DNA of 52,966 nucleotides, counting the filler, from Jimgerdemannia flammicorona (taxonomy: Eukaryota), in assembly GCA_003990765.1 (NCBI GenBank). It is 2 parts of 2 records of this genome, joined end to end, with 100 filler letters (N's around TTAATTAATTAA, not from the genome) between each part and the next. Parts side by side here need not be neighbours in the genome. Positions count along the whole stretch, not along the records: positions 26,542 to 52,966 come from RBNJ01000729.1; 1 more part is not named here. The stretch is one strand, 5' to 3'. A model generated the notes under the pieces. That model worked only from the letters and a program-made list of their open reading frames with translations. It was not told the DNA's origin and did no database searches. This document shows, one piece after another, positions 1-52,966 of the stretch (the stretch's first letter is position 1; each line of letters starts with the position of its first letter). The translations under genes and the position numbers were made by a program.

Positions 1-151
1 AAAAAAAAAAAAAGGATTGAACTACTCAAAAAATCTTTAAATTTGTAGACTGGTGGTCCAAATGGCCGAAATCTGAGTAAACAGAAACGTGAAATGACTT
101 TAAACAGGACTAGCTACAGTACACGACATATTTCTTTTTTGGGCAACATGT

Positions 152-634
152 TCAATCAAAGGTATTTAGATTGTCCGTTGTTAAGAAATATTGTACCTTC
201 TGAGCCAACTCATAGTCATCGGATTTGACGCTCACCCTGTAGGTACAACTGTTATTTGAATAGCCGGTGCCACCGTCATCGAAACTTGTCTCAACATGCA
301 GGTATCCGGGCACTATCTCTGACGTAATGGCGTGCGAGATTTTCATTCCGTAGAGTAATTTTTCGTACGGGACCTCAAACGAAAAGCGCAACCTGCCCAG
401 GATCTTGTTCCATGTGCGGTGGACCACCTCATAATCAAAGTGACCGCAGACACCCGACAGGCTATCTTGTCGTCCCTGGACGCCCACTCGGAGGTGCCCG
501 TTGGGCGGGATGTAGCAAAGGTTGAAACTCTGGTCGGACATGTGGCCCCAAGTGAATGACTTGTCGACCGGCCTCAGCTCGAAGCTGTTTGTCTGGTTAA
601 AAATGGCGATTTCGAGAGACACGCGGTTGCCCAT
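152..634 (-). CDS. Aegerolysin/actinoporin-like small beta-sandwich protein (putative pore-forming/lipid-binding), 160 aa, intact
   Basis: Uninterrupted ORF. Pattern I-x-N-x-T...L....SFTWGH...IPP...GRQDSLSGVCGHFDY...LRFSFEVPY resembles aegerolysin (WGK...GR.D..SGTEG.FD) and actinoporin (G..G...Y...F.VPY) signatures. Confidence 0.55.
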   Translation of the reverse strand: MGNRVSLEIAIFNQTNSFELRPVDKSFTWGHMSDQSFNLCYIPPNGHLRVGVQGRQDSLSGVCGHFDYEVVHRTWNKILGRLRFSFEVPYEKLLYGMKISHAITSEIVPGYLHVETSFDDGGTGYSNNSCTYRVSVKSDDYELAQKVQYFLTTDNLNTFD

Positions 635-889
635 ATGGTGTTTGTTGGTCGTGGATACCTAAGCTGTGTTGCGGCGGCATAGAGAGATTATGAAGCTGCT
701 TACTGACGTAGAAAACGCAGGATGAAACGTTGAAGTATGGTGTATACTCTTACGTTCGTTAGAGGTAGGCGATTAAGGGATACAAGGGATACACTGATGT
801 TGTCAGCCAATTTGACTCATTAGGTGAATGACGCAATGTAAAGCTAATTCTTGTCTTTGATTTGACTGTCAAAAATGCAATATCAGGTT

Positions 890-1530
890 ATTGTCGAAAA
901 GAGATGGTGAATACAAGATTCACGTCGCTGTTAGAGAAAGTGTGAGACAGTGTATTTCTGTGATGAAACTGCGACTTTGTTTGCCATACTTAGCGTATAT
1001 GATGACACATTTGTAATTGGCATTGCCAGGCCATCTAAGCATGGTGAGTAATACAAATGAAATGGCATTTGGTTCTGCTCTGTGCACATTTTTTCAACTA
1101 TCTTCCAATTTTTCACCTCAGGAATTTCCATGGTATTCGAGTGGCAACTCCGAAGTATCCGCAATGAAGCGAAGAGCAGGGCTTATGACGTACAATATTA
1201 CGACATTGTCGACATTCCTGGCACCAGCAGCCACAAACTCGAAAGGGATGGTGTACAGCAGAAAGTGTTTATTTGGTGGATTGGTTGTGTTCAGACGTAA
1301 AACATCCGAAATTCTCCACCCTAGCTTTCATGAGTTCTGTATGGAGCACATCATAGAAAAAAAAATCCCAGTTCATTCTGGGTTTGCATCATACCAATAC
1401 CGAGCCCACCGAACAGTCTACCACAAATGCCGAAAAGCATATACATAGTTCTGGTGAAGAAAGCCATGGAGACTTTGCGATCTGGTCTGGAGAAGACGCA
1501 CTTTATAATTAGGACAGAACCTCCTCCCGG
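890..1530 (+). pseudogene. Probable upstream exons (unrecognised N-terminal domain) of the NLR-like pseudogene
   Basis: Short coding-like blocks bounded by GTGAG donors and YAG acceptors (e.g. VYDDTFVIGIARPSKHG | GISMVFEWQLRSIRNEAKSRAYDVQYYDIVDIPG), on the same strand directly upstream of the NB-ARC region. Domain not recognised. Confidence 0.35.
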
Positions 1531-1689
1531 TGAGTTATAGTCTCTTCTCCTCCCTGAGCAACGATTGTTGGAAACAATGCAACTCACAATACCTGCTTAT
1601 TTAAATACACAAACTGATTGAATTTTAAGATGAGCGAAAATTTTTGTATAAATGTGAACAGGGGGGAACTAATAGGAATCGCGCATTGA

Positions 1690-3033
1690 CAAAGATGCTT
1701 TCCATTCACAAAACCAAAGTCGGCAATGAGAACCAACCAGCAACGGAAGTAGATTTTGGCAACGTTCACACATATGGAGAATTTGTTGGGCGTCAGCAAG
1801 AGCTCCAAAAATTGGAAGAACTACTGAGTGATAAGGAAATCCAATATATCACCATTCGCGGTTTCGGCGGAATGGGAAAAATGGCATTGGCAATTCAAGC
1901 GGTCAAGAACTTCAACTCTGGCAGAGTTCTGGTGATATCACTTGTTGGAAACCCAAGCTCCGATTCAGTATCGCCAGATTTTTCAACATTAACATCGAAA
2001 CGTCTCGAGATCCTAAGATTCGACAAAATTCAGTGATGATCAAGTTAGAAAGCAGAGGAGATATACTGTTTTATCTTGACAATATGGGAGATCTCAAATG
2101 CAACCGAACAAGGAGACCCAGCGACCAAAGGGGATGCAATATCTTTGATCAGATTTTTCAACAGAATATCGAAGAACATCAAAATTCTCGCAACATCAAG
2201 AATTGCACTCGGCTGGCCTAATGAATCATTTGTCAAGTTGAATGGCTTAGAACCACATGATGGCATGCAGGTCTTTCGGCAACAGGCCTCTCAACGTTTA
2301 ATTGACATATGCAATGACTATTAGTTGCCTTGCAGGTGGTCATCCATTGTTGATCCGTCTTCTTGGAGGTATCTTCAACAACTACATAGAGCCTGTTGAC
2401 CAATTCAGTGACCGGCTATGGAATGCAACAGATATTTTTGGGGATTGTTACAATTCGGTTGACACCTGCATCCAGTATAGCTTTGATTACCTATTTGATA
2501 GTCTTAAATCATTGCTTGGCCAGTTAAGACTATTTGAAGTTCTCTTCTCACAACGCTCGCGAAGAAGGCTTTGGGTAATAACGCTACATTGGTATCATCT
2601 GCAGAGAGCAATTTACACAAACTTTGGCCGCAGAGCTGGCTGAATGAACTCAAGTACGATTCAAGGTTCGGTGACTGGCGTCGCAGGTTTATCAAGATTT
2701 TGCATCCTACATCCTCGATTACGTGGCGATGCCGAAAATTCGGCTATCGACATGTGGTATGATTCGGAGATACAGTTCTATACCGCCCTATGTTATGGAA
2801 TAGGATTCAGCGTTGCAAATGATCTAGTGAAGATTGAGTGGTGCACTATAGCTGCGGTGAATGGACATTTAGAAGCGCAGCTAACCGTTGCTGTTTGTTA
2901 CGAAGGAGCGGGCGTTGCCATAGACAAGAAGGCGTTTGAATGGCACTTGAAAGCTGCCAAAGCTGGCGACAAAGGAGCACAAAAAAAGGTTACAAAGTGC
3001 TATGGAATGGCGATGGCGTTGAGAAGAACTTAG
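1690..3033 (+). pseudogene. NLR-like STAND (NB-ARC) ATPase with winged helix and Sel1-like repeats, frameshifted
   Basis: Motifs FVGRQQELQKL, P-loop ITIRGFGGMGK(M), Walker B DILFYLDN, ILATSR..LG..NE, GGHPL, CIQYSFDYL, then Sel1 AQLTVAVCYEG.GVAIDKKAFEWHLKAA. They are spread over at least 5 reading frames. Confidence 0.8.
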
Positions 3034-3129
3034 ACAGAGTGGATAATTGGTGCCAAATTCATAATTCAAACAAACCAAGTTTGATCTTTCTCTTCCTCCG
3101 TTACTGGGTGGTCATGTGACATTGTTCCG

Positions 3130-3485
3130 ATCAACCCAACGCCAACGTCGAAGTGAAGGATAGGCATGGTCGGACCTCACTACACCTAGCTGCAGAGAAA
3201 GGTCACATTGATGCGTTTGAGCTACTCGTATTCGAATTCAATGCAAACATCAATACAAAGGACAAGAAAGGTAACATGCTAGTGCACCGCGCCGCAGAAA
3301 TCGGGCATGTCGAGTTCATAGCTATCCTCACAGCCGTATTCGGGGTGGACGCCAATGCCAAGAACAACGAGGGATGGACTCCTCTGCACACGGCTGCGAA
3401 AGGAGGGTACATCAATGTCGTGAGGCTTCTAGAGGCTGAATTTGGGACGCCAAGAACAAAGACGGATTGATGCCATTACGCTATG
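3130..3485 (+). pseudogene. Ankyrin-repeat fragment (about 3-4 repeats), truncated by retroelement relic
   Basis: GRTSLHLAAEKGH, GNMLVHRAAEIGH, GWTPLHTAAKGGY; frameshifted next repeat (KDGLMPLRY) abuts the integrase relic. Confidence 0.8.
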
Positions 3486-3900
3486 TGGACATCACAATAG
3501 ATATAATTAGCCTTCTACCCCTGGTAACTGATATGTCATTATCACCATAGATCTCTTTATAAAATGTATGAGGCTGAATCCCTCAAAGAAACCAATGCTC
3601 AAGTAATTGCTGATTTTTTGCACAAGGAAATCATCTGTCAATTCAAGACCCTAAAGCAAATAATGATAGATAGAGAAACAGAATTGTAAACCAGCTCTTT
3701 GAGGTTCTTTATAAGAAGTATAAGATCCAGCATATCTGAACCACAACATATTATCCTCAAGGAAACAGATAAGCAGAACAGATTAATAGAACTCTCAAGA
3801 ATATTATCACTAAGATCTATAATAATTATAAAAACTATAAAAACTGAGATCATAATTTGTTAGTAATATTATTAGCTCTCTAAGATATATAATTAAAAAG
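3486..3900 (+). mobile_element. Degenerate Ty3/gypsy integrase core fragment
   Basis: Translation through stops/frameshifts: IDII.LLP..YVIITIDLF..EAESLKETNAQVIADFLHKEIICQF..QIMIDRETE..KIQHI*TTTYYPQGN..E.INRTLK. Confidence 0.7.
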
Positions 3901-4633
3901 CACTCATTTTATATCTTGAGAATTACTGTTCAGAGAAAAAAGTTCTGAAGAAAGCTTATTATATATCTAATAAAGATATAATGATTATATCAAATAAAGA
4001 AGACTAAAGATTATATAATTAAGAAATAGACTCTATAATAGAATAATATAAAAAAGATTTATAAGCTTCTAGAGATTATTAAGATAAGAGATCAAGTTTA
4101 GTATATTAAAATATAATAGAAGTTTTATAGTTATAAAAACTAGAGCCTAAATAGAAAGAATCTTATTTTATTTAAAATATAAAAAGAATTATTTTTTATT
4201 ATAAAAATTCTCAAATATATATAATTATCTCTATTACTATATATTAAAACTGACTTAAGAAATATATATTATAGCAAATAACTCATATATTATTATTACT
4301 CTTAAGATCATAAGTATTACTCAATAAGCTATTAAAAAATAATAATATATATATATGTACTATAAGATAGATATTCTATAAGTGCACAACCTCTAAGCCA
4401 TCAAAATCACATATCACCCTCTGAATAAGCCACTGAAATCACATACAACCTCTGAACAAATCTGGAAATCACCTGCTTGATCATAAAGCTGAGTCAACAC
4501 GAAGTCACGGAACACAAGATTCACACAAACAGAATCTTACCAATTAGGACCAAATGCATATATACCGAGTATCAAAACATATCAAATCAGAGAACTAAAA
4601 CAAATAACAATCATAACTTCCAAACACACAAAT

Positions 4634-5731
4634 ATGACCACTAAGATCTACACTCATATCTATACTGACATTTAGAATACCATTATCAACAGAGCCACTT
4701 CCCCTCTACCCCTCATGAATATCTATAGCCTGGCACTCCTCTATTTTGTGGAAGCCTGATGGAACATCCTAAATATACTCAACGAGGTCCACCAAATTGG
4801 ACAAATCTCAAGCTACTACTAGATCAGTCACCTCCTAGAAGACATGGTTGAACACCACTATGATACAGATATTACCCAGATGTCTCAATATCAGAAACTT
4901 ATTGTCTGCAAATACTGAGAACTCTTCTACAAGTATAGCACTGTTATTTTCTGTCTCTGAGTTACTATAGCTGAAATGGTTGCTACCCTGTCCTATGGCC
5001 AAATCGACAATATGATACAAGAACTCAACTACAAGTATCTCAAGTACATCAAAACCACAGACAGAACCTTCCTACACCCCAATGATCATATCCTACAAAT
5101 GCCTCAAGTCAGATATACTATGAAGGATGTCTACAATATAATCCACTTCAATGAAGATGAAGCAGAAGACAATGATCTCTCTGATGCTGACATAACCTCA
5201 AGCCAAGGATCCCTGCCAACCCTGATCATACTGCCAACCTTACCGATGAACTTACAACAATTCATAACAGTATATGAGACTTATTGGGACAATGACCACT
5301 GGTACAAATACCAACCTGCGTTCACCCCCAATTACTTCAACTACAATAAAGAAACTAGAGAACACAACCTGTACCTCCAGACAACCCTCGAGATTGAACC
5401 AACCACTCTACCACCTGAGTATGAGTAACATGAACCACAGCTACCAGCTTACTACAATTCCATGACTCATAGTGCTGTAACCTACAGAAGGTATGCAGAC
5501 AGTGAATCTAATGAAAGCAAAGATGATGTACCTCTCCTCCACCCACCAATATCTTATCCAGCATACAAGACAGATGATGCTATTCTGTAGGATAGTGATG
5601 AAGTTCCAATGTATTATTACCTCAGTGAACAAGGAGAAGTAATCCATGAACTACTTTTCCTAGACAACTACTTCATCAGAGATGATGTCATCGATGGTGA
5701 TATCATCGAAGACTACCCAGACAGTGTTTAA
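4634..5731 (+). pseudogene. LTR-A U3-embedded ORF (365 codons plus stop; internal stops, no frameshift)
   Basis: ATG 4634 to TAA 5731 = 1098 nt. Internal stops are transition-derivable and mostly sense codons in sister copies (9021-10118 minus, also 1098 nt; 17280-18364 minus, 13-bp deletion). Confidence 0.7.
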
Positions 5732-5920
5732 ACCTAGAAATAGCTTAGTAGTCATAGTATAGTTAGATTAGTCTTGTACAACGTAACTGTGAACTGACTC
5801 AGCAGTCAGATGATCTCTTGATATGTCAGATCACTCTTGTACTACATGACTGCATTCCAACTCAGCAAGGTACTTAGTGCTACATCCATATCTAGCATAG
5901 TCCAGATAGCCCCTCACTAG

Positions 5921-6049
5921 TATATATACCCCCTCCTCCAGACCTCAGAATCTCAGACTTAAACATACAAGAACACTTCTGAACACTTCCCCACAATATT
6001 CCTTTATATAACTACTCCTAGTATAGCAATATCATGAATAGTGAATAAA
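5921..6049 (+). promoter_or_regulatory. LTR TATA box (5921-5928) and AATAAA polyA signal (6044-6049)
   Basis: CTAGTATA(T/A)ATACCCCC and GAATAAACC conserved in all five family-1 LTR copies, downstream of the U3 ORF stop. Confidence 0.6.
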
Positions 6050-6414
6050 CCTATTTAATGACTCACAAACCACTCTTAAGTAAATCTGCTCCCCGTTAGG
6101 TCCCACTCCTAACCCCATTATGAAATTTTCTAATTGGGTATTGTCTGCAGCGATACACTGATTCAACTAAGCTGGTCTTAGTTTCTTGAACTTCTTAAAA
6201 TATAGAAAATTCTGAACATCCAAAACTAGTCTGAAAAAGGACTTTGGTTGAGACATCCACCTGATCTTGAAATCAATAAGTGTAGAGGATGTACTCTATA
6301 TGAAATTAATCTTGATCATAAGAAAAAAGTCTTCCAGAATATCTAGAACTTCCAGAAAACTCTTTCAGAACTACATAATGATTACCCTAAAAAGCAACTC
6401 TCTTACATATTCCA

Positions 6415-7907
6415 TGTAAGTGCACAACCTCCAAGCCACCAAAATTGTATAACATCCTCAGAACTAATTTGAAAACCATATGTGAGACTACAAAACAAGT
6501 TACTGAAGAGATTATCTAGTTATATGAAATATGCCAGTAAGCATGAGAACCCACCACCAAGATATAAGAATACTAGAAGAAGTATTATAACCACAAGACT
6601 GACTCTGAACCACTATAACTAGTTTGGTATACTGTACTATTACAAAAAGAAACCAAAAGTACCAAACTCAAATCGAGACAAGAAGAACCCTATCTCATCT
6701 ACCAAAAGGTTTATGAATTGCACTTATCAACTCAAGACCAAGATATACTGTGGCTATATAAGATCTCATTACTTAGCAGAAGTAAAACACATTTGAACAA
6801 CTCTGTTCACTCTATCTATATCACCTCCGTTGAAGAGTGACAGATGCTTCATCTGAACTCAAGAAAGCCGACATCATCGAAACCAATCTCAAGCCATCTA
6901 TGTGACAGATATTACTACTAGAAATTGCCTTGAATTACAGAAAATATCATTTCTGAGAGGTTCAAACCCCCAGCCACAACATTGGGAGCCCTTACCCTAG
7001 ATAAGAATGGGCAGTCCTCACAAATGCACCAGCAGACCAAAAAAAAAGAGAACCAAGACCTGTTATCCTTATATAACTACTACTACTAAGGATAGCCTTA
7101 ATCTTGTAAGAGATAGAAGTAACAATACCTTGAAACTGATGATATCAGAAGTCAGAAAACTGCTCAGACTTTGTCAGCAATAATATCATCAATAGTGATG
7201 TCATCAAAGACTACCCAGACAATATCTAAACCTATAAATAGTTTAGCAGTTATAGTATAGTTAGATTAGCCTTGTATGACATGACTGTGAACTGACTCAG
7301 CAGTCAGATGATTTCTTAATATATCAGATTACTCTTATACTACGTAACTACATTCTGACTCAATAAGATACTTAGTGCTACATCTATATTTAGCATAGTC
7401 CAGATAGTCCCTCACTAGTATAAATACCCCCTCCCCCAGATCTCAGAATCTCAGACCTGAACAATCTGAATACAACTCCTGAGTACTTCTCTACAATATC
7501 CCTTGATACAACTACTCCTAGTATAGCAATATCATGAATAGCGAATAAACCTATTTAATAACCCACAAACTACTCTTAAGTAAATCTGTTTCCCATTAGG
7601 TCCTATTCCTAACCCCATTACGAAATTTCCTAATTGGGTATTGTCTGCAGTGATATACCAATTCAACTAAGCTGGTCTTAGTTTCTTAAACTTCCTGAAA
7701 TATAGAAAATCCTGAACATCCAGAACTAGTCCGAAAAAGGACTTTGGTTGAGATGTCAACCCAATCTTGAAATCAATAAGCATAGAGGATGTACTCCATA
7801 TGAAATTGATCTTGACCATAAGAAAACAGTCTTCCAGGATATCCAGAACTTCTCAAAAACCCTTCCAGAACTATGTAATAGTTACCCTAAAAAGCAACCT
7901 TCTTATA
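6415..7907 (+). repeat. 5' LTR subtype B
   Basis: TGTAAG...CTTATA; same length as and collinear with 21620-23112. Confidence 0.9.
6531..7229 (+). pseudogene. LTR-B U3-embedded ORF (232 codons plus stop; second copy 21736-22434)
   Basis: ATG 6531 to TAA 7229 = 699 nt, in frame with the shared C-terminal D.I.DYPD. tail. Stops are TAA/TGA/TAG at positions readable as Q/R/W; some are sense in the other copy. Confidence 0.5.
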
Positions 7908-7909
7908 AC

Positions 7910-7922
7910 TTGATAGCAGTGG
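7910..7922 (+). promoter_or_regulatory. Putative primer-binding site (eroded TGGTAGC.., tRNA-iMet-like)
   Basis: TTGATAGCAGTGG just after the 5' LTR. A different element (27332-27345, minus) has TTAGTAGCAGTAG; the two together suggest ancestral TTGGTAGCAG. Confidence 0.4.
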
Positions 7923-8343
7923 TTTACAATTCAATTCCGCTTCAAGATGCTTCCTCACTCAGCTATAAAACCCCTCTATGAATTTCTACAAGTTGGTATC
8001 AAGTCCAATCTCTGAACTGGAATTTATTCTAAACCATCTGACAATCTGGAGAGAATTGAACCTAACATACAAGGACAATTTGACCTCCACACCTGCAACA
8101 AGTGGGACAAACTTCATTCAAAGAAAGAAGTACTCTAGTTAAACTAGCAAATAGATGAAACCCTATTCACCGAACTCCTTGTACTACACCCAGTAAGTCA
8201 AGACAAAAAAGGTCTTATAGAAGCCTTCTTTACTCTTCTCAATAAGAGTTTTGTCAGCTCTACAAATCTGAGCAACCTAGGACAACCAGCAGTAGTTTTT
8301 CTAGCCTTAGTCCTTCACAAAGCCCAAGCCTCTGTAGCTAAGT

Positions 8344-10410
8344 TGTAAGAGGGTTGCTTTTTAGGGTAACTATTACATAGTTCTAGAAGGGTTTTCTAGA
8401 AGTTCTGAATATTCTGGAAGACTGTTTTCTTATGGTCAAGATCAATTTCATATAGAGTACATCCTCTATGCTTATTGATTTCAAGATTGGGTTGACATCT
8501 CAACCAAAGTCCTTTTTCAGATGAGTTCTGGATGTTCAGGATTTTCCATATTTCAGGAAGTTCAAGAAACTAAGACCAGCTTAGTTGAATTGGCATATTG
8601 CTGCAGACAATACCCAATTAGGAAATTTTATGATGGGGTTAGGAGTGGGACCTGACAGAGAGTGGATTTACTTAAGAGTGGTTTGTGGGTTATTAAATAG
8701 GTTTATTCGCTATTTATGATATTGCTATACTAGGAGTGGTTGTATAAAGAGATATTGTGGGGAAGTATTCAGAAATGTTCTTGTGTGTTCGAGTCTGAGA
8801 TTCTGAGGTCTGGGGGAGGGGGTATTTATACTAGTGAGGGGCTATCTGGACTATGCTAGATATGGATGTAGCACTAAGTATTTTGCTGAGTCAGAATGCA
8901 GTCACATAGTATAAGTGTAATCTGATATATCAAGAGATCGTCTGACTGCTGAGTCAGTTCACAGTCATGTTGTACAAGGCTAATCTAACTATACTATGAC
9001 TGCTTAGGCTATTTATAGGTTTAGGCACTATCTGGGTAGTCCTCGATGATATTACCATCAATTGCATCATCTCTGATGAAGTAGTCATCTAGGAAGAGTG
9101 GTTCGCAGATTACCTCTCCTTGTTTGCTGAGGTAATAATATATTGGAACTTCATCTCCATCTCACAAGATGGCATCATCAGTGTCATATACTGGATAAGG
9201 TATTGGTGGGCGAAGGAGGGGTGCATCATCTTCATTTTCATCAGATTTGCTATCTACATACCTTCTGTAGGTTATAGCACTATGAGTCGCAGGGTTGTAG
9301 TAAGCTGGTGGTTATGGTTCATGTTGCTCATACTTGGGTAGTGGAGTGGTTGGTTCAATCTCGAGAGTTGTCTGAAGGTACAGGTTGTGTTCTCCGGTCT
9401 CTTTATTGTAGTTGAAGTAATTGGAGGTAAATGCAGATTGGTATTCGTACCAGTGGTCATTGTCCCAATAAGTCTCATATGCTGTTATGAGTTGTTGTAA
9501 GTTCATTGGCAAGGTTGGCAATGTGATCAGAGTTGGCAGAGATCCTTGGCTAAAGGTCATGTCAGCATCAGAGGGATCATTGTCTTCTGCTTTGTCTTCA
9601 TCAAAGTGGATTATATTGTAGATGTTCTTTATGGTGTATCCAACTTGGAGCATTTGCAGGATATGATCATTGAGATGTAGGAAGGTTCTGTCTGTGGTTT
9701 TGACATACTTGAGGTACTTGTAATTGAGTTCTTATATCATGTCATCGATTTGGCCATAGGACAGAGTAGCAACCATTTCAGCTATAGTAACTTGGAGGTG
9801 GGAAATAACAGTGCTATACTTATAGAAGAGTTCTCGATATTTGCAGGCAATGAGCTTCTGGTGTTGAGACATCTGGGTAATGTCTGTATTATGGTGGTGT
9901 TTAATCATGTCTTCCAGGAGGTAGCCGATCTGGTAGTAGCTTGAGATTTGTCCAATTTGGTGGGCCTCGCTAAGCATGTTCAGAGTATTCCATCAGGCTT
10001 CTATGAAGTAGAGGGGTGCTAGGCTATAGATATTCATGAGGGGCAGAGGGGGTGTGGCTCGGTTGACAATGGTATTCCAAATGTCAGCGCAGATATAGGT
10101 ATAGATCTCAGTGGTCATGTTTGTGTGTTTGGAAGTTATAGTTGTTATTTGTTTTAGTTCTCTGATTCGACGCATCTTAGTGCTTAGTATATATATATAC
10201 ATTTAATCCTAATTGATAAGATTCCGTTTGTGTAAATCTTGTATTCTGTGACTTTGTAGTGACTCAGCTTTATGCACTGTGACTTCGGTTTGACTCAGCT
10301 TCATGATCAAGCAGATGATTTCCAGATTTGTTCAGAGGTCACATGTGATTTCAGTGACTTGTTCAGAGGGTGATGTGTAATTTCGGTAGCTTGGAGGTTG
10401 TACACTTACA
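8344..10410 (-). repeat. 3' LTR subtype A (2067 bp)
   Basis: Reverse complement of 4377-6407 type; intact TG...CA termini; purine tract adjacent. Confidence 0.9.
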
Positions 10411-10539
10411 ACTCTCCTCTTCTTAGCTTTTAATGTTCTCATTGGGGCCTTCTAATTTTTTTCTAGTGTTGTTACACTGTTTGAGAGGATAATATATAGT
10501 ATGTACAGATAGGTGCGGAGTATTTGGTTCTAGTTGTTC

Positions 10540-11830
10540 AAGAAATCATATTCCTGAACTAGGTCAGTAGCATTCTAGAGATTGGTCTTGAGTTCCCAGG
10601 TTGTATTGTAGATTAGGTAACCTTTTCATTTGACAAGATACTCAGAGTGGCTCTTGTTGCCATGTTTATTGAGGATTTGTTCAACTTTGTACTCTTCTTG
10701 GTCATTAATAATGATAGGTACAGGTGGTTTGGTGGTCTGGTTTGGAAATAGCTCGTCATCATTCTCATTATATCACTTGAGACATTGAACATTAAAGACT
10801 GGGTAAATCTTAATAGTGTCTGATAGCACCAATTTGTAGGAGGTTGGAGAGACTTATGCAATGACTTCAAATGGTCCAATGAACTTGCTGTTCAGCTTTG
10901 TAGATGGTCTGTGCTTAAGGTTATCAACTCGGTATCCTCTGATGTCTAGTAGAACTTTTTCTCCAATATCAAAGGTTTCTTCTCAGCAGTGTTGGTTAAC
11001 ATACTGTGACTGTTGTTCTTGAGCTCATAATAAATTCTCAATGGCAATCTGGCTTAGATTGTGCATTCGGAGTAAGAATTCTTCAATAGCTTCAACTGTA
11101 GAGAGTTCTTCAGTGGTTCGGATAAGTGTCAAAGGGGTGTTTGGATTTTATCCAGTGTTGGCGAAGAATGGGGTCATTCCAAGAGAGGTTTGCTTGCTAT
11201 TGTTATAGGCAAACTCGACTGTAGTGAGGTATTCATGCCAGTCATCTTATCTATAGGAAACATAGTTCCTTAGCATTTGTGCTAGAGTTCGGTTCATTCT
11301 TTCGGTTTAGCCATTAGTTTCTGGATGAAAGGCTGTAGATAGGGCAAGTTTTGTTCCAAGGTATGCATAGAGGGCTTTCCAAAAATGGCTGGTGAATTTT
11401 GGGTCTCAGTTGCTAATAATGATCCTAGGAAGACCATGATAGTGGAAGATGTTGTCAAATAATAGTATGGCTATGTCTGGTGCTGTTGCAGTAGTAGTAG
11501 TTGGTACAAAGTGAGCTTATTTGCTGAGATAGTCCACAAAGACAACAATTGCATCTTTTTCATTCTTGGTTCGGGGTAGTTGTACAATAAAGTCCATAGA
11601 GATTTGTTCTCAATTCACAGATGGTACTGGGATAGGGTGAAGTAAGCTAGGTTTTGCTAGTGTTGAGGACTTGTTTCATTGGCAGGCATCGCAGGAAGTG
11701 ATGTAGGTTTTGAGCTAATCTGCCATATGGGGGCAATAGAAGTTTCGGAAGATAACTTCATAACATTTATCAAATCCTAAATGTCCAGCTGTAGGGGCAT
11801 TATGATATTTGAATAGGATAGTCCTTCAGA
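10540..11830 (-). pseudogene. Integrase (HHCC, DDE) and C-terminal chromodomain
   Basis: [40 protein letters not shown]; chromodomain EEYKVEQIL..EYLVK*KGY..TWE. Confidence 0.85.
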
Positions 11831-11999
11831 GGTCTCAGTTGTTTGAGACATATAGTCTGTTTTTGTAGTAGATTCAGTTGGTATTAATGATACTATGTAT
11901 GCTTGTCAGCATTGTCACTATTCAGGATTTCTCGCAGTGCTTGAGCTTCCTTATCATCGGCATATACTGTAATAATTTGTTCCATGATGGAGTTTGTAA

Positions 12000-13330
12000 C
12001 CAAGGTGAGAGTTTGAATAACCTCTTCAATTGGTAGTCTGGAGATTGCATCAGCAACAATATTTTCCTTACTAGGGTGGTACTGGATTTTGTAGTCAAAG
12101 TTGGTGAGGACTTTCATCCATCTGGCTTGCTTTCGAGAAAGGGTAGCCTGTGTTTTGATATTGACTAATGATTTGTGGTCAGTCAATACGGTAAAGTGTG
12201 CTCCTTCTAGGTAGGGTCACTATTTGATCAGAGTATCTACGATGGCTAGCATTTCCTTCTCGTGGGTTGTATAGTTAATTTCAGCATCATTGAACTTGTG
12301 GGAGTGATAGGCCACAGGGTATCCTTCTTGCATGAGTACTGCTCCAAGGGCTAGATCAGAGGCATCAGTGGTAACTTCATATGACAGTACAGGGTTTGCT
12401 ACTTGAAGTACTAGAGTGGTTATCAGGGCATCCTTTAGTACTTGAAAGGCAGTATCTTGCTCAGGTCCCCAAGTTACAAGATTGTTGAAGTCTTTCTCTT
12501 GTTTTATAGTCCAGGGTTGTTCTTGTTTCTTGCTATGCTTGGTCATTTGGGTGAGAGCAGTAGCAATTTTAGCAAAGTTGGCAACAAATCGCCTGTAATA
12601 GTTTGCTAATCCCAGGAATGACTGGAGGTCTTTCAGCTTTTTGGGTCTGGGCCAATCCTTGATTGTAGAGATTTTGCTGGAGTCCACTTTGATTCCATTT
12701 GGGGTAATGATGTGTCCAAGGAATTGAATTTCTTTCAGGAGAAATTCGCACTTGCTGAGTTTTGCAAAGAGTCAGTTTTCTCGGAGTTTCAGTAGTACTA
12801 GTTCAAGGTATTCAAGATGTTCCTCCAGAGTTTTGCTGAAGACTAGGATGTCATCAATGTAGACAACAATGAATTTGTCTAGGTATGGGTGCAGGATAGT
12901 ATTCATCAGGGTCTAGAAGGTTGCAGGAGTATTAGTTAAGCAAAAGGGCATAACCAGGAACTCAAAGTATCCATAGCGAGTTCAGAAAGCTGTCTTGTAG
13001 ATGTCTTCTTCTTTCATAGCAATTTGCCAGTAACCATTTCACAGGTCAAAGGAGCTCATGAATTGTGGATTGGTGAGCCTATTGAATATTTCATTGATCC
13101 TTGGTAGTGGGCAACAGTTCTTGATGGTCTATTCATTGAGATCATAGTAGTCAATGAACATTCGCAGGTCTTTTCCTTTTTTGACAACAAAGAGGACCAG
13201 TGCGCCATAGGGTGATACACTGGGTCTAATGAATTCTTGTTCTAGGAGTTCATCAATTTCCTTCTTGAGTGCATCAATTTCTCTCGGAGATATGTGGTAG
13301 ATTGACTTGAAGGCTGGTTTGGCATCTGAG
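12000..13330 (-). pseudogene. Reverse transcriptase and RNase H
   Basis: [81 protein letters not shown]. Confidence 0.92.
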
Positions 13331-13619
13331 ATAGTCTTGATTGCATGGTCTACTGCTCATTTGGGAGGTGAGCTTTTTCAGGAATATGTCTTGAAATTTC
13401 TGGAGTAGTGGTCTGACATGGCTGTCAACTTTGGAAAAATCTTCTTCAGAGTTCTCAGGTTCTCCTTTGGATGGACAGATGGAGATAGCGAAGAGAGGGC
13501 ATTTCTTGGCCAATTTCTTAAGTTGTAGCTTATTGATGTAGGTGATCTTTAGTCCAGGGTCACTAGAATTAAGTGGGTCCTTTTTGCCTTGCAGTTTGAA
13601 GTTGTGGCGTCCTTTCTTG

Positions 13620-13960
13620 ATGGTCAGAGAATGGTTTACCTAATCAATCATGGGGTTCTCTTGTTTCAATCATGGAGTTCTAAGGATGATTTCATTGTCA
13701 GGAAGTGGTACAATTTGGAGAGTAACATGTACTTGGTAGTCTTCAATTCAGAAAGGTAGATTGCAGACTTCTTTGCTAATAACATGTGAGGTTTCATCAG
13801 CTATAGCAACTGCTTGAGTTTGCTGTACTAGAGAGGTGAAGACCTTGAGTCTGTTGGCTGTCTCTTCATTGATGAAGTTGCCTGAGGCACCACTGTCTAT
13901 CATAATCTTGACAGGTGCTCGGTTGACAAAAGCCTTAAGTGTGAGCAGTTTGTCTGATCT
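13620..13960 (-). pseudogene. Retropepsin-type aspartic protease
   Basis: VKIMIDSGASGNFI ... IIL.TPW..QENPMIDW; second copy ~20880-21210 on plus (NSGA). Confidence 0.85.
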
Positions 13961-14169
13961 AATGATGGTGATTTTAGTTGTAGGAGCTTTTCTTCTATTG
14001 GTTCTTCTTTGTACCAGTTCATTGATACAAGAGAAGCAATCATCAATCATTCGGGAAGAGTACATTCCAATGCCATGAGGGCATCGGCCACTTGGTACAT
14101 ATCCATCTTCGATCTTCTTATAGAATTGTTCTTCTTTGCTCATGGTAGGTTGGGCTGGGGTCTTGTTTG

Positions 14170-14590
14170 ATGAGCCAAATCCTTTGGATTCTCAGATTCT
14201 CAGATGGTGGGCAGTAGTTCAGGGACTTCCTTGACTGTCAGGGTTGACTCGATTTTTTCGAATAAGATCTGGGCAATGCAGAAACCAATAGGGATCTTGA
14301 AGGGTGTCCAACTGTGGTTTCGAATGAGGACAATGATTTCACCTGTATAATCTTCATCAATAACTCCTCCTTCTACTGAGAGTTCTTTCAATGCTAGGCT
14401 GCTGTGACAGCATATTCTTCCAATATGTCCTTCAGGAATTTGGATACTAATTTCTGTATAGACTTGCTTGACTTCTCAGTTGGAAACTGTAGCTTCTTCA
14501 GCTGTATACAGGTCATATCCAGCTGCTTTTTGACTTCCTTTGGTTGGGGCCTTAGCAGTTTATCTTAACTTGACAAAGTTTAATGTTCTG
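14170..14590 (-). pseudogene. Trimeric dUTPase domain between Gag zinc knuckle and protease
   Basis: Motifs AAGYDL, GRI..SSLA, GVIDEDYTGEI, IAQILF, R.SKGFGSS; second copy ~20255-20660 on plus. Confidence 0.9.
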
Positions 14591-14649
14591 GTGGTCAGGT
14601 TGTTGAGATGGTGCAGAGTGGTAACAGTTGCTCATGTTACTGTTTGGAG

Positions 14650-15700
14650 TTTTCAGTTAGGGCAGGCACTGGCCATGTATCCTGTCTTTTGGCAATAGAA
14701 GCATGCTCCACTTCTTCAAAGTTCATTCCTTTCACCTTCAGTGAGTTTTTTGAAGGTGCTTGGCTGAGTGGGTTCATGATTTCTAGGTGTCCAAGAGATG
14801 GATGTGGAGGGAGCTTGAGATACTTCATGCTTGGGTTCTTCTTTCTTGGTCCAAGTCTTTTCCTTGTTGTTGAATTGTCTTCAGGGCAGAATTGGTCCGG
14901 CTGTTAGGATTCACTTGACCATAGTCTTGATTCTTGCCAGGCACCATTGTTGGTGGTCACAACCAACTGGACAGCCTTGTTCTCGGATTTTTCTAGTAAG
15001 CCATTCAGGTAGGGCATCAAATAAATGGTCTGCTCTTATACCATTTTGTGCTTCATTGTTGGTAATATATCCTAGACCAACAGTGTTCAGGAGTGACTCA
15101 AGTTTTATACAGAAGGTTTCAAATTCTTCTTTGCTATGTATATCAAATTTGAGGTTGCGAAGTTTTACTTGGGATTCAGTGATTATGGTTTCGCTGTGGT
15201 ATTGGGCAATCATGAGTTGTTTGAGTCCAGGGGCTGCAGAATGGGCTCCATATCCTAGGGCATTGTTTGCTGCATTCTGAGCAACTACTGCAGGTTGGAT
15301 ATCCCATGTGAGGGGTTTTTCAGGAAGGGTTTACCACCATTCTTTGGCAGGTTCTCAGAAGAATGTAACAACTTGGCAGATATAGGCTGTAGTGGTAGCA
15401 AAGAGTTGTTCCAGAGTGTGGTCTTGATTGTTTGTCAGAACGCGGTCAGCAACTCGCTCATTTGTCCATTGATTGACTTCAAAGTTGGTGTCAACTACAC
15501 TAATGAAGCTTTGAACTTCTTGTGCAGTACCATTGAAGGTAGGTAGGCTCAGATTTTTGGTAGGTCAGGTCTGTTCAGCTAAGGCAGTAATGGTTGCTGC
15601 CATTATGGCTACCTAGGCTGTGAGGTCTAGAATCTGTTGGTTTGCCATATTGTTTACTGGAGGCAGTTGGACTGCTAGTAGTGGTATTACTGGTACTACT
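14650..15700 (-). pseudogene. Gag with CCHC zinc knuckle
   Basis: LPTFNGT.QEVQSF.. capsid-like start; C-F-Y-C-QKTG-H-MASA-C knuckle (consensus of two copies); second copy ~19100-20180 on plus. Confidence 0.75.
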
Positions 15701-16602
15701 TGAGGTATTGGTGCAGAGTGTGATGGGGTTCTTTGGGTCTGTGTAAGTTGCTGGAGTAATAGTTGTGGATCTGGAGTAGGGGCTTGATAGATAGCTGTTT
15801 GTTACTGAGTAGGTGTATTCTGTCCTAATGGAAGGGCATCTCCTTCGGTGGTGTATCTGGGATCAAATTCACTGAGATACTCCTCCTCTTCTTCAGTTTG
15901 GTCTCTGTGTAATTGGGTTTGCTCAGCATCAAAGTAGACAGAATCAGTTGTATATCTGATTTCAGATGGACTTAATTCAAAGTCAAGTTCAGGTTTAGTA
16001 TTGGTTTCAGATTTAGGTAGGGCTGTAGCAGGGCCTGCTTTAGGTTTGGGGTCAGGTAGTTGATGAAGGGTTTCTCTTGCTTCTTCTTTAAGAATATAGC
16101 AGGCCTTGCTGTTCTGGAATCAGTAGTATAATGTGCTGGTATGGCGAAAATCAGTAGAGTTGAGCCACTTGGCTACAGAGGCTTGGGCTTTATGAGGAAC
16201 TAAGGCTAGAAAGACTGCTGCTGGTTGTCCTAGGTCACTCAGATTTGTGGAGCTGACAAAACTCTTGTTGAGAAAAGTAAAGAAGGCTTCAATAAGACCT
16301 TCTTCATCTTGACTTGCTGGGTGTAGTGCAAGGAGTTCGGTGAATAGAGTTTCGCCTATTTGTTGGTTTAACCAGAGTACTTCTTTCTTTGAATGAAGTT
16401 TGTCCCACTTGTTGTAGGTGTGGAGGTCAAATTGTCCTTGTATATCAGGTTCAATTCTCTTCAGATTATCAGATGGTTCAGGATAAATTCCAGTTCAGAG
16501 GTTGGGCTTTATACCAACTTGTAGGAATTCTCAGAAGGGTTTGTAGTGGGGTGAGGAAGTATCTTGAAGCGGAATTGGATTGTAAAACTGATACTATCAA
16601 GT

Positions 16603-18652
16603 TGTAAGAGGGTTGCTTTTTAGAGTAACCATTACATAGTTCTAGAAGGGTTTTCTGGAAGTTCTGAATATTCTAGAAGACTGTTTTCTTATAATCAAGA
16701 TCAATTTCATATGGAGTATATCCTCTATGCTTATTGATTTCAAGATCAGGTTGATGTCTCAACCAAAGTCCTTTTTCGGACTAGTTCTGGATGTTCAGGA
16801 TTTTCCATATTTCAGGAAGTTCAAGAAACTAAGACCAGCTTAGTTGAATTGGCGTATTGCTGCAGACAATACCCAATTAGGAAATTTCATAATGGGGTTA
16901 GGAGTGGGACCTGATGGGGAGTGGATTTACTTAAGAGTAGTTTGTGGGTTATTAAATAGGTTTATTCGCTATTCATGATATTGCTATACTAGGAGTAGTT
17001 GTATAAAGGGATATTGTGGAGAAGTATTCAGAAATGTTCTTGTGTATTCGAGTCTGAGATTCTGAGGTCTGGGGGAGAGGGTATTTATACTAGTGAGAGG
17101 CTATCTGGACTATGCTAGATATGGATGTAGCACTAAGTACTTTGCTGAGTCGGAATCCAGTCACATAGTACAAGTGTGATCTGATATGTCAAGAGATCAT
17201 CTGACTGCTGAGTCAGTTCACAGTCATGTCATATAAGGCTAATCTAACTATACTATGACTGCTTAGACTATTTATAGGTTTAGGCACTGTCTGGGTAGTC
17301 CTCGATGACATCACCATCAATTGCATCATCTCTGATGAAGTAGTCATCTAGGAAGAGTGGTTCGCAGATTACCTCTCCTTGTTCACTGAGGTAATAATAC
17401 ATTGGAACTTCATCTCCATCCCACAAGATGGCATCATCAGTGTTATATGCTGGATAAGGTGTTGGTGGGCAAAGGAGGAGTGCATCATCCTCATTTTCAT
17501 CAGATTTGCTGTCTGCATACCTTCTGTAGGTTACAGTACTATGAGTCATGGGGTTGTAGTAAGCTGGTGGTTGTGGTTCATGTTGCTCATACTTGGGTAG
17601 TGGAGTGGTTGGTTCAATCTCGAGGGTTGTCTGAAGGTACAGGTTGTGTTCTCCAGTCTCTTCATTGTAGTTGAAGTAATTAGGGGTGAATACAGATTGA
17701 TATTCATGCCAGTGGTCATTGTCCCAATAAGTCTCGTATGTTGTTATGAATTGTTATAAGTTCATTGGCAAGGTTGGTGGTGTGATCAGGGTTGGCAGAG
17801 ATCCTTGGCTAGAGGTCATATTGGTGTCAGAGGGATCATTGTCTTCTGCTTCATCTTCATCGAAGTAGATTATATCATAGATGTCATTCATGGCATATCC
17901 AACTTGGGGCATTTGCAGGATATGATCATTGGGGTATGGGAAGGTTCTGTCTGTGGTTTTGACATACTCGAGGTACTTGTGGTTGAGTTCTTGTATCATG
18001 TCATTGATTTGGCCATAGGACAGGGTAGCAACCATTTCGGCTATAGTAACTCAGAGGTAGGGAATAATGGTGCTTTATTTATAGAAGAGTTCTCAATGTT
18101 TGTGGGCAATGAGCTTCTGGTGTTAAGACATCTGGGTAATGTCTATATCATGGTAGTGTTCGATCATATCTTCCAGGAGGTGGCTGATCTGGTAGTAGCT
18201 TGAGATTTGTCTGATTTGGTGGGTCTCGCTAAGTATATTCAGAGCATTCCATTGGGCTTTCACAAAGTAGAGGAGTGCTAGACTATGGATATTCATGAGG
18301 GGCAGAGGGGGTGTGGCTCGGTTGATAATGGTATTCCAAATGTCAGTATGGATACAGTGGTCATGTTTGTGTGTTTGGAAGTTGTAGTTGTTGTTTGTTT
18401 TGGTTCTCTAATTTGATGTGTCTCAGTGCTTGGTATATATACATTTGATCCTGATTGGTAAGATTTCATTTGTATAAATCTTGTGTTCTGTGACTTCATA
18501 TTGACTCAGCTTTGTGCACTGTGACTTTGGTTTGACTCAGCTTCATGATCAAGCAGGTAATTTTCAGATTTGTTCAGAGGTCACATGTGATTTCAGTGGC
18601 TTGTTCAGAGGGTAATGTGTAATTTCAGTAGCTTGGAGGTTGTGCGCTTATA
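16603..18652 (-). repeat. 5' LTR subtype A (2050 bp)
   Basis: Collinear with 8344-10410; PBS-like sequence adjacent at ~16588-16600. Confidence 0.9.
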
Positions 18653-21619
18653 CAAGTGGCTCAACTCTACCAACTTTCACCATACTAGGACCAAGACTGC
18701 ACTATATGTACTACCGATTCCAGAACAACAAGGCCCACCATATCCTTAAAGAAGAAGCAAGAGAAACTCTTCATCAACTATCTGACCCCAAACCTGAAGT
18801 AGGCCCTGCTACAGCTCTACCTGAATCTGAAACTAATACTGAACCTGAACTTGACTTTGAATTAAGTCTGTCTGAAATCAGATATACAACTGATTCTGTC
18901 TACTTTGATACTGAGTAAACCCAATTACATGGGAACCAAATCAAAGAGGAGGAGGAGTATCTTAGTGAATTTGATCCTGGATACACCAGCGAAGGAGAAG
19001 CACCTCCATCAGGACAGAATATACCTACACAGTAACAAATAGCTATCTATCAAGCCCTTACTCCAGACCTACAACTACTACTCCAACAACTTACATAGAT
19101 TCAAAGAACACCCTCACACTCTGCACCAGTATCTCAAGTAGTACCAGTAACACTACTACCAGTAGTCCAACTGTCTCCAGTAAACAATATGGTGAACCAA
19201 CAGATTCTAGACCTCACAGCCCAAGTAGTGATAATGGCAGCAACCATTACTGCCCTAGCTGAACAGACCTGACCTACCAAAAATCTGAGCCTACCTACCT
19301 TCAATGGTACTGTACAAGAAGTCCAAAGCTTCATTAGTATAGTAGACACCAACTTCGAAGCCAATCAATGGACCAATTAGTGAGTTTCTGACCACATTCT
19401 GACAAACAATCAAGACCACACTCTGGAACAACTCTTTGCTACCACTACAGCCTATGTCCACTAAGTTGTTACATTCTTCTGAGGACCTGCTGAAGAATGG
19501 TGGTGAACCCTTCCTAAAAAACCCCTCACATAGAATACCTGACCTGCAGTAGTTGCACAGAATGCAGCAAATAATGCCCCAGAATATGGAGCCCATCCTG
19601 CAGCCCCTGGACTCAAACAACTCATGATTGCTCAATACTATAGTGAAACTATGATCGCTGAATCCCAAGTAAAACTCTGCAACCTCAAATTTGATGTACA
19701 TGGCAAAGAAGAATTCAAAACCTTCTGTACAAAACTCGAGTCACTCCTGAACACTGTTGGCCTAGGATATATCGCCAATGATGAAGTATGAAATAGTACA
19801 AGAGCAGACCATTTATTCAATGCCCTGCCTGAATGGCTTACTAGAAAAATCCAAGAACAAGGCTACCCAGTTAGTTGTAATCACCAACAATGGTGCCTGG
19901 CAAGAATCAAGACTATGGTCAAGTGAATCTTAATAGCTGGACCAATTCTGCCCCAAAGACAATTCAACAACAAGAAAAAGACTTAGACCAAGAAAGAAGA
20001 ACCCAAGTATGAAGCATCCTGAGCTCCCTCCACATCCACCTCTTGGACACCCAGAAGTCATGAACCCACCCAGCCAAGTACCTTCAAGAAACTCACTGAA
20101 GGCAAAAGGAATGAACTTTGAAGAAGCAGAGTATGCTTCTATTGCCAAAAAACAGGACACATGGCCAGTGCCTACTCTAACCGAAAACTCTGAACAACAA
20201 CATGAGCAACTGTTACCACTCTGCACCACCTCAACAACCTGACCACCAGAATACTAGACTTTGTCAAGTTAAGGCAAACTGCCAAGACCCCAACCAAAGG
20301 AAGTCAAAAAGCAGCTGGATATGATCTGTATGTAGCTGAAGAAGCTACAGTTTCCAACTGAGAAGTCAAGTAAGTCTATACAGGAATCAGTATCCAAATT
20401 CCTGAGAGACATGTTGGAAGAATATGCTGTTGCAGTAGCCTAGTATTGAAGGGACTCTCAGTAGAAGGAGGAGTCATTGATGAGGATTATACAGGCGAAA
20501 TTATTGTCCTCATCCAAAACTATAGTTGGACACTCTTCAAGATCTCTATAGGTTTCTGCATTGCCCAGATCCTATTTGAAAAAATCGAGTCAACCCTGAC
20601 AGTCAAGGAAGTCCCTGAACTACTACCTACCATCCAAGGATCCAAAGGATTTGGCTCATTAAACAAGGCCCTAGCCCAACCTACTATGAGCAAAGAAGAA
20701 CAATTCTACAAGAAGATCAAAGACGGATATATACCAAGTGGCCGATACCCTCATGGCATTGGAATGTACTCTTCCTGAATGATTGATGATTGCTTCTCTT
20801 GTGTTAATGAACTGGCACAAAGAAGAACCAACAGAAGGAAAGCTCCTACAACTGAAATCACCACCATTGGATCAGACAAACTTCTTATACTTAAAGCTTT
20901 TGTCAACCAAGTACCTGTCAAGATTATGATAAACAGTGGTGCCTCAGGCAACTTTATTAATGAAGAAACAGCCAATAGACTCAAGATCTTTATCTCTTCA
21001 GTACAACAAACTCAAGCAGTTGCCACAGCTGATGGAACCTCACATGTTATTAGCAAGGAAGTCTGCAACCTACTCTTCTGAATTGGAGACTACCAAGTAC
21101 ATGTTACTCTCTAGATCGTACCACTCCCTGATAATGAAATCATCCTTAGAACCCCATGGTTGAAACAAGAGAACCCCATGATTGATTGGATAAACCATTC
21201 TCTGACTATCAAGAAAGGATGTCATAACTTCAAACTATAAGGCAAAAAGGACCCACTCAATTCTAGTGACCCTGGACCAAAGATCACCCACATCAACAAG
21301 CTACAACTTAAGAAATTGGCCAAGAAATGCCCTCTCTTTGCCATCTCCATCCGCCTATCCAAAGGAGAACCTGAGAACTCTGAAGAAGATTTTTCCAAAG
21401 TTGACAGCCATGTCAGATCACTACTCCAGAAAGCCTGAGATACATTTCTGAACCAAACCACAGAACCATCTATATCTGTCATTATTAATAATCAAGAAGA
21501 ATACAAAGTTGAACAAATTCTCAACAAATATAGTCAGAAGAACCATCCAAATGGTACAACAACACCAGAACAAATTAGAAGGCCCTGACAAGAATGTCAA
21601 AAGCTAAGAAGGGGAGAGT

Positions 21620-23112
21620 TATAAGCACACAACCTCCAAGCCACTAAAATCGTATAGCATTCTCAGAACTAATTTAGAAACCACATGCAAGACTACAAAA
21701 CAAGTTACTGAAGAGATCATCTGGTTATACGAAATATGCCAGCAAGCACAAGAACCCACCACCAAGATACAAGAATACTAGAAGAAGTACTACAACCACA
21801 AGACTGACTCCAAATCACTATAACTAGTTTAGTATACTGTATTATTATAAAAGAAAACCAAAAGTATCAAACTCAAATTAAGATAAGAAGAACCCTATCT
21901 CATCTACCAAAAGGTTTATGAATTATACTTATCAACTCAAGACCAAGATACACTATGACTATATAAGATCTCATTACTTAGTAGAAGCAAAATGCATTTG
22001 AACAACTCTGTTTGCTCTATCTGTGTCACCTCTATTAGAGAGTGACAGATGCTTCATCTGAACTCAAGAAAGCCAACATCATCGAAACCAATCTCAAGCC
22101 ATCCATGTGACAGATATTACTACTAGAAATTGCCTTAAATTATAGAAAATATCATTTCTGAGAGGTTTGAACCCCCAGCCATGACATTGGGAGCTCTCGT
22201 CCTAGATGAGAATGGCCAGTCCTCACAAATACACTAGCAGACCAAAAAAAAAGAGAACCAAGACCTGTTATCCTTATACAACCACTGCCACTAAGAACAG
22301 CCTTAATCTTGCAAGAGATAGAAGTGACAACACCTTGAAACTGATGATATCAGAAGTCAGAAAACTGCTCAGACTTTGCCAGCAATGATGTCATCAATAG
22401 TGATATCATCAAAGACTACTCAGACAGTGTCTAAACCTATAAATAGCTTAGCAGTCATAATATAGTTAGATTAGCCTTATACAATATAACTGTGAACTGA
22501 CTCAGCAATCAGATGATTTCTTGATATATCAGATTACTCTTGTACTATATGACTGCATTCCGACTCAGTAAGGCACTTAGTACTACATCCATATTTAGCA
22601 TAGTCCAGATAGCCCCTTACTAGTATAAATACCCCCTCCCCCAGACCTCAGAATCTCAGACCTAAACAATCTGAACACAACTTCTAAGTACTTTCCCACA
22701 ATACCTCTTGACACAACTACTCCTAGTATAGCAATATCATAAATAGTGAATAAACCTATTTAATAACCCACAAACCACTCTTAAGTAAATCTATTTCCTG
22801 TTAGGTCCTATTCCTAACTCCATCATGAAATTTCCTAATTGGGTATTATCTGCAGTGATATGCCAATTCAACTAAGCTGGTCTTAGTTTCTTGAACTTCC
22901 TGAAATATGGAAAATCCTGAACATCTAGAACTAGTCCAAAAAAGGACTTTGGTTGAGATGTCAATCTGATCTTGAAATCAATAAGCATAGAGGACATACT
23001 CTATATGAAATTGATCTTGACCATAAGAAAACAGTCTTTCAGAATATCCAGAACTTTCCAAAAACCCTTTCAGAACTACGTAATGGTTACTCTAAAAAGC
23101 AAACCTCTTACA
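21620..23112 (+). repeat. 3' LTR subtype B
   Basis: Follows PPT; TATAAG...CTTACA; followed by TSD TTCCA. Confidence 0.9.
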
Positions 23113-23560
23113 TTCCACATTATATATCTTCTAGAATATATATAATCTCATTTTTAGAAAATCCTGACTTATGTATAAAAACCTCTATATTGACTGATGA
23201 ACTAATATAATCTCTTTAGGAAATATCAAGTTACAACTAGAATATATTAAGAAGAAAATAAAATCCAAATATAATATTATCTTTACTATCTAAACAAAAA
23301 AGCTAATTTAAAAACTAGATAAATATATATATCTATATATATATATACTATTAAGGAATCATTAGTGAATAATAATGATAAGAATGATAATCTTTCTGAG
23401 TTACTAAAGGATAAAGATGATGAAGAAAATAATCTCTAAAAACTACTTAAGAAATATAAAGATATTTTTCAAAAATTCTAAAAACTACTATTTATTTGAA
23501 TAGTAGAATATAGCATTAAGACTACTTCTAGTTATCTCTTTCTCTACTATTATACTAGTT
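23113..23560 (+). mobile_element. Older gypsy protease/pre-RT relic that is the host of the nest (continuous with ~4200-4376 and 6408-6414)
   Basis: YNLIFRKS*LMYKNLYID**TN resembles YDLILGKPWL..NP.IDW.TN; LLKKYKDIF..VEYSI.T resembles pre-RT linker. Confidence 0.5.
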
Positions 23561-24300
23561 ATAAAGTTTTGGTAGGCAACCTTCTGAGTCTTTTTTTTAT
23601 AACTTATTCTCTCTTTATCTTAGGTTAATTTGTTATATCTATTACAGAATAGTGAGAGAGAGATAATAGTAATAAGTTGTCCCTTTATTAGTATCAGATC
23701 AGTACTTTCTCTACTTTTTTATAGTTTTTAATATCTTTTGCTATATCTGGAATATACTCATATTAGTGCAGTATCTTTTTCCTTTTGCTATTATTAATAA
23801 AGTATCATCTTAGTATATTATAAGCTATATAGAGAGTTAGCTGACCTTGAGCATCTAGTGTCAGTATAGGTTATCTGTAAGTTCTTAGTATCTATAGTAA
23901 AACTCTCTGAGCTTTGACAAGCTTTCTAGTAAGTACAGTTCTAGTATAGATAACTGTTTTTTAGATATTATATATTAGAATAAGAGAGAAAATAACTATT
24001 ATAGATAGATAGAAGAGTAATTATAGTAGACTAGTTGAGTGTCAGGCCAGGCTGGTGACAGTTATTAGGACTAAGATAAGTATTGTATTAGTGGGGCCTT
24101 CTGATTGATATAGAGTAATTAGGTAATAGATACTACTCTCAGCAGATCTTATCTTATACAAGATATAAAAGAAATCACCTTTTGGCTACAAAAACTCTCA
24201 GATACAATTATCCTCACTAGCATTTACTGAAACTAACTTAAGAAGTATTATAGCTAATCAATAAAGTACTACCACAGTACTCAAGATTACTAATACTATA

Positions 24301-24714
24301 CAATAAGTTATAGAAAGACAATGGTATACTATAGAGCTACCTATAATAGAGAAATCATTTAATAGTATCCAGAGTATAGTATAGATATATATACTTGTTA
24401 TAAATTTCACATTTCAAGATCTACCAGAATTAGACCAAGTTTTAAGAATACTTTAAGTTAGAATAGCTATTAAACTTACAGCCAGAGATGGAAAAAGAAG
24501 ACTGGATTAGAGAGTGTCAGCTCTCTCATACTCAAATTACTATTATCAAATAGGTTAATAAGTTGTTCAAAGATGATAAGCCAGCCTTAGCTTATTTTTG
24601 AGAAATAGTCCCAGAGACTTCAGACATATTAAGAGCTACTATTAGAAGAATATAATGATGCAAATTATACAGTACAAGGAGATACAACTTGTGGAAGCTT
24701 GGAAGTTCAAGTGA
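24301..24714 (+). pseudogene. Family-2 accessory ORF upstream of PPT, degraded copy
   Basis: IERQW.T.E.P..ISHF..EYFKL..KEDWI.ECQLSH.QITI..KLF..VEAW aligns with 26030-26440. Confidence 0.65.
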
Positions 24715-24755
24715 ATAGAATATTTCAGAGACAAATTACCTATTTAGGAGAAAAT

Positions 24756-25220
24756 TATAATAATTGATCTGAATTAGAAATATAAATCAAAGAAATAGAC
24801 ATTTGATTACAGTACTTGAATCTGATTTCCAAATATAGTATAGCCTTATAAATAGCAGTTATTTTTACAAATGTTAAAGTTTTTATAAATGTTAAAGTTT
24901 TTACAAATATTAAGATTTTACAGATATTAAATCTTGATAATTATCAAAGATTTAACAGATATTAAGAATTAATACTTATGAAAAGTGACTCACAGAAAAT
25001 ACAGCCATAACTTAGCTATCTTATAGCTAGCAAACTTGTATAAATATTCTAGTATCTAGAGTAAATAAACCTCAGATCAAAATAGTTCAAAGCAAAGAGA
25101 AAATAAGAGAACTAGTAAGCCTGTAGATAGATATACTTTGAACTCACCTATTCCTATATCCTGAAGACTCTGCAGAGTCAAAGAAGATCAAGTTTTTAAG
25201 ATATAGAAATCTAATATACT
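24756..25220 (+). repeat. Family-2 LTR (about 460 bp), degraded
   Basis: AGGAGAAAA purine tract then TATAATA (from TGTGATG); ~18-bp tandem repeats at 24862-24960; TATAAATA and AATAAA; homologous to the reverse complement of 25536-25992. Confidence 0.65.
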
Positions 25221-25255
25221 TATCTAATTATATATATATCTACTACATTATACTA

Positions 25256-25492
25256 TATAGTAACTAAGTTAGAACTTCTTTTTCTATAAGTTATTTTATA
25301 TAGTCAAGAGATCTATACATCTATATAATCTATATAATTATAAGTTTCATATAGTTGTGTAAATTATACAACTATGATATTGAGTAACTGTTAACTATAA
25401 TACTATATATACTATATCAGAAGTTAGATTCAGATACTGTAATCAAATTTTTATCTCCTAATTGTTGTTTCTAATTCAAATCAACTATCATA
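25256..25492 (-). repeat. Short LTR-like fragment related to the family-2 LTR 5' end
   Basis: Reverse complement TATGATAGTTGATTTGAATTAGAAA..TTTGATTACAGTA.TGAATCT matches 24756-24830. Confidence 0.4.
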
Positions 25493-25535
25493 ATATAGAT
25501 AATTAATAATAGAATAATTAATAATATATAAATAG

Positions 25536-25992
25536 TATAACATAGCGGATGCTTACTCTTGAAAGTACGTCGGATTTCTGTATCTTGAAAACTTGACTGT
25601 TCTGACTCTCGCAGAGTCTCTTGAAGTGGTAGGGGAGAGTGGGTGAGTTTGAAGTGTATCTGCCCACAGACTTACTAGTTCCTTTGCTATCTCTTTGCTT
25701 TGAACTATTTCGATCTGAGGTTTATTCACTCAAAGATACTGGGTTATTTATACAAGTTTGCTAGCTATGAGAGGGTGGCTAAGTAATAAATGAGTCATTT
25801 GGACTTTGTCAAAACATTTGGACAATGTCTAAATGTTATACTAAATCAGGGTATTCGATTTGGATAATGTCTAAGAATTTAGACAATGTCGAAATCAAGG
25901 ACTGCTAACTATAATGCTATACTACTTTGGGGATGGGTGAATCAAGTGTCTATTCCCTATTTCCTTCTTCTAAATCTGGCTGTACCATCACA
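25536..25992 (-). repeat. Family-2 3' LTR (457 bp) with PPT AGGAGGAAG at 25994-26002
   Basis: TGTGATGG start, TTATA (from TCACA) end, TATA box, AATAAA, internal TTTGGACAATGTC-like tandem repeats. Confidence 0.7.
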
Positions 25993-26029
25993 ACTTCCTC
26001 CTGAATGGATGGTCTCATCCCTGAGGCAT

Positions 26030-26440
26030 CTATTCAAACTCCCAGGCTTCAACGGTCTGTATGGTCTTGTACTGTACGATTTGCTGCATGACTGTTTCCC
26101 AATGATATCTTCTCACTTTCTCGAAGTCAGTAGGAGTTACTCCTCTCAGGTGGTCTATCGCTGCTTCATCTTCTCGGAATAACTTGTAGATCCTTTTGGC
26201 AATAGTGATCTGTGAGTGGGAGAGTTGACACTCGGCAATCCAGTCCTCCTTGGTCTTTGATGGATCCTGATTGAGCACCTGTCCAAGCTTGAAGTACTCT
26301 TGGAATTCTGCTCGATATTGATAGGCTCTAAAGTGCGAGATCTGAGAGAGATGAGTCTGCACAATACTCTGAATATCCTCATAGAATGGCTCTATGGTCG
26401 GAGGCTCGGTGGTGTGCCATTGTCTTTCGATGGCTCTTTG
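26030..26440 (-). CDS. Family-2 accessory ORF (3' part, open up to the contig end), unknown helical protein
   Basis: 137-codon stop-free frame QRAIERQWHTTEPP..EYFKLGQVL..QLSHSQITIAKRIYKLF..IDHLRGVTP..VEAWEFE*; stop ~30 bp before the PPT. Confidence 0.65.
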   Translation of the reverse strand, partial: QRAIERQWHTTEPPTIEPFYEDIQSIVQTHLSQISHFRAYQYRAEFQEYFKLGQVLNQDPSKTKEDWIAECQLSHSQITIAKRIYKLFREDEAAIDHLRGVTPTDFEKVRRYHWETVMQQIVQYKTIQTVEAWEFE

Positions 26441-26441
26441 G

Positions 26442-26541
26442 NNNNNNNNNNNNNNNNNNNNNNNNNNNNNNNNNNNNNNNNNNNNTTAATTAATTAANNN
26501 NNNNNNNNNNNNNNNNNNNNNNNNNNNNNNNNNNNNNNNNN
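26442..26541. other. Artificial contig linker N44-TTAATTAATTAA-N44
   Basis: Symmetric 100-bp spacer with stops in all six frames; flanking pieces are 26441 and 26425 bp. Confidence 0.9.
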
Positions 26542-26563
26542 AAAAAAAAAAAAAAAAAAAAAA

Positions 26564-27190
26564 CAGTTATCAAAGTTGATGACATCAAACCTATTGATAA
26601 TTCTCATGGCTTCATTAAGGTTTTTGGACTCTTCTAGTTTGATCTTGACTCCTGTGTTTTCCTTCAGACCTCAGACATAGCAGTCTATCTTTTTGTCCTC
26701 AGATATCACTGATAGCTCAAGTAAGATTGATAAGAATTATACATTATAGCTTTATACTGACTTAAGTTACTTGATATTTACTAGCTTATCTCTAACTAGC
26801 TTGATAGTATTAGCAGACTTGAACTGCTTATAAAGGGCTCTCTTGAAAGCTTCTTAGTCTCTAATTCATACATATGTATATAGATATAACTATAATATGA
26901 TTGCACTACCAGATGGCTGTATTTCCTTGAAAAAGTATGGTAGCAAATTGGACTTACATGTCTTCTTCTATTCTTGTGAGCTCGAAGTATTGATCCAACT
27001 AGAAGGTCCATATATCTGTAGATAGTCTTTCTTGATGGCTGTCAAAGATATCTGATTTGAGTGGCTTGAAACTGACTGGTACTATAGCAAAATGTGATAT
27101 ACTCATAGTTCTTGTTTTCTGCTATTCTAGTTATACTTGAAGTTCTTAGATTTAGTGGGCCATAGCATTGATCATATTCTCTATATTGAG
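26564..27190 (-). mobile_element. Ty3/gypsy gag (retrotransposon capsid) relic, family 3
   Basis: KPLKSDIFD..DIWTF*LDQYFEL..VQFATILFQGNTAIW..AFKRAL.KQF..RDKL..SV*SYN..F..ISEDKKIDCYV*GLK..LNEAMRI. Confidence 0.8.
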
Positions 27191-27346
27191 CTACAATCCT
27201 CTTACTTCTTCTATAGTAGAGAGGTCTGGCTGATAGACTAACTCTTCATGACTTATTTCAGATTTGTATGACTATTTGTAACTGGTTTCTGAATTTATAT
27301 AAGGTTTCTTAATAAGGCAAGATATAATGACACTACTGCTACTAAG

Positions 27347-27810
27347 TATAATAGTTCTAGTTTCTTTAAGAGAAAGTGGTTAAATCTGGAAGTTCTGATT
27401 AATCTAAAGTAGCTTGAAGAGATACTTAAAGGTTTAAGTATTCTTGAAGGATTTCTGAGAGAAAATATTCTGAGCTTTATTTAGGTAGAGAATAAGGATA
27501 TTTATATATAATCTAAAAGAAAGATCTGAAAGAATCTTGGAAAGAAAGATAAATGCTAAGAAATAAGTTCTTAGCAAAGCTGACTAATACTATTCTACAA
27601 TATTCTGAAAGGTTCTATGACTAGCTAAGATAAGATACTTAGTACCAAGAAGAGATAAGAATATTCTAGTGATGTCTGGACACTAAGAGAAGATTTCTAA
27701 GCAAGTAGAAGGTAGTGGAACATAGTAGAATATTTAAGAAATAATAAGAAAAGACTAACTAAAAGACATAAAAATATACTAAGACTAAATATGACTGTGA
27801 AATTGTTATA
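27347..27810 (-). repeat. Probable 5' LTR of family-3 element
   Basis: PBS-like TTAGTAGCAGTAG directly downstream; AATAAA and TATA-like motifs on minus; eroded TA..TA termini. Confidence 0.45.
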
Positions 27811-30505
27811 CTATGATATGTTAATAATAATACATATATTTGACTGATATTAAAGAAATAAATAAAAATATTTATATATTATCTAGCTCTAATTACATCT
27901 TTTATTTGATAAAATATATAAAGAGCTTTTATATCATCACTTATTAATACTCAAACAGATTCAGTACTATAACTTACTTGTATCTTGTACTTATATAGAC
28001 TATATATATATCTACTGACTTTGATAGATAATGATAGATTACCTATTTATTTCTTCTCTATATAGCTGAAATTCTATTGTTGGTCACCATAGTTATATAA
28101 ATCATAGTAATATTTACTAATTACTGATTGAATTACTATAGTAAGAGAATACTATATATATATAAAGAAGATATTAGTATTTTTTATTATCAGACACATC
28201 AATAAATTATATATATTTAAATACTTACAGATTTGCCTTCACATCTAACAATCTTTCTATTAGTATTCTTTTAATTCTCAAAATCACATTTTTTATAAAT
28301 ATATATACAAATATAGTCTGGAGTATCTTCTATTAAAAAAGTGAAATCAAACTTAGGGTCATATTCTTGATGAAAAATAGTATAGACTTTAATGATTATA
28401 AAATATATAATAATAATAATAAATAAGAAGTCTAATATATATATATCAATATATATTAGAAATAGTTACTTATCAATTATAGTTTTTTACTATAACTATA
28501 CTAATATCATAAATCTCTTACTTTTGTATAAGAGAGATATAATCTACTATAGAGGGTTCTTTATAATCATCATCATCAAGATCACCTTGAGCAGTATCAA
28601 TAAGAGCTAGAAACTTTTTAATTTGAATTATTTCAGAATTATCAATGGCTTCTTCTTTAGCTGAAATACTAAGTATGCCTATATGATCTTTGATCTCATC
28701 TTATTGAATTCATGTATCAACAGCCATATTAATTATAGTATTTATTATGATATAAAATTGAAATTATATTGATAAGAGTAATATATATATATATATATAT
28801 TGTATATTTGTTTAATCTTTACTCAATTGTACTCACTTATTATAACTGTTACATTCTTTTAATTTATCTATTATCTTTTTGATACTCTATATAATTCTTT
28901 ATCTATCTGTATCAGCATCTGAACATGTTGTAAGAAATTGATCTATATTATTTTAATAATTAATATATTCTTCATACAGGTGTTATAATTTAAGGATAAT
29001 ATAAAGAATTTGAGAAATTAGTATAATTTGATATTTTGTTTATTAAAATATATGATTTACTAATTATTTCTATCAATTTCTGTCTATTTTAAATAAATTG
29101 ATCCTTATCTTATATTTAGAAACTATATTTTTAAAAATATGCCAATTAGCCATATTGTGGTATAGATCTATAAGTTGTTTGATTATTCTATTCTCCTATT
29201 GATAAATAGTCTTTACAATATTCTTTACTTGAGGAATAATAGTAAGAGTGAGTATACTTGAGATAATATATATTACTATTAATGATAACTTGACTATTTT
29301 AATGAATTCAAGTATATCTACTTATAAAAGAGTATTTCCAAAAGGTCTCTAGATCTTATGGCAGTAATTGTTATATGCAATTCTCAAAAGACTTCTCAGA
29401 TACAGTTTGGTTTATATATCTAAGTACTTTATCATATCTATAATCAATTCTTAAAAACTCTAGATCCTTGTAAACAGTGATAGAATCTTGAATATTTATT
29501 ACTAAACCACTATTCCTAAGCCTAAGAAACTTGTACAACTGCTTCTGTAACTCATCTTTTTTTTATATTTCCAGATAGCTTTGCTCTTTTAGATAATTTG
29601 TTATATATTTATTTAAGAAAACTTTTCAAAATACTTACATATAGATGACTAAGAAGAATATTGATAGGAATGTTGTACTTATTCATAAGAAAAGCTGATA
29701 ATAAGTTAGTAGTAACTTAGGTGGACAAGAATAGGGTGATAACAACTTATATAGGTAGACAAAGATAAGAAAGGGCTAGCAACAGCTTGAGATGACAAAG
29801 ATAGATCAGTAATAGCTTTAGATGATAAAAATAGATAAGTAATAACTTGGTTAAATAAAAAGATAATAGTAAGGATATAGTTATACTATTTGACAATAGT
29901 GACAGCTGATATAGGTGTAGAAGTATTAGGAGTAGATAAGGTAAACAAAGTATAAGAAGAAGATGATATCATATAAAAAACTTAATTATATAAATTTACA
30001 TATATAAATTATAGAAAATATAGTTATCAAAGAGATTAAGGTCTTACTAATTCTCAAAAAAGACCTTGATCTAAGTCTAGTTAGTCACAATAGACTCCAT
30101 ACCTCAAGGTACTTATGTGAACTTCAATTTTTTTTTTTACAGCTAAATTGGTATACCTTAGTAATAAGAATTAATATTTTTTTATCTATTTTGTACTTAT
30201 ATTTAGAGATAAGATTTAAAAGTTTATATTTTTTAAAATTATAATAGTCTTTAAAAAAAAATTTATCAATAATTTTTTATAATAATTTCACCTTAGATAA
30301 AAAATAAAAATTTTTATAGAAATTTTTTTTTTTTTTTTTAAAAACTTTAATCTATCTGTTAAATGATTTAAAAGATAATCTCAAAGAGATAAACTAATAT
30401 TAATATTAATATTTTTTAATAATAATTATTATTTATTATATTTTAATTTTAATAATATAAAAGTTTTAATTTTTTAAAAAATAGTTATAAACAATTAAAT
30501 AAAGA
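27811..30505. other. Extremely AT-rich decayed repeat-derived DNA (origin not resolved)
   Basis: Near absence of CpG, abundant TpA; abrupt return to normal composition at ~30505. Confidence 0.5.
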
Positions 30506-30644
30506 TCTAAATATTTTTTGTAGTCACAACCCGAAACCTGATGACGTTGTTTCTTACATCCATTTTGTCCAATGTGCTTGTACTTGTTGATTCCTTCTCT
30601 CTCAAAGCGTTCAACGTAGGCGAAGGACCCGTTGTGCATCCAAC

Positions 30645-32238
30645 ATGAAGGTACATGTCGTAGCTACCGGAAGGACAGATAGAACAGTCAACGGAAGGAG
30701 TGGCCATTTAATGGATGGGATGCTTTGAAAGCAGATACAGCCATCCATCAAAGGAAATCTCGGATCTGGATGAAATCGCAGCCTTATTTTGCCTTGTATG
30801 TTAGCTTCACCATTCGCCGTGGTCGTCGGTGCCCTCGTCCACTATCGCCGGTTAAACGGACACATCTGTACCCACCTTCTGCATACAAGTCCATTTGACG
30901 AATCTCGCAATTGCACTTTTCTCACTTCGATGATTGAAGGTGGTACTAACCTCTTTTTACATTCGTCCCTTGATTCAACAGTTGAACATCGCCAACCCAG
31001 CTACTGGCTGCCAGAAATTATTTGACATCGAAGATGAGCGTAAATTGTGAGTTAACGCGGCGGGGAGGTTTCTGTGTTGAGGGAGCAGAGGATTGTGCAG
31101 AGCGAGACCCTGTGCGAATCTTGGCGGAAAATTACGCGTTCAGGCACCTGTTATGAGTGGAGTCGTTGTGAGATTTGAAGAGAAAGGTGCCTTAGGGTTG
31201 AGCGGGAGGGCAGGGCGTTTTTGTCGGTGGCAATGGAGAGGGTGGTGTGTTTATTGGTGACAGCCAGCGCTCAAGTTGGAGGTTGTATGAGGCAAGCAAG
31301 AGATGTGCAACATTACAGACCACAATGTTGATCTTGCCTTTCCTTCTTACATTACCACTAGGCGTGCTTTCTACGAAAAACGCATGTCGGCCGAAGTTCC
31401 TGGGGACTCTCTCGGTGACGAGTTCAAGGGCTATGTTTTCCGAATCTCAGGGGGTAATGACAAGCAAGGCTTCCCTATGAAGCAGGGTATTCTCCTTCCC
31501 AACCGTGTCCGCATCCTCATGGGAAAGGGACATTCTTGCTATCGTCCCCGCCGCACGGGCGAACGTAAGCGTAAATCAGTCCGTGGTTGCATTGTTGGCG
31601 CCGATCTGTCCGTTCTCTCCCTCGTTGTTGTCAAGCAGGGTGAGCAGAGCATCTCCGGCCTCACTGACAACATCGTGCCCAAGCGCCTTGGCCCGAAAAG
31701 AGCCAGCAAGATCCGCACATTTTTCGTGCGTACAAACTTTCCCGAAAATGTGGTTCCTTCCATTGTAGCTCTTTACCAATTTGCAATAGGTTTGAATTGA
31801 TATCATTATGCTTTTCGTCTTCCATTAGCATTTGAGTAAGGAAGATGACGTGCGCAAATTCGTCATTCGTCGTGAGGTCAAACCGAAGAATCCTGAAAAG
31901 AAGCCTTACACCAAGGGTCAGTACTTAACTGCTTCTGACATAGTTTGTATATAGCTAACAGGCACCCCGAAAATAATTACCTGTCTATTCCCATCTTGAT
32001 TTTCCCATCTTCATTTTCCCTTTGCATAGCTCCCAAGATTCAAAGGCTTGTGACCCCTGTCACTTTGCAAAGGAAGCGTCGCCGTATTGCCTTGAAACGT
32101 CGCCGTGCCGAGGCCGCGAAGGAGGCTGCTACCGAATACTCTGCTCTTCTTGCGAAGAGGGTCAAAGAGCAAAAGGAAAAGAAGTCTGCTCTCAGGCACA
32201 GGCGTTCCAGCAGCGTTGCTAAGTCCTCGTCCCAGTAA
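30645..32238 (+). CDS. RPS6: 40S ribosomal protein S6 (eS6); exons 30645-30650, 30982-31046, 31362-31725, 31829-31916, 32030-32238
   Basis: [63 protein letters not shown] introns; pyrimidine tract at ~30591-30603. Confidence 0.97.
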
Positions 32239-33275
32239 TGTTGACTGGTCTGGTTATAAAAATCTATGGAATAAAAGAAAGGATGTGTGATCCTTGGCCG
32301 TGTAATTTATGTTCTGGAGATGAAAATACTAGCTTGGACAATATCCATTTTACTTTGGACCCCGTGCCATATTTGGAGGTTTGGTCACGCCTAAAAGTAA
32401 ATACACCAAATGATATTGCAAAGGGTCGGGTGGCTTGGAAATTTCTGCATGCTTCTCCGCCGCACCACACTCAACATATTACTCAACGGCTATGTCTTCT
32501 CCAGAAGGTAATTGTGCCAAGCCTTTGGGTTCGTTGTCGGGTTTGGCATCGCCTGTTGACTTGTTTCCCGCAGATGTCCATTTCGTAATCCATAGCGCAT
32601 GGTACTTTCCTGCCGAGGCTGTCAAGAATTTTGAGCCCACTCTCAAGTGAGTAAAAACAAATGAGCACAAACTTCAGAAACTTCTAAATCAATGCCTGTT
32701 TTCAACTAACAGTGGCAATCTATACTGATGGCGCCATGAATTCAGAGAAATTGGTAACCTGACCGGAACAATTATATCATTTGATCAAAGGAAACAGGTG
32801 CGGAGAAAATACAGCGCGTTTTATCTAAACACTTTTCTTGCCTGTTGACTTTGTTCAATATGCACGTTCGCCGAGCGCGAAGAAAATTTCGGGAACATTA
32901 TGTCTCATAGAAGACTAAGCGTTGCGCTAACACATTATTATTGGTATTTTTAGTGTTTCGAACTTATTGGCCAATGTCATAGCGACCTTGAAAGAGCGTA
33001 AGTGAGATTGTTTATGTCAATGTTGACTTTTTAAGGAGGGTGGAGATTTCGAATATCCATTTGAATGATCCACTTCTCACACAATGATCGTATACTGTCT
33101 TCACAGTCGTATGCGTTTGAATACGACAATTATTCAGAAGGCGAGCACGCTCAAGGAGGATAAAATCGTTGGGAGTGTCATAGCCACACCGATCAAAACG
33201 CAGGACCCCACCACAGGGCAAACGTCATCCATAAGGATATCCCTGGACGTTAAATACAACAATGACAACAGTAGC

Positions 33276-36200
33276 ATGGCCGACACTGGTGATATCTCTG
33301 GATCAGAATACCATGAACCAGAAGCTCAAACGTACCTACACCCACCCACAGTGAGTGATGACAAGTATGATGACAAGGATGATGGCCCCAATTCACCTGG
33401 TTTGCCTTATAGTAAATTGTTCACATTCTCTCGAAATGTCGATGATCCGTCACATGTACTCGGAGCTCATCTGTACCAGACCACGAATTATCTCAAAGAT
33501 ATATGTGATGAGACAGGGACATCGTCTGATGTCAAGGGGAAGGTATAGAGTATCGTCAAAACGAATGACAAGCCGTTGCTCGTCAGCACCAATTAGAAGA
33601 ATTCTCACACTAGCTTTGTGTTTTTCCGCAGATGGTTTTTATTAAAGGTGAAAGTCAAAAAGCAGTCGACATGGCGATAGAGAGACTCGGGGTTCTTGAG
33701 GAGCTGTATGTGAGTACTTCCATAAGTAAAACAGTGGACTATCCCTGTGTTCCTCCGGCGGCATCTGATGTTTGAGGGTCTAATCCTTTCTGCGTCTCAC
33801 TAGCTCCAACGCGAGTATATGACCAAAATAGTGCCGGTAATCGACTATCCGACGGCTTCCGCTCCTTACAAGCTATATTTCTGCCTACTGGCGAAATACA
33901 AGTACGCGAGAATGGTCGATCTCCATCCAACAGTGAAAATTCACAAGGACAAACTCTATGTAATTCTCCCTGTCTTTCGGAACGAGCAGAATGAAGGTTA
34001 CATGAGACCAACGAATTTACTTGTCGACCCGCCAAGAACACCGCAGGCTGTTTTGCCTTCTGTGCCGATGATTCCGACAGTTCAACGTCAATATCAGCAG
34101 AAAGCATATGTGCCGGCTCCAACCGCCAATCCAGCGCCATCTCAGCGCGATTGGAAGAAACAGCATTCTTCGCAACCTATCCAGACAACATATCCTATGC
34201 CAATGCAGGATTTGCCGGGTTGGGGTGAGGAGAGAAGCTGGCAGTATTCCCATGCAAAGGATCCAAACTCGAGAGAGGCTAGCCATGTACAACAGACCAA
34301 GAGACTGCAAAAACCTTTCGAAGTCGATGTCCTTCGCCCGGATGAATTTCCGCCGCTGGAATCGACCCCGCAAATTCCCAAACTTACGCGTCCGCCCTTG
34401 GTGAACAAGGGCAGCACTCAATTCATAGTCACGGAAAAAGAATACCAAAAACAACGACAGGCTGAGCAAAGTGCCCAGCGTTTGAATTCCAACCCATTCG
34501 ATGGCAATTCTACTAACGGTATTGTAGATGACCATAGCCTTGGACGACAGAAAGATTCGGAGAGCGCAACCTTACGGAAAAGCGATATCGGAAATTGGGT
34601 GGAGAAAATCGCCGATCCAAACAATGAAACATTACTTCGGAGAAATAGGAGGAACATGCCTTCTCAGCAAGGCGATAACAACACATCCTCGCCATCAGCC
34701 ACGTGTGTGAATAAAGATACGGCGTTGAAACAGTGAGTAATCAGTTCGTTTGTTTTGTTTGGTATTGACCAAAAGGGTTCACGGGAAAATTCGTTTGAGA
34801 AAGATGCCAAACGAGAGGGCGGGGGAGGACGCATGTAGGCAGTAGATGACTCGATGATGCCCAAGAATTGGAGGTAAAATTTGAGATCGGTGGACAGGAG
34901 TAACTGCACAAAGAACTCATTCGAAAAGCATTAAATTTTGATGCGTTCTTAAGTAGAGAATACAATTTTCACAACATCAGGAGTGCGTTAATTGAAGGGT
35001 AGGTATATATATATATATGGTCAACTCGAGGATCGTATACAATGCAAAATTTCCGGTTTATATTTTTGTATTTTCTGTGGTTCGATATCAAGTCTTGAGC
35101 AGGTGCGCTCACACAAGGGCGAGATTCGATTTTCGGCCAAGTAAGTATTTGCAAATTCATCCCCAGCTTTCATCGTCGATCTGATTTAGCTCATTCGCTT
35201 CTGAAGTTGTTTACAACGCAGTCTAACTTCTCGATCTAATATCCTGCAGGGTTGGCAAGGTTCTGTGGACAAACGTGAAAACAGATGTTGCGCGGAACGT
35301 ATGGGATTCTCTGGACATCAAGGATGTGGTTGTAGGCGGTCACGGTGTGAAGCCAGTATTCAATGACATGTATGTCGGAGATCTTTATGTTGTCAGGTCG
35401 AACTACGAATTGCTTATCTTCCTGGCTCATGTGCATACCACATTCTGTTTTGGCGTGCTCTTCACGTCTACATAGCACGACCTCTTCGGAAAATATCGTT
35501 AGTCGGATCGCCGACATTCTGCCCAAGGCCTTCGCACGCAAAGCATATTTTGAGATTTCTGCTGGGGCCCGTAACCAACCACGGGCCGACTACGAAAAAG
35601 TAACCATGTTTGTCAACCAGGGATATGTGGATTTGCAGAAGGTGACGACTGCTATAAAGAAAATCGTGGAGGTGGATTGGGTGGCATTGGACCGTAAATT
35701 TGACTTCCAGTTCAGCCTCTCTAAACGGACTACGGTGAGACATGATGTCAAACCATTCAATACTTTCATCAAGAAGGTTTCTGTGAGGTACGTCCCAGTT
35801 TCTATCATTTGAACGCTACATGCCTACACATTAACTGGAGCACTCACTCGGACACACTACCTGACAACATAGCCCTAGTACCAAGCACATTGCGTACCAA
35901 AATATTCCTGGGTTTCTCGAGGTCACTCAGGTTCTGTTTAAACAAACTACACAATTTCGAATACATTGTCCGTTTGTTGTGGAAGTATCTCGCGTCGAGG
36001 ATTTGCCGCTGCAACAGCAGATACAGGAGCAGAAGTCCGGCGACAAGTTGATAGACAAGAGGATAGGACTGACAGGCGAAGGAAAAGTATGGTACGAACT
36101 TGAGGTAGGTCCCATTTGCGGTAATACGCTCATCTTTACAAGTTACAAGGATTTGGGATATTGTGGCGTATAAAATTGACACGAATGCTTATAGTGGTGG

Positions 36201-36423
36201 AATATTTCTATATATATTACAGTTCTTGCACAACGAAAATACCGAGACCTTCAAAGAAAACATTAACCTGTCCCGTGGAACGATCGCGAATTGGACGGCA
36301 GAAGATATTCTGGGCGAGGGCAAAGACGCGGCCAAACTAATTCAATTTGTCCGAACTATGCTGCTTTTTGTCGAGAAGTGCGAACCAATTTGCTCGGACG
36401 CGGTTTGCTCGGACGTGGAATAG
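33276..36423 (+). CDS. Multi-exon conserved-looking hypothetical protein with an N-terminal KH-like segment, a disordered middle and a globular C-terminal domain
   Basis: Spliceable coding blocks (LKDICDETGT..|MVFIKGESQKAVDMAIERL; GEIRFSAK|VGKVLWTNV; FDFQFSL; NWTAEDIL). Exact exon structure around 34730-35100 is uncertain. Confidence 0.6.
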
Positions 36424-36567
36424 GCCCGGAGTTTTGCAGTGTGATGGGAGAGAAGTTGTAATTTGCTACAATAATTGCAATACTAGGTATGACATCAGAG
36501 GAAATAACCATAAACAAACAAAAACGGTTGATTGATTTACTGCTCTTGCTTTTGACAACCTCTCACC

Positions 36568-38049
36568 ATGAAGGTTCAAAGTGCAAAGAAAAGCCAGTTC
36601 CGCGCTACCATTCAGACTAGAGCTTCTCCTTCAAACAGACCATCTTCCCCAAAGCACACAATTGACCTCGCAGGCTATGGGGAGTCCAACATCATCGACT
36701 CTGCCGAACACTCCGCCCGCCAGCACCTTACGTTACCTGCTTCGTTGCCGCCGCGCTCCTCTCAACCATTTACCACGACATTCTTCGAGACACCGTCTTT
36801 ATTGCAGCTTCCCACCGAGCTCCTCACCAAACTGACGACCCATCTGCCCTTCCCATCTTATATCGCTCTTGCGATGACTTGTAAAACACTTTATTCTCGC
36901 CTATTCTCCCACGAAATTATCTTTTATCTCAAGAACCGATTCAACTTGAACGCTCAGAGCGGCAGTATGATCGTTTTCGCCTATCAAACGGGCCTCATCA
37001 CCAAGGCGCCCCGCGTTTGTGAAGCGATCCTTGATGAGTTTTTTAACGGTCGCGCCGGTGACGAGGCCGGCAAGTCGGGAGCTAGCTCTGCCCTCTCACC
37101 AGCGTCGACATCGGCCATCAGCACAAGAAAAGAACAGTTCAAAACGGTTCGGTTTTGGGCTGTTCTATACGCCATCCATAGGGCGATTCCCGTGTATTTC
37201 GACACAATGCTTGGGAGTGCGGACCCTAATGGTGGGCCCTTCCCCCATGCTACAAGCCAACCTCAAGCGAATCAGAATACTCCTGCGATTCCCACGCAAA
37301 CCTCTGCTTCCTGTTTCTCTGCCGAGCCAGCCTTAGACACAACATCGCAGCGAACACGCACGCCGACTCCTTACTTTGGCTCAGAGACCCAACATTTCAA
37401 ACCACCTACGTCCGGTCAGAACCTCGCGTTTCTGGAGAAATATGTATCATACATGCACGACGCGAGTGACGATTTCATCCCTCATAAATCCGTCGTCAGC
37501 ACCGCCGAATCTCCTCCGTCATCATCTGATAGCCCTGACACTGGTACTGACGGTGTAGGTCTACTGTCACCTTCCGTAACCTTACCAACAATTTATACCT
37601 GCAAGACATATCACACTATCTTCCTACATGTTCTCAAATCTGGCGACCTCGACATCCTTGAATTCTATCTTCGCACCTATGGCCCACCTTTTTGCAATTT
37701 CCGGTTGCGTGGGGACGAGTACGATGATTTAGAAGGGCTTGACCTCGGTGGTGGGCCTATGGACAATAATGGCGGCTACGTCAATAACAATGGACATCAT
37801 GGGGTTGGCGGGACTACCCTGGCGACTCAGCATCAAACGTACGGGCAGCATCATCAGCAAAATGGCGTGTTGGCTCCGCTCGTACCCGCATCAGCGGCTG
37901 CAGCTTGGGTGTTTGGTAATGGGGGGACGAACAGTAGCAATGCTAGTGCCAGTGGCAATGGGTACGGTAACACGGGCAAGGAGTTAAGGCGTAAAGTAAA
38001 GCAGTTGCTGGAGAGGTATGGGGTGACAGTCTCGGACGGGATCATGTGA
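36568..38049 (+). CDS. F-box domain protein, single exon, 493 aa
   Basis: SLLQLPTELLTKLTTHLPFPSYIALAMTCKTLY F-box motif. Confidence 0.75.
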   Translation: MKVQSAKKSQFRATIQTRASPSNRPSSPKHTIDLAGYGESNIIDSAEHSARQHLTLPASLPPRSSQPFTTTFFETPSLLQLPTELLTKLTTHLPFPSYIALAMTCKTLYSRLFSHEIIFYLKNRFNLNAQSGSMIVFAYQTGLITKAPRVCEAILDEFFNGRAGDEAGKSGASSALSPASTSAISTRKEQFKTVRFWAVLYAIHRAIPVYFDTMLGSADPNGGPFPHATSQPQANQNTPAIPTQTSASCFSAEPALDTTSQRTRTPTPYFGSETQHFKPPTSGQNLAFLEKYVSYMHDASDDFIPHKSVVSTAESPPSSSDSPDTGTDGVGLLSPSVTLPTIYTCKTYHTIFLHVLKSGDLDILEFYLRTYGPPFCNFRLRGDEYDDLEGLDLGGGPMDNNGGYVNNNGHHGVGGTTLATQHQTYGQHHQQNGVLAPLVPASAAAAWVFGNGGTNSSNASASGNGYGNTGKELRRKVKQLLERYGVTVSDGIM

Positions 38050-38305
38050 AGTTACCACACGCATATGGGGATCTGGGGAACGTTGCAGAACAGATCAACG
38101 GTATTTTGTGCTCCTCTGCTTCGGAGATCATTCCATGTCTGTATTTCACGAAATCTATAGTGTAGGTTTAAACGTCTCATGTGACTTCTGTGCAAAAGAT
38201 GTATGCAACAATGACGTCATCAGTAAAATACATCAACGACTCGCCGACAAATATAAAGATAGACCGTCGCTTTCTTTTGTTTGCACGATGCAGAAATTAG
38301 AGGCC

Positions 38306-41300
38306 ATGAAAGAGCGCGGATACACACTATAAGTATTGATTTCGTTCTCTGTGATATTTGAACTACTCCTCGCCCGTTGATCCTAATATGTATTTGGGTA
38401 ATTTCTGGGCGCCTATACGAGTCATGAACGTTTTGTCCTCGAGATCGATCAGGAGAGAAGAAGGCTGCAAGTAAGAGCTTTTTCTAGCCTTAGTAACTTG
38501 CGCTGGTTTTCACAGTCTCGAAGGCTCATTGTGCGGTTGTATTCTTCACATTTGGTGTTTGCTCACAGGGGTTTGCCGAGCTTTCAATTACGCCGCTCCA
38601 TGATAAGCTGACGAGCATTAAACTCAACTGTCGACAATGTCGTGAGTATGGATTTTAAAACAATGCCAATGATGTTACTACAACGCTCGGTGTTTATACT
38701 CACTCAACACTTCGCCTTGCTCGAAAGAAATTACCAAGGTTACACTCAATAGTATAAAAGCGAAGTATGAGTACATAGATCCACTCGCCGACTTGTCGTT
38801 ACCCCTTGCAACGACGTCCGTGTCGCAACACCAGGACTATAGGCGTCGCTATGTCTCGGCTTTACAAGAGGGCAACGAAGGTGAAGTGGAAGTAATTGTA
38901 CCACAAGGGACAGTGATGTTGAAACAGGTATGAAAGAAGCTTTACGACACGCTAGTAGCTGTTGATTTCTAGGTCTAATGTATTGCCATTTCTTTCAATG
39001 CTACACAGCAGGACGAGGAGCCTATTAATCGCGTAACGCATTCAGACGGCATCATACTGGCATCACGTCCCAATGGTATATCTTGCTTTTGCATTACCTG
39101 AATCAATTTTACTCTGTTGTTATTGACGTCGCTGACTTCAAGCCAATCTTATCTCAGCAGACATAGCAATTCCAGAATCAATGCCGTCACAGACACCTAT
39201 TACCAATACACTACCAGACGCTGTAGTACGCTACGCATCGCTCACGTTACGCATTGAATATTACTTGGAGGATCCGCGTGCAGGGGTTATGTTTGTGGAA
39301 CCAGATCCCCTGGTGGCTCCTCATGTAAGCAGATGTTTTACTCAGCGTGCACGTCGCAGTTTCCCAATAATGCACGGTCAAGCTCCTTTTGTACATACAT
39401 GTTCATGTCGCTGACATTGCTTCAATATTGTCACTCCCAGCGATATCCGCACATGTATACTGTGAATCAACCCTTACCTGGGGGTGCACGACTTTGGTTG
39501 CCTTGCATTGATGATATATCTGTGCGTTGCACGTGGGAAATGGAGTTCATTGTACCTCAAGGATTATCAGATGTTGATGAAAAAATGCATGATGGGTCAA
39601 TCTCCATAGAAGAGGATGAAGCGACGGTGGTGATATGTAGTGGGGAGCTTGTTGAGCAGGTTGGTTTCTCTGCACAACTACGTGGACTATCTCATTTTCA
39701 GCCATCCTAAATAATTTATCATTCCCACAGACGTCACACCCAACAGATCCGTCCAAAAAAATCGTACATTATGTCCAGTCAGTCCCAACACCGGCGCCAT
39801 TCATCGCTTTTGCTGTCGGTCCCTTCGAGATCACCAAATTCTCGCCATTGGATTTGACATCTAATCAAGGGTTGGAAGGGACAGGAGAGAACAAAGAGAA
39901 ATCGCTGGATGGGGTCAACGCGAGACATGACATCTTTGGGTTCTGTTTACCTGGACGAACCGAAGAATTAAGAAACACCGCGTTGTTCCTCACAAAGGTA
40001 TCATTTTAGGCGTGATACTACCAAATTTCTCACCGTTTATTACCTGCTAACTTTGTCATGGTACTGAACTGTGATGATCAATTCCAATATCTAGGCTCTA
40101 CGTTTTTACTCGCAAGAATGTGGAACATATCCCTTTTCTGATTTCAAAGTAGTTTTTGTCGAGGAGGCTTGGTGTCCCGCAATGTCATCTGCATCTCTAG
40201 CCATTTGCAGGTGATCTTTACTAACACTACTTGGTTTACAATTGTTTGATTATATTATATATAAGGAAACTATATTCTCACTCGAATTCGACTCCTCCCC
40301 GCACAGCACTCAACTTCTCTATTCCCCAGATGTGATTGATCAGGCATATGAGACTCGTCGATTGTTGAGCTTAGCGCTTGCGACGCAGTGGATGGGGATC
40401 CATATCGTGCCAAAAATATGGCCTGACATTTGGCTGATCATCGGGATGGCCAATTTCATCACCGCGATTTTTCTTAAGAAACTTTTGGGTAACAATGAGT
40501 ATCGACTGCGTTTAAAGAAGGTTGGTATTATTATTTTATCGCTGTATATAGATTTGTCTCAATCTGTCTCAAATACGTTCTGCATGTGACATAATTTTGA
40601 TTGCAATTTTGAACTATTCAATGTAGGACATTTCTCGTTGTTGTGCAATGGATGTTGGCCGACCACCCCTGTATAACCATTCCCTACCACCAATCGATCC
40701 GGACGACTTGGAATTCATGGAGCTGAAAGCGCCACTTGTATTGTGGATGCTGGATAAACGCATGCGTAAGGGCGGGGGCACCCTCGGTCTTTCGCGAGTT
40801 ATCCCAAAAATTATGGTGGCACAGATGAGCGGTGAGCTAGTCCACAATGCGTTGAGCACCCACTGGTTGTTTAAGTTATGCCGGAAAATCAGCGGTGTAG
40901 AGTTGAAGAGCTTTATCGACCAGTGGATTTACCACAGCGGATGTCCCAAATTCAAATTCCGATACGTGTTCAATCGGAAGAAAATGGTGGTTGAAATCAC
41001 TATGACTCAAGAAAACACAAACGCTGCCAGCGGACATGAATATTCTGACGTCATCGGAATGCCAGCAGACGAGACAGCGACTCCACTCTTCACTGGAAAT
41101 CTAACAGCTCGTATTCATGAAGCTGATGGAACGCCGTACGAACACATTCTGGATATCCAAGAGGTCTCCAAGAAATTCGAAGTGCAATTCAACACGAAAT
41201 ATAAAAGAATTCGTCGCAATACTAAGAGGTTTCAAGCTAAGCAAGCGGCCGCGGCCGCGGTTGCCGCTGAAGAGGACATTTTAGAAGGTGATGAGGGTGA

Positions 41301-44300
41301 AGTGGCAGCACTTGGAGTGATCCCGGTTCTTGGATTGGGCATGCCAATGTTCGAGAACGAAACGGAGCGAGAAGAATGGCGTGTAGTTGAGTGGGGTCAA
41401 GGTGAAGATGACATCAGTGGTGCTGCAAGGTGAGATATTCATTTGGATCGTATCTATGTACTACAAGTTTCATTAAGGCAAAGCAGAAAGGTATATGTAA
41501 CGGGGACCTCCCTACCTTTGAAAAATAGCGCAACGTTCGATTGGATCAGATTGGATGCCGAATTTGAATGGGTTTGTGTGCTCGACTTTACACAGCCCGC
41601 CTACATGTGGGCTGCACAATTGACAAAGGACAGAGACGCTGTTGCGCAGTACGAGGTAAGAAAGAAGCCTTTCTACTCTGGGTATGCAATGATTGGACGG
41701 ATCCATAACTCGAAAAGCAACTCTTGTTTATATTCGTTAGGCCATCGAAGCGCTTAAAGCTCAACCAACTTTAACGGCTTCGACAAGCCTGTTGCGTGCT
41801 TTGATGGACCAGAAATGCTTCTATAGAATTCGGATGGAAGCTGCATATGCTTTGGCAAAGGTATGTGAAAAATCGTTTTCTCCCGCGATAGATGTGAGTG
41901 TCAAATGCCTGTCACTTGCTGAAATTGGAATTTATATTGATTTTCGTGAAAGTGTGCGACTCCAGAGCTTGAGTGGGTCGGCCTACTTCAGTTGACAAAG
42001 GCTTTCCAGAAGCGGTTCTGTTACCAGTCATCTGCGTCAACTGGGCACGTCCCTGAAGGAGAAATTCCCGTTCTACCTTGCATTCCTAAACCAAACAATT
42101 TCTCGAGTTTAACGGAATACTTCGTGCAGAAAGCCATTCCAGTCGCGGTTTCACAGATTAGAGATGAACGGGGTCAAGCACCGCTTAAAGTAAAGCACTT
42201 CCTTTTGGACCTCTTGAGGTACAACGATAATACTGGTAACACGGTAGGCAGTTCTCATATAATTCCTGGATGGGCCCGCCCTATCTTCTTGCCATATTTT
42301 GACGGAATTTTTTCTTCTAGTATTCCGACAACTACTATGTGAGCACATTGATAAGTGCCCTAGGCCATTCGTTGATCTCAGACCCGCGTGTGGCGAAAGA
42401 AGGTGCTGATGGCATGGAAATTGACGATTTTGACAGTATTGAGATACTGGAAGAGGCCAAGCGGGAGATCGACCGGTATCGGACACTTGATTACTTGATA
42501 CCGACTTATCACAACACAATCACCGTTGCTTGCTTACAGGCAAGTCCTCATTGCGTATTGTTGGAAAATTGCGTGATGCAGCGGTTAGTGTAATCGCACT
42601 TCGACGTATGTTCAACTGAACCTTACTCTGTTATTTTAACAGACCTTCACGAGCTTGATGTCTGCTGGTTTGATGCAGCCTGACTTTCGCTTGTACCTAA
42701 CACATTGCAGGTGTGTTTTTCCACTTTGGATTCACCTATCTCACAACCTTTCATACCCTTTCCCGATTGAACCGCCGAGATGTAACGTTAACATGCATTC
42801 CCTTTTTCTCCGGACGATTAGATATGGCAATTTCTTGGCAGTCCGCATGACTGCAATTGACAGTCTTTTTATCCTAAATGGCTTGCACAACTGCGACCTA
42901 ATCAAGTATTTCTTCAGCATCATCTGCCAAGATCCGTGCCCGTACATGTCATTTTACGTCGCGCGAGGTCTAATGAAGTTGCTCGGTCTGATGATGGGAA
43001 ATCGTGGCGACCGGATCCACAAAGATTTCGTGGATGACCTGGTGGAAGAAGAGGGCAAGGTTTTTGCCCAGGATGCACAGAGTATTCGGAATGTGAATAA
43101 TTTATCCTTTCAGGAGGCGGTGGATGAGGTGCGAAAGGAGCTTGGTAGCAATACGGTACTTCAACATTGCTTATGGAATTCTTTGAAGTGAGTCCCGTTA
43201 TATACATTTGTCCCTCGTAATCTATTTCGCCGGCGAATCGGAATTGCGTTCTACATTTTTTTCGTGGCACCCTTGCAATTATACTAAACGGATATTGTTC
43301 CTGGCCTTGTCTTGTTTTGGGTCCATAAAGTTCAAACCCCTTTTTGGACCATCTTATCCGCAAATTCCTTTTGCGGTTCTGTGAAGTGGTCTATAAACCT
43401 ATTGATCTAGGCCTTCCGAGATTGAGGTTCCGTATGCCAGCCCCGGTAATTCGTCGTTATTTATATTACGAACCGTTCAGGGGTCTGATAAATACCATAA
43501 GGAGGAATATATGATTAGGCAATGGCAATGAAGAGATTGTGGAGAATGTTATTTTTGCAAGAACGTCAGTGTGCCTGAAAAGCACTAATTCTCGAATTGA
43601 TTCCCCTAGGCGATCGAGGTCACTGTCGAAGGTGAACCTGAACCGGAGTCAAATAAACCTTCTGTGGTTAAGTCATTGCCGGGCAAAACCTCCTCACATA
43701 AAGCCAAGCTGAACTCTATTCCAACCGAGGTATACGGTTAGTGTCATAAACAACCTTGTTGAAAATGATGATTAGTTTAAGTCGCTTAACTATAATCCTA
43801 TTAACATGCGTCACAGATTCGCAAGTGATCAAAAATGACACGAAATTGACTCCCGTGAACAATATGCAGGATGACATTGTAAAAATAGCAAAAAAAATTG
43901 TTCCCCATAGCAAAATCAAGAAGGACGTTGGGAATGATTCCAGCATATCTGCGACAGCTTTTCGGCAACAAACATCATCTACAGTCACTTCGGTTGCTTC
44001 CACAGCATTTTCCATGTCGTATAACGAAAGCAAAATATGCCGTCGACTATTAAAAAAGTTATTGAATCACAAAAGTTCGTGGCCGTTCCAAAGGCCAGTC
44101 GATGAAAATGGAGGTAATCTAACATCCACATTGTTATCCATTTACATACGCGATTGTGAGTGAAACAACATGCTTACCTATAGAATGCTTTACGGGCGGC
44201 AATGCTTAGCTCCCAACTATTATTCGGTTATACAGGTATGGAAAAATGTGCGCAGTTTTACCCATCGGGCTAGTTGCATAAAGAATTACATATATGCATA

Positions 44301-47300
44301 ATAAATCGACTTCATACTCAGGAACCGACGGATTTGTCCACGATCAAGGTAGGCATGGACATTGACGGTGCATGAACTGAATCTCAATACACTTACATAA
44401 CATGCATAATATCTAATCCTGACTTATTCACGAACATATAGACAAAGCTGGATAATGGGGGCTACACATCCGCAAACGGATTTTATGCCGACGTTAGGCT
44501 TATGTTTGCAAATTGCTACAGCTACAATGGTCTTGGATCTCCCGTTCAGGTCGAAGGCACAACGCTTGATGCATATTTTGAAGATGAATGGAAAGCAGAA
44601 TTTGGCCAAGATGGTGAAGAGGTAAACTTGACTATCGCAGAAACGCCAGATAAAGACGCGTCGAAAGTACTTGAACTACACGATAAGCTTTCGCGGTCAT
44701 TGTCAGGGACGAATGAAAATCGATCCTTGGATCCACCGGCGTCAACTCCAGTTTTGATTTCTCGACCCACGACTTCGAATATGGATCTCCAAAAATGTCA
44801 ACGGATCCTGAAGAGATTGGTGGATGACCCTGCCTCATATGAATTTATGAAACCTGTGGATCCCGTGAGGCAATGCATTCCGCATTATGTGGAGGTTATC
44901 AAACAACCTATGGATTTAGGCACCATTGGTAACACGCTCAGTTTTGTTATATTTACGTCCAGTCCTTTAATATCCATGTGCGATGTTCATTCCAATACAA
45001 TGTTGCGTCTTGACAGGAACCAAATTGAAATCTGGAGCATATTCGAACGTTGAAGAGTTCGATTTTGACGTCCGTCTCGTTTTCGACAATTGTCTCCGAT
45101 TCAATCAAGCCGGGACGTTTGTATATCAACAAGGTCAAAAAATGCTGGAAATCTACGAACAAACCCGGAATGAGCAAATCACTGGAAATGAGCAGAAGGG
45201 TCTCGTCAATGTGAAGGAAGGCTCGACGAAGCCCAAGCTACCAGCTGTTTCAAAGGATGTTCAAAAGATGCGTTCAGCATCACCCGCTGGAGACGCAAAG
45301 GATGGAATTCAAGATCGCGGGATTACTCCTGATCCCCCTCGTTCAAAAAATTCCATACAAGCAACACATCCAACTGTTTCTGTCGGAAAAAGGGACACGA
45401 TGGTATTGGTTAAAGACAAGTCACATCCAGGAGTACCGAACGAAGGTGGTATTCCTCCTATGCCAGTCAAAGGAACAATGGCGAAGGAAAAGGTTCTGAT
45501 TTCAAAAGATAAGACTATACAAACAGTTGCAGACAAGCCCATACCTACAGTTATCAGAGACAAAATCGGAGCATCAATTGTGTCTCGAGAAAAACCATCG
45601 ACGCGACCGAAGGACGCCGTCAAGCCTGCCTCTCCGAACCGTGGAAATTTATCGTCAAAGTCAATCCCTGACGTATCTGCTACATTTCAAAATGCCACCG
45701 AAAGTCGGATAGACGAGACTAGCAAAGCAAAATGCGGCAAGCTACTCGACAAGCTTGTTTCGCACCAATCTTCTCAACCATTTCAGCAACCAGTAGATGT
45801 CGTAGCGTTGAATATTCCCAATTATCCTAAAATCATCAAGGTAAATGTTGAGCCGCTGTAGATGAATAAATAGATTCCGAGAAGCATAGACCTAACATTC
45901 TCTTTTTCTATTTCCCAGCGACCTATGGATCTTTCAACGATCCGGAAGAATCTAGATGCTGGGAAATACGCGACCATTGGATCCTTTGAGATTGATTGTC
46001 GGCAAATATTCTGGAATTGTTTCAAGTTCAATTCGCCTGATTCGTGGGTTTATGAACAAGGAAAAGCTCTTGAGTCACTTTTCAATCAGCTGTGGTCGGC
46101 GGAGTTTGGCCGAAAGGATGCACTCCGAGCTGACGACAAGAGAAAGGCTCAGAAAATTTTGCAGAAACTTATAGGTAGTGATGCCGCGAATATATTCCTG
46201 GAACCTGTTGATTTAGAGGAACATCCTAGGTATCTCGAAGTTATCGAACATCCCATAGATCTCCGAACAATCTCTGAGAAACTCGAGTCGGGAAAATACG
46301 GTTCTTTTCGCGATCTTGAAGATGATATTCGACTCATGTTCGAAAACTGCTATACTTTCAATGCACCTCTAACGGTCGGTAACGAAATGGGCAAGCAGCT
46401 AGAGGACCTGTTTGATACAATTACTAGAGAGCTCAAGCTACGTACAAAGAAGGAGGCATTAGCCACGCAACTTCCTACCAAGCCAAAATCGACACCAATT
46501 GTTGCAGCAAACATAACACGAACATCTCCTCTCAAAGTTGCGACAGTAGCTAAGGCGCCCGGCCCGACGTTACCGATATCACCCGCGGAAAAAATGAACA
46601 AGGCTCTTCAGTTAATTACCGATGTTAAGAGGATGGATAAGATACTGAAGAAGTTGATGACTCACAGAGCTGCCGCGGCCTTTAACAGACCTGTACGTTT
46701 CCTATCATTTTCGACTTACTCAATTTTCACGCTGTCGCATTCACACTGCGTTGCATTTTCCAGGTCGATCCTATTACTGAGAACGTCCCGCACTACCTTG
46801 AGATAATCACAAAGCCTATGGACTTTTCGACAATGTTAGTGTGCCTTCTATTCCGTCCTTCCCATTTCTCGAGACGCACAACGCAATGCTCTAACCGTTT
46901 CTTAATTTTGATCCAGAGACCGAAAGCTGAAAGCGGGCAAATACAAGAACATGGCGAACTTCGCAGCGGACGTTAGGTTGGTCTTTGCCAATTGCTACAA
47001 GTTCAACAGCTCTGAACACGTCCTATCCATACAGGCGAGCTCCTTGGAGAGCATGTTTGACAAGGAAATTGAAAGAGAGTACATACTCATCGAGAAGGAT
47101 AGCTTGTCACAAGTGTCTAAAGATGACGAAGACTCGGGGACAGTACCCTCGAATCGCGCAAAGGCTGTACCGTTTAGATCACCAACCACATCTTCGGTTG
47201 ATCAAAGAGCTGAACTCAAGAAATACGAACAAGTTCTCCGAAAGTTCAAAACACATACAGCTTATCACATTTTCCAAGAGCCAGTAGATGCTGTGGCATT

Positions 47301-48045
47301 AGGCATTCCACAATACCATACTATTGTCGAGAGACCGATGGATTTTGGGACGATCGAGAAAAGGCTTAGAACAGGAACATATAAGCGGACAGAGGATTTG
47401 GTCAGAGATGCCGCTCAGGTATTTTACAATTGCTATCTTTTCAACCCTTCGGACGATTGGGTGTACAAGGCTGGGCAAGAGCTTGAAAAAGAGTGGATGG
47501 CCCTGTGCACCCAACGCGGCTTAAGATCCGGCGTCCCCGTGGTAAGGGCGACATCTACTAGCACCCCTGTCGTGGAAACTCCATTGCCGCCGCAAGAACC
47601 ATCAACCATGCCAATCGATGTTCCGATGGCCGAAATCGACTCTGTTTTGGTTACAGATCAAGTGGGTACAGAGTGTTTTACCATCCAAAATATATACTCC
47701 TGCTTGGGTGTTCCTGCCCTCTGTTATGGTTGTTAATGACGAACAAATTTGATTCAGGGAGAGGAGACGCTTACCAAAAAGCGCAAAAAAGAGAAGAAAG
47801 ACAAGGAGAAAAAAAAGCGCAAGAAACACAAGCATCGACACGGGCACGATCACGGTCATCCGCGTCACTCTTCTTCTTCACAACATGAGGGTACGAGTAG
47901 CAGATCCATTTCACCTGTAACCAATGATATCTTGTCGGACGGTGATGGCCCATTCTCCGATGAAGAAAATCAAGATAGTGAAGGAGACCCTCGCGTTGTT
48001 GCGAGCCCATCTCCTGTCAAGCTCAAGCTGAAACTAAACCGATAA
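38306..48045 (+). CDS. TAF2: TFIID subunit TAF2 (aminopeptidase-like fold) fused to six C-terminal bromodomains; many exons
   Basis: RGYTL|SHERFVLEID, LNCRQC, ARLWLPCIDD..CTWEMEF, FAVGPF, LKKLLGNNEYR, KAPLVL..LDKR, HEADGTPYEH, WIRLDAEFEW, LLRYNDN. Phase-consistent exons link to the bromodomains and a K/H-rich tail KKKRKKHKHRH. Confidence 0.93.
38329..38418 (+). other. Putative AT-AC intron 1 of TAF2
   Basis: CT|ATAAGTAT...CCTATAC|GAGTCAT restores L-S-H; the GT alternative leaves an in-frame TAA. Confidence 0.7.
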
Positions 48046-48311
48046 CCCCACAGCTCTAAGATCATCGTGTTTGTGTTTGCTGCAGAATTCCTTACATATT
48101 TTGCTTTTTCCAGATTGTCCCTTTCTATTTTTTTTTTTTTTGGAACGTTAATGTAGACGAATTTGGTCGTGTGCGTACATAGGGCACCAATAAACAAGAA
48201 GAGAATTACTTAGTATGGCAAGCGTGAATAATGTCGTCCCAGTTGGTTCTCTCTTCCCTCGTTATACCAATTGTCTCACCCGATTGATGCCCCACTAATC
48301 TCGCCTACACC

Positions 48312-51300
48312 ATGAGTCAAACCAACCCAGATCCCCAGACTACATCGGAAACCACAGTACACGCAATAAACAATCAACTTGCCAACGTAAACATCAACCG
48401 GCAATCACCGACGACAGACATCATCGACGATGGCTATCCGGCGCCGACACACGATAGTTCTCAAGCGAACCTCTCCCATCACTTTCCAGGAGTTCCCGGT
48501 TTCTTGGAAGACCAGCCGATTGCAAACGCTTCTGCTGTGCCCTCCTCATTGAACATTAAGCCAAAAATATTCCGAAATGCCGATCCGTCCATTAGCGAAA
48601 CGCGTCCTTCGCGCTTTGTCAAGCCTGCCACGACTCCCTTGTTTCACCCCGAAGAAGTACCCGCAGATTTGCAACCTGTCCTCAAACTATACGAACATTA
48701 CAACAATAAGGTGTATATGGAAGGTTATCTTTACAAGATGAACGATATGACACCAGAGGGAAGACCTTTTCCAACACGCGAGTGGGTCAAATGTTATGTG
48801 GAATTGTGTGGACCTATTTTGACTTTCTGGGAATTTGATGCAGTAGGCGATGATCGGGAAAACGGCGACGCCGGAGCACTTCGGCCGAATTATATCAACA
48901 TTACCGATTCTACCGTAGACATCAATAATTCAACGCAAGAAAGCCCTCCTAGGGATCACGTATTCAGCTTGAATTCCGCTGGAGCAAATCGCTTTTTTTT
49001 GCAGACTGTCGATGAGCGGACGCTTAACCGGTGGGTTAGCGCCATTCGCCTTTCCTGCTTCGAGATTGGCAAGTTGCACGAGATCTATACCAGAACACTT
49101 CTGTCGCGACCTTCTTTCAAGGATATTCTTGACAAGCACAGCAGCAGATTCGAGGGATACCTTCAAGTTCGGTTTACAGGTACCACTGAGTGGCAGAGGT
49201 ATTGGGTGGTCGTATCTGACAAGAGAGACGAAAAGAAGTTATTCGGGAAGAAGTCCCAGGCCTCCCGTGGACAATGCCTATTTTACGAAACAAAAAAGTC
49301 GAAGAACCCCGCCATGACCTTGGTAAACGTGTACCAGGCCTACGCAGTATACCCTGAGACGCCACAGCTCGTCGAAAAAGCCACCATCCTGAAGGTCGAA
49401 GGCAGCTTATTTGGCTCCATCAAAGCTTCTTCTCCAAGCGAATCCAAATCTAGCAGCTTCGTTTTATTGATGGCGGCGACCAACAAGGAAATGGCTAGCT
49501 GGCTTGTTGCAAGTTTCGACGCATTCAAGCTGTATGGCCGTCCAAACGCGCTGCTGGGTAGCTACACAGAGCCAACATCAATGTGCTTTGCCCAGCCTGC
49601 ACCAGAAGTAGATAGTGGGCGACTCTTTTTGGACCTTGAAGAAGTGGAACACATTCACATGCGTGGTGAAAACCTGGCAGATGTGAAGATGGCGTTCAGT
49701 GACATCCTGCAGTCGAAACTGCAATCGCAATACCAGACTCTATTACCACCTCCAAATAATGCGTACGGCCGCACGTTCCAAGGTGGAGATCGAGGACATG
49801 ATGAATTCATTCATAACCACACGATGCCGGGAGTCCCCGAAATATTGCACGCCGGACCCGGTAATCAACGCACAGGCGGACAATCTTTGGCACCCCAAAT
49901 CCAGCCCGGTTCACTCAGACCCTCGTCTTCTGCAGAGGCTTCGAGGAACCGATCTGTGTTAAAGCCGCTCAAGAAAGGTAGAAAAGTGGCGGATTCTAGC
50001 GAGGAGAGTGACGAAGAATCCGCAAATGAGGATGATGACGATAGTGAAGACGAATCCACCCTTCCTGGACGCAGAACATCCACAAGCAAGACGGAGAACA
50101 TTCTTAAACCACGGCCTAGTACAAGCACTACTAGAAATGCCGCATTCCACCAACTTCCCGAAGACCCTGCTCCCAGCAATTCCATAAACAGCCTTATGAA
50201 AGGCAAGAAAGGAGCACCTGTACCCTCTGACTCTGAGGAAGAAGACGACGATGCAACCATCGACAGCGAAACTCTTAGCACGCGCAACGTTCGCGTGAAA
50301 GGGATCACTAAGGGTAGACCACCTCCTGCCCCGTCGGATACGGAGGAAGACGAACTAGAAAGTAATGTCTACGATGGTGATAGTAGTGTCGGTAACGAGT
50401 TGTCTTCTGCGGCCAGCATTACAAGGCAACAACAATCCGTGGCCAAGAAACCCGAATCAAAACATCCCTTTCAAGTTCAGCAAGGAGCAATGCCGTCTCA
50501 ACCACCGACCGGCATCTATGGTAACATGTCTGCTTACCAGCATCCCTCTGGAATGATGTGGGTCGGACCAAGCAACGCGCACGGAGACTCTTACCAGCAA
50601 CCGTTGGGTTATTCTGCTTATAATGCCGGATACCACCAATACCCGCCAGAGGCGGTAGGTCGACAAAGTGATGGTATAATCCAGCAGCAGCGTTCGGTCG
50701 GGTCACTGTCAAGACCGATTAAGGAGGAATCAAGTAACCAGAAGCATATCAAGCGCCCTACCAGCATAGCGGCAAGTACGGCAACTGACTTGACCGAGGA
50801 GTCACGCAATGAAGAAGAGTACGATGACAATGATGGCGAAATCGAGGAAGCTACATCACGAGCCGCCAATGAAAACCAGGCGCCCACTCTTGAATTCGGT
50901 GCGGCACCGAAATTGGACCTGGATTTCTCTGCTGATATGTTCAACCACTTCGGTAGACGTCCATCCGATACCGAGAAACAAGGTGTTTATTCTACTGCCA
51001 ACATTTTAACAGCGGAGGCGCCTACATATCCAGACAAAGACAATACCGATTACGGGGAGAAAGATGAGCCGAATGAAAACGATGATGGTTGGAGGAGAGA
51101 GCGAAGAGATAGCAAAGACAGAAGATCCTCTCAACAACACGAGGCACTTAAATTTGGACCTGCCGATATGCGTAGGTCCAGCAGTGCAAGCGGAAGTCGT
51201 ACAAGTCTTACAGGGTCTTCCGTGGGATCCGAATCGAACCAACAAATTCTACCACAAGCTGCATATCCGCAAGCAACGCATGATCTGATGAGGCCGCGAT

Positions 51301-52587
51301 CTCCTTCGCCTGTCGGACTGAACCCCAACGATAGGCGGTGGATAGCACGTCCTCCTGTAAATGGTCCACTGCTTCCGTCTTCCGCTTCTGCCTATGGTGA
51401 TTACGAACATTCACAGGGTCCTCCGTGGGATAACGAGACTATAAATGATCCCCGATTGATGGGTCGAGGTGGACAGGGTGGGATGTATTATGATGACGAC
51501 GATTATCAAAGTGTTTCTGGCGATTTCCCTCGAGGATCACCTGGAGGAGCACGCCGCGGATTCCGTAATGAAGATACATATTCTTCGTATGATTACGATG
51601 AACCAAGATTACGAGGTCAACAAGTACCAGGCGTTGGCCAAAACTTTGTCAAGCAAGGAAGCTTACTGGGCATGCACATGTCTGAGCAATGGACAGCTAG
51701 GGAGCAGACAGAGTTTGCGAGAGTTACGGGCCAGCCATTAATCAACGTCCCGATCAAACCGCCGGAACCACAGACTGGTTTGGTGGGGATGATTACACAA
51801 CGTGAGCAACAACGTAAAATTGGCGGGACTTCTCAACGAATCGCAGATATCACGGGTGCAATGCAGCAAGAAGTCGAGAGGGAGAAATCATTGGAAAGAG
51901 AGCGAGAATGGCGCTTGATGGAGCAACGGCAATATATGCAACAGCAACAGGTATGTGCATTGTCTGTCATCCATGTCATATATAACTATTCATCGATTCA
52001 TCGCCAACCTGAAGTAGTTTCAAGACCGCTAATGGTAGCTTTGTTTTTACTTTTTTTACATCCAACAGATGATGATGATGGGCGCATACGGCATGATGGG
52101 GATGCCTATGGGTGGCCAATATATGGGTAACATGGGTGTGATGCCAATGGGCAACCAATACTTAGACCCACGCTATGCAATGGGGATGGCGCAAATGCCC
52201 GTGGGTGGTCCATACCTGGATCCACGTCTTTCGATGATGAGTGGCGCGGGCATGGGCGGAATTGGACAGGTACCTATGGGGATGGGTGGACAGTATGTTG
52301 ACCCTCGATATGGGATGTTCAATGCTGGTAACATGGGAATGGGATTAGTACCTGGACATAACATGCCTGCAGGGAACATGGGTAATAGAAGTGGCAGTAT
52401 TAGTGGTCCAAGTATTCCAGGCGCTGGCACCACATCTAGCGACGACGAAGATGATGTACCTATTGGGATGGTGAATTCTCCTTTGTTGCCCTCTCGATCT
52501 CTGTCACCTGCATTAGGTGGCAGCCAAGTGCACCATCGTGGCTCGTTCAGTGTAGCGAAAGATAGCAGTGGACCGACCAATACCTAA
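48312..52587 (+). CDS. Skg3/Caf120-like PH-domain protein; exons 48312-51950 and 52069-52587
   Basis: KVYMEGYL..WVKCYVELCGPILTFW..PNYINITD..LNSAGANRF..AIRLSCFE..LHEIYT; EGYLQVRF.G.TEW; AFKLYGRP; TAREQ..AR.TG.PL; GLVG.I..RE. Confidence 0.8.
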
Positions 52588-52966
52588 AACATTAATAACG
52601 AACTTAGTCTAGTGCTCTTTGTATTTGAGGGAGGGATGATAATTCGGCCTATAACATTGTAATTTCAATTATATCTTAATATCAGGCAAAACAGTGATAT
52701 TACTTTACAATACCGCTACACTTCGCTGTCATTAGGCGATTGTCAACAAATTTCACGACCTTCGCGCTTTTCCACATGCAAATTTCCCCTACGCCAACAC
52801 TTTACCTGCTTCATGGAAAAACCACCTGTTTCCTTTTAAAATTTTTCGCCGTCGTCACCTGACTGCAAGCATTATCATTTCCTGTGATTTGAAGGAGAGT
52901 TTTGAGGATCGCACATTGAGTGCATGTATGCGAATGTATTCAGGTCGATCGCGTGTGAGCAAAAAA

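Follow-up and report, generated by a model that had tools for sequence, protein, structure and literature searches.

An open reading frame within the long terminal repeats of a Ty3/gypsy chromovirus of Jimgerdemannia flammicorona, the probable remains of an accessory gene

The long terminal repeats (LTRs) of a Ty3/gypsy chromovirus in Jimgerdemannia flammicorona carry an open reading frame (ORF) of 366 codons, including the stop, which we conclude with a probability of about 0.78 to be a real, ancestrally functional, LTR-resident accessory gene that has been pseudogenised in the DNA described here. This DNA, a stretch of 52,966 nucleotides referred to below as the window, contains three long LTRs (A, B, and C) that share the same frame in sense orientation, and in each the frame lies wholly within the LTR, upstream of its TATA box. 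The initial annotation of the window had already described a sense frame common to all three long LTRs and ending about 190 bp before the TATA box, and this is what the alignment of the copies shows. Such a placement is surprising for a gypsy element.

The LTR copies were delimited by self-BLAST of the window together with MAFFT alignment, giving three copies of a 2.05-kb long LTR, A on the plus strand and B and C on the minus strand (Table 1). LTRs B and C belong to a single element; they are approximately 90% identical, each is 2.05 kb long, starts with TGTATAAG and ends with ..TTACA, and a purine-rich tract (PPT) immediately precedes LTR B. The internal region between them codes for gag, a dUTPase, an aspartic protease, reverse transcriptase (RT), RNase H, an integrase (H2C2 and SH3 domains), and a chromodomain, with Pfam matches in the order RVP_2, RVT_1, RT_RNaseH, Integrase_H2C2, SH3_Tf2-1, and Chromo, the dUTPase preceding the protease. 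The protease-RT-RNase H-integrase order of pol and the C-terminal chromodomain identify the carrier as a Ty3/gypsy chromovirus, one that also encodes a dUTPase, and its internal region is riddled with stop codons and frame changes. This element is nested within a second element on the plus strand (6415-23112). LTR A is apparently a solo LTR, the internal region being absent after it. A target-site duplication was looked for at LTR A, as was a clean 5-bp duplication flanking the element with LTRs B and C, and none was seen in either place.

Related DNA is abundant among metagenome contigs, where thousands of related pieces together cover all 30 bins of the segment 8344-11400. The RT/RNase H portion of the carrier found no match among viral contigs when used as a query, and seven loci among genome contigs, none of which was assigned to the carrier's family: six (L001-L006) are gypsy fragments with 36-43% identity on short contigs filed under bacterial metagenome-assembled or other genomes, and the seventh (L007) is a 19-residue match at 58% identity (E of 3e-4) on a 329-kb contig. 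Elsewhere the window also contains an NLR-like NB-ARC/ankyrin gene, which, with the RIP-like mutation spectrum, the dUTPase-encoding chromovirus, and the soil metagenomes among which the related contigs occur, is suggestive of a soil fungus as host without proving it.

Table 1. Positions in the window of the LTRs, the carrier's internal region, the ORF copies, and the promoter and polyadenylation motifs.
Feature	Coordinates	Strand	Details
Long LTR copy A	4374/5-6407	+	self-BLAST and MAFFT
Long LTR copy B	8344-10408	-	3' LTR of the chromovirus; self-BLAST and MAFFT
Long LTR copy C	16603-18654/5	-	5' LTR of the element shared with copy B; self-BLAST and MAFFT
Internal region of carrier	10409-16602	-	6.2 kb, between B and C; Pfam on read-through frames
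Short 5' LTR of sister element	6415-7911	+	self-BLAST
Short 3' LTR of sister element	21620-23112	+	self-BLAST
LTR ORF, copy A	4634-5731	+	1098 nt; 7 internal stops (codons 14, 42, 63, 95, 109, 265, 319), transition-type; stop codon 5729-5731
LTR ORF, copy B	9021-10118	-	1098 nt; 4 internal stops (codons 42, 129, 269, 319); best preserved
LTR ORF, copy C	17280-18364	-	1085 nt; 5 stops in the aligned frame (codons 85, 95, 101, 109, 208)
C-terminal 251 codons from Met115, copy A	4976-5731	+	matches P0002 end to end (tblastn, 61-63% identity)
TATA-like motif, candidate second core promoter	4555-4565	+	~70 bp upstream of ATG1 (4634)
Main TATA box of the LTR, TATATATA	5921-5928	+	190 bp after the ORF stop
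AATAAA, presumed poly(A) signal, inferred R/U5 border	6044-6049	+	~315 nt after the ORF stop

In the LTR alignment of 2070 columns the ORF occupies columns 296-1393. Because it lies wholly inside the LTR, the element bounded by LTRs B and C contains two copies and the solo LTR A one. Copies A and B have no indels relative to each other and retain the exact length that the initial annotation had given for two frameshift-free copies, while copy C has lost 13 nt at codons 5-9. None of the three is intact, and all are pseudogenes. Of the 12 codon columns in which internal stops fall, eight are affected in a single copy and four in two, and no column has a stop in every copy; for 11 of these columns nothing but transitions from TGG, CGA, CAG, or CAA is needed to produce the stops, and codon 101 of copy C (TAT to TAA) is the exception. 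The stops had been described as transition-type and largely copy-specific, which the column counts bear out, and neither a stop nor a frameshift common to the three window copies, either of which would have told against a gene, is present. In three of the four shared columns CGA has changed to TGA in two copies and to CAA in the third, with codon 95 still reading CGA in copy B, a pattern that points to parallel hits at CpG; in the fourth, codon 319, TGG has become TAG in A and TGA in B.

Between copies the ORF differs at 10-15% of positions, and 95% of these differences are transitions, the C>T changes favouring CpG and CpA. The p-distances among the window copies are 0.10-0.15 in the ORF versus 0.06-0.11 downstream of it, so that the ORF is not more conserved than the rest of the LTR. 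This divergence between copies is decay that followed insertion and is uninformative with respect to selection. The copies were inactivated after they had inserted, by C>T and G>A changes of a RIP-like or deamination type.

An open frame of this length is not a chance occurrence. We permuted the alignment columns in 3000 shuffles that kept copy B's dinucleotide content and the column patterns of the three copies, and none of them was without a fixed stop (one present in all three copies) over 366 codons, the mean being 17.7 fixed stops. For the C-terminal 251 codons the number without a fixed stop was again none of 3000, and for the N-terminal 114 codons it was 13. In the actual alignment the ORF frame has no fixed stops, and each of the five alternative frames has 3-21. 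A 3-nt periodicity of base composition across codon positions is present in the C-terminal part of each copy (p of approximately 1e-10) and in the N-terminal part (p of 3e-4 to 8e-4), and none is seen in the LTR on either side of the ORF (p of 0.5-0.9). Some periodicity follows from the absence of stops in any open frame, and we therefore regard it as supporting evidence and not as independent proof. Strand bias, which had been put forward as a possible cause of the ORF's length, does not account for it, as the shuffles demonstrate.

Further evidence comes from protein databases. Word-indexed searches of 5.8 billion clusters and an exhaustive HMMER search of 1.84 billion representatives identified only two real relatives, P0004 and P0002, which sit on contigs of about 1 kb (1180 and 998 bp, respectively), too short for the surrounding context to be visible. 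P0004 is a 128-residue 'hypothetical protein' from JGI that starts at ATG1 of the window ORF, is stop-free through Met115 to residue 128, and has 81% identity to copy B. It has arginine at sites where the window copies have a stop, Cys, His, Gln, or Tyr, and C>T/G>A decay of the window copy accounts for 30 of its 34 differences from copy A and 19 of its 24 differences from copy B, decay in the reverse direction accounting for none and one, respectively. P0004 is thus a much less decayed member of the family to which the window ORF belongs, and because it is open from ATG1 past Met115, the N-terminal part must have been open and in frame with the C-terminal part. Its end at residue 128 coincides with the TAA at codon 129 of copy B, which could reflect either a break in the copy from which P0004 derives or the end of the contig.

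The second relative, P0002, is an intact ORF of 247 codons from ENA and the only real HMMER match among the 1.84 billion representatives. It aligns from Met115 to the last residue of the window ORF with 60-64% identity and 199 of 250 positions positive, has the same C-terminus, and requires just two gaps, each of two codons and in frame. At 55 of its 247 columns it differs from all three window copies in ways beyond decay (at least 22% of residues), and from this comparison we take P0002 to be a truly diverged relative in which the frame has been kept. Since it starts at Met115, the N-terminal domain may be either not conserved or not translated in the P0002 lineage, and a search for longer proteins gave no fused longer form of it. 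The second HMMER match, P0003, is a repetitive bacterial Ig-like protein and was rejected as a compositional match. A DNA scan of metagenome, viral, and genome contigs found no relatives of the ORF, and there is no paralogue elsewhere in the window. That P0002 is the sole real match among so many representatives fits a gene private to the transposable element. Taken with the shuffles and the periodicity, these two database ORFs bear out the proposal that the LTR frame is a real, ancestrally open, protein-coding one.

A dN/dS ratio near 1 had been named as an argument against such a gene. As a proxy for this ratio, the window copies were drifted neutrally in silico to a set amino acid identity. 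With a target of 60% identity the runs acquired a mean of 3.0-5.2 new stops, depending on the setting, and 1-15 of 400 runs per setting gained no new stop; with a target of 75% the means were 2.9-3.3 and 34-52 of 1200 runs gained none. The share of BLOSUM-positive positions reached a maximum of 0.787 in 3600 simulated runs versus the 0.80 observed. Frameshifting indels, which lie outside this model, would lower the likelihood of neutrality further. These simulation proxies and the intact state of P0002, with its in-frame gaps, provide moderate but not decisive evidence that the LTR ORF has been under purifying selection.

The predicted protein of about 365 residues has an N-terminal domain of about 110 residues followed by an acidic tail of about 250. 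AlphaFold, which had been suggested as a check, gives four to five helices for the N-terminal domain at low confidence (pLDDT 57.6, pTM 0.48) and no confident fold for the C-terminal portion (pLDDT 33), and the ESM Atlas model of P0002 has a pLDDT of 0.39 with TM values of 0.30 or less. The helical N-terminal half described in the initial annotation is therefore weakly predicted, and the acidic C-terminal half rich in Tyr, Pro, and Asp is plainly there: copy B has a pI of 4.4, with 54 acidic versus 20 basic residues, 35 Tyr, and 23 Pro, the pI of P0002 is 4.05, and towards the C-terminus the net charge drops to -8 or -10 in 40 residues. The acidic-hydrophobic C-terminal end itself, YFIRDD.ID..I.(D/E)YPDS, is better conserved than any other motif in the alignment.

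This protein belongs to no known family and is an orphan. Pfam contains no accepted family for it, a weak match to DUF5338 lying under that family's cut-off, and PDB profile searches gave nothing better than an E of 1; the Bak/Bcl-2-like chains among the profile matches, with E of 1 or more, were judged to be chance. Foldseek with the N-domain model returned no match at E<=0.001, the generic helical bundles it listed having E of 1 or more, and the ESM Atlas look-alikes of P0004 were uninformative, recognition being under the bar. Pfam, PDB profiles, and Foldseek on the N-domain likewise revealed no similarity to Sag, Nef, or Bel in sequence or in fold. The initial annotation had proposed an accessory protein, such as a regulator or anti-silencing factor; its LTR-borne ORF is real, and nothing from Pfam, PDB, ESM Atlas, AlphaFold, or Foldseek speaks for the regulatory role.

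The element within which the carrier is nested represents a sister subfamily whose LTRs lack the ORF. It has a target-site duplication of TTCCA and LTRs of 1.49 kb, and its gag/dUTPase/protease region is approximately 90% identical to that of the long-LTR element; the region from RT to integrase is absent. Short and long LTRs agree over their first ~50 bp and their last 738 bp. Since the 3' stretch of this agreement starts 61 bp ahead of the ORF stop, all that the short LTRs keep of the ORF is a remnant of its last ~19 codons (22375-22431 in the 3' LTR). In between, approximately 1.24 kb of the long LTR, including almost the whole ORF, is replaced by an unrelated middle segment of about 700 bp with stops in every frame that are common to both copies. 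The LTR's 5' portion is thus a module that can be exchanged, and the existence of sister LTRs without the ORF indicates that the ORF is not required in cis. This arrangement is as compatible with a product acting in trans, from which relatives that are non-autonomous or have no ORF could profit, as it is with a dispensable passenger.

The second of these possibilities, that a fragment of a host or foreign gene was captured into the LTR by transduction or recombination, has no role in the element, and is open only because the capture was recent, we consider unlikely, even though it is the likeliest of the alternatives. It would account readily for an exchangeable 5' module and for a protein with no recognisable retroelement domain, and variable LTR 5' halves are known from the fungal element crapaud, as far as the accessible part of that report describes them (PMC10787394). 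Its difficulties are that no host homologue is found in the window or, other than the two ORFs on short contigs, among the 5.8 billion clustered and 1.84 billion representative proteins, and that the ORF shares the skew of the rest of the element (A>T and C>G), whereas the host genes at 31-52 kb have a skew near zero. The intact, diverged P0002 with the same stop moreover speaks for long maintenance and against recent passive capture. The element-like skew and the lack of a paralogue in the window favour a long-resident element gene over recent capture from the host.

The position of the ORF relative to the transcription signals also has to be considered. The main TATA box and the AATAAA downstream of it form a pair suggesting an ordinary R of ~100 nt, which would place the ORF in U3, and from the positions of these two motifs this is the most likely location. 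There is in addition the TATA-like motif before ATG1, which closely resembles the main TATA; in copies A and C no other ATG intervenes between it and ATG1, and in less decayed metagenome contigs place 10212 has a closely similar TATA-like sequence with a C-rich run behind it. The gene could accordingly be imagined in a long R or leader instead of U3, with the genomic RNA starting from the TATA-like box and the ORF coming first, an arrangement that would parallel the 5' additional ORFs of some plant elements. We regard this variant of the main reading, whose probability is not to be added to that of the others, as improbable: it needs an R of about 1.5 kb given that the sole AATAAA downstream of the ORF is the one at 6044, it passes over the ordinary R delimited by the canonical signals, and it would turn gag into a downstream cistron. 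The remaining alternative, that there is no gene and the open frame is a by-product of an A/C-rich strand or of cis-regulatory conservation, draws on a sense strand with little G (0.15) and an intermediate share of T (0.24-0.25), on an antisense frame (-0) with as few as 3 fixed stops in 366 codons, and on the C-terminal 61 bp shared with the ORF-less LTR, whose conservation may be partly regulatory, but it is close to refuted by the composition-preserving shuffles, the confinement of periodicity to the ORF, the neutral simulations that seldom stay open, and two independently assembled database ORFs with the same start or the same stop.

If the accessory gene does lie in U3, it would be found in the 3' untranslated part of the genomic RNA and not at its 5' end, and would need a message of its own. 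Two routes can be envisaged. The first is a 3'-coterminal subgenomic RNA of the 3' LTR, either spliced or internally initiated, in the manner of sag. The second is a short LTR-internal mRNA running from the TATA-like box ~70 bp before ATG1 to the LTR's own AATAAA, by which every LTR, solo LTRs included, would constitute a complete transcription unit. By either route, location in the LTR would mean that the gene is copied twice with each insertion and survives in solo LTRs.

A helical domain joined to a long acidic, aromatic-rich tail has the look of a transcriptional activator, and because of this resemblance the product might act in trans on the family's own transcription or silencing, with the helical part as a binding domain and the tail as an activation-like region, a logic similar to that of foamy-virus Tas or HTLV Tax. 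Drawn as it is from composition, the proposal that the product regulates in trans the family's own LTR, or its silencing, is tentative, and we would sooner expect it to fail than to hold. Somewhat more doubtful still is a fuller version, in which a self-contained LTR gene, with its own promoter, the 366-codon ORF, and the LTR poly(A) signal, would provide a family-specific transactivator or anti-silencing factor serving all copies, including non-autonomous and ORF-less relatives. If this were true, each insertion would plant two expressible copies and each solo LTR would leave one, giving a retrotransposon a new way to make the amount of an accessory protein rise with the number of its own copies.

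Retrotransposon LTRs are usually regarded as promoters and terminators without coding content, and genes are called after these repeats have been masked. An ORF of about 1.1 kb that is conserved and lies wholly within a chromovirus LTR would extend to Ty3/gypsy elements an arrangement seen in a few retroviruses with sag and with the nef and bel overlaps, and would add an orphan protein family to the short list of retrotransposon accessory genes. It raises the questions of whether solo LTRs express the gene, whether its product acts on transcription or on genome defence amid RIP-like decay, and how the sister subfamily manages without the ORF. A practical lesson is that long fungal LTRs should be checked for ORFs and their conservation before they are masked.

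Additional ORFs are familiar from other LTR retrotransposons. Those of the plant elements Ogre, Retand, and Grande (aORFs) occupy the internal region, either upstream of gag or downstream of pol, and the accessible part of the review describing them makes no mention of ORFs inside an LTR (PMC7264820); extra ORFs are also reported, in the portions available, for bdelloid elements (PMC5408684) and for the Cer1 CERV (PMC10309623). As far as these accounts go, the LTR ORF resembles the aORFs in being an extra, lineage-specific ORF on a gag-pol element, often without known domains and with a function that is unknown or regulatory, and differs from them in residing in the repeated LTR unit and not in the internal region (10409-16602). 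In the fungal Ty3/gypsy element crapaud of Podospora, according to the accessible text, subfamilies differ in the 5' half of the LTR and share the rest, much as the long and short LTRs of the window differ in their 5' part, and RIP-type decay is a further likeness; unlike the carrier, crapaud is described there with gag and pol ORFs alone and no LTR-internal ORF (PMC10787394). In a full-text, non-exhaustive survey of the literature, no fungal Ty3/gypsy element was described as having an ORF within its LTR, and the single paper that came up for LTRs containing an ORF concerned mouse mammary tumour virus (PMC9412291).

The closest parallels in placement are retroviral. The sag gene of mouse mammary tumour virus (MMTV) is a superantigen ORF in the U3 of a betaretroviral LTR, is expressed from spliced or internal-promoter mRNAs, and encodes a membrane glycoprotein. 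Like sag, the ORF described here is a sense ORF of about 1 kb within the LTR and upstream of the promoter, is present in both LTRs and in solo LTRs, and is accessory, being neither gag nor pol. It has no sequence or fold similarity to sag, its carrier is a fungal-type Ty3/gypsy chromovirus without env, and in contrast to the Sag membrane glycoprotein the product would be an acidic protein for most of which no fold is predicted. The nef gene of HIV and SIV and the bel/bet and tas genes of foamy viruses are 3' genes that overlap U3, and their products are trans-acting regulators. With these the ORF shares coding sequence in the 3' LTR and an acidic C-terminal tail that resembles an activation domain in composition; those genes merely overlap U3, whereas this ORF is wholly in the LTR, and no homology to them was found. 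The LTR gene is thus of the sag type in its placement, yet stands outside all of these protein families.

Two transposons are nested at 6415-23112, where the long-LTR chromovirus (8344-18654, minus strand) lies inside a plus-strand sister element with short LTRs, the insertion point falling at 8343/8344. The short-LTR element has the TSD TTCCA and has lost RT, RNase H and IN by deletion, and 7 bp lie between its start and the end of the apparently solo long LTR, copy A.

Transitions make up 95% of the mutation spectrum among the three long LTR copies (A, 4375-6407; B, 8344-10408; C, 16603-18654). With the C>T direction assigned by majority-rule polarisation among these copies, changes are found at 23 of 34 CpG and 122 of 323 CpA sites, but at far fewer CpT sites (24/279). 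This spectrum is a signature either of the RIP-like type or of methyl-cytosine deamination. Divergence reaches 6-10% already between the two LTRs of one element.

Copy B and its adjoining part were also compared with contigs assembled from two soil metagenomes (X1 and X3) and two runs of organism A (X2 and X7). In these runs, the LTR and the integrase region next to it are covered by hundreds to thousands of contigs of 80-100% likeness, which shows the family to be highly repeated in the samples concerned. On the plus strand, most of the differences from copy B are A>G or T>C, so copy B represents the decayed state.

At the 5' end of the long LTR (4375-4560), upstream of the decayed 366-codon frame, short motifs of the GAAATCACA and AAGCTGAGTCA/GAAGTCAC types recur, and these repeats are possibly enhancer-like. 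A 31-bp duplication is present here in copies B and C and absent from copy A. The middle of the short LTRs, approximately 700 bp, has no kinship with the long LTR or with any other sequence in the window, and all three of its sense frames contain stops common to both copies.

Features in and beside the transposon nest
Feature	Coordinates	Strand	Evidence
NLR-like gene	1000-3500	+	Pfam matches, weak and under the cutoff, to P-loop domains of the NB-ARC/AAA type; ankyrin repeats follow
Short-LTR middle, two copies	6465-7167 and 21670-22384
dUTPase domain, long-LTR chromovirus	13900-14500	-	Pfam PF00692, E 3.5e-27
dUTPase domain, short-LTR sister element	20374-20778	+	Pfam PF00692, E 9.7e-20

The NLR-like gene, a pseudogene or else rich in introns, adjoins the nest directly upstream, and its coding is spread across several frames. 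On the other side, an AT-rich block (23113-31000, GC 0.21-0.35), which may consist of heavily decayed repeats, separates the nest from a gene-dense part (GC 0.43-0.53).

Both nested elements carry a dUTPase domain in the same position, the interval between gag and protease. A dUTPase is present as an extra enzyme in some basidiomycete gypsy elements, and in non-primate lentiviruses and betaretroviruses.

Follow-up and report, generated by a model that had tools for sequence, protein, structure and literature searches.

Accessory genes are what distinguishes complex from simple retroviruses, and the former have accessory or regulatory genes near their 3′ ends, such as MMTV sag, HIV nef and the tas/bel genes of foamy viruses, which overlap U3 or lie within it; the Tas protein of foamy viruses binds DNA and activates the LTR of its own virus. 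To our knowledge, LTR retrotransposons seldom carry accessory genes; those that exist have mostly not been studied, and in fungi hardly any are known. Among gypsy-type elements, env-like third ORFs are described for Drosophila errantiviruses and plant Athila (PMC2864245 and PMC13524379, in the passages cited here). Among fungi, Novikova, Smyshlyaev and Blinov (2010; PMC2864245) describe Ty3/gypsy elements, in some of which a dUTPase separates protease from RT, and additional ORFs in Gypsy elements for which the cited passages give no function, sequence, position or family, and the Boty-like gypsy elements of Botrytis cinerea contain an additional small gene, brtn (Zhao et al. 2011, via the relevant part of Porquier et al. 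2021, PMC8365987). Further afield, LTR retrotransposons of bdelloid rotifers have captured additional ORFs that are shared between different retroelement types (PMC5408684, in the part cited), and the Podospora element crapaud has LTRs with variable 5′ halves, in which the cited part of that article describes no ORF (PMC10787394).

The locus considered here lies in a stretch of 52,966 nucleotides from Jimgerdemannia flammicorona (hereafter the window) that contains two gypsy families with an additional ORF: one in which the ORF (ORF3) lies between integrase and 3′ LTR, and one, LTR-A, in which another ORF lies inside the LTR. The LTR-A family resembles MMTV sag, HIV nef and tas/bel in having a small non-structural gene behind the structural genes and next to or inside U3, yet no sequence or fold similarity between those genes and ORF3 was found, and the likeness lies in genome layout alone; unlike complex retroviruses, moreover, the elements carrying ORF3 have fungal hosts and are not infectious viruses. 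With the env-like ORFs, as described in the passages cited above, ORF3 shares the slot of a third sense ORF that lies between pol and the PPT/3′ LTR and would need a subgenomic RNA, but it differs from them in encoding 153 residues that are helical and soluble, without signal peptide or membrane segment. Compared by description only, the additional ORFs of PMC2864245 and brtn are like ORF3 in being extra ORFs of fungal gypsy elements, small in the case of brtn; judging by the title of the reference in PMC8365987, however, brtn is antisense, whereas ORF3 is on the sense strand and overlaps the end of pol. The rotifer elements carry extra ORFs as ORF3's element does, but in an animal host, and nothing in the cited part of that work indicates relatedness.

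ORF3 and the element that carries it

The intact copy of ORF3 in the window (copy 1; P0001) reads on the minus strand from 26440 to 26033 and comprises the last 136 of ~153 codons, followed by a TAG stop at 26032-26030; it matches our 28-sequence family profile (the A4 HMM, which includes a newly found second subfamily) at i-E 3.1e-54. Its 5′ end runs into a block of N, and ~17 codons including the ATG are missing. This block belongs to an artificial linker (26442..26541) made of 44 N (26442-26485), the 12 bases TTAATTAATTAA and a further 44 N (26498-26541). Sequence beyond 26541 therefore need not be contiguous with copy 1, and matches in 26542-30600 say nothing on what precedes ORF3; six-frame read-throughs of that interval gave only a weak Pfam match to Retrotrans_gag (E 0.0094, below the cut-off, minus strand, ~26659-26853), and those of 22900-24300 gave nothing.

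Downstream, the ORF ends 27 nt before a polypurine tract, AGGAGGAAG (25994..26002, minus strand), which stands 1 nt before the LTR and recurs at both LTR junctions of the related element L001 described below. The LTR itself (25536..25992, minus strand, 457 bp) begins 37 nt after ORF3 and has the form TG...TA (relatives have CA), and it contains TATAAATA at LTR position 241 and AATAAA at 267; its end is confirmed by contigs from other sequencing runs, which depart at 25538 into primer-binding-site sequence of L001. The original prediction had placed the stop ~30 bp before PPT and TG, outside an LTR of 457 bp, and with 27 nt to the tract and an LTR at 25992-25536 this placement is correct. In U3, upstream of the TATA box, lie four partly palindromic repeats of ~19 nt (25797..25895), arranged as direct repeat D1 and inverted repeat I1, and the two LTRs of L001 have different arrays of 18-21-nt repeats at a comparable place.

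The motifs reported for the ORF at 26030-26440 and for a diverged copy are indeed present in the sequence. That second copy exists as described, but the span given for it, 24301-24714, was too short: it occupies 24250..24714 on the plus strand, inverted with respect to copy 1, and matches the A4 HMM in two segments (i-E 3.9e-23 and 7.4e-6). Its start codon and several further codons have been destroyed by C>T/G>A transitions, several stops interrupt it, and relative to copy 1 it shows 169 C>T/G>A changes, 66 T>C/A>G changes and 109 transversions. Directly upstream is a remnant of an integrase C-terminus (24147..24290, plus strand; residues 206-253 of the L001 integrase, 54% identity, E 1e-10), which overlaps the start of copy 2 by ~41 nt with ORF3 in the +1 frame, and sequence comparison places a degraded LTR, altered by transitions, behind the copy at 24756..25215 (plus strand). 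A third, degraded fragment of the same element family (3570..4373, plus strand) runs from the integrase core to its C-terminus (3570-4196) and includes the start of ORF3, of which only the first ~26-35 codons, from ~4270, are left before an LTR-A cuts it off at 4374. Its portion from 4109 to 4373, with integrase end and ORF3 start, scores 720 against 420 for the best of 200 shuffles; the place where a continuation might lie, behind the nested LTR-A block (23113-23700), scores below the shuffle mean.

The anatomy of a whole element is seen in L001, a 6.5-kb metagenome contig (the one relative among 305 pattern matches of a metagenome scan) in which gag-PR-dUTPase-RT-RNaseH-IN is followed by ORF3, PPT and LTR. 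Pfam recognises a zf-CCHC gag, protease, dUTPase, RVT_1, RNase H, Integrase_H2C2 and rve in gypsy order (gag-asp_proteas at residues 418-507, RVT_1 at 892-1057, RT_RNaseH at 1145-1248, then Integrase_H2C2 and rve), and in the integrase ORF shows rve and rve_3 only, with no chromodomain. The LTR has the ends TGTGA...GTTACA, with AGGAGGAAG ahead of it and a TGG-containing sequence behind the 5′ LTR. ORF3 of L001 (5795-6256, 153 aa) overlaps the end of pol by 44 nt, its ATG lying 41-44 nt before the pol stop. This anatomy, together with the integrase remnants that immediately precede copies 2 and 3 in the window, bears out the proposal that a second gypsy family carries the ORF as an accessory gene in its own right, situated between integrase and PPT. 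One outcome that was named as contradicting it, that the ORF is simply the in-frame C-terminal tail of integrase, was looked for and is ruled out, because ORF3 uses the +1 frame and begins at an ATG of its own, within ACCATGG, the overlap being as short in copy 2 as in L001. We conclude that the host of ORF3 is a chromodomain-less, dUTPase-carrying Ty3/gypsy family, in a genome whose repeats show a RIP-type mutation pattern.

Two further observations concern these sequences. Between the two LTRs of one element we counted 171 transitions and 6 transversions, with 111 of the 171 at CpA, and the mutation pattern in the repeats of the window is one that we take to be the classical RIP signature known from ascomycetes. 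L001, for its part, has the tail of a further ORF3 copy and an LTR at its beginning, for which reason it may be a collapsed or chimeric assembly, and its pol contains one frameshift and one in-frame stop.

The ORF3 protein and its family

Over 136 codons the window and L001 versions of ORF3 differ by 67 non-synonymous changes in 327 sites (pN 0.205) and by 67 synonymous changes in 81 sites (pS 0.83), and the gene is therefore under selection; we take this comparison of sequences to show that ORF3 is a third gene, of ~153 codons, under purifying selection. Database homologs (11 of 14 candidates) are 61-81% identical to it and several start MANNRST, and of 664 candidates in a profile search 26 proteins reached E<=1, with a second subfamily of ~165 aa among them. 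Although only ~25% identical, the two subfamilies share the position of the start, and across the family a G, an I-A, an R/K, an L-F and an H are near-invariant; both also have an acidic C-terminal motif with an invariant Trp. Proteins of the second subfamily consist of a basic helical core (pI 9.9) and a disordered acidic/aromatic tail (net charge -11); the subfamily of the window is without the long acidic tail.

Could the ORF be a chance open frame in the non-coding sequence between integrase and LTR? Such a frame would belong to no Pfam family and have few relatives, and indeed Pfam yields none for P0001 and none that recurs among the 28 members (an HTH model touches 2 of the 28 only, at E 0.031), while the family is rare, with 4 matches at E<=0.001 among 1.84 billion representative proteins. 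Against this, the contrast of pN and pS over the 136 codons, a frame that is intact in L001, the window and the database proteins just described, a second subfamily of the same length and architecture at ~25% identity, and a confident helical model (pTM 0.69) make a chance origin extremely improbable, and on the first of these points we have rejected it. Other searches also left the family without a described relative: the best match in a PDB sequence search has E 0.28, a protein language-model atlas returned only unnamed clusters for P0002 and no usable match for P0021, scans of viral_contigs with A1 and A6 gave 0 relatives among 36 and 79 pattern matches, and literature searches, which could not be made by sequence, gave no description of an ORF3 protein family.

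The structure models (pLDDT 65 and 75, pTM 0.69) have a helical core and a disordered acidic tail, and they show the ORF3 protein, as predicted, to be soluble and all-helical. Maxima of the Kyte-Doolittle mean over 19 residues are 0.19 for P0002, 0.74 for P0021 and 1.35 for the LTR-A ORF, each below the 1.6 usually taken as the threshold for a membrane segment; the original argument that the ORF, having neither transmembrane segment nor signal peptide, is not env is upheld by these values, and an env-like gene is ruled out because a membrane segment is lacking. A helix-turn-helix or other nucleic-acid-binding fold had also been suggested. The modelling did return a helical protein, but neither Foldseek (no match at E<=0.001 for either model) nor VIA-align (best Z 5.3 and 3.6, within the chance range for helical models) found an HTH fold; the weak matches include transcription regulators, for example 2cwe_A (Z 5.3, rmsd 4.8, 79 residues aligned), none above background. 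The conserved core may nonetheless be read as a helix-turn-helix, from the pattern of predicted helices only. A symmetric homodimer is supported by modelling: the predicted complex scores 0.48, against 0.00 for the best of 3 controls. Of proteins with solved structures, 21 of 30 pairs of one chain reach the mark on this scale, and 0 of 23 single chains do. Across runs at least 61% of contacts agree, partner pLDDT is at least 64, and the modelled interface is antiparallel and symmetric, involving residues 40-94 of both copies.

Probable relationship to the ORF of LTR-A

The LTR-A host in the window is a minus-strand, chromodomain-bearing gypsy element (8340-18655), its chromodomain-like sequence at ~10530-10700 having been recognised by reading of the sequence, and the pol of its family is only 23-35% identical to that of the ORF3 family. 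The 3′ LTR of 2.07 kb (8340..10411, minus strand; PPT just upstream, TATAAATA at ~1582, AATAAA at ~1705) contains an ORF of ~340 codons (9021..10037, minus strand) with at least 3 stops, an ORF3-like domain at 9690-9956 and the motifs at 9732-9992. In the 5′ LTR of the same element (16599..18655, minus strand; 90.6% identical to the 3′ LTR) the ORF is at 17280..18296, also on the minus strand, with 5 internal stops, the domain at 17958-18242 and the motifs at ~18042-18242, and a plus-strand LTR-A carries it at 4673..5590 with internal stops and the domain at 4790-5062. Every copy of the ORF in the window thus carries stops; its net charge is -44, and its sole database relative (P0016) covers only the portion that follows the shared domain. 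The LTR is present in three copies with identical boundaries, which place the ORF inside it, at LTR positions 375-1391. Because it is upstream of a conserved TATA box (TATAAATA or TATATATA at ~1548-1582, with AATAAA at ~1671-1705, in 3 of 3 copies), we infer, in agreement with the earlier reading, that it lies in U3, a placement made from consensus TATA and poly(A) motifs only.

Whether ORF3 and the LTR-A ORF form one family, as was claimed, depends to a large degree on the depth of the profile. The pair was chosen by eye from the whole window, BLASTP aligns the two at E 0.01 with 23% gaps, and profile-profile alignment, which had been proposed as the check, was insignificant with a shallow profile of 13 sequences (hhalign probability 1.6%, E 0.031), each of which is what would be expected of two unrelated accessory ORFs that resemble each other by chance or by convergence of helical segments, with no common family and no shift of the PPT/LTR boundary. 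On adding independent and more distant sequences, however, the signal rose, the 28-sequence profile with the second subfamily reaching a probability of 23% and E 8.9e-4 over 93 columns; that even this value is low speaks for unrelated ORFs. Against the window in six frames, the A4 HMM finds as its top non-self matches all three LTR-A copies (i-E 9.9e-6, 0.0037 and 0.12), the sole other one having E 6. Absolute scores are just 14-20 bits, and the three copies are not independent of one another, but an HMM from the second subfamily alone, without the subfamily of the window, still finds LTR-A at 3.4e-5. No shuffle out of 5000 scored as high as the real sequence (19.9 bits against a best of 15.0 for A4, 19.4 against 8.8 for the second subfamily), and the best reversed frame has E 0.43. 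The alignment stays colinear for ~90 residues, taking in the near-invariant positions of the family, and the two sense-strand ORFs are equivalently placed with respect to pol.

The reciprocal search is less favourable: with a profile of LTR-A the best family member has E 0.025 and most members remain among the shuffles (5.5 bits or more in 10 of 28 members and in 14 of 2800 shuffles), and two unrelated ORFs of the window score 6.6-8.1 bits. At the DNA level, the small LTR and LTR-A are not significantly similar (score 44, best of 100 shuffles 54). Taken together, we judge two unrelated ORFs to be the less likely reading, though one that carries appreciable weight, and consider that the first ~90-100 residues of the LTR-A ORF are quite probably a remote homolog of ORF3; the claim of one family is partly supported, in that the deep profile speaks for it (9.9e-6, with its shuffles), the shallow one does not, and the reciprocal signal is weak. 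If the two are homologous, a single gene family is placed ahead of the PPT in one lineage and past it, within the LTR, in the other.

Possible roles of ORF3

The explanation that we moderately favour overall combines a selected third gene, a remote homolog in LTR-A and a regulator acting in trans. The last of these components is advanced on its own only tentatively, by analogy, as something rather doubtful: that ORF3 is a regulatory protein which acts in trans on its own element, as a dimer, and is expressed from a subgenomic RNA. Such an RNA, probably spliced, is proposed because ORF3 lies 5.8 kb down the genomic RNA. As a most likely role, the dimer would serve as an LTR-directed transcription activator or a nucleic-acid-binding adaptor, in the manner of the 3′-end regulatory genes of complex retroviruses, the functional guess being modelled on foamy-virus Tas, and its candidate targets would be the arrays of partly palindromic repeats that precede the TATA box in U3. 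Among 20 runs from 11 studies none was given as RNA; from one run guessed to be RNA (X20), contigs cover parts of the LTR only and are uninformative on expression either way.

The +1 frame of ORF3 admits a different product, in which a +1 ribosomal frameshift, as used by Ty3 and Ty1, joins it to the integrase C-terminus as a targeting or tethering module in place of the missing chromodomain. The frame is open in L001 from 5756, 82 nt before the pol stop, copy 2 in the window has the same frame relation, and it is the L001-type integrase that is without a chromodomain while the LTR-A family has one. Yet an ATG in a context of ACCATGG heads ORF3, both subfamilies, at ~25% identity, start at the same alignment position, and the relative in LTR-A, being situated past the PPT and 375 nt inside the LTR, cannot be fused to integrase; we regard such a fusion as very unlikely. 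Somewhat less remote, and still unlikely, is that ORF3 is a counter-defence or host-interaction factor and not a transcription factor, for example an antagonist of RNA silencing or of repeat-induced mutation or methylation, or an adaptor for nuclear entry or particle assembly, which would bind host proteins through the acidic, tryptophan-containing C-terminus. A genome that mutates its repeats heavily would exert pressure for counter-measures, the acidic motif with its Trp is kept in both subfamilies, and Foldseek and VIA-align detect no DNA-binding fold; on the other hand, the elements of the window are in fact heavily mutated, and Pfam and the PDB sequence search show no similarity to a known suppressor or adaptor. 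Of these readings we continue to prefer the trans-acting regulator.

A bolder extension, which we consider improbable, is that some fungal gypsy elements are "complex retrotransposons" encoding their own dimeric LTR-binding activator, the gene having been captured into U3 in LTR-A. The activator would be built of a helical core and an acidic/aromatic activation tail and would recognise the arrays of palindromic repeats within its own U3, and in the LTR-A lineage a shift of the plus-strand priming site would have taken the gene into U3. Each LTR-A LTR, even a solo one, would thereby contain the gene, possibly with a TATA-like box of its own upstream at LTR position ~213, and might supply the factor in trans across the family.

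What is new here is a selected and structurally new small protein family encoded between integrase and 3′ LTR, with the proviso that the fold searches do not prove a new fold, and were the link to LTR-A due to chance it would still be a new, conserved retrotransposon gene. With its probable U3-embedded relative, ORF3 forms a natural pair for the movement of LTR boundaries and the gain of regulatory genes; if it regulates its own LTR, it would offer a handle on retrotransposon activity in genomes that aggressively mutate repeats. The family is also useful for annotation, because such ORFs are currently called "hypothetical protein". As a separate observation, the small LTR and LTR-A share a TATAGTTAG-like motif and have similar TATA contexts.

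ORF3 copies and their position in the element

The motifs quoted in the original prediction were found in the sequence where it had placed them, and the open reading frames it described do exist, although both their strand and their extent had to be corrected. The intact copy of ORF3, the accessory frame of the small gypsy family, lies on the minus strand and runs from 26440 down to 26033, with its stop at 26032-26030. Upstream the frame is cut short, not by a natural end but by the linker at 26442-26541. This linker is made up of two blocks of 44 N with twelve bases, TTAATTAATTAA, between them, and we take it to be the form of an artificial six-frame-stop spacer for joining contigs. Given this artificial look, the order and adjacency of the two sides of the linker are unverified, and its far side is not usable as context for ORF3. 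Beyond the linker stand a poly-T run (a homopolymer of ~22 nt) and, in an A+T-rich block, a weak gag-like remnant on the minus strand (26659-26853; Retrotrans_gag, Pfam E 0.0094, below the cut-off), which has no similarity to the gag of L001, a metagenome contig carrying a near-complete ORF3-bearing element. Downstream of the intact copy, likewise on the minus strand, are the purine tract AGGAGGAAG at 26002-25994 and the small LTR, which extends from its TG at 25992 to 25536 and thus has the predicted length of 457 bp. Contigs of other sequencing runs depart from the window at 25538 and continue into the PBS sequence that follows the 5' LTR of L001.

A second, diverged copy, in the opposite orientation to the intact one, occupies 24250-24714 of the plus strand, and the former ATG of its start at 24250 is now ATA. 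Relative to the intact copy it carries 169 changes of the C>T/G>A type, 66 in the opposite direction and 109 transversions; it is thus both a separate member of the family and mutated towards A+T. A third, heavily mutated fragment (3570-4373) covers integrase sequence from the core onwards together with the initial ~26-35 codons of ORF3, and LTR-A, the long LTR of a second gypsy family, cuts it off at 4374; its alignment scored 720, while the best of 200 shuffles scored 420. It seems that a young copy of ORF3 and its LTR landed among old, mutated remnants of its own family. The stretch between the two facing LTRs (25230-25535) is A+T-rich and contains another degraded LTR start (25408-25494, matching 24754-24842 in inverse orientation at 79%).

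The anatomy of the host element was read from L001 (6479 bp), the sole relative among 305 pattern matches. Its order is LTR, PBS, gag with a CCHC knuckle, protease, dUTPase, reverse transcriptase, RNase H, integrase (zinc-binding and core domains, without a chromodomain) and ORF3. The last comprises 153 codons (5795-6256) and begins with an ATG in the context ACCATGG. Its frame is +1 with respect to pol, whose end (stop 5836-5838) it overlaps by 44 nt, and some 40 nt separate its own end from AGGAGGAAG and the LTR. The contig may be a collapsed assembly; it opens with the tail of another ORF3 copy and an LTR, and the pol frame is broken by a single frameshift and a single in-frame stop. In the window, 24147-24290 matches the last 48 integrase residues of L001 (54% identity, E 1e-10) and overlaps the start of the diverged ORF3 copy in the same +1 relation, so that the adjacency of integrase and ORF3 is seen twice here, in this copy and in the third fragment. 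Taken together, the anatomy of L001 and these adjacencies argue that ORF3 is a third gene, placed where env is found in some gypsy elements, as the original prediction had held when it placed an accessory gene upstream of the PPT. That ORF3 might instead be the in-frame C-terminal tail of integrase, the alternative named there, is ruled out by the +1 frame and by the gene's own ATG within the overlap with pol.

That LTR retrotransposons can carry additional ORFs is known. For fungal elements, the literature searched yielded only a figure legend in Novikova et al. 2010 (PMC2864245; 'add. ORF ... unknown function') and brtn, the antisense gene of Boty elements, as cited in PMC8365987. No description of the ORF3 protein family was found in the literature, which is searchable by text and not by sequence. 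Compared by description, ORF3 represents a new protein family, in a slot of a kind already known, and its probable relative embedded in U3 is unusual.

The ORF3 family and the frame inside LTR-A

A search of 5.8 billion proteins returned 11 homologs among 14 candidates (61-81% identity), several of them about 150 residues long with MANNRST at the start, and an exhaustive phmmer search of 1.84 billion representatives gave four hits at E<=0.001; this is a real family, but a rare one. The window copy differs from that of L001 by 67 non-synonymous changes over 327 sites (0.205) and 67 synonymous ones over 81 sites (0.83, saturated), which points to clear purifying selection on ORF3. Of 664 candidates in a profile search, 26 proteins had E<=1, and the search added a second subfamily of ~165 residues (subfamily 2), about 25% identical to that of the window (subfamily 1) and sharing its start position and architecture. 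Members of subfamily 2 include P0021, from a 7.8-kb contig, and P0027, from a 5.9-kb contig.

LTR-A (2.07 kb) is present in three copies with identical boundaries, two of them minus-strand (8340-10411 and 16599-18655) and one plus-strand (4374-6407), and belongs to a gypsy family with dUTPase and chromodomain, whose pol is 23-35% identical to that of L001. Every copy contains a frame of ~340 codons from LTR position 375 to 1391, interrupted by stops in all three. The portion behind the motif shared with ORF3 has a database match (P0016, 63% identity) and is as such a conserved protein. A dUTPase between protease and reverse transcriptase is common to both gypsy families, and directly before it stands a conserved Cys/His-containing stretch (L001 gag-pol residues 566-613; window 13988-14134 and 20695-20841) that is 49-55% identical between the families, the figure for their reverse transcriptases being 35%.

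The original prediction considered ORF3 and this LTR-A frame to be one family, and the evidence on the point is divided. Pairwise BLASTP gave E 0.01 (26% identity, 23% gaps), and hhalign with a first profile of 13 sequences gave a probability of only 1.6%, an outcome that the prediction itself had named as refuting the claim. With a profile of 28 sequences from both subfamilies, however, hhalign returned a probability of 23% and E 8.9e-4 over 93 columns. When the corresponding HMM was run against the six frames of the window, the three LTR-A copies ranked directly after the true ORF3 copies, with i-E values of 9.9e-6, 0.0037 and 0.12 (the sole further match having E 6), although these copies are not independent of one another and the absolute scores are all low. 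The LTR-A frame matches the near-invariant residues of the ORF3 family, and an HMM of subfamily 2 alone, with the window's own subfamily left out, still matched it at 3.4e-5. Among 5000 composition-preserving shuffles of the LTR-A protein, none attained the real score with either the 28-sequence HMM (19.9 bits, shuffle maximum 15.0) or that of subfamily 2 (19.4 bits, shuffle maximum 8.8); with the shallow profile one did. The best E among reversed frames was 0.43. The reciprocal search with a shallow LTR-A profile was weak: its best family member had E 0.025, and 5.5 bits or more were reached by 10 of 28 family members, 14 of 2800 shuffles and two unrelated window ORFs. On these sequence comparisons we consider the two proteins to be probable remote homologs, with fair confidence and short of established.

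If so, the gene occupies different positions in the two families. Each of the three LTR-A copies has a box, TATAAATA or TATATATA, at position ~1548-1582 and an AATAAA at ~1671-1705, both of them downstream of the frame (the corresponding features of the small LTR are at 241 and 267), which would place the LTR-A frame in U3. The PPT defines the boundary of an LTR, and a change of priming site is consequently a plausible route by which a gene in front of the PPT could enter U3, or the reverse. Such a putative boundary shift, as originally proposed, is a reasonable way to account for the difference in position; the gene may equally well have been inserted into the LTR independently. No significant DNA similarity was found between the small LTR and the LTR-A region behind the frame. 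Two further features of LTR-A may be mentioned. Two of the three copies have a second TATA-like box (TATATATA) at LTR position ~213 (about 10199, minus strand; the other instance is in the 5' LTR copy). This box precedes the start of the frame by ~160 nt and could be a promoter of the frame's own, in which case the frame could be expressed from solo LTRs. Furthermore, two copies of CTGACTCAGCA stand between the stop of the frame and the TATA box (LTR positions ~1450-1540; about 8870-8960, minus strand, in the 3' LTR copy); their core TGACTCA is an AP-1/Gcn4-type bZIP site, and they are a possible candidate enhancer for a host factor.

Predicted structure and possible role of ORF3

Pfam gave no family for the window protein (P0001) and none recurrent among the 28 family members, and ORF3 has no sequence relative among solved structures. 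AlphaFold models, one per subfamily, are both all-helical. That of subfamily 1 has a pLDDT of 65, while that of subfamily 2, built with 28 sequences (pLDDT 75, pTM 0.69), has a well-defined core of ~138 residues, including a helix of 39, followed by a disordered tail. With neither model did Foldseek give a match at E<=0.001, and the best Z scores of an exhaustive VIA-align search (5.3 and 3.6) are background for helical models; the predicted fold is thus without an assignment, and these searches do not establish it as new either. No membrane segment was found, in agreement with the original prediction. The core of subfamily 2 is basic (pI 9.9), and its 29-residue tail is aromatic-rich with a net charge of -11; an acidic motif with a conserved tryptophan stands at the C-terminal end of both subfamilies, and the acidic, aromatic, disordered tail is present in two of three clades. 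A homodimer prediction, run without alignment input, scored 0.48 (best of three controls 0.00). Among proteins of solved structure, 21 of 30 same-chain pairs and none of 23 single chains attained the mark applied. Contact agreement between runs was at least 61% and partner pLDDT at least 64, and the predicted interface is antiparallel and symmetric (residues 40-94). The modelling supports self-association of ORF3 as a putative dimer.

ORF3, at the 3' end of its element, encodes a small helical protein that is under selection and can be started separately. Since the gene follows gag and pol and is 5.8 kb into the genomic RNA, its expression would need a subgenomic RNA, either spliced or internally initiated. 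That it is instead made as an extension of integrase by +1 frameshifting appears very improbable, since both the conserved start of ORF3 and the arrangement in LTR-A disfavour this.

The U3 of the small LTR carries arrays of 18-21-nt repeats just upstream of the TATA box: four ~19-nt, partly palindromic units in the window's LTR (25797-25895), four ~21-nt units in the 5' LTR of L001 (174-277) and at least five 18-nt units in its 3' LTR (6396-6479). All LTR variants of the small family have such an array at a comparable position, each with a repeat sequence of its own. Other sequencing runs show a polymorphic 18-nt insertion at 25865, which suggests that the number of units varies. Based on the helical core (basic in subfamily 2), the acidic and aromatic tail, the predicted symmetric dimer and these arrays, the role that we would tentatively put first is that of a trans-acting regulator of the element's own LTR. 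Complex retroviruses carry regulatory genes at their 3' end, a comparable design. That ORF3 acts rather as a host-interaction or counter-defence factor we hold to be unlikely. The finding is of moderate interest as it stands, and would be of more if the regulator reading were true.

Mutation pattern and surroundings

The repeats of the window have undergone RIP-type mutation, in a pattern that we take to be the classical one of ascomycetes and that points away from the arbuscular mycorrhizal fungi in whose hypothetical proteins the original prediction had supposed similar motifs. The two LTRs of one element (8340-10408 and 16599-18650) differ by 171 transitions, 111 of them at CpA, and six transversions. 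In the A+T-rich blocks (23114-25530, 26542-30540 and 3570-4373) the observed/expected ratio of CpG is 0-0.03 and TA/AT exceeds 1; in the genic part (31000-52966) CpG stands at 0.98. Many of the stops in the LTR-A frame (TAA, TAG or TGA) sit at codons that read Q, R or W in other copies.

The retrotransposons at 4374-23113 are nested, with a full minus-strand LTR-A element (8340-18655) inside or beside a plus-strand copy of the same family (LTR 4374-6407, internal part 18653-21432, LTR pieces as far as 23113). Inspection by eye showed no matching target-site duplications; the nest also includes an extra 1.5-kb duplication (5670-6405 and 7168-7905). After the repeat block, 31000-52966 carries ordinary fungal genes at 44-53% G+C, including those for a PH-domain protein ('Fungal PH-like domain'), an F-box protein and a double-bromodomain protein.

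Follow-up and report, generated by a model that had tools for sequence, protein, structure and literature searches.

The TAF2 locus and its interrupted N-terminal frame

The DNA that we analysed, referred to throughout as the window, is a stretch of 52,966 nt from the genome assembly of Jimgerdemannia flammicorona, a root-associated fungus of the Endogonales (Mucoromycotina). Homologues, Pfam matches and transcript contigs placed a TAF2 gene on the plus strand at approximately 38288–47733, an extent that includes a C-terminal run of bromodomain matches (44442–47733). Fungal TAF2 proteins matched open reading frames from about 38.3 to 47.7 kb, with top identities of 65–68% for proteins of Mucorales, Umbelopsis and Dichotomocladium, and the Pfam domains found at the locus were PF25316, PF25577, PF01433 and PF00439. 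The gene is adjoined at 48288–52127 by a single-exon PH-domain gene, which displayed 99% identity to a J. flammicorona protein and 56% identity to an Endogone protein.

The start codon of TAF2 is the ATG at 38288, and coding exon 1 (38288–38328, plus strand) translates as MQKLEAMKERGYT followed by CT, the first two bases of a leucine codon, and thus ends in phase 2. The exon 1 motif MQ..RGYTL agrees with MQR..RRGFSI/L at the N-termini of TAF2 proteins from fungi. Directly downstream, the bases read A-TAA-GT, which places an in-frame TAA at 38330–38332, just inside the intron described below, and a protein made from a transcript retaining this intron would stop after 14 residues. With ATAAGT as the donor, retention halts translation at once. 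The conserved frame SHERFVLEID picks up again at 38420 (SHERFVLEIDQERRRLQ), within exon 2 (38419–38470, plus strand), which consists of a G followed by SHERFVLEIDQERRRLQ. Splicing of 38328 to 38419 joins CT to this G and yields the product ...RGYTLSHERFVLEID, and the spliced N-terminus agrees with the fungal TAF2 consensus MQRE..RRGFS(I/L)SHQKVVLEIDF.

An AT-AC junction between exons 1 and 2

A preliminary description of this DNA had claimed that the TAA interrupts the frame and that the only splice found to restore the protein is CT/...TATAC/G, where, here and below, a slash marks a splice boundary. We enumerated all donor and acceptor positions that keep the frame from the ATG at 38288 into HERFVLEID, and the sole pair with recognised termini was AT-AC at 38329/38418; this full enumeration gave no frame-restoring GT-AG or GC-AG pair. 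No GT is present between the ATG and the TAA, the first one lying after the stop at 38333. The intron delimited in this way (38329–38418, plus strand, 90 nt) begins with ATAAGTAT and ends with CCTATAC, its longer ends being ATAAGTATTG...GCGCCTATAC. A cryptic GT occupies intron positions +5/+6 (38333–38334, plus strand) and, used with the AG at 38420–38421, the only one close to the acceptor, would define a GT-AG intron of 89 nt that is out of frame. This GT(38333)-AG(38421) splice was rejected, as it leaves the TAA in frame, shifts the reading frame and is used in no contig.

The RNA evidence came from four transcript-contig sets (X1–X4) compared with positions 37500–47000, all of them assembled contigs and as such blind to minor isoforms and retention levels. 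The 38328/38419 junction was found in contigs from two studies (X1 and X3), and the contigs of X2 and X4 stop short of it. Within record 1 of X1, one piece stops at 38328 (record position 4495) and the next listed piece runs from record position 4887, which corresponds to 39160. Because the gap of 391 letters exactly equals four exons (38419–38470, 38569–38641, 38728–38923 and 39005–39074; 52 + 73 + 196 + 70), X1 joins 38328 directly to 38419 by arithmetic, the joint itself not being listed. X3, a root metatranscriptome RNA-Seq set, as suits a root-associated fungus, contains a 151-nt contig composed of 38272–38326, the letters TT, 38419–38470 and 38569–38610; it carries a synonymous C>T difference at 38327 (CTG to TTG, leucine in both cases), and its junction is identical to that of X1. 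The joint that follows exon 2 (38470 to 38569) is GT..AG in X1, X2 and X3, and GT..AG was found at 14 of the 15 listed contig joints. The fifteenth, 42535 to 42639 (‘AC..TA’, ambiguity 4), resolves as a GC-AG intron at 42540–42642.

Both X1 and X3 agree with the enumeration in giving the junction that the preliminary description had proposed. The AT-AC intron of TAF2 at 38329–38418 is confirmed.

Splice signals of TAF2 intron 1

Introns of the U12 type have the donor consensus ATATCCTT and the branch box TCCTTAAC, the latter about 10–20 nt from the 3′ end; those of them with AT-AC ends have their termini in common with TAF2 intron 1, but the TAF2 intron is without both of these signals. Its 5′ splice site, ATAAGT (38329–38334, plus strand), differs from GTAAGT in having A in place of G1, is not the U12-type ATATCC, and agrees with the U2 consensus GTAAGT at five of six positions by a simple count of positions in place of a position weight matrix. 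Compared with the U12 donor, the intron start ATAAGTAT agrees at 4/8 positions, three of which are the shared ATA and the fourth a single T, and the TCC that characterises U12 donors at +4 to +6 is absent from TAF2 intron 1. The 3′ splice site, TAC (38416–38418, plus strand), is YAG with the final G changed to C.

The branch-site candidate is CTAAT (38383–38387, plus strand), an ordinary fungal CTRAY; its putative branch A (38386) and the 3′ end of the intron are 32 nt apart. GT-AG introns elsewhere in the same gene have a CTRAY 21–30 nt from their 3′ ends. We found no CCTTRA branch box in 38329–38418, and the only motif containing TCCT in the intron is 32 nt away from the 3′ end. These results uphold the earlier view of the donor as GTAAGT-like and not U12. 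The branch had been described as U2-like with a U12 flavour, and of this the U2-like part stands, with CTAAT at 32 nt, but the supposed flavour is no more than the fungal CTRAY also present in the neighbouring GT-AG introns.

Sheth et al. (2006; PMC1557818) set as their criterion for AT-AC II introns a 5′ splice site that fits the U2 consensus save at +1. Judged by its sequence, TAF2 intron 1 is an intron of this U2-type (AT-AC II) class, displaying neither the donor nor the branch features of the U12 type. A scan of the window with Rfam at the gathering threshold gave no matches, and RTATCCTT donors occurred six times in the window against 5.16 expected, none of them with a well-placed downstream CCTTRAY, a count that is uninformative on minor splicing in this species.

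Conservation of the intron across fungal TAF2 loci

An alignment of 20 fungal TAF2 proteins, used to scan metagenome contigs, yielded 80 loci; exon 2 was placed by position-specific score, and the sequence upstream of it was then inspected. The site of interest was defined as following the second base of the Leu/Ile codon ahead of (S/G/A)HQ. An AT-AC intron at the identical codon and phase was present in 20 of the 80 loci (20 of the 67 that were scorable), namely L001, L009, L010, L014, L015, L017, L019, L021, L022, L023, L024, L025, L027, L028, L031, L032, L033, L039, L059 and L062. Coding was continuous across the site, with no intron, in 47/80 loci (including L030), and 13/80 were unscorable, with the N-terminus missing or no credible match (including L071). 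Of the 47, at least one, L005, which has 94% identity to a Suillus protein and is intronless over 5.4 kb, resembles a spliced transcript rather than genomic DNA. Neither GT-AG nor GC-AG was found at the site in any of the 67 scorable loci.

Exact duplicates account for three of the 20 introns, leaving 17 distinct introns, or 18 with that of the window. Across these 18, the donor is ATAAGT in 8 and ATACGT in 10, and the 3′ end is YAC in all (18/18). The distinct introns are 55–124 nt long, most of them have a YTRAY 11–22 nt before the 3′ end, and CCTTRA was found in none of the 18 (window included).

The carrier closest in context to the window is L001, which is Mortierellaceae-like (64% identity to Linnemannia) and reads …TACACTCT/ATAAGTG…CTTATAC/GAGTCAC…, nearly identical to the window. 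Thirteen carrier loci are Agaricomycetes-like (Russulales-, Agaricales-, Polyporales- and Phallomycetidae-like; 48–82%), and the other six (L024/25, L031/33, L059/62) are Pezizomycetes-like, their top named match being Sphaerosporella brunnea (70%), followed by Geopyxis, Ascodesmis, Rhizina and Tuber. Taxon labels here were assigned by similarity only, and with species sampled repeatedly the 20 carriers perhaps represent a dozen independent lineages.

Ascomycota and Basidiomycota are reported to have no minor introns and to have lost most minor snRNAs, and minor splicing is reported to be kept in some Mucoromycota, by Larue and Roy (2023; PMC10639083) and Bartschat and Samuelsson (2010; PMC2846911). 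The Agaricomycetes- and Pezizomycetes-like copies of the TAF2 intron, belonging to phyla reported to be without minor splicing, are therefore expected to be removed by the major spliceosome. Jimgerdemannia and Endogone appear in the supplement of PMC10639083 as tree labels only, without minor-intron counts.

Relationship to the animal TAF2 intron and to other AT-AC introns

The class to which the intron belongs is already published. Sheth et al. (2006; PMC1557818) were the first to list U2-dependent AT-AC II introns across whole genomes, with 15 in human, 6 in mouse, 3 in Drosophila and, in that list, none in Caenorhabditis elegans or Arabidopsis, and one of these introns is listed in both human and Drosophila TAF2. 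The same paper cites mutational work on yeast and human splice sites. More recently, two major (U2-type) AT-AC introns, intron 5 of SYCP2 and intron 1 of TAF2, served as controls in the work of de Wolf et al. (2021; PMC8280824). Their tables give human TAF2 intron 1 as AT_AC, of type U2 and approximately 750 nt long, along with a separate U12-type GT-AG intron elsewhere in human TAF2, and their supplement gives mean PSI values of approximately 0.13–0.19 for human TAF2 intron 1.

To relate the fungal site to the human one, we relied on protein alignment. The locus belongs to the same gene family as animal TAF2, displaying TAF2 Pfam domains and matching TAF2 chains in the PDB, where an Umbelopsis homologue (P0007) matched the human TAF2 chain with an E value of 2e-105. 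Residues F10-T-L12-S13-H14 of P0007 align with Y26-K-L28-T29-H30 of human TAF2 (‘yklthq’), so that the fungal junction L12/S13 corresponds to human L28/T29 in this protein alignment. The preliminary description had tentatively placed a phase-2 animal TAF2 intron at YKL/THQ, which accords with this alignment and with the published AT-AC ends of human intron 1.

Going by the protein alignment and the ‘intron 1’ label, the human and fly intron 1 presumably lies at the codon matching the fungal junction, and the fungal intron is most likely an orthologue of human and fly TAF2 intron 1. The fungal and animal introns have in common their gene, their AT-AC ends and their U2 type, the human one being intron 1 and the fungal one the first coding intron, and they differ in length (90 nt in the window vs. 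the 750 nt given for human by the coordinates in PMC8280824). The AT-AC introns of SCN4A, SCN5A and other sodium-channel genes, cited by Sheth et al. (2006; PMC1557818), are of the same class, with a U2-like donor and removal by the major spliceosome, but lie in unrelated genes. They arose by expansions specific to vertebrates, in contrast to the TAF2 intron, which appears to be shared by animals and fungi. Within fungi, Table 2 of Bartschat and Samuelsson (2010; PMC2846911) has a category of ‘Other AT-AC introns’, numbering 3 in Rhizopus, 31–32 in Phycomyces and 2 in Phakopsora, which is a recognised small non-U12 class in Mucoromycota and Basidiomycota like the TAF2 intron; unlike the TAF2 intron, which is assigned to a gene, these are given in that table as counts without gene names. 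Our literature searches on TAF2/TFIID and on AT-AC, U12-type and U2-type introns in fungi found no paper on a TAF2 AT-AC intron in fungi.

What is new here is that the intron is conserved widely in fungi, with no conversions found. The oddity published for human and fly TAF2 is thereby extended to at least three fungal groups at the level of phyla, besides the Endogonales fungus of the window.

Age, origin and persistence of the AT-AC ends

Very probably, the intron at 38329–38418 is a real, constitutive AT-AC II intron that is removed by the U2-dependent spliceosome and is the counterpart of the human and Drosophila TAF2 intron, in a state that most likely pre-dates the animal-fungal split. 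Going by what is generally understood of splicing biochemistry, U1 and U6 would read ATAAGT as they do GTAAGT, and the CTAAT branch would be read by U2. An A at the first and a C at the last intron position make up for one another in the second step of catalysis, and either change alone is poorly tolerated. In the TAF2 intron, a pair of A1 with C(last) would replace the usual G1-G(last) contact in that step, a change at a single end (to GT-AC or AT-AG) would splice poorly, and the AT-AC pair would tend to be lost with the whole intron and only rarely return to GT-AG. The lack of GT-AG in the 67 scorable loci fits such compensation, we infer. Because human, fly and 20 fungal loci share a U2-type AT-AC intron, the state appears old and stable here rather than transient, and the simplest history is most likely one in which the animal-fungal ancestor had a U2-type AT-AC intron, with the ends subsequently kept or the intron lost whole. 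With every scorable locus either AT-AC or intronless and never GT-AG, TAF2 offers a clean natural case of coupled splice-site bases that have persisted for a very long time.

How the ancestral intron came by its ends is a separate matter. It is possible, if somewhat doubtful, that a U12-type AT-AC intron existed before the animal-fungal split and underwent a single ancient switch to the U2 type, a history compatible with the explanation preferred above and differing from it in origin alone; the alternative origin is a double change of G1>A and G(last)>C in an ordinary GT-AG intron. A U12 beginning would suit the numbers, as introns with AT-AC ends are far more often of the U12 than of the U2 type (353 vs. 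24 in the table of Sheth et al., PMC1557818), and would suit the location, as the TAF2 intron, like many U12 introns (PMC10639083; PMC2426677), is a phase-2 intron close to the 5′ end of its gene. Against it is the interpretation of Sheth et al. themselves, who see AT-AC II introns as ‘a relic of U2-dependent introns’ (PMC1557818).

A functional account, in which this rare U2-type AT-AC state has been held since before the animal-fungal split for the sake of some function of its weak splice sites, such as slow or regulated removal that tunes the output of a TFIID subunit, seems to us rather unlikely. Were it true, the two-mutation barrier would not be the sole reason for the lack of reversion to GT-AG.

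It is very improbable that the minor spliceosome removes TAF2 intron 1 in Jimgerdemannia despite the atypical donor. Such removal would accord with the AT-AC ends and with a lineage that might retain minor snRNAs, but the donor is without TCC at +4 to +6, a CCTTRA box is absent, the only motif with TCCT is 32 nt away from the 3′ end, and orthologues of the intron function in fungi without minor splicing.

Even more improbable is the interpretation put forward in the preliminary description, which saw the intron as an intermediate in minor-to-major conversion. In its lineage-specific form, this interpretation holds that a U12-type AT-AC intron passed to the major spliceosome with its ends unaltered, recently or as an ongoing process linked to whether the minor spliceosome is retained or decays in Mucoromycota. 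AT-AC introns are indeed mostly of the U12 type, some Mucoromycota are reported to retain minor splicing (PMC10639083; PMC2846911), and human TAF2 is listed with a U12-type intron, though at another site (PMC8280824). However, what is most likely the same intron is already a U2-type AT-AC intron in human and fly, both of which have full minor spliceosomes, and likewise in the Agaricomycetes-like and Pezizomycetes-like loci, and a remnant of a U12 donor or branch was found in 0/18 distinct introns. With human, fly and 20 fungal loci all in the U2-type AT-AC state, the proposal of an intermediate is unsupported for this lineage, and TAF2 intron 1 has no bearing on minor-to-major intron conversion.

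An artefact, whether through base errors at the two ends of the intron or through a first exon other than the one assigned, is least likely of all and close to negligible: we found no points supporting it, the junction is present in two independent transcript sources, the same CT/ATAAGT...TATAC/GAGTCA context recurs in L001 from an unrelated metagenome, and two separate base errors would be required.

Public TAF2 gene models at the junction

We also examined how public fungal gene models treat this junction. Partial TAF2 models of Linnemannia begin at SHQKV, those of Rhizopus and Mucor begin one exon downstream, and several models from Agaricomycetes read ...RRGFSIY/KVV... or ...RRGFSIYVF.... 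The oddities in Agaricomycetes arise where AT/A-TAY-GT has been read into the intron, or where the GT at +5 has been used. Using a rough regular expression, we found an intact junction motif within the first 90 residues in 45 of the 97 models that were 1400 aa or longer and found it missing in 52/97, a few of which (for example P0010, P0013, P0040 and P0108) are intact but divergent. Approximately half of the long public models examined for fungal TAF2 are thus truncated or mis-spliced at the junction, and annotation pipelines that forbid AT-AC introns lose the true start of TAF2, an essential gene.

Splice sites and annotation at the AT-AC intron of TAF2

In 17 of the 18 distinct orthologous introns (that of the window and 17 from metagenome TAF2 loci), exon 2 opens with N-AG, either because it encodes serine as AGY or in the form A|GG, the latter being that of Pezizomycetes-like loci; the sole exception was locus L032 (T|GCT). 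A cryptic AG therefore lies 2–3 nt beyond the AC acceptor, and in the window it occupies positions 38420–38421 (+), at the start of TAF2 exon 2. These introns also have a cryptic GT at +5/+6, as does the AT-AC intron of the window (38329–38418), and joint use of this GT and the cryptic AG would shift the TAF2 reading frame.

When public fungal TAF2 protein models (P0001–P0120) were screened with a rough regex motif test, 52 of the 97 long models (at least 1400 aa) lacked an intact N-terminal junction, a few of these 52 being false negatives. Many junction-negative models begin at or just past the AT-AC intron (e.g., SHQKV...), and others run into intron sequence (e.g., ...GFSIYVF...). The AT-AC intron thus looks to be behind a systematic mis-annotation of fungal TAF2 N-termini.

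Other introns and domains of TAF2

Human TAF2 has an entry in the supplementary tables of de Wolf et al. (2021; PMC8280824) for a U12-type GT-AG intron, with the exon at the donor ending ...CAG TGG GT (QWV). Protein alignment paired human "ikqwvdqsg" with fungal "aeqwiygsg", and the window counterpart matching the QWV site is the motif FIDQWIYHSG (40627–41433, +). Its DQWI falls within a single uninterrupted exon (40625–41427) and, unlike human TAF2, the Jimgerdemannia flammicorona gene therefore has no intron at this site.

Besides the AT-AC intron, TAF2 contains a second non-GT intron, a 103-nt intron of GC-AG type (GCAAGT...TTTAACAG; 42540–42642, +), which is absent from the assembled transcript contigs of runs X1 and X2, both of which splice over it; its ends read AC..TA in the alignment output because of a 4-base ambiguity. 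At the end of the gene, several bromodomain-encoding exons (44442–47733, +; PF00439 matches in four ORF pieces) represent a fungal TAF2-bromodomain fusion that is also present in public homologues.

Neighboring features

An unbroken X1 contig runs from the upstream F-box gene (ORF 36556–38049) through a 240-nt spacer into TAF2 exon 1 (window 37500–38328, +). This continuity could reflect overlapping UTRs, read-through, or neighbors merged by the assembler, among which assembled contigs do not discriminate. Elsewhere in the window, a fragmentary ORF (12223–12771, −) carries domains of the reverse-transcriptase RNase H-like type (PF17919, PF17917) and is probably a retrotransposon remnant.
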